Source: Aplysia californica
Taxonomy: Eukaryota
Length of the DNA stretch: 63,827 nucleotides
Reading direction: 5' to 3'
Assembly: GCF_000002075.1 (NCBI RefSeq)
Contig: NW_004797603.1
Span: 294,250-358,076 of the forward strand
Shown here in pieces: positions 1 to 63,827 of this stretch (position 1 is the stretch's first letter; the number at the start of each line of letters is the position of its first letter). Made by a program: the position numbers and the translations under genes. The notes below the pieces were generated by a model. That model had not been told where the DNA came from. It saw only the letters and a list, made by a program, of their open reading frames with translations, and searched no databases.

Positions 1-21300: not shown

Positions 21301-24300
21301 GCACAAATACACACACACACACTCTCATGCATTACCACAGACAAAATTTACTGGAAGGGGACTGTATTGCACAGATGATTGATCATTATGTGAATGTGGT
21401 GTTTGTTTTCTGAAATGCAATACTTTATTTTAAGTCCAGTCTGTAGCTGAGGTCATTTCCAAATGCATTGTTATGTTGGAGCATATTTTTAAAACTTTGA
21501 TTTTGACGTTCTCGTTTCTTAGATAGCATAGCAATGACCCTTTTGGTTTTTGTCCTGATTCCCAGAGATACTGATCCACCCTTTCATGATAATGAAGACA
21601 AGCAAATCGAAAAAAGTATCGCAGCAGGTGAGTCATAAGGCTTGGGTGATATTTTTGTTGTTGTCTCTTTTGCGCTTCTGTAAGTTATAATGGATGTGGG
21701 GGGGGGGGGCTATGTGTGCGATTGCTGGTGTATGTACAGGCCATCTCTTTCTTTCGTTTGCTAAGTTACCAAGTCAAAGCTGAGGCTGGGCCCAATGCAG
21801 AGAGTAATAATAATAATGTAGATCATTTCTATAGTGAACATATCTCTTGGCGCTTTTCATAAAAATGCATGTACGAACAATATTCACACACATACACACT
21901 CACACTCAATTTTGTCACTTTCATAAGTATATGTATTTGCTTTTTTATTCTTGCTAATGAGCGCATGCGCTGCTACATCTACTGCTTTCCTGTTAGTTTT
22001 GTTTTTATCCTTTTCTGTTAGTAGGCCTCAGAGAATTTATTACTGATATTACTGTAAGTTGCGAAGCCCCATCTCAGCTCTGTATATCTGAGGGAGTTGA
22101 TTGATTGCTCATAAATACATAAATCATACTTCTGTTCCTGCTTTTGTCTATGTTAATTATATCTAGTCATGATTTTTTTCAGAGCAGTTTCTCATTTATG
22201 GTCTTTTTCTTGTTGTTGTCATTCCTTTCTGTAATGCAAACAGGTCATTGATCAATGCTCTTGTGTGAATTCTACAACAACCTTACTCTCAAAAGCATTT
22301 CCCACGCAGTACATGGCCCTCATTGTGTCAGTGTGCCGCCGTGACGTTAGCTAGGTAGTTAGTGGGTGCTCTGGGGGGGGGGGGTTGTTTGCTCCTGAGT
22401 CCTTACAAACATCTATATTCCTTTTCTCTCCCCTTCTTCTCTTTGAAATGTTCTCTCTTGCAACAGTTCTAATCTTCAGCGCTTATATGACCCAATTATG
22501 TTGGAAGTGCCGTACAATTCTTACCCATCCTAAAAAAGAAAAAAAACCAACTGTAGACACAAGAATAAATATGAGTTGTTTTGTGATTGGTGGCTTTCAC
22601 CAGATGTCGGAGATGTCTCTGGACAGCGGCAGAGGCACCATCTCGTCCAACACCACAGGCAGTAGTGGGGCAGGGCGAGGCATGAGGCCCATGCCTGCCT
22701 ACCCCCTGCGATACGCGGCCCAGCACGCCCCACAAATCGCGGAGACGGAGGAGTCTCGGCACAGCCACGACTCGGGCTCCGAGAGCCAAGCTGGGAACAC
22801 CTGGTACAGTCACAGCTCGGCCAGCAGTGCAGCCGAACGTCACCCCCCTAGCCCACCAGTCAGGGAGAGGGACAGGTGTGTTGGAGCAAAGTTAGTACTA
22901 CTTGGCCGAGGCACCAATTTCAAGGATAAAACCGGCGATCTGGATTGTCCGGGTTTTGCCAGGCTTCAGACTGTTTTTCGCAAAGTTTTTATTATATTTC
23001 AATGTCTTTGTGCATTCCATATTGCACTTGATGCAAAGTTAGCCTTGATTCAAGATGTTTTAGACCTTATGATTTGTAAATTTACAGTTCCATGAACCCG
23101 TTTCCACAGGGTCCAAAAAGTTCAGGATTTTTTTCATAGTTGAAATTAGTGTCCATGTTGCACATGCTTTCTGATAAGGCCAAACCCAAAGCTATTGTTG
23201 CTGCATATTCTGTCTTGCCTTAATGCTCTTTAAAATTATCTTGTTGTTTGATATGCCATAATTATATTGTGGTATGTTGGGACATTTTGTTTATCTTTTT
23301 ATCCACTTGTTATGTTGTAATTTCTTGTCAAGTTACCAGTTGGTGACCTAATTTTTAGGGTGATACATTTCAATTTGATTATTTACTTTCCAAATCAAAT
23401 ATTACTGTTTTTAAGAAATAGAAGTAGAATTTAATTATCTATGGTGTGATTTATAGAAAACTTTGAAAGCGCTGTAGTTCTGAAAAAATTATATAGAAAG
23501 TTGTAATACAGTCAAGATTTGTTCTGTTTCATTTCTCCCTCAGTGAAACGGAGGAGGAGCTTCGTAGGACTCACATAGCCATGAAAGACAGAGAGAGGGC
23601 AACTGCTGCCCGACGGCTAGACCCCAGACCTGAAGGACATAGACGAGAGCCACCCGATGGGGGCTCGGACACACATAAAAAACTAGACTCGGTGGGTCAT
23701 TTATTTAGGAAATTTAGAAAAACTGTTTATGGGCACTAAGCAAAGAGGTTGTATTTAGTAAAAGATTTTGTGGCAGTGATTTCCCCCAGGTAAATGAATG
23801 GGGGCTGCGTGTGCCCACTCTGGGACGCTGAACCTCAAGGGCAAGACATGCGCAGTTCAACAGACAAGTGAGTACTCTTCGAGACTCACGTAGAGGCGTC
23901 TCGACTGACTAAGGAAGAAATCTTCAAATTGCACTGAAATATGGGGTCTGGGCGGTGTTTTATATACTAGAGCTTGTGGGGAGCTGGGTGCAGGCTGAAA
24001 TTATTCATGTAAGTGGGGACTCGCCAGCCATGCCTTTGAGGGTGGAAGGCCCCCATGTCTTACATGTGTTACGTCACTGCCGCAAGCTCTAGTATTATAT
24101 ATATATATCCTCTTTGGTACTAAGCTATTTATTTCTCCCTGTAGTCATTGGCATGGTGCTGTAAAGTTCCATTCTTTTACTCAGCACAAGTGTTTTGGCA
24201 GCATCTTGCAAGACTTCACTTGTTGTAAGGTTGTGTGTCCTTTTCCCATTCCTGTTGTGTATGTAAATGATGTTAAATAAATACCATAAGAGTGCATATC

Positions 24301-27300
24301 CCCTCTTGACAGCAAGTGCTGTGCAATTTACACTATTTTAACCCTCTAGCGTGTAACCCGGGAGAAACCGGGACTAAAAATAGAACCGCTACGCGTTTAA
24401 CCCGGGAGAAACCGGGCGAGATCTGACCCCACGCTGCACGGCCGACCCAGGAGAAACCGGGACGACACACCCCCGTGCATTCAATTTAACTTCTAACCAC
24501 AAAGAATGACTTCCCGTGTCTTTAAATAGTCATGATGTCATCTAGGATATTATGGGATACCTCCGGTCCAAATAAACCGCTAAACAGCTGGGGTTGAACG
24601 GTTTGCGCGTCTTTCAAAACACTCGCTGTTTCGTGACTCTGACTATCAGCTGCTCCGACCGACGTTCTCTACCTATCTACTGCTTTTTGAAAACACCACA
24701 CGATGGAGGAAGACAGAAGAAGTGACACAGAGCTTGATGCTGAGTCTGACATTGATGTTATAGACACGGAGGATGCTGTATTTGATGAGTAGGTAAGTGA
24801 AAAGTGAGTTTTTTGTTGTTGTGTGCTGGGAGAGGTGGACTGGAGATAGGCACACACAGAGGTCAACTAACAGCTCGCTATGGAGCATGATGCTTCATCT
24901 ATTCCTAGAAATGCTACACTTGAATTTCATTTAGATCTAGGTCTAGATCTAGTTCTCATGTTGAGAATGTACTGTTTCTAATAGTTCATAGATTATATTA
25001 TTTATATCTAGATTACCTGGGTCTAGAATTTTTTTCAAGACCTAAATCTAGCAGCCTTCCATGGTCAACTTTCTTGCTCTTTGTTCTTTCACTAGAATTC
25101 TAAGCCTACTGTTTACTTTGTGCCAAGTGCTCTACCTTCAGAATGACAATTACAATTCCATTGTACATTGGTTATATTTATAGATCTATACCTTTAGTTT
25201 TTTCGTTGCGAACATTATACTTGTACTTGGATCTAGATCTAGATTCTAGATCTAGATATCTAGTACTACACTTTGAACTAAATCTAGATCTAATCTAGTC
25301 TTTTCCGTGGCGAACATTCTTTGTTTTTTCACTTGCTTTTATTCGTGCGACTGCTCTACTTTCAGACTGACTAAATTATTACAATTCTATTGTACATGGT
25401 GTATCTTTTGTTTTGTATGAGAACTTACACCTGGATCTAGATCTAGTACTACACACTTTGAACTAGATCTAGATCTAGATTTAGTTAGTCAATCATGTTC
25501 ATGGTCAACCTTCTTTGAACATTCTTTCACTTTTGCTGTTTTCTTTGTGCCAACTGCTATACTTTCACTCTGACAATTACAAAATTATTTTACTTGTGTC
25601 TTATCTTCTGTTTACTCTTTTATTTTTCTGCAGCCTGAGGCTGGTGATNNNNNNNNNNNNNNNNNNNNNNNNNNNNNNNNNNNNNNNNNNNNNNNNNNNN
25701 NNNNNNNNNNNNNNNNNNNNNNNNNNNNNNNNNNNNNNNNNNNNNNNNNNNNNNNNNNNNNNNNNNNNNNNNNNNNNNNNNNNNNNNNNNNNNNNNNNNN
25801 NNNNNNNNNNNNNNNNNNNNNNNNNNNNNNNNNNNNNNNNNNNNNNNNNNNNNNNNNNNNNNNNNNNNNNNNNNNNNNNNNNNNNNNNNNGCCAGCAGTT
25901 GGACAGCAACTACAAAAGCGGAGATGAGAGCCTTCCTGGGCATCCAGATTATGTTTGGCGTTAGGCAGCTGCCTTGGCTCTGGTGTTACTGGAGCCAGGA
26001 CCGTCGCTTCAACAATCCTTGGGTTTCCTCCATCATGCCGATCAAGCGCTTCAAGGATCTCAGCAGGTATTTTCACTGCAGGGACAACCAGCACCAGCCG
26101 CAGCGTAGAGAGGAGGGTTTCGATCCCCTCTTCAAAGTGAGAAATGTGATTAACACTACAAAGGAAACATTCACAGCCTGTTTTCAGGCTGGCCGGGAGT
26201 TGAGTGTGGACGAGTGCATGGTAGGGTTCAAGGGTAGGTTGTCCTTCAAGCAGTACATGCCTGCCAAGCCTACTAAATGGGGGGTTAAAATTTGGACTGT
26301 GCGACTCTAAAACTGGATACTNNNNNNNNNNNNNNNNNNNNNNNNNNNNNNNNNNNNNNNNNNNNNNNNNNNNNNNNNNNNNNNNNNNNNNNNNNNNNNN
26401 NNNNNNNNNNNNNNNNNNNNNTGGGTTTTTTAATTCTTTGGACATCGCTGTGCATTTGTGTGCAAACAATACATATATGTGTGGCACCATCATGACAAAC
26501 AGGAAAGGGCTCCCTCCACTGATGAAGACAAAACTAAAAACTAGGGGAGATGTGAGGCAACTTCAAAAGGGCAATCTTGTTGCCACGTTACATCATGACA
26601 AGAGAACAATTTGTGTATTATCGTCAAATCAGATTGCTGGTGTTGCAGCAGATGGTCGGCCCCACTCACTTATCGACTACAACAAGTACATGGGTGGGGT
26701 CGACAAGTTCGACCAACAACTCTCGTACTACCCCGTTGGGAGACCTGGCAAAAAATGGTGGAGGTACATCGTTTGGCACCTCATCAACGCCTCCATCTAT
26801 AATGCGTATGTGTGTTGGAGCCACACTCCTCGTGACTATGTCGCAGCAAAGGGGTACGATCACTTGAGCTTCCGTGTAGATGTTGCCGAGGCTCTGGTGA
26901 ATGGTTTTAGCTCGAGGAAACTCCCCGGACGGCCTGCAACTATCCAGGGGACTGTGGCCCCGGAGAGTTTCCAACGGCATCACTTCACTCGTATTGCTGG
27001 GCGGCCTAAACAGTGTGTTTTGTGTAGTTTAGAAGCGAGGAAAACTCCAAAAGGCCGTCCAGTAGAAACGAGCTACAAATGCAAATTTTGTGAAGTTGCC
27101 CTCTGTAAAGTCATATGTTTTGGAAGGTACCATGAACTTGGCCTTGCCGTCCACAGGGCTTCTACGAGAACACAGAGAGTGACATTTTTTATCTTACCTG
27201 TAATGTATTTTTATACAGTTTACTTTGATTTTTTTTTTTCAATGTGTGTAGTATTAGTAGTATGTGAATTGGTGTTGTGTGCAAAAAGTTTATAGTGTTG

Positions 27301-30300
27301 TGAAATTGTTATATATGTGGACTTCGCAAGAACTGTACTGTAAGTTGGTTTTTACATTATTAAACTTTTCCTTTATTTCAATCCTTAGTTTTTCTTTCTC
27401 TGACTTTATACTTTATTGTAATTGTTGTTCTTTGATTGGGTATGCCATAAGGCCAGCTGGTATCATGTAATATGAACTAGTCTATTATTACTATTGCTCG
27501 GTGAAGATGACACTGCCGTGGGTATATCTGGCTCTTTATTTGGTATGGGTTGGGATTTTTCAAAGCCATTCAATGACTTAGCACCCAGGTGGTGATGAAC
27601 TATAAATTCTGTGGTCCTGCCTCTTAAAAACTGGTTTAGAGGTACAAATGCTTGTCATATATATCCACATTGTGACATGACAACATATTTGCACTTATAG
27701 GTGTGAATCAATGTGCTATAAATCTAATGCACACAAAAATAACACTTTTTAAATGACAGAATGTCATAGAGCATTCATTTCTCTGTTGTCATGAGAAATT
27801 TGAAAGTTGTAGATTGTATAGTGCATTTTAAATACATTTTTTCCTGAACCACCCTAGACAAAGCTGCCAGAAGCCAAAATAATGTAAACACACAAGGCAA
27901 GGTCAGCTGGGCAGGAAGTGGAACAGTGCAGTAGACATGGCTTATCAGTTATCTGCCCACTATAGGGTTAATACCCCATCTGACCCTAGACCACTCAGAA
28001 ACATTCTCGGTATCCTGGTGCAAGCAGCTGATGTATAAAGGATTCTTCTTCCAAATTTTTCTGCAAGCTGCAATGCAATTGTTGGGCTATGTTTTCTGGC
28101 TCCCATGAAGAAAAAGTGTTCTGTGTAGGAGAAAAAAAATTGTGGAAATATTCAGAGGGAAAGAGAAAGAAGAGCTTGTTGAATGTATATTTCTTTCCTT
28201 TTCCTCTGCTTGGTTGCACTTTATCATCATTATTATTATTCTCTGCTTAACTCAAAGCTCGCTTAAATGACTTAATGCAATTGTGAGCTCCGAAAAACTT
28301 TTACCAAATTGAAAGTAGCTCAAAACGGAATGTGGTAACTGGAATGTGCATTTTTATGCATTTCAGGGGAATAGGGATGGCATGGGTGTGACTAAAACAA
28401 AACGCAGCCCGGATGGTGAGAGGTACAAAGACCGGCAGATAGGGCAAGCGTTTGACCCCAGCAAGTACGAGGACAAGGTCGGCGGAACCTTCCAGAACTC
28501 GCCCAGCTCCAGCTCGTGGTCGGTCTCGGGCTCGATGCACAGCGCCCCTGCTGGCAGCCTCTACGAGCAGCACATTCAGCTTTTGGCGTCAGCCGCGCCG
28601 GGCAACGTGGTGAGCAGCACAGAGAGAAGCTGCGGGGGCCAGCCCCCACCCACCCTGCTCCCCGAGGCCCCCCGCCGGCCGCGACCCCCGGCCCACAACC
28701 CCGGTTCGGTCATGGTGGACCAGAGCGAGGTAGACTTCAGCCTGAACACCACCAAGAAAGTGCTGGATTTTGACTCGGACTCGAGAGTGAACAGCCTGTA
28801 CGGCTCACAGGCTCCTCAGGGGGGAGGGGGAGGTGGAGGCGGGGAACAGATGTACTTTGACCCGGCTGATCCGGACAGCAGACAGACCCAGGAGCTGCTC
28901 TACAAGGTTCACAACTACCTGGGCCAGCAGTGCAGGGAAGGGAAGAAGACGACTGACAGTGTCCCGGTGCAAGTAAGCAAATTTTAATCATTCTTGCCTG
29001 TATTTTTCTCAAAAGAAATGCGTATTATAACATCAGAGAGTAGAGCTGGGTCGCGAGAACGGAGCTGAATGGCCACTCTTCACTGCGGATCGCGATTCAC
29101 TTCAGCGAAACAGTATCGCCTTCTAATTCACTCCCCTGTCGCTGTCACCCCAGCGGCTTGTTTGTAACCTACTGCTGGGTTGTGAGTCGAGTCACGAGCG
29201 CAAAAACGGAACGGAACACTTAGTATGGCTCCCCTTATTTTACAAAAGATGGTATAGTCCAACCCCCCCCTATTAAAACAAAATGAACGGGTTCCAACCT
29301 ATAGACAGATAAAATTTTATGGAGCCATTGTTTTAGCGAATCAAGGTGGGGGGGGGTTATGGAGTCACTAATTGAGGTCAGTAGAGCAGCTCAACGAAGG
29401 GTGGGAGGCGGAGAGGATGGCGGGGAAACAAAAGTGGGACTCGCGAAGTGACGTTGATATGACACTGTTCTGTTCACGCATACAACGAGCCCGAGGCTTA
29501 GTGTTCCACGAGTGCTTGCAAACTCGCGATTCTTTGAAGCCGACTGAATCACGAAACCGCCACTCTCAGATTTGACGAGAGAGAAAGTTTAAGAGAAGTC
29601 TAAAGACACATTTGTTCAACTTTTTCCTCCACCATAAAATTTGTATGTTGTAATGTGTGTGGGTCTGGGGTTGTGTGTACGTATGTGTTGTTGTTGCTGC
29701 TGGTAAATAGTCTCATTATGTATATCTTTTGTCCTTTGATTTGTCAGGTAAGTTGAGAGATAACTGCATTGTACAGCACTCACACCCTCCAACTTAGAAC
29801 ACGACTGCCACAGTGATAAGTGACAGGGGTTGATGAATTCTCAGGAAGTACGGCATAGGTCGCTATTCATTCCTTTCTTTCTGCTATGCTGAAATTTTTC
29901 TTATGAAGTTTATAGTTGGCCAATTCTTGTTCCCTTTCATCTCAGGGTTTTCGTTAAAGAATTTACTGGTATATCTAATCTGTATTGGTTTCTTTTTTCG
30001 TTCACGAATGTTGTGTTTGTCTGAAACTTACTTTTGCAATTGTTGTTTCCCTTCAGTTCTCTAGTCCTGATGCTGCCCGAACACGGGTGCAGTTGTCGGA
30101 GAAAGAAGTTCAGCGCTGCGTTCTGGCCAGACCCGACCCGCGACAGGACAGCCCACGTGGCAGCGGGGCCAACAGGTACCAGGGTCAGGGGAAGACCGAC
30201 GGCGCGGACTGTGACAGTTTGACCAGTCCACTCAACACAGAGCGGCTCAGGCCTATCAGACAGCGGACCAAGAACGTAGTGGTAGGTAGTTCTAGTTTGT

Positions 30301-30348
30301 CGACTGTCACACGTCTCCTTTAAGAGTTAGAATTTATTCTTTACGTTT

Positions 30349-30408
<60 letters not shown>

Positions 30409-33400
30409 CTGGCACTGTGACATCATCAGTGGTCAGCGATGTGGACAGCATGCAGGAACTCAATACTCGCTCGGGAGGTCCTTGAATCGTGCTTATCGTG
30501 GGTTGTTGAAATGTCCCAGCAGATGTGTTTTGGCACGATAATTCTTTACATTGAAAGGGGGCCTCCAGTCATGGGGAAAAAGGCATCTCTCTCTGCTCAA
30601 GGCGAGAGCTTTGCAGTTTTAAAAACAGTTGTCTTCGCCTGAGACCAGCTTTTACAGCATACTGGAATTTTTAAAAAATAATTTGCATGCATAAGAACGA
30701 TGAAATCTGCTGTATCAATAATAATATAATATAACTGACAATGTACACAATCTGATAGATAGAATCGCCAGATGTATCAATGATATAAGAAAATGGATGT
30801 TCAAGAACAAATTAAAATTAAATGAGGATAAGACCGAAATATTATTTCTTCGTAGCAGCGCATGCAATGAAATCGACGATATCAGAATAAACATCAATGG
30901 CCACGAAATATCAGCCCAAACTAAAATAAAAAATTTAGGTGTGGTGCTAGATCAAGATATGTCAATGAAATACCATGTATCCAATCTTTGTAAAAATCTA
31001 TATCTCCAGCTGAAGAAAATAGGGAGCATTAGAAAATATCTATCTGTTGGTGTCACCAAAACTTTAATAACATCACTTATATTGTCAAGGATTGATTATT
31101 GCAATTCCTTACTGGCTGGTGTACCTGATGAACAGTTACAACAACTACAAAGAGTACAAAATATTGCTGCCAAAATAATTACTAAAAAACTAAAGCATGA
31201 TCATGTGACTCCTATTTTAAAAGCATTACACCTGCTCCCAGTGAAAGAGCGCATCATATATAAAATCTGTTAAACTTGCTACAAGTGCTTAAATGATTTA
31301 TCACCGGACTATCTAAAACAGCTTTTAACACCCTATGTGCCTCCTAGAACGCTCAGATCATCAAGTGACAAAACAACCCATGTTAAGCCTAAAATAAATT
31401 ACAAATCATATGGCCAACGCTCTTTTTCATATTTTGCCCCACTTGTTTGGAATAGGCTTCCAAAAACTATCAGAGAAGCAGAAAATTTAGAAATTTTTAA
31501 GAAGAAACTAAAAGCATTTCTATTTTCATCATATTTCGATTAGACAGAATCCATCCAAGCTGTAGATCGTTGTGAGTTTGTATGTGCGTATGTGCATATG
31601 TACGTATGTATGTGTGTGTGGTGCGTGCGTGAGTGAATGTGTTTGCACGAGTATGTAACACTATGTACCTTTAAAATTGATTTGTAAATCCATAATATGT
31701 ATCATGTTAAGCGCATAGAGCATTGCATAAGTGGATATGCGCTATATAAATGCAATCCATTATTATTATAATGACATCTACTCCTTTCAAGTGCCAGGCA
31801 ATGAAAAAAAATTATTTTACTAAACATGTCGATTTTTAAAAGCAATTATTTCTTATTATTCATTTCTCTAAAATTACAGGTGCACATCCTAGAGGACGGG
31901 TCTGTGTGTGTGGAGTTCCTCAAGCGCAAGGGACAGGAAGACAAAGTGATGGAGGTTTTGTCCATCTCGCACGATGGCTCGCAGGTGAGAATATATACTT
32001 TTAGGTATCGATGTGGAGTTGAGAATTATCGGGTGCTCTTGGCTGTTGATCGTGTGTATGATAAAGATCTGGATGGTCTTCTGTTGTTGCAATATTATGA
32101 TTCATTTAAGTGTATGGAGTCCTGAAGCTGTGCTGCTATCATTTTTCCATGCTCTGACTGGTAGAATTTTATCAGTAAATAAACACTAATCTTCATGAAA
32201 AGAAAAATAGGGTCTAGATTCAATGCAAACTTTGATTTAGAAAAAACAAAAAAGAATGATACAATTGAAATTTTCTTAGACAGCCACACCTTGTCTAGGA
32301 GAATTGTAGCCATCTCAGACAGGTGAATGTTTTACACAGTGTCATTATAATGTAAAAATAACGCAGGGGAGTAAATGGGAAGTGGCCGTTTGTGCAGGTG
32401 ATGGTCTTATACAGGTATCCATTAGAGCAGGTGTGTGATTGGCGGGTGCTCTGGTGTGGTTTGCTTCTTCTTTCCTGTCAAATATCTATCGTCCTTATCG
32501 CCCCTTCTTTTTTATGTTTGTTACACTCTTGTAACACCTCTGATCTTCTGGTGCTCATAAGAATCTTATGCAGTTGCGAGCGCCGTAAAACCTCAACTAA
32601 AACTAAGACTAACATTAGAGCAGGTTTGATTGTAAAATTGTTGTACCGATGTGTTTTTTGTTCAGGTGCGAGTGTTTCAGCCGGAGGATGGGAAAGGGGT
32701 CGTCGTGGTGGAGCAGCCACCTCCCCAGCCAGACAGGTGTAAGATGTTTGACTTCTCCTGCCTGCCTCAGAAATATGTCAAGAAATACTTGTATGCGGCC
32801 AGGTAAGTGTTTAGTGTACCTGTATTCAGCTAGGTAAGATTTTATTGTACTTGTGTGCAGCTAGGTAAGTTTTTTTACTTCGGGGGGGGGGGGTGCGATT
32901 TGTGCCTAGATTTCTTGAAATGGTTAATGGTACTTAGAAATGTATACTGTTTTCTCTGATGTGTTTTGTTCCTTGTTTCCTAAAAAAAAAGTATCATTCT
33001 TATCTCTCTTCTTTTTTTTTTTTTGTATGTTATTCTATAGTATCACCTTTAACCTTTGGATTTTATATGACCTATTTGCGTTGCAAATGTTGTAACTCTT
33101 AACAAAACTGTTTAGTTATAAACCAACCATTTTCTTGGAATATGCAAGTGTAAATATTTTACACATTTTTAGTGAGTAATGTTTGGTTTCATAAATTTGA
33201 AATGTCTCATGCAGAAAATTGTAAGAACAATAGTCTAGCATGATCATCATGAAATTTTTGGAACATGGAAATCTATTCATTTGTATAAATTTCACTCCAC
33301 TTGCGTTTAAGATCCATAGAATGTATATTAATTGTTTAAAATTCAGGACTTGAAAATCTATTCACTGTGTTTTGCTATGTAAGTGCTGCACTGTAATTAA

Positions 33401-36400
33401 ATTTATGAGACTGAAAAGAGTTCTAATTCTTTGCTAAAGTAATTTGTAACAACAGTGAAAGAGGTCAGCTGATTCCAAGTGCTTAACTGCTCCACCACAG
33501 ACCCCAATGATGTGGAAGATATGGGCTCTGAAAATTGAAATAATGAACAAAACGCCCACCAAAACCATCTAAGCATTGTTGGCTTTTTCTTTCCTTCACA
33601 TAAATAATGAGACTTACTTGATGTGTTGTGATTGTATTCTGGACTAATCGGTATCGACTGCCTAGTGTAAGACTCTGTTATGTGCCATTTTCGCCTCTGC
33701 AGGTTGGGGGCCCATAGTTTTACTGGGGGGGCAAAGAATACACCTGCCGTGATACTGACTTACTGCGCGTGGTAAGAAGCAATTAAAGGTGCATAGGTCT
33801 GGTCTCCGGAAAAGTGCCAGTTTGCAGAGGGCCAACTACCCAACCCAGTAAAAAACAGTCAGTTACAGAAACACTGACAAACACAGCTTTTTATTTTTAG
33901 ATCTTGACTTGGGTGATGGAGGAGCTTCTGCATCAGCAGGAAATTAATGTACAGAAAAGTGGGAAGACATGGAATAACGTCAAGAGTCTAATCCAGGATA
34001 GAGAAAGGTGGCCAGGAAAGGTTTGTTCGAGGCCTTTACCCTGGTGCAGGGTGAGAAAGACATTTGTGATAAGGATGATGATATACCATTTTGAAAAGTG
34101 ACTTACGATGGGGTCTCATACTGGGCTGTCTGTACAAGTTAATCCCTCTGTCCGTGACCACAAGAAGAGTTGGTGTGACTTGCTATCATCAGACTGACCG
34201 CTGTCCCCTCTCCAGGTTTGTGTCCCTGATTCAGTCCAAGACGCCCAAAGTGACCATGTACACACAGCGGGCCAAGTGCATGCTGATGGAGAACCAGCCG
34301 TGCCCAGACTTCATGGCCGAGTTTTACGATGGTAGCTTTCTCATATTTTACTCACTTTGTCTCTTCTTTTACAATCTCATCTTTTACTCACTTTGTCTCA
34401 TCTTTTACTCACTTTGTCTCATCTTTTACTCACTTTGTCTCATCTTTTACTCACTTTGTCTCATCTTTTACTCACTTTGTCTCATCTTTTACTCACTTTG
34501 TCTCATCTTTTACTCACTTTGTCTCATCTTTTGCTCTCTTTGTCTCATCTTTTGCTCAATGTGTCTCATCTTTTGCTCACTTTGTCTCATCTTTTACTCA
34601 CTTTGTCTCATCTTTTACTCACTTCGTCTCGTCATTTACTCAGTTCCTACTTCATGTTCAACACTCTTTGTCTCATCTTTTACTCACTTTCTTCCTGCTT
34701 TATGTTTGCTCACTTTGTCTCATTTTAAAAATGAATTTAATTATTGGCTCATCACCTTTTATGCTTGTTTTTTTAAAAATTCTCTGTGGATTTCGCTGAA
34801 ACCCATTGATCAAAGGCACAAGAAATGTGAATTTTTGGTTTTGTAACACAGTGACTGATTTATGTAATGTATGTTGGCTGAAATTGTTTTCCCAGCTAAT
34901 TATATACATGAACCTGTTCCCAGGAGCCAAGTTTTCCTCTGGTGCTAAAGGAGTGAAGATCATAGAAAAAGATGGCACGAGTCTGACACTGGAGTCTGCG
35001 GAGGTGAACCAGAGGCTGAGTGGAGAGACAAGAGATATTTTACAGTATGTTCAACAGGTGGGCTGGCTTTGATTTATTTTTATCATGACCTTTAACACAG
35101 CTTCATGTAAAAATACGAATGAAAGAATTCATGCTATTATCATGGGGACCTTTTTTTTCCAATGCTATTTGTACAAAACTAGTGTTATTTGAATCTGCCA
35201 TTTTCCCATCCAGGTTGAAGTACAGTCTGTTAATTGAGAGTACTGGAAAAAGTCAAAACGCCAAAAGCAGACAGTTCCAGATGGTCATAACAATGATTGC
35301 TTTTACAGACATTAATGTGTGTTTTGATGAGTGGGGGATTTTTGTTCACTCTTATTATTTTCTCGGAGATGAAATTATCTTTCTGATAGTGAGACTCTAG
35401 AAAATGTTTTGAATCTTTTAATACTTTTCCATAACTCTTTAAACCCCATCAGATGCTGGGAACGTCCGGCGGTAATAACCCTGTTCCCCATCGGACACTA
35501 GGACTAGAAGCGTCCACTACTAGTGACAACTGTTTCATTTGATATTATATATAGTACTAGTTTTTGCTTGTTTTTTGGAACTATTCCCGAACCAAGATTT
35601 TTAGTAATGACTAAGCATTTGTTTCCGCCATTTAGAAGTTGGAGGTAAACTTCTGGGGTTATAATGAGACATAGTGCACCAGGTTTAGGTGACTGTAGAA
35701 AAAACTCCGGGAAATGGTGAAAAAAAACTCAGGGTTTAAAGAATTAAGTTTGTTCCTCACCTTTGTGTTTCCAAGCTAATTTTACACACACAAAAATCAT
35801 CTTCCAGTGTCGCCAGCAGTGTGTTCAGCTAGAACAAGTCATTTCCTCAGTGCAGTCCGCAAGCTCAAGAGCTGACCAGCTGTTTCCCGTTATTGTTGGA
35901 AGGTAGGTCGATCGTCTATATTAATCCTAAATTGTTGTGTGATCGGGACAGTTAAAAAAAATTGCTGCTGTTTGAACTAGACAAGAACATTTTTTACCTT
36001 TTGTGGGTGGGGGGGTTTGGTCCTCAGTTGAGATAGATACGCAGTTGAAAACTTGTCGCTTGTCTCTGTATATTTTGTCTGAAATGATGTGTGTAAAATC
36101 TTCTGTTTGAAAAATCCCTGTACTGTGGCTATTGTTTTATTCTGTGTTGATGTTATGTTCTGCTTCTTCGACAGTTGTATTTCTTTTGTCCTTATCTGTC
36201 CCTTTCAAAATAGTTTAGTTTAGTTATTTTACTTACTTGTGGTGAACTACAGCTCAACAAGAAAAAACAACCCACATCAGTATTTCTTTTTCAGTGTCAT
36301 TATTGTTATTGTCAGGTGGGTGTTCTGGTTTAAACAGGTGATAATGGGTGCTCTGGGTTGATTAACCCCCTCCTTTTTTTTTCCTACGTTTCTTCTATCA

Positions 36401-39400
36401 TCCTTATGTTAACCTGATGCGAAACGTGGACATTGTCTTGCCACTGGATACAATTCAGTCAGTGGGTGGTTGGTGGGTGCTCTGGTGTGGTTTGCTCCTT
36501 CTTTCCTATCAAACACCTGTCATCCTTATCTCCCCTCCTTCTTTTTTGTGTTTGTAACTCTCATGTAACACCTCTAATCTTCGGCACACTTATGACCTAA
36601 TTGTGTTGCATGTGCCGTAGAACACTTACTAAAACTTAAAAAATAGTTCTAATGTTTTACTGGTTTCATTAAAACTCTTTGTTTACCGTGTCTCTCCTCC
36701 CCCCCCCCCCCCCCCCCCCCCCCCTGTTGAAGTACCGTAAAGCTCTTATTAAAACTTTTAAAAAACGTACATGTCAGTAGCTCCCCAACACTTACTGGTT
36801 TTACAACTGTTGATATTGATTTCTTGTTGCAGTTGGTTGGGCAGATTGGTGGGTGGTTGGAGAGCACCACTAGTAGATCTTACTTTTTTTCTTTCCCTCT
36901 GTTGTTTCTATCTATCTGTCCTGCTTCTTCACTGCTTTATATGACCATTATTGTGTCGATTTTGCTTTCTGTTATTCAAAGTGGACGGTTGGCAGGTGCT
37001 CTGGTGTGGTTTGCTCCCTTCTTTCCTATCAAACATCTATTTTCCTTATCTCTCCTTTTTTTGTGTGTGTGTGTGTGTTTTTTACTCTCTCGTAACACTT
37101 CTAATCTCCGGCACTTTCATGACCTAATTGTGTTGCAAGTGCTGTAAAACTCTTACTAAAACTAAACTAAAGCTTCTATCGCCCTTTTCTCCCCTCCTTT
37201 TATGCGTTGTAACACTTTTCTAATCTCCAGCATTCATATGACCTTATTGTTTTGCAAGTAAAGCATCTGTACTCAAACTCAGCAGTTTGAGGGTTTTATG
37301 ACCCTTGGTATCGACTCAGCCTTAACACTCTAACTTACCGTGTTTCTTTCCCACCCCCGTGGTACACACAGACGGCCCGACCGGAGCTGCCTGGAAAGAA
37401 CGGGCTCCAGTTCAGGCAGCAGCAGCAGAGGTCACGGGGTCAACGACACTCAGCTCTCCACCATCCGACCCAAAGTACAGGTGAGGAGACAGAGAGACAT
37501 TAGACAATACACTGACAGTCAGCAACATTTGGTGGGAAACAGAGGGCTGTATCACTTACTTGCATCAAAGAATTTTTATGGATGTGTACAAAGCTTCAGC
37601 CAGATGTATTAGTTCTAAAGAACTTTTTGAATTGATATCATTTAAAAGTTCAGGCTTTTTTTTTTCATAGCCAGTTGGCACATCTGTATCCACTTTGTGC
37701 CTCTCAGAGATACACATATATGTCCGTGATCATATTCACTTTTTTTTCCTCCCAGATACCCACATCTAACAGTGATCTTTTCTGCTTTTTCCTCCCTGGC
37801 GTCACTTTTTTACCTCTCGTATATCCACATATAATACATGTCAGTGATCATATCCACTTTTTCCCTCCCAGATATCCACATCTGTCGATAATTATGTCCA
37901 CTTTTTCCCTCCCAGATATCCATGTTAGTAATTTAATTATGTCCACTTTTTCCCTCCCAGATATTCACATTTGTCAGTTATCATATCCTCTTTTTCCCTC
38001 CCAGATATTCGCATTTGTCAGTTATCATATCCTCTTTTTTCCTCTCAGATATCCACATTTGTCAGTTATCATATCCTCTTTTTTCCTCTCAGATATTCAC
38101 ATTTGTCAGTTATCATATCCTCTTTTTTCCTCTCAGATATCCACATTTGTCAGTTATCATATCCTCTTTTTTCCTCTCAGATATCCACATTTGTCAGTTA
38201 TCATATCCTCTTTTTTCCTCTCAGATATTCACATTTGTCAGTTATCATATCCTCTTTTTTCCTCTCAGATATCCACATTTGTCAGTTATCATATCCTCTT
38301 TTTTCCTCTCAGATATCCACATTTGTCAGTTATCATATCCTCTTTTTTCCTCTCAGATATCCACATTTGTCAGTAATTGTGTCCTTTTTTTTCCCTCCCA
38401 GATATCCACATCCGTCAGAAATTTAAATTATGTCCACTTTTTCCCTCTCAGATGTCCACGTTTGACGGGACGCTGACGAGCACCGCGGCCGACCAGACCC
38501 TGGACAACACACTACTGACCACTGCCTCCACCTCCTCCTCCTCCTCCTCCTCCTCCTCCGCCTCATCCTCCTCGGGGAAAAAGAACGCATCTCCCTCCTC
38601 GCGCCACGCCTCCTCCACCCAGCCCAGGTCCTCCTACGTGGTGCAGCAGATGTTTGTCCCGGACATCGGCTGGGCCTCGCAGACGGCCGCAGGGGAGGTT
38701 TGGGTTCGGTTCCAGGATGGGACGCAGCTGGGTGTCAAGTCTACTGCCACGACGGTCACTTACGTCAACGCCTCTGGCAAAGTGCACAAGTAGGTGTCTC
38801 ACGTTGTTAGTTTTTAGACTTTTAAAAATGTTTTTGAGGTGGGGGTCATATATTGAACTGAGAATTTGTGATTGGGGGGGGTTTACAAAAAATAGAGAAA
38901 GCCTGTCGCAATCTTGAAAGTGATATACACTGCACGCATATACGCACCTGTAACCTGGTTCATGACAATCAAATTTGGGATGCATAGTCACTGAGATAAG
39001 GAATATTATTATTTTGGACAAATTGGAATGCTTGTCACTGTGTATGATGAATAACATTTGAATAGCGCAAATTCCCGCTCAGCAGCAAGCTGTGTGTGCT
39101 TTACAATGCTACTCCAGCAGACCAGATAACATTCTGAAACAATCTCAAGTTCCCGGGAAGCTTGTAGAGCTAACAGCTATTTTACAGGCGCGAAAACACA
39201 AATGCTGACGAGATGACCTTTCACTGTTTCTAAAGGTTTTTGTCTTATTTTGTTATTTCCTGACCCTTTTATTTCTCACCCCCAGATTTCACCAGTCGGA
39301 TTATCTGCCCGACGTGGTCAAGAGCAAACTGAGCAAACTGCCGCTGGTGCTGGAGACGCTACGGACCAAATCTCCGCACACCCACACTGCCGGCTCTTCC

Positions 39401-39415
39401 ACGTCACCGAGATGA
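15304..39415 (+). CDS. PLK4: Serine/threonine-protein kinase PLK4 (SAK), centriole duplication kinase; 19 coding exons, about 1081 aa
   Basis: Exons: 15304-15330, 18232-18327, 18826-18921, 19547-19774, 20255-20343, 20882-21114, 21566-21627, 22604-22875, 23544-23691, 28367-28972, 30057-30281, 31880-31984, 32666-32802, 34216-34331, 34924-35057, 35808-35902, 37372-37480, 38452-38789, 39286-39415 (TGA). Sum 3246 nt, all GT-AG, phases consistent. Kinase motifs [42 protein letters not shown]; phosphodegron DSGRGT; cryptic polo box ([17 protein letters not shown]..., SKTPKVT, FPVIVGRRP); PB3 ([21 protein letters not shown]). Confidence 0.96.
16475..16913. mobile_element. MITE with about 85-bp TIRs in PLK4 intron 1
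   Basis: gaagctacagcgagcacctagcacacctctgtgattgg... mirrored by ...ccaatcacagaggtgtgctaggtgctcactgtagcttc; TSD not evident. Confidence 0.75.
17080..17777. mobile_element. hAT-type non-autonomous element
   Basis: Termini TAAAGTTGGG / CCCAACCCTA; 8-bp TSD CTTTAAAG (17072-17079, 17778-17785); GC-rich subterminal CGGACG/CGAAC motifs. Confidence 0.8.
19318..19437. repeat. Exact 60-bp tandem duplication
   Basis: ttgttctaaaaaatgactactctgccaacttcaatgtataatagtatgaatactgatga occurs twice, back to back. Confidence 0.9.
22910..23154. mobile_element. Small MITE
   Basis: ggcaccaatttcaa ... ttgaaattagtgtcc inverted termini. Confidence 0.45.
24342..27967 (+). mobile_element. piggyBac DNA transposon (PGBD4-like) in PLK4 intron 9, same orientation as the host
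   Basis: TTAA target duplication at 24338-24341 and 27968-27971; imperfect TIRs CCCTCTAGCGTG / CCCACTATAGGG; three subterminal ACCC(G/A)GGAGAAACCGGG repeats (24356-24462); internal transposase. Confidence 0.9.
24703..27295 (+). pseudogene. piggyBac transposase, apparently two-exon and disrupted
   Basis: Acidic mini-exon 24703-24792 ([29 protein letters not shown], then GTAAGT); acceptor ttttctgcag|25634. Core motifs [58 protein letters not shown], and C-terminal Cys-rich domain [22 protein letters not shown]. Frameshift near 26296 (expected LCDSKTGY is out of frame). Two N gaps inside. Confidence 0.85.
30730..31770 (+). mobile_element. 5'-truncated L2/CR1-group LINE (RT C-terminus plus 3' UTR) in PLK4 intron 11
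   Basis: [88 protein letters not shown]; one internal stop; 3' hairpin GCGCATA..TATGCGC and (TAT)n tail. Confidence 0.88.
32433..32612 (+). mobile_element. Representative of an abundant ~175-bp SINE-like family (about 25 copies in the window)
   Basis: Consensus GGGTGGTTGGCGGGTGCTCTGGTGTGGTTTGCTCCTTCTTTCCTATCAAACATCTATCGTCCTTATC..GTTACTCTCTTGTAACACCTCTAATCTT..TGACCTT..GTTGC.AG.GC.GTAAAAC..ACTAAAACTAAA. This copy has a 13-bp TSD CATTAGAGCAGGT (32420-32432 / 32613-32625) and sits inside a family-B MITE. Confidence 0.85.
32786..32880 (+). repeat. 3 x 31-bp tandem repeat containing the PLK4 exon 13 donor
   Basis: TACYTGT.T.C.GCYAGGTAAG.. units start at 32786, 32817 and 32848. Confidence 0.85.
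33690..34085 (+). mobile_element. Second internally deleted RTE-like element
   Basis: Same layout: ccaacccagtaaaaaa..gttacagaaac 5' part, [20 protein letters not shown]-terminal part, ggcctttaccc 3' end, GAT-rich tail. Confidence 0.5.
34340..34722 (+). repeat. 21-bp minisatellite (CTCATCTTTTACTCACTTTGT)n directly after the exon 14 donor
   Basis: About 17 copies, degenerate at the ends; produces the periodic spurious ORFs. Confidence 0.95.
35435..35743. mobile_element. Small TIR element, possibly a piggyBac-type MITE
   Basis: (taa)ctctttaaaccc ... gggtttaaagaa(ttaa) inverted termini. Confidence 0.45.
37700..38466 (+). repeat. 44-bp minisatellite derived from the PLK4 exon 18 acceptor
   Basis: Unit CAGATATCCACATTTGTCAGTTATCATATCCTCTTTTTTCCTCT, about 16 copies; the last unit is the true junction ttccctctcag|ATGTCCACGTTTGAC. 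Confidence 0.95.
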
Positions 39416-40420
39416 GGAATACTGTTGGAATAGTATCATCATATACCACACTGCAGATTATTCCCACGTCACCGAGGCGAGAAATACTTCTCTGTCGCTG
39501 AGATGAGCAGTACCGTAGGAAGCCCCACTGCTCACTGACTGCCAGCTTTTCCATGTCTGTGGGCTGAGAAATACCGTTGGGATAGCATCGTCAGATACCC
39601 GTGGTTTTTTTTACCACATCGCCTAGATGAAAAGTACTTCTGGGTCACCGAGATGAGAAAATCCTTTGGAATAGCATCGTCAGACGCCTATGGGTTTTGG
39701 TCCACATTGGCTACACGTTAAATACGTCTTGAGTCACCGAGACGAGAAACACCGTTGGAATAGCATCGCCACACACTCGTGGTTTTTCCACATCATGTAC
39801 CTGAGAAATACTTCTTAATCGCTGAGATGAGAAATGCTGTTGTTCTCCACGTCACCGAGGTGAGAAATTCCTTTTGGATAGCATCGCCAGACACTCGTGG
39901 TATTTTTCTCACATCGCCCAAATGAGAAATACTTCTGGGTCGGGTCACCGAGATGAGAAATGCCATTGGAATAGCATTGCCACACACTCAGTTTTTTTCA
40001 CATCACTTAGATGAGAAATACTTCTAGGTCACCGAAATGAGAAGTACTATTGTTCTCCACATCGCCGAAGTGAGAAATTCCGTTGGGATAACATCACCAG
40101 ACACTCGTGGTTTTTTTCCCACATTGCCCAGATGAGAAATACTTTCGGGTCTTCGAGTTCGAGATGGGATATACCGTTGGAATAGCATCACCAAATAGTG
40201 CCGGTTTTTCCACATCATCGAAATTGAGAAGTGCTGTTGTTGTGTCCACTAAACAGCAACTTCCGCCCTGACAGCGAGCAAGGACTGGCTCCCAAGGGGG
40301 TTTCTGTCAGGCGGACACCGGTGTTCTGTTGTTCTTCCAGGCCACGGAGGTGAGAAGTACTGTTGAAGCAGCTTCATCGGACAGTGCTGCTTCTTCCACA
40401 ACTCGGAGATGAGAAAATGC
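39397..40420 (+). repeat. Degenerate higher-order tandem array in the PLK4 3'UTR, derived from the stop-codon region
   Basis: About 20 copies of CCACRTCACCGAGATGAGAAATAC, alternating ~58-bp and ~28-bp units; the first copy encodes S-T-S-P-R-stop. Confidence 0.85.
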
Positions 40421-40723
40421 TGTTGTCAGAGCAGACACGCTTGTTGCTGCTGATGTTGGTTTCCTGATGTTCTTCTTGTTGGATCTTTTTATCTCAGTTC
40501 ACCAGTTCACCATTTTGTGCTATTGGCTTTATTCTGATATATGTGATGATAAAGTGAGGAATTGTGTATACNNNNNNNNNNNNNNNNNNNNNNNNNNNNN
40601 NNNNNNNNNNNNNNNNNNNNNNNNNNNNNNNNNNNNNNNNNNNNNNNNNNNNNNNNNNNNNNNNNNNNNNNNNNNNNNNNNNNNNNNNNNNNNNNNNNNN
40701 NNCTTTCTCAGTTCTGTCTTTTA

Positions 40724-40793
<70 letters not shown>

Positions 40794-41892
40794 ATCATTC
40801 CTTCCCTTCCCCGTTTCGGGGACTATTCTGTTGTTCTATTCTCTATGACTCTAAACCTTAAACCATTGGGTGACAACTGAACACAGAAAAATTGTGGTCT
40901 TTCTGGACCTTTAAAGTAGATTCTTTCTGAAAGAGCTTTTAGTTTTGATCGGGGGGGGGGGGGGATGTTGCCTTTCCTTTTTAAATGTTTTCTATCAAAT
41001 GTTGTAAATGAAAACAGTGTTTGTGATCATAAAACAATGGTAGCTTCACATATGAATCATTCCCTTTCTTTGTGGCCTTTCTTTAACAAGATGTTGTTTG
41101 TTGTGTGTACCACAGTGCCAACTGCAATATTATATGTTTTACCGGTCAATTTATGAAAGTCAGTCGCCGCATGTACTGCAGTCAGTTTATTGTCTATTAG
41201 TGAGATATTTTATTCATGATGTCTTCTTAGGGAAGAGATGAAGATGATCTGTAATGTTGTTCTGACCCTCGAACCTGTTTTAAAATAATACGTTTCTCAA
41301 TGTCATAAAATATATATGTGCATAGGAAATTCTATTTTTATGTTCAGATAGCGAAAGCATTTGGTGAGGAGATTTTTTGTTGCTTTTATTTTTATGACTT
41401 GCTCAACATTGAAAGACAGTTGATAATATAATATGTGTATTAAATATTCATGTTTGTTCAAATAACTGATTTAAGGCAAAGAATTCTGAAGAAACTGACT
41501 GATCTCCTACTTGGGTGCTTGGCAGGTGCTCTGGTGTGATTTGCTCCTTATTTCTTATCAAACATCTGTCATCCTTATCTCACCTCCTTTTTTCTTTGTT
41601 CGTTGCTCTTTAGTAACACCTCTAATCTTCAGAATATATATGGCCTTCTATTTGTGTTACAAGTGCTGTAAAACTTTTTACTAAACCGTAGATGATCTTC
41701 AACTGTGCTGTCCCCGCTCACTCCTCTCCTCCTCCTCCCCACCCCCATGATTTGTAAAATACCAGTAGCTCCGAAGCTTGCAGTTCTTTGCTGGTTGTGG
41801 TAGAGTTGAAGGGTCAAGTGTATCTTGTTTGTTGAGAGTGCGTTTTTTTGCCTTCTTTATTTTACAGCAACTGATAACCACAAAGGAAAATT

Positions 41893-42159
41893 CAGTCAAA
41901 CCTGCTCACTCTAACGGCCTCATGCATGATAAGACAATCACCTGTACAAACGGCCACTTCTCATTCCCCCCTTGCGCCTTTTTTTTACAAATTACAGTGA
42001 CACTGTGTGTAAAGTCAATCACCTACGATCGCTTCCCACTACCCTACTTGCGTTTTTAACTATTATATAATCATAATGACACTGTCTGAAAGCACCACCT
42101 GTCTTAGATGACCATCATTCTCCTCAACAGTGGACGGTTGTCTTGGACAAGATCGACTG
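41893..42159. mobile_element. Tc1/pogo-like MITE (family B; related copies about 500-643, 7885-8033, 18350-18586, 32270-32634)
   Basis: Termini CAGTCAAACCTG / CAAGATCGACTG followed by TA; shared internal motifs tcttagacag, ggagaaaa and gaagtggc..tacaggtg. Confidence 0.65.
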
Positions 42160-43079
42160 TACTTTTACACACCCACATTGGTAAAATTGCTGATCTCTTC
42201 AGGGCAACACTTTCGTGAGATCGAAGAAAGCAGGCTTGCTTATAAATGGTCTCACGTTTTAGTAGTCTTTACTCATCGATCCTTGACCCTTTTTGTGTGC
42301 GTGTGTGTGTGTGTGAATGGAATTGGGAGACCATGCTTCTAATAATGTCTAGTAAAATAAAGTGCACTAAGACTTGTAAATTATGGAAATGGCGCGATGT
42401 AGATCTCATCATGTGTTAACATACATTGTATTATATTACCAGTTGATCAGTAGAGATGGCTTTTGTGTGCTACTCCTGCCCCATATCAGTTTCATCTCAC
42501 TATTTGCTGTAGGAATGATCCAGAATCAGGTGCAGTGAAGACTTATTAGAGTAAAGGAAGATCATTGTCATTATTCATTATAAAATTCTTTTCTTTTCTT
42601 TTTTTTTTTTTTTTCCAATTTTAGTAGAGACTTATATATTTCAATCCTGGAGGAAGACCATTGTCTTTGTCCTTTTGTTGGAATCTCACATTTATAACTC
42701 AAGTGCCTTACCTTACAGTTTAGTGCGGTTCTTTGGCACTCTGAATGTGTCAAATAATTGTGACGGGCATTGAGCATGTTGTAGAGTATGGATATAATGT
42801 GCTATAGATAAATGCAACTGCGACTATTATTACTATTTATTATTTATCTTGACCTTTTTGGGACTAGCATTGACTCCTGTCTTTAGAACTTTAGAACATG
42901 TTATGGAACTGAATTGTCTTTTGTCCAGAGTACTTGCATAGAAAGAATCAAGTGTGTGCTTAGATCATACTTTTTTCTTAGCGGTACTAGCAAATAATCA
43001 CCTTGACTCGGAGTTAAAGCATTGTGTCCTCGAAATTGCAGTCATGTTCACATCCTTGTCCGGTCCCCTGAACGAAGAC

Positions 43080-43335
43080 TGTAATGTTATTATTGTCCTT
43101 CACAGATCTTCCCACAGCTGGTCACCTCTGAAAGTGTTTATAAATATAAATCTCTGGCCCAGAGGTTGGGGTTCAATGACTCATCTTTGCTTACGGTCGC
43201 TAGCTGACGTTATACACTGGCATAGTTCGGCCTGCCCATGCCTTGATGTTATCGGTCAACATTATTCTTTGTCCACCTGTGGCCCTTTTGCCCCACATCT
43301 TGCCTTGAGATCTATCCTTGTCTGTGCTGTGATGG
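43080..43335 (-). mobile_element. RTE/BovB-like RT C-terminal fragment
   Basis: QGKMWGKRATGGQRIMLTDNIKAW resembles the G.ieGkR.rGrqR..w.DnikeW motif. Confidence 0.5.
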
Positions 43336-56173: not shown

Positions 56174-59100
56174 CATCGGATGACTTAACCACTTAATTCT
56201 TTGAGGTTCTTTGTGTTCCATAACTTGTTTTATCCCTGTTGAATTTCGGACAGTTTCGCTCATTATGCAGTCTTTTCTAGTTGCGTTATTTAATTTAATT
56301 TAATTTTCTGAAGCATTCTATATCAAAGGCAAAGATCCCCCCTCCCCCTCTAAAAACAACTAGCCAAAGCGCTTCCCTGACTCTGTGTGATTTTCCAGGT
56401 TTGTGGAGTCTCAGAACGAGCCCAGCAGCGACCCCGTGGTCCTGTGGCTCAATGGCGGGCCCGGATGTAGCTCTCTCTTTGGCCTCCTTCAGGAAAACGG
56501 CCCGTTTACCATACAGCCGGACGGCAAGACGCTGGTGGCCAACCCGTCTAGCTGGAACACTCTCACCAACGTTATCTACCTAGAGGCCCCGGCCGGAGTC
56601 GGCTATTCCTACTCCAAAGACAAAGATTATAGGACGGACGACGACGACACTTCTCTAAATAACTTAGTGGCCATGGTCGATTTCTTTAGGAAGTTTCCAG
56701 AATACAAGAAGAACGACTTTTATATCACTGGCGAGAGTTATGGAGGAATCTACGTACCGCTCCTGGCGTTGAGAGTGGTTGAGAACAGAACGATCAACCT
56801 TAAGGGCTTTGCTATCGGTAACGGGTTATCTGATGTGAAGCTGAATGATAATTCGGTTAATTTCCTCACCTACTACCACGGCATCGTGGGGTCGGAACTG
56901 TGGGATAAAACACTAAAGGATTGCTGCAAAGGTCTTCCCAATGATAAATGAGACTTTGACAAGCAAAGGAAAGTTGACAAGGACTGCCAAAAGGATCTAT
57001 CAGAGATCCAAAAAGCCATGTGGGAATCAGGCCTGGACCCGTATAACATCTACGCCAAACGCGCTGGAGGTGTGAACACCACAAGCAAGCTGAATATTTC
57101 GTCAAGACGGGACTGGTGGCCACTTTTAGGTGACAAAGACAACAGTTACCAAGGAACCACACATTCCTTCTCAGATGAATCCGTGCTTGTTACATATATG
57201 AATAGGCCAGACGTGAAGAAAGCTCTTCATGTCCCTCCCGGTCTTCCGAACTGGGTTCTTTGCAGCAACTTGCCATATACACGAATCTATGACACGATGA
57301 AGGACATATATCAGATGTTGCACGGAATGATGCACATAATGGTGTACAACGGAGACCTTGATATGGTGTGCAACTATCTCGGAGACGAATGGTTTGTGGA
57401 ATCCTTCGGTCTTGCAAAAGCTGGAGCAAGGAAGCCTTGGTTGTATCCTGACTCAGACAGCACAAAGCAAGTCGGAGGTTTTAGAAAGGACTACAGCGGT
57501 AACGTCAGGCTGGTCACTGTGACCAACCAAGGAAAGCTTTGCAAATGTTCTCAGACTTTATCAGAAATAATTAATAACTCATTAACAGGGTCTTTGATTA
57601 AGCTGTTGGTCAATGAAAATAGTTGCTTGGAAATCCTTTTGCTATCCGCTTCAGTTTCTTCAAAGATGTAATGATTGATATATTAAGTAAATATTTACAT
57701 TTTGGTATTTAAAAAAAAACGTGTTTAACTTTACTTGGGTTCGCTTATTGGGTGGTTGTCTGTTACTATGGTGTGGTTTGTTCTATTTTTCATTCCTATC
57801 AAACATCTATCGTCTTTACCACGTCTACTTTTTTGTATGACACTCTCAACTAACGTCACCGATCTTGGGCACTTAAGCTACCCATATGTGTTGCAAACGC
57901 CGTAAAATTATTACCGAAAACAAAAAATAAAAACTCTGGTTAGTCACTATCTGTATCTATATATAATATTATATTTGTAAAAGTCGTCACTTTGGTCACT
58001 TAAAACTTTTGAACAACTTAACTTTCGAATTTGAACAAAAACAAATGTGGCTCAGAACCATTTAAAGGGTGCACAGTTACATTAAAGAATCTGAAGTCAT
58101 TCTAGTTTAATTTTCAGTTTTTCATTAATTTCGTTTAGATCTAATCTTGGGAAAGTCCGTCTTCTAAGACGCCATTGCAAACAAGTGAAGCTTCCGTTCA
58201 CAAGTAATGCGCACTGACCACATCGACTTGGCGATCGGATCTTTGGAGTCCGTTCATCGAACGGGTACCCAGCTAGTATCTGTATAATATTCTTCTTCTT
58301 CCAGAACTGCAAATTGATTCCTGCTACGTAGTGTCCCGTCAGCGTGATCAGGTCAAACGTACACAGCTTGATCCACACGTAGAAAGCACACCAGTGGGGT
58401 TTTCTGTGAACTTGATTTCTGTACTGCATAGTATTGGTGTTCTTCTGAATTGTTCTTCCATGTGTACGTTAGACAACATACGAAGCAAATGGTGACTCAA
58501 ATGGCGAATTAAAAATGACGGGTGGTTGGCGGGTGGTCTGGTGTGGTTTGCTCCTCCTTTCATATATAACATCTTTTGTCCATATCTCTCCTCAACCAAA
58601 TAAACACAGCTACCTCAGAATAACAAAGTTTTATCTGGCATTTTTGGCCGTTTCGAGTTATCAAAACCATCAAGTCAGAAATTAATTGTTCTCTCTGCTA
58701 TATTAAAATCGTAAAAGAATGTTCGGAGTCGTTATCAAAATTATTCAAAGAATTGCATTCGAAAAAAGCTTGAGATATTGTGAAATTAAAAACATTTTGA
58801 CGTCAAATTTCTCAAAACTAGATCTAGGTATCGAGCAGGCAAAACTTTGTGATTCTGAGGTAGCGATAGCAAAGATAGTACATAACAAAATGGTCCACTC
58901 AGCCAAAAAAGCGTCCCCCGGAAGTCCGCTCTTTCCTTCAGATGGCCTGCGGTCTGTTTTGAAGCTCTCTTTCGTTTCTCCAGAAGAAAAATAGGAATAA
59001 CACCTTGTGTGCGCAGATCGACTGCTGTTCATCAGCTGTTACGGTTCGTTCAGTGCGGAGTTTTCGTTTTAAAAAATATTTTAATGACCTCTCGCCTCTC

Positions 59101-59906
59101 ATTCTCAAGTCAAATTAAACGAAGAAAACAGAGGTTTTTTGTCAGCGTAACAATTTAAAAAAAAGTGTTCTTCCGAAACTTGAATTCTTATTTATTAAAA
59201 AACTTGTTAGTTTCACTTTGATTTTTTAAACACAAGTAGGGCAACTCTGTTCGCAAAGGGTGCCCTTTTGCGAAGAGGGCGCATCCGAATTTTGAGGACA
59301 CTTTTTTAAATTGACTCAAAGAGAGGAGTTGACCCTCTTGTTATGTAGACTCTTTGGCGATAGTAGTCTGCTGACAAGCGCATGACAGTGCACAAGCCAG
59401 AGTACAATGATTAAAGACACAAAATTATATCAACGTGATGCGACAGTCGAAAGTAGTGCTGTAGTTTTAACGAAAACATAAAGAAAATATTATGTGTTAG
59501 ACTGCAGTTCACGACCACATTCAGGACAGAATGAGATGAGAAGAGAGTTACAACCCCCCCCCCCCCCAAAAAAAAAAAAAAGCAGAAAAAACCACAACCC
59601 GAAATTAGGGTAAAAAAAGATCACTCGGAAAAACGCCTGGAATACAATAGCAGTCTGCTGACAAGCACATGATGGTACAATGTACTTCCAGCGAGAGTGC
59701 AATGATAAAATGCGCTATATCAACGTATTGTTACAGACGAAAGTAGTGCCGTAGTTCTACTCAAAAACATAAAGATAATACATGTATGTATAAACTTATA
59801 AGACTACTGTTCACGACCACACTCTGGATGGATCGAGGTAAGAGGAGAGTTACAGACGAGGGATAGTCGTCTGCCTGCTTGCCGAAAGCTGAGAATTCGA
59901 ATAAAC

Positions 59907-60238
59907 ATGTTGGGGAGTGTGAAAGAGCTGGTGCTGCTCTTGACCGCTGTGACGTCAGCGCTTGTGTCCAGCGCGCCTTCCAAAGATCAGATCCAGCACC
60001 TTCCAGGTCTTGCTCAACAGCCGACGTTCAAACAGTACTCGGGCTATCTCTCCGCTCTGGGGACCAAACAGTTGCACTATTGGTGAGTTGTTAACACATA
60101 TCTATAGGCCAATGTATTGAAACGGGTCTACCAAACAAACCGACAAAATAGTAATGAATTATTAAGGCTCATATATGTTGACACATATCGAAATGAAACA
60201 AAACAATAAACGAAAAAAGATAACCAATTAATCAATCA

Positions 60239-60295
<57 letters not shown>

Positions 60296-63223
60296 CCTAT
60301 CTATCTATCTATCTATCTATCTTTCAATTGATAGATGGATGGATCGATCGATCCCAAATATGATAACTTAAGTATATTATCATGCAAATAAATATTTTGG
60401 GTTGAGGGTAGTGGAGTACAAAAAACGTATCTGTGCGTCCAAGAAAAGCTCTCGCTCAGTTCGAAATGTGGCTTCCTCATGCTTATATCATAATAGTCTC
60501 TTTTCATGAAACTGAGTTTGTGAGAATAACTCCCATTCCACGATGAATGCTTGTTTTATAAGCCATGCCTTTCCCCTGGCAGTTGGAAGGCGCAACTGGT
60601 AGTTCCTACATCTTCTCATTCCCTCTCTTGTGTCTATCTGTCTTGTTTGCTTCCCTTTTGTTCACCCAGCCCCCCCCCCCTCCCAATTCCCCCACGGGCA
60701 CGCATTTGTCAGTCGGTATCAAGCTGGGCGTCGGAGCAAATGGACATGGTTCGAATTTCCAACAGGACTTTCTGAACGGGTCATTTTAAAGACTCACAGA
60801 AGTTAAATTTAAAAATCGCACCTCTTAAATAATATTGCAATAAGCGTACATGATGTTTATAGTGTCGAATTTTTCTTTCCTAGCACCAAACGACAGTGNN
60901 NNNNNNNNNNNNNNNNNNNNNNNNNNNNNNNNNNNNNNNNNNNNNNNNNNNNNNNNNNNNNNNNNNNNNNNNNNNNNNNNNNNNNNNNNNNNNNNNNNNN
61001 NNNNNNNNNNNNNNNNNNNNNNNNNNNNNNNNNNNNNNNNNNNNNNNNNNNNNNNNNNNNNNNNNNNNNNNNTCTNNNNNNNNNNNNNNNNNNNNNNNNN
61101 NNNNNNNNNNNNNNNNNNNNNNNNNNNNNNNNNNNNNNNNNNNNNNNNNNNNNNNNNNNNNNNNNNNNNNNNNNNNNNNNNNNNNNNNNNNNNNNNNNNN
61201 NNNNNNNNNNNNNNNNNNNNNNNNNNNNNNNNNNNNNNNNNNNNNNNNNNNNNNNNNNNNNNNNNNNNNNNNNNNNNNNNNNNNNNNNNNNNNNNNNNNN
61301 NNNNNNNNNNNNNNNNNNNNNNNNNNNNNNNNNNNNNNNNNNNTATCGTTAGATGTATGAGGGGATGTACAATTTTCGACCAAGGACTAGCTGGGTGGCT
61401 TCTTGAATCCGGGTTCTTTTGTTGATATGTTATTCTTTTGGAGGACCTATTTATCACCATCCAGCCAAGTTTTGCGTGATCTGCCCCTGCCATTGTATCT
61501 TGACCTTTTTAGTTGTAAGCTCGTGCAACTGATTGATTCGGTGATATTTTGATCCGACGAGAATGGTGAAATTGCATAGGTTTGACGAACCTATCAACAT
61601 TATTAGGTTATTTATTAGATGAGAACTCCTAGTTTAGCGTCCATCTCCGAAAGGACCGAGCCAAATGAGAAATTCGAGTAAAGTGCCTTTCCCCAAGGAT
61701 ACAACGTCTGACCGAGCTGAGGCTCGAACCCCTGAACCCGCAATCTCACGGTACGAGTCTGATAGCCTAACCACTAAACCACTTACGCCTCCTGATCAGA
61801 TGGCCGAACCTCTTAATTCTTTGATGCTCTTTGTGTTCTAAAACCAGTTTCATCCCTGTTGAATTTCGGACAGTTTCGCTCATTATGCAGTTTTTTCTAG
61901 TGACGTTATTAAATTTAATTTAATTTTCTGAAGCATTCTGTCTCTCTGGCAATGATCTCCCCTCCCCCTCTAAACAACAATTGACCAAAGCGTTTCCCTG
62001 ACTCTGTGTGACTTTCCAGGTTTGTGGAGTCTCAGAACGAGCCCAGCAGCGACCCCGTGGTCCTGTGGCTCAATGGCGGGCCCGGATGTAGCTCTCTCTT
62101 TGGCCTCCTTCAGGAAAACGGCCCGTTTAGGGTACAGCCGGACGGCAAGACGCTGGTGGCCAACCCGTCTAGCTGGAACACTCTCACCAACGTTATCTAC
62201 CTAGAGGCCCCGGCCGGAGTCGGCTATTCCTACTCCAAAGACAAAGATTATAGGACGGACGACGACGACACTTCTCTAAATAACTTAGTGGCCATGGTCG
62301 ATTTCTTTAGGAAGTTTCCAGAATACAAGAAGAACGACTTTTATATCACTGGCGAGAGTTATGGAGGAATCTACGTACCGCTCCTGGCGTTGAGAGTGGT
62401 TGAGAACACAACGATCAACCTTAAGGGCTTTGCTGTCGGTAACGGGTTATCTGATGTGAAGCTGAATGATAATTCGGTTAATTTCCTCACCTACTACCAC
62501 GGCATCGTGGGGTCGGAACTGTGGGATAAAACGCTAAAGGATTGCTGCAAGGGTCTTCCCAATGACAAATGTGACTTTGACAAGCAAAGGAAAGTTGACA
62601 AGGACTGCCAAAATGATATATCAGAGATCCAAAAAGCCATGTGGGAATCAGGCCTGGACTCGTATAACATCTACGCCAAAACTGTCGGGGGTGTGAGGAC
62701 AACAAGCCAGTTTAGCATTTCGTCAAGACGGGACTGGTGGCCACTTTTAGGGGACAAGGACAACAGTTATCAAGGAACCACACATTCCTTCTCAGATGAC
62801 GATCCGATCGTCAGGTATTTGAATAGGGCAGACGTGAAGAAAGCTCTTCATATTCCACCTGGTCTTCCAAAGTGGAATGTTTGTAGCTCCGTGCCATATA
62901 AACAAATCTATGACACGATGAAGGACATATATCAGATGCTGCACGGAATGATGCGTATAATGGTGTACAACGGAGACCTTGATATGGTGTGCAACTATCT
63001 CGGAGACGAATGGTTTGTGGAATCTCTCGGTTTTGCAAAAGCTGGAGCAAGGAAGCATTGGTTGTATCCTGACTCAGACAGCACAAAGCAAGTCGGAGGT
63101 TTTAGACAGGACTACAGCGGTAACGTCAGACTGGTCACTGTGATGGATGCTGGTCACATGGTACCACAAGACCAACCAAGAAAAGCCTTGCAAATGTTCG
63201 CAGACTTTATCAAAAACAATTAA
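59907..63223 (+). CDS. CTSA: Cathepsin A / lysosomal protective protein-like S10 serine carboxypeptidase, copy 2 (intact, 459 aa)
   Basis: Exons 59907-60082 and 62020-63223, phase-2 intron in LHYW|FVES. Signal peptide, [22 protein letters not shown]; catalytic triad GESYGG (Ser), NGDLDMVCN (Asp), AGHMVP (His). Confidence 0.93.
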
Positions 63224-63827
63224 ATAAATCATTAACAGTGTCTTTGATTAAGATGTTGGTCAACAAAAATAGTTACCAAGAGACCTCTTTTTTATCTGCT
63301 TCAATGTCTGCAGAGATGTAATAATGTATTAACATGTCAAATGCATTTTGGTGATGAAATTAAAAGCTTCTTTAACTTTACTTGAGTTTGTTTATGGGGT
63401 GGTTGGCTGTTACTCTGGTGTGGTTCATTCCCTTTTTCCTTCTTTCTTATCAAGCATCTATCGACTTTATATTTTCTCCTTTTTTTCTTTGTATGTTACA
63501 CTCTAGTAACATGTCTTACATTCGGCACTTAAATCTATATGTTCTATTTGTGTTCAGGGGCGAAGCGTCTTTCATGATAAAATAATCGCTGCTTTCCTTC
63601 CTTGATTTGGAAACAGCATCGCAGTCAAATTTACCCATAGTCGTAGGCCGTATCAATCTAAAAAGACCTTGTGTGTCATCCTATCTAAATGGCTTTTTGT
63701 CTCACTTTGATTACCATGTCAAACAAAACGATCTTCGCCAGTGAAAGAGATTTATTTCTTTTTCAAAATAATTAGGTGTACAGTTTTTTAAATCTTTTTG
63801 TTCGTCGGTGCTTTTCCCGTCCCTGTC

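Follow-up and report, generated by a model that had tools for sequence, protein, structure and literature searches.

Can a transposon that lies in the intron of a kinase gene lend that gene its transposase? The question is raised by a window of 63,827 nucleotides from Aplysia californica (contig NW_004797603.1; all positions below are those of the window), in which a piggyBac element sits within intron 9 of PLK4. A preliminary description had proposed that a splice acceptor carried by the element could trap the upstream PLK4 exons, as in CSB/ERCC6-PGBD3, and tether the kinase to a transposase DNA-binding region. Part of this proposal stands: the element appears to have its own intron, its acceptor is strong and in frame, and a predicted gene model in Elysia suggests that such capture may occur. 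A DNA-tethered kinase in the manner of CSB-PGBD3 is not supported. We consider it probable that the PLK4 copy is an ordinary intronic insertion in decay that carries a latent trap, and unlikely that a functional PLK4-transposase fusion exists.

The host gene and its insertion

PLK4 exons 1-9 span 15304..23691 on the forward strand (exons 1-5: 15304-15330, 18232-18327, 18826-18921, 19547-19774 and 20255-20343; exons 6-9: 20882-21114, 21566-21627, 22604-22875 and 23544-23691). They match XP_012940437.1 and encode the kinase domain (Pkinase) and the linker with the DSGRGT motif, which is located in exon 8; the RefSeq Aplysia californica PLK4 is 100% identical to exon 8 of the window. Joined, these exons form an open frame of 1251 nt, or 417 codons when counted from an ATG at 15304 (the RefSeq starts give 425), and exon 9 ends at 23691 in phase 0 (TCG, followed by the donor GTGGGT). 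Polo boxes 1 and 2 are encoded downstream, in the region of exons 10 onward (28367..39415, forward strand; boundaries beyond exon 11 are an approximate model only), and the exon 10 acceptor at 28367 is also phase 0. Joined frame and domain scan thus agree with the earlier account of a 417-residue PLK4 part with kinase and DSGRGT motif but without polo boxes.

The insertion is a piggyBac element on the host strand at 24342..27967, as had been described, with both TTAA target-site duplications (24338..24341 and 27968..27971), terminal inverted repeats and orientation confirmed. It comprises 3626 assembled bases, or about 3639 with the gap sizes of the family majority form introduced below. The terminal inverted repeats are short and imperfect (7/8 first bases agree). 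Three subterminal direct repeats of about 24 nt lie at the left end (24349..24461, forward strand); the right end shows no counterpart even when as many as four mismatches are allowed. Transposase exon 2 (25634..27182, forward strand) contains the DDE_Tnp_1_7 domain (PF13843; E 2e-32 and 3e-18) and a weak match to the C-terminal cysteine-rich zf-Tnp_2 (PF13842; 22.4 bits, slightly below the cut-off of 24). Asp codons at 26209 and 26702 are presumably residues of the catalytic DDD motif, the middle Asp position falling inside the second of two assembly gaps. Behind the open reading frame a candidate sense poly(A) signal, ATTAAA, is found at 27359..27364, and there is no AATAAA downstream. TTAA duplication, short terminal repeats, DDE_Tnp_1_7 and the cysteine-rich domain together identify the element as piggyBac-like.

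A multi-copy family with a probable intron in its transposase

In contigs of the run X5 the element reaches a depth of 452-543 where the flanks have a median of 63, which is 7.1-8.6 times (about 7-9x), a ratio that is not a copy number, and distinct element alleles occur in the run X11 and in RNA reads. The element exists as several near-identical dispersed copies of a multi-copy family, as the contig depth already indicates. In X11, contigs run unspliced across the two splice sites of the element and exons are not enriched, so that this run behaves as low-coverage DNA. Contigs of both runs collapse the copies and show the majority form of the family rather than the PLK4 locus. Contigs of the X5 flanks enter the element for 28 and 25 letters without a branch, below the 31-letter bridging rule; a second animal thus appears to carry the insertion on both of its chromosomes, and the insertion is therefore not a rare private one.

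Is the transposase split by an intron of its own, as previously proposed? Probably so. Exon 1 (24703..24792, forward strand) is an acidic stretch of 90 nt, or 30 codons, that can be read directly up to the donor GTAAGT. It would be followed by a predicted phase-0 intron of 841 nt, rich in TCTAGA repeats (24793..25633, forward strand), and by exon 2 from the acceptor at 25634. Phase 0 is the most common intron phase. A later insertion private to the PLK4 copy can be dismissed as the origin of this intron: the majority contigs carry it, and the Elysia gene models P0039 and P0111 break at the matching position. In the family, translation of the transposase would normally begin at its own start in exon 1, which is joined by splicing to exon 2 to give about 550 aa.

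The acceptor at 25634 was rightly called strong. With 17/20 pyrimidines it equals the top value among the 18 acceptors of PLK4 (range 11-17), compared with 13/20 at exon 10. Whether it opens in the frame of PLK4 had been left to gap 1 (25649-25890), and the nominal size of 242 letters would shift it out of frame. In contigs of both contig runs (X5 and X11), however, this gap holds 231 letters, a length (15+231) with which the acceptor keeps the frame of PLK4 exon 9; the length is that of the majority form rather than of the PLK4 locus, and an internal stop could lie among these letters. Gap 2 (26322-26421) holds 126 letters in the majority contigs, which keeps the frame and gives the 43-codon spacing of the closest homologs.

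A young copy in decay

The majority form, as represented by the X5 and X11 contigs, is in frame wherever it is visible. From this form the PLK4 copy departs by three disabling lesions. As reported earlier, exon 1 ends in TAG at 24790; the majority has GAG. Two bases are missing behind 26297, which corresponds to the frameshift suspected near 26296, and the frame of the assembly stops at 26308-26310, shortening the transposase. A second loss of two bases behind 27173, absent from the preliminary description, abolishes the normal stop. As read in the assembly, the copy lacks an intact transposase frame and is not autonomous.

Could these lesions be artefacts? Because contigs collapse the copies, single lesions could be assembly errors or private alleles, and an intact locus would then allow the trapping of a protein of about 940 aa with kinase and near-complete transposase. 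The loss behind 26297 does lie 24 bases from a contig end within a TG run, and the intact form appears in the contigs from X5 and X11, yet what these contigs represent is a majority into which several copies have been collapsed. All three lesions would have to be wrong separately, and differences occur throughout the element, many of them at a distance of over 500 bases from any gap. At least 26 substitutions separate the PLK4 copy from the majority in 3284 sequenced element bases (0.8-0.9%), compared with 5-10 in 5205 bases of flank (0.1-0.2%), an excess with p=5e-5 at worst. Their pattern is also unlike random error: CpG transitions in the window copy account for 7/26 listed sites and the reverse direction for 1/26, where uniform error predicts 0.45 CpG-decay sites (p=2e-7). 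We regard an intact locus as very improbable and, given this CpG signature, take the copy to be aging.

The coding changes fit a copy that is decaying, with 9/14 altering the protein and 5/14 silent against a neutral silent share of 0.21. The resulting pN/pS of 0.49 is below 1 but non-significant (p=0.16), so that these 14 coding changes give no significant signal of purifying selection on the transposase part, and the three disabling lesions speak against such selection. Two changes affect conserved residues: an R has become W and a D has become N at positions where 8/9 covering homologs have R or D, respectively. At less than 1% divergence from intact sister copies, the insertion must be young. 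The most coherent history would begin with a sense-oriented jump into a TTAA of PLK4 intron 9 by one copy from a two-exon piggyBac family that was active until recently; since then this copy would have decayed, probably neutrally, in a methylated gene body through CpG loss, the stop in exon 1 and the two frameshifts.

Is the acceptor used?

Both RefSeq isoforms of PLK4, X1 and X2 (2/2 cluster members), skip the element and continue directly from exon 9 to exon 10. Since the raw RNA runs X21 and X22, two of the three available, carried no PLK4 exon reads (zero depth on exons 7-11), they have no bearing on a fusion or on use of the 23691^25634 junction. Their profile would suit libraries made from 3' ends, PLK4's own 3' end being outside the region compared, or a tissue that lacks PLK4 transcripts. 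Among the loose ends listed for these runs none is a sense poly(A) end, and a weak joint could lie beyond those listed.

At the protein level, no kinase domain was found in the transposase matches scanned (36 of 1091 in one set, 60 of 99 in another), and no transposase domain in the 2 of 653 PLK4 exon-8 matches scanned, nor in 13/14 further PLK4 matches, the 14th being the RefSeq PLK4 itself. PLK4 proteins of Biomphalaria, Candidula and Ostrea are without a transposase domain, a protein-level result that says nothing on the intron. RefSeq models and clustered protein sets may miss minor isoforms; one kinase-transposase model, P0107 of Elysia, sat hidden as a cluster member. A metagenome scan retained 80 loci, which are uninformative on the intron in relatives because identity of the best segment is at most 43% and DNA matches span only 30-46 bases in 5/80. 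Neither the insertion nor a PLK4-transposase fusion is described in the titles and abstract openings searched, a collection that leaves most subscription journals and Repbase outside its scope.

Could the trap leak nevertheless? As the acceptor at 25634 is as pyrimidine-rich as the best in the gene and lies upstream, it may compete with that of exon 10. A measurable minority of transcripts would then splice 23691^25634, end at ATTAAA and slightly reduce full-length PLK4. The predicted product would terminate at 26308 after about 640 aa, with kinase, degron linker and about 220 aa of transposase but no polo boxes. The strong, proximal, in-frame acceptor and the candidate hexamer at 27359 speak for such leakage, and in the accessible text of a survey of host-transposase fusions, DNA transposons commonly provide the acceptor (bioRxiv 10.1101/2020.05.07.082677). 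In the Elysia crispata model P0039, 59 aa of a THOC3-like start continue, at the corresponding point, into exon 2 of an element from this lineage, which suggests that capture by host exons is possible, at least in prediction, P0039 being an automated model. Set against this are the RefSeq annotation, which lacks the isoform, the donor of exon 1 as a rival partner for the acceptor, and the nature of ATTAAA, a variant hexamer 1049 nt behind the premature stop. An unselected leaky trap is therefore conceivable but rather unlikely. Under the reading of an ordinary decaying insertion, the spliceosome would mostly excise the whole 4.7-kb intron, the in-frame acceptor would be an inherited transposon part rather than a local adaptation, and any leak would amount to splicing noise.

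A domesticated fusion under selection, with the kinase tethered to DNA, would demand more. Its overall geometry resembles that of CSB-PGBD3 (PMC2268245), the acceptor is in frame, and the insertion appears to be present in a second animal. Against it, the reading frame is broken, the copy is young with sisters still intact, no significant constraint is detected, and no such protein or model was found in the searches above. The zinc finger and two of the catalytic aspartates, the last ones, would also be missing from the predicted product. The piggyBac domain layout given in the consulted part of PMC7351741 includes a two-part DNA-binding domain; mapped by motif onto the Aplysia transposase, it implies that the frameshift behind 26297 removes the second half of this domain together with the zinc finger. 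We therefore set aside the proposed tethering and judge a domesticated fusion extremely unlikely.

What the locus may teach

As it stands, the PLK4 case shows nothing unusual, since young copies of DNA transposons commonly age within introns. Of more lasting value is the family, in which a mobile piggyBac has an intron in its coding sequence; found in Aplysia, and apparently also in Elysia, it offers a clean natural test of how frequently transposon acceptors are captured before domestication. Should the junction prove abundant, a PLK4 without polo boxes would be of consequence: centriole number is under the control of PLK4 dose, and the protein depends on its cryptic polo box to dimerise, to trigger its own destruction and to be recruited to centrioles, according to the portion of bioRxiv 10.1101/2023.11.06.565834 consulted. 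One bolder scenario, to which we give little credence, is that the trap is truly used in dividing tissue, where a stable isoform with kinase and degron but no polo boxes would tune the dose for centriole duplication within the first 1% of decay; the gastropod piggyBac intron would then be a ready trap in every sense intronic insertion, and the Elysia THOC3-like model an independent case.

Comparison with known systems

Among relatives, the closest matches are PGBD4-like sacoglossan transposases (Elysia marginata GFS16913.1, E. crispata KAK3746884.1 and Plakobranchus GFO04588.1), with about 60-70% identity to the Aplysia transposase in the catalytic core. They share the acidic SDTEL-x-x-ESD start, and the N-terminus of the Elysia model P0107 aligns with element exon 1 along 27 aa at 56% identity; they belong to other species and other loci than the PLK4 copy.

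With the piggyBac-like group that combines terminal inverted and direct repeats, as far as it is covered in the part of PMC5381638 available, the element shares TTAA, short terminal repeats, end repeats, DDE_Tnp_1_7 and the cysteine-rich C-terminus. That part mentions introns only for the domesticated PGBD5, PGM and TPB2, whereas the Aplysia family looks mobile and yet has a coding intron. An Aplysia element, AcaPBLE, is on record there, and the family of the PLK4 copy may already be among the elements listed.

The survey of host-transposase fusions, in the sections accessible, covers tetrapods only, and the word "kinase" is absent from its main text (bioRxiv 10.1101/2020.05.07.082677). Measured by its scheme, the PLK4 locus shows only the first step, insertion, and the raw material for the second, a transposon acceptor, fusion splicing being the second step and purifying selection the third.

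How far, then, does the likeness to CSB/ERCC6-PGBD3 extend? Judged by the excerpt of PMC2268245 consulted, both are TTAA-flanked, sense, intronic piggyBac elements with an in-frame acceptor of their own and a candidate poly(A) signal behind the reading frame. The proposed geometry holds for the sense intron and the phase-0 in-frame acceptor, the latter with the gap size of the majority form, and fails for an acceptor placed before a complete intact reading frame. PGBD3 has its acceptor 7 nt before the whole intact frame; that of the PLK4 copy belongs to an internal intron, skips 30 codons and leads into a frame broken at 26308. The CSB-PGBD3 fusion has been conserved for 43 My and its mRNA equals that of full-length CSB in abundance, whereas the PLK4 copy is less than 1% from its mobile sisters, with no fusion transcript known.

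PLK4 and its inserted element

Joined from the ATG at 15304, PLK4 exons 1–9 form 1251 nt of open frame, or 417 codons. This frame closes in phase 0 at 23691, the phase in which exon 10 also begins at 28367; the boundaries modelled for later exons are approximate. Exon 8 shows 100% identity over 90 aa to the RefSeq Aplysia californica PLK4, whose cluster holds two members, X1 and X2 (1089 aa each), which differ in their first exon and both pass directly from exon 9 to exon 10. Pfam assigns residues 19–272 to the kinase and 684–900 to polo boxes 1 and 2, and therefore a product stopping after exon 9 has no polo boxes, in agreement with the preliminary description.

The alternative first coding exons of X1 and X2 lie at 15280–15330 and 15502–15552. 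An HSP70-family gene (about 900–10000, minus strand; HSP70 match at 3506–4012, further exons suggested) is arranged head to head with PLK4. Within PLK4 intron 11, a 182-aa open frame (30725–31270, plus strand) has no Pfam match and looks like the final part of a LINE reverse transcriptase. Two serine carboxypeptidase (Peptidase_S10) copies at 56391–57668 and 62012–63220 share 90% identity over 2.2 kb and have long uninterrupted frames, the first broken by a stop near 56950.

The sense, TTAA-flanked, intron-containing piggyBac described earlier in PLK4 is confirmed at 24342–27967 (plus strand), with TTAA on each side. Seven of the first eight bases of its inverted repeats agree, and three direct repeats are confined to the left end. 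Both sequenced coding blocks match DDE_Tnp_1_7, the zinc-finger match falls slightly under the Pfam cut-off, and an acidic 30-codon frame (24703–24792) matches the N-termini of slug relatives. Judged by sequence comparison, the intron is native to this piggyBac lineage, because contigs of the majority form (the commonest family sequence in sequencing runs X5 and X11) carry it and two Elysia crispata gene models, P0039 and P0111, break at the matching place. P0111 is full-length with an acidic first part of 26 aa, and the host join of P0039 falls exactly where P0111 leaves that part. The junction 24792^25634 is the element's own predicted splice. Between 24925 and 25604 the intron also contains an old internal duplication (69 nt, 75%) and TCTAGA-rich repeats matching a very abundant genomic repeat (X5 depth about 59,000).

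Family copies and the decay of the PLK4 copy

Two assembly gaps lie inside transposase exon 2, and each is crossed by single contigs in both X5 and X11. The first (25649–25890) measures 231 letters against 242 assembled, and 126 letters replace 26322–26423 at the second, lengths that belong to the family majority form and would presumably apply to the PLK4 copy. Since 15+231 is divisible by three, the acceptor at 25634 joins the transposase in frame at the majority-form length, as had been proposed; the 126 letters also preserve the frame.

X5 is probably DNA, and its mismatches with the window at flank sites identify it as another animal. Its depth is 452–543 over the element and about 63 in the flanks, a ratio (7.1–8.6) that does not equal copy number and that we read as several near-identical copies of a young family. 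Flank contigs at single-copy depth extend inside the element by 28 and 25 letters, short of the 31-letter bridging rule, with no break at TTAA among the joints listed, which suggests that the insertion may occupy both chromosomes of that animal.

In the majority form, GAG stands at 24790 in place of the window's TAG, and two extra bases follow both 26297 and 27173, giving a transposase of about 550 aa by arithmetic. Compared with this form, the 3284 sequenced bases of the window copy carry 26 listed substitutions, with five further X5 sites beyond those, and 5205 flank bases carry 5–10. Among the 26, CpG transitions number seven in the window direction, against 0.45 expected from uniform error (p=2e-7), and one in reverse; therefore the differences, taken as a set rather than lesion by lesion, are mostly real mutations of a methylated copy. 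An intact copy damaged by mis-assembly would match the open majority form, and this CpG excess makes it quite improbable. Two window changes alter conserved residues (each conserved in 8/9 covering homologs). A test for constraint on the transposase, which has little power, gave nothing significant (5/14 coding changes silent, neutral share 0.21, p=0.16, pN/pS 0.49); a fusion maintained by selection would accord with the in-frame acceptor, and we consider it very improbable. The likely state of the PLK4 copy is a neutral, decaying insertion removed with the intron by splicing.

RNA and protein evidence

PLK4 exons 7–11 have zero depth in both raw poly(A) runs, so reads neither support nor oppose the fusion junction 23691^25634. 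An unselected exon trap leaking through this acceptor would suit the shared phase 0, both RefSeq isoforms bypass the element, and we judge it unlikely. Reads within the element are mostly minus-strand, near 27105–27700, and bear non-window alleles, such as C at 27308 in 17/17 and 19/19 reads; these alleles point to other copies as their source. Minus-strand reads with non-window alleles show a loose end in poly(T) ahead of 27389, and AATAAA lies on the minus strand at 27412–27417; at another copy, the 3' part of the element apparently acts as an antisense poly(A) site.

Among transposase relatives, no kinase domain was found in the 36 (of 1091) and 60 (of 99) matches listed, nor a transposase domain among the PLK4 exon-8 matches examined; these searches cover cluster representatives, behind which chimeric models such as P0107 can hide as members, and the Aplysia PLK4 cluster was examined in full, both members. 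P0107 (Elysia crispata RRG08_055389) runs from transposase, to about residue 496, into the C-terminal portion of a PRP4 kinase, an element-to-host chimera that is perhaps a prediction artefact. In P0039 (RRG08_027619, an automated model), 59 aa of a THOC3-like WD40 start lead into exon 2 of the piggyBac lineage seen in PLK4, host into element, the geometry proposed for PLK4.

The predicted fusion protein

With the frameshift, a fusion would comprise 417+5+77+139 = 638 aa, or 646 if counted from the RefSeq starts, and stop at 26308–26310. By motif, we take the Asp at 26209 to be the first catalytic one, inside the fusion, and place the later catalytic Asp residues and the zinc finger (from 27014) outside it. 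Of the two common poly(A) hexamers, the sole sense occurrence behind the ORF is ATTAAA at 27359, a candidate signal. As described for the T. ni piggyBac structure, the DNA-binding domain consists of two segments flanking the catalytic core, and activity needs the cysteine-rich domain (PMC7351741). Given the stop at 26308–26310, tethering to transposon DNA would be unlikely even with the splice in use. The earlier interpretation thus stands in its geometry and in-frame acceptor; its PLK4 kinase tethered through the transposase DNA-binding region is not supported, the frameshifted product ending before the second DNA-binding segment and the zinc finger.

Comparison with known systems

Some piggyBac families with introns are present in repeat databases. 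The available text of one account mentions piggyBac introns for domesticated piggyBacs only (PMC5381638), intron-bearing Tc1-like elements have already been described in bivalves (bioRxiv 10.1101/656579), and another study found no homolog of PGBD5 in Aplysia (PMC3902484). In CSB-PGBD3 the acceptor lies 7 nt before an intact ORF, the fusion mRNA is as abundant as its parent's, and the arrangement has been conserved for 43 My (PMC2268245). Host–transposase fusions are generally described as having transposon-borne acceptors and purifying selection (bioRxiv 10.1101/2020.05.07.082677). What the PLK4 locus shares with these systems is the geometry; as assembled, its ORF is broken, its two RefSeq isoforms contain no fusion, and its transposase shows no significant constraint.
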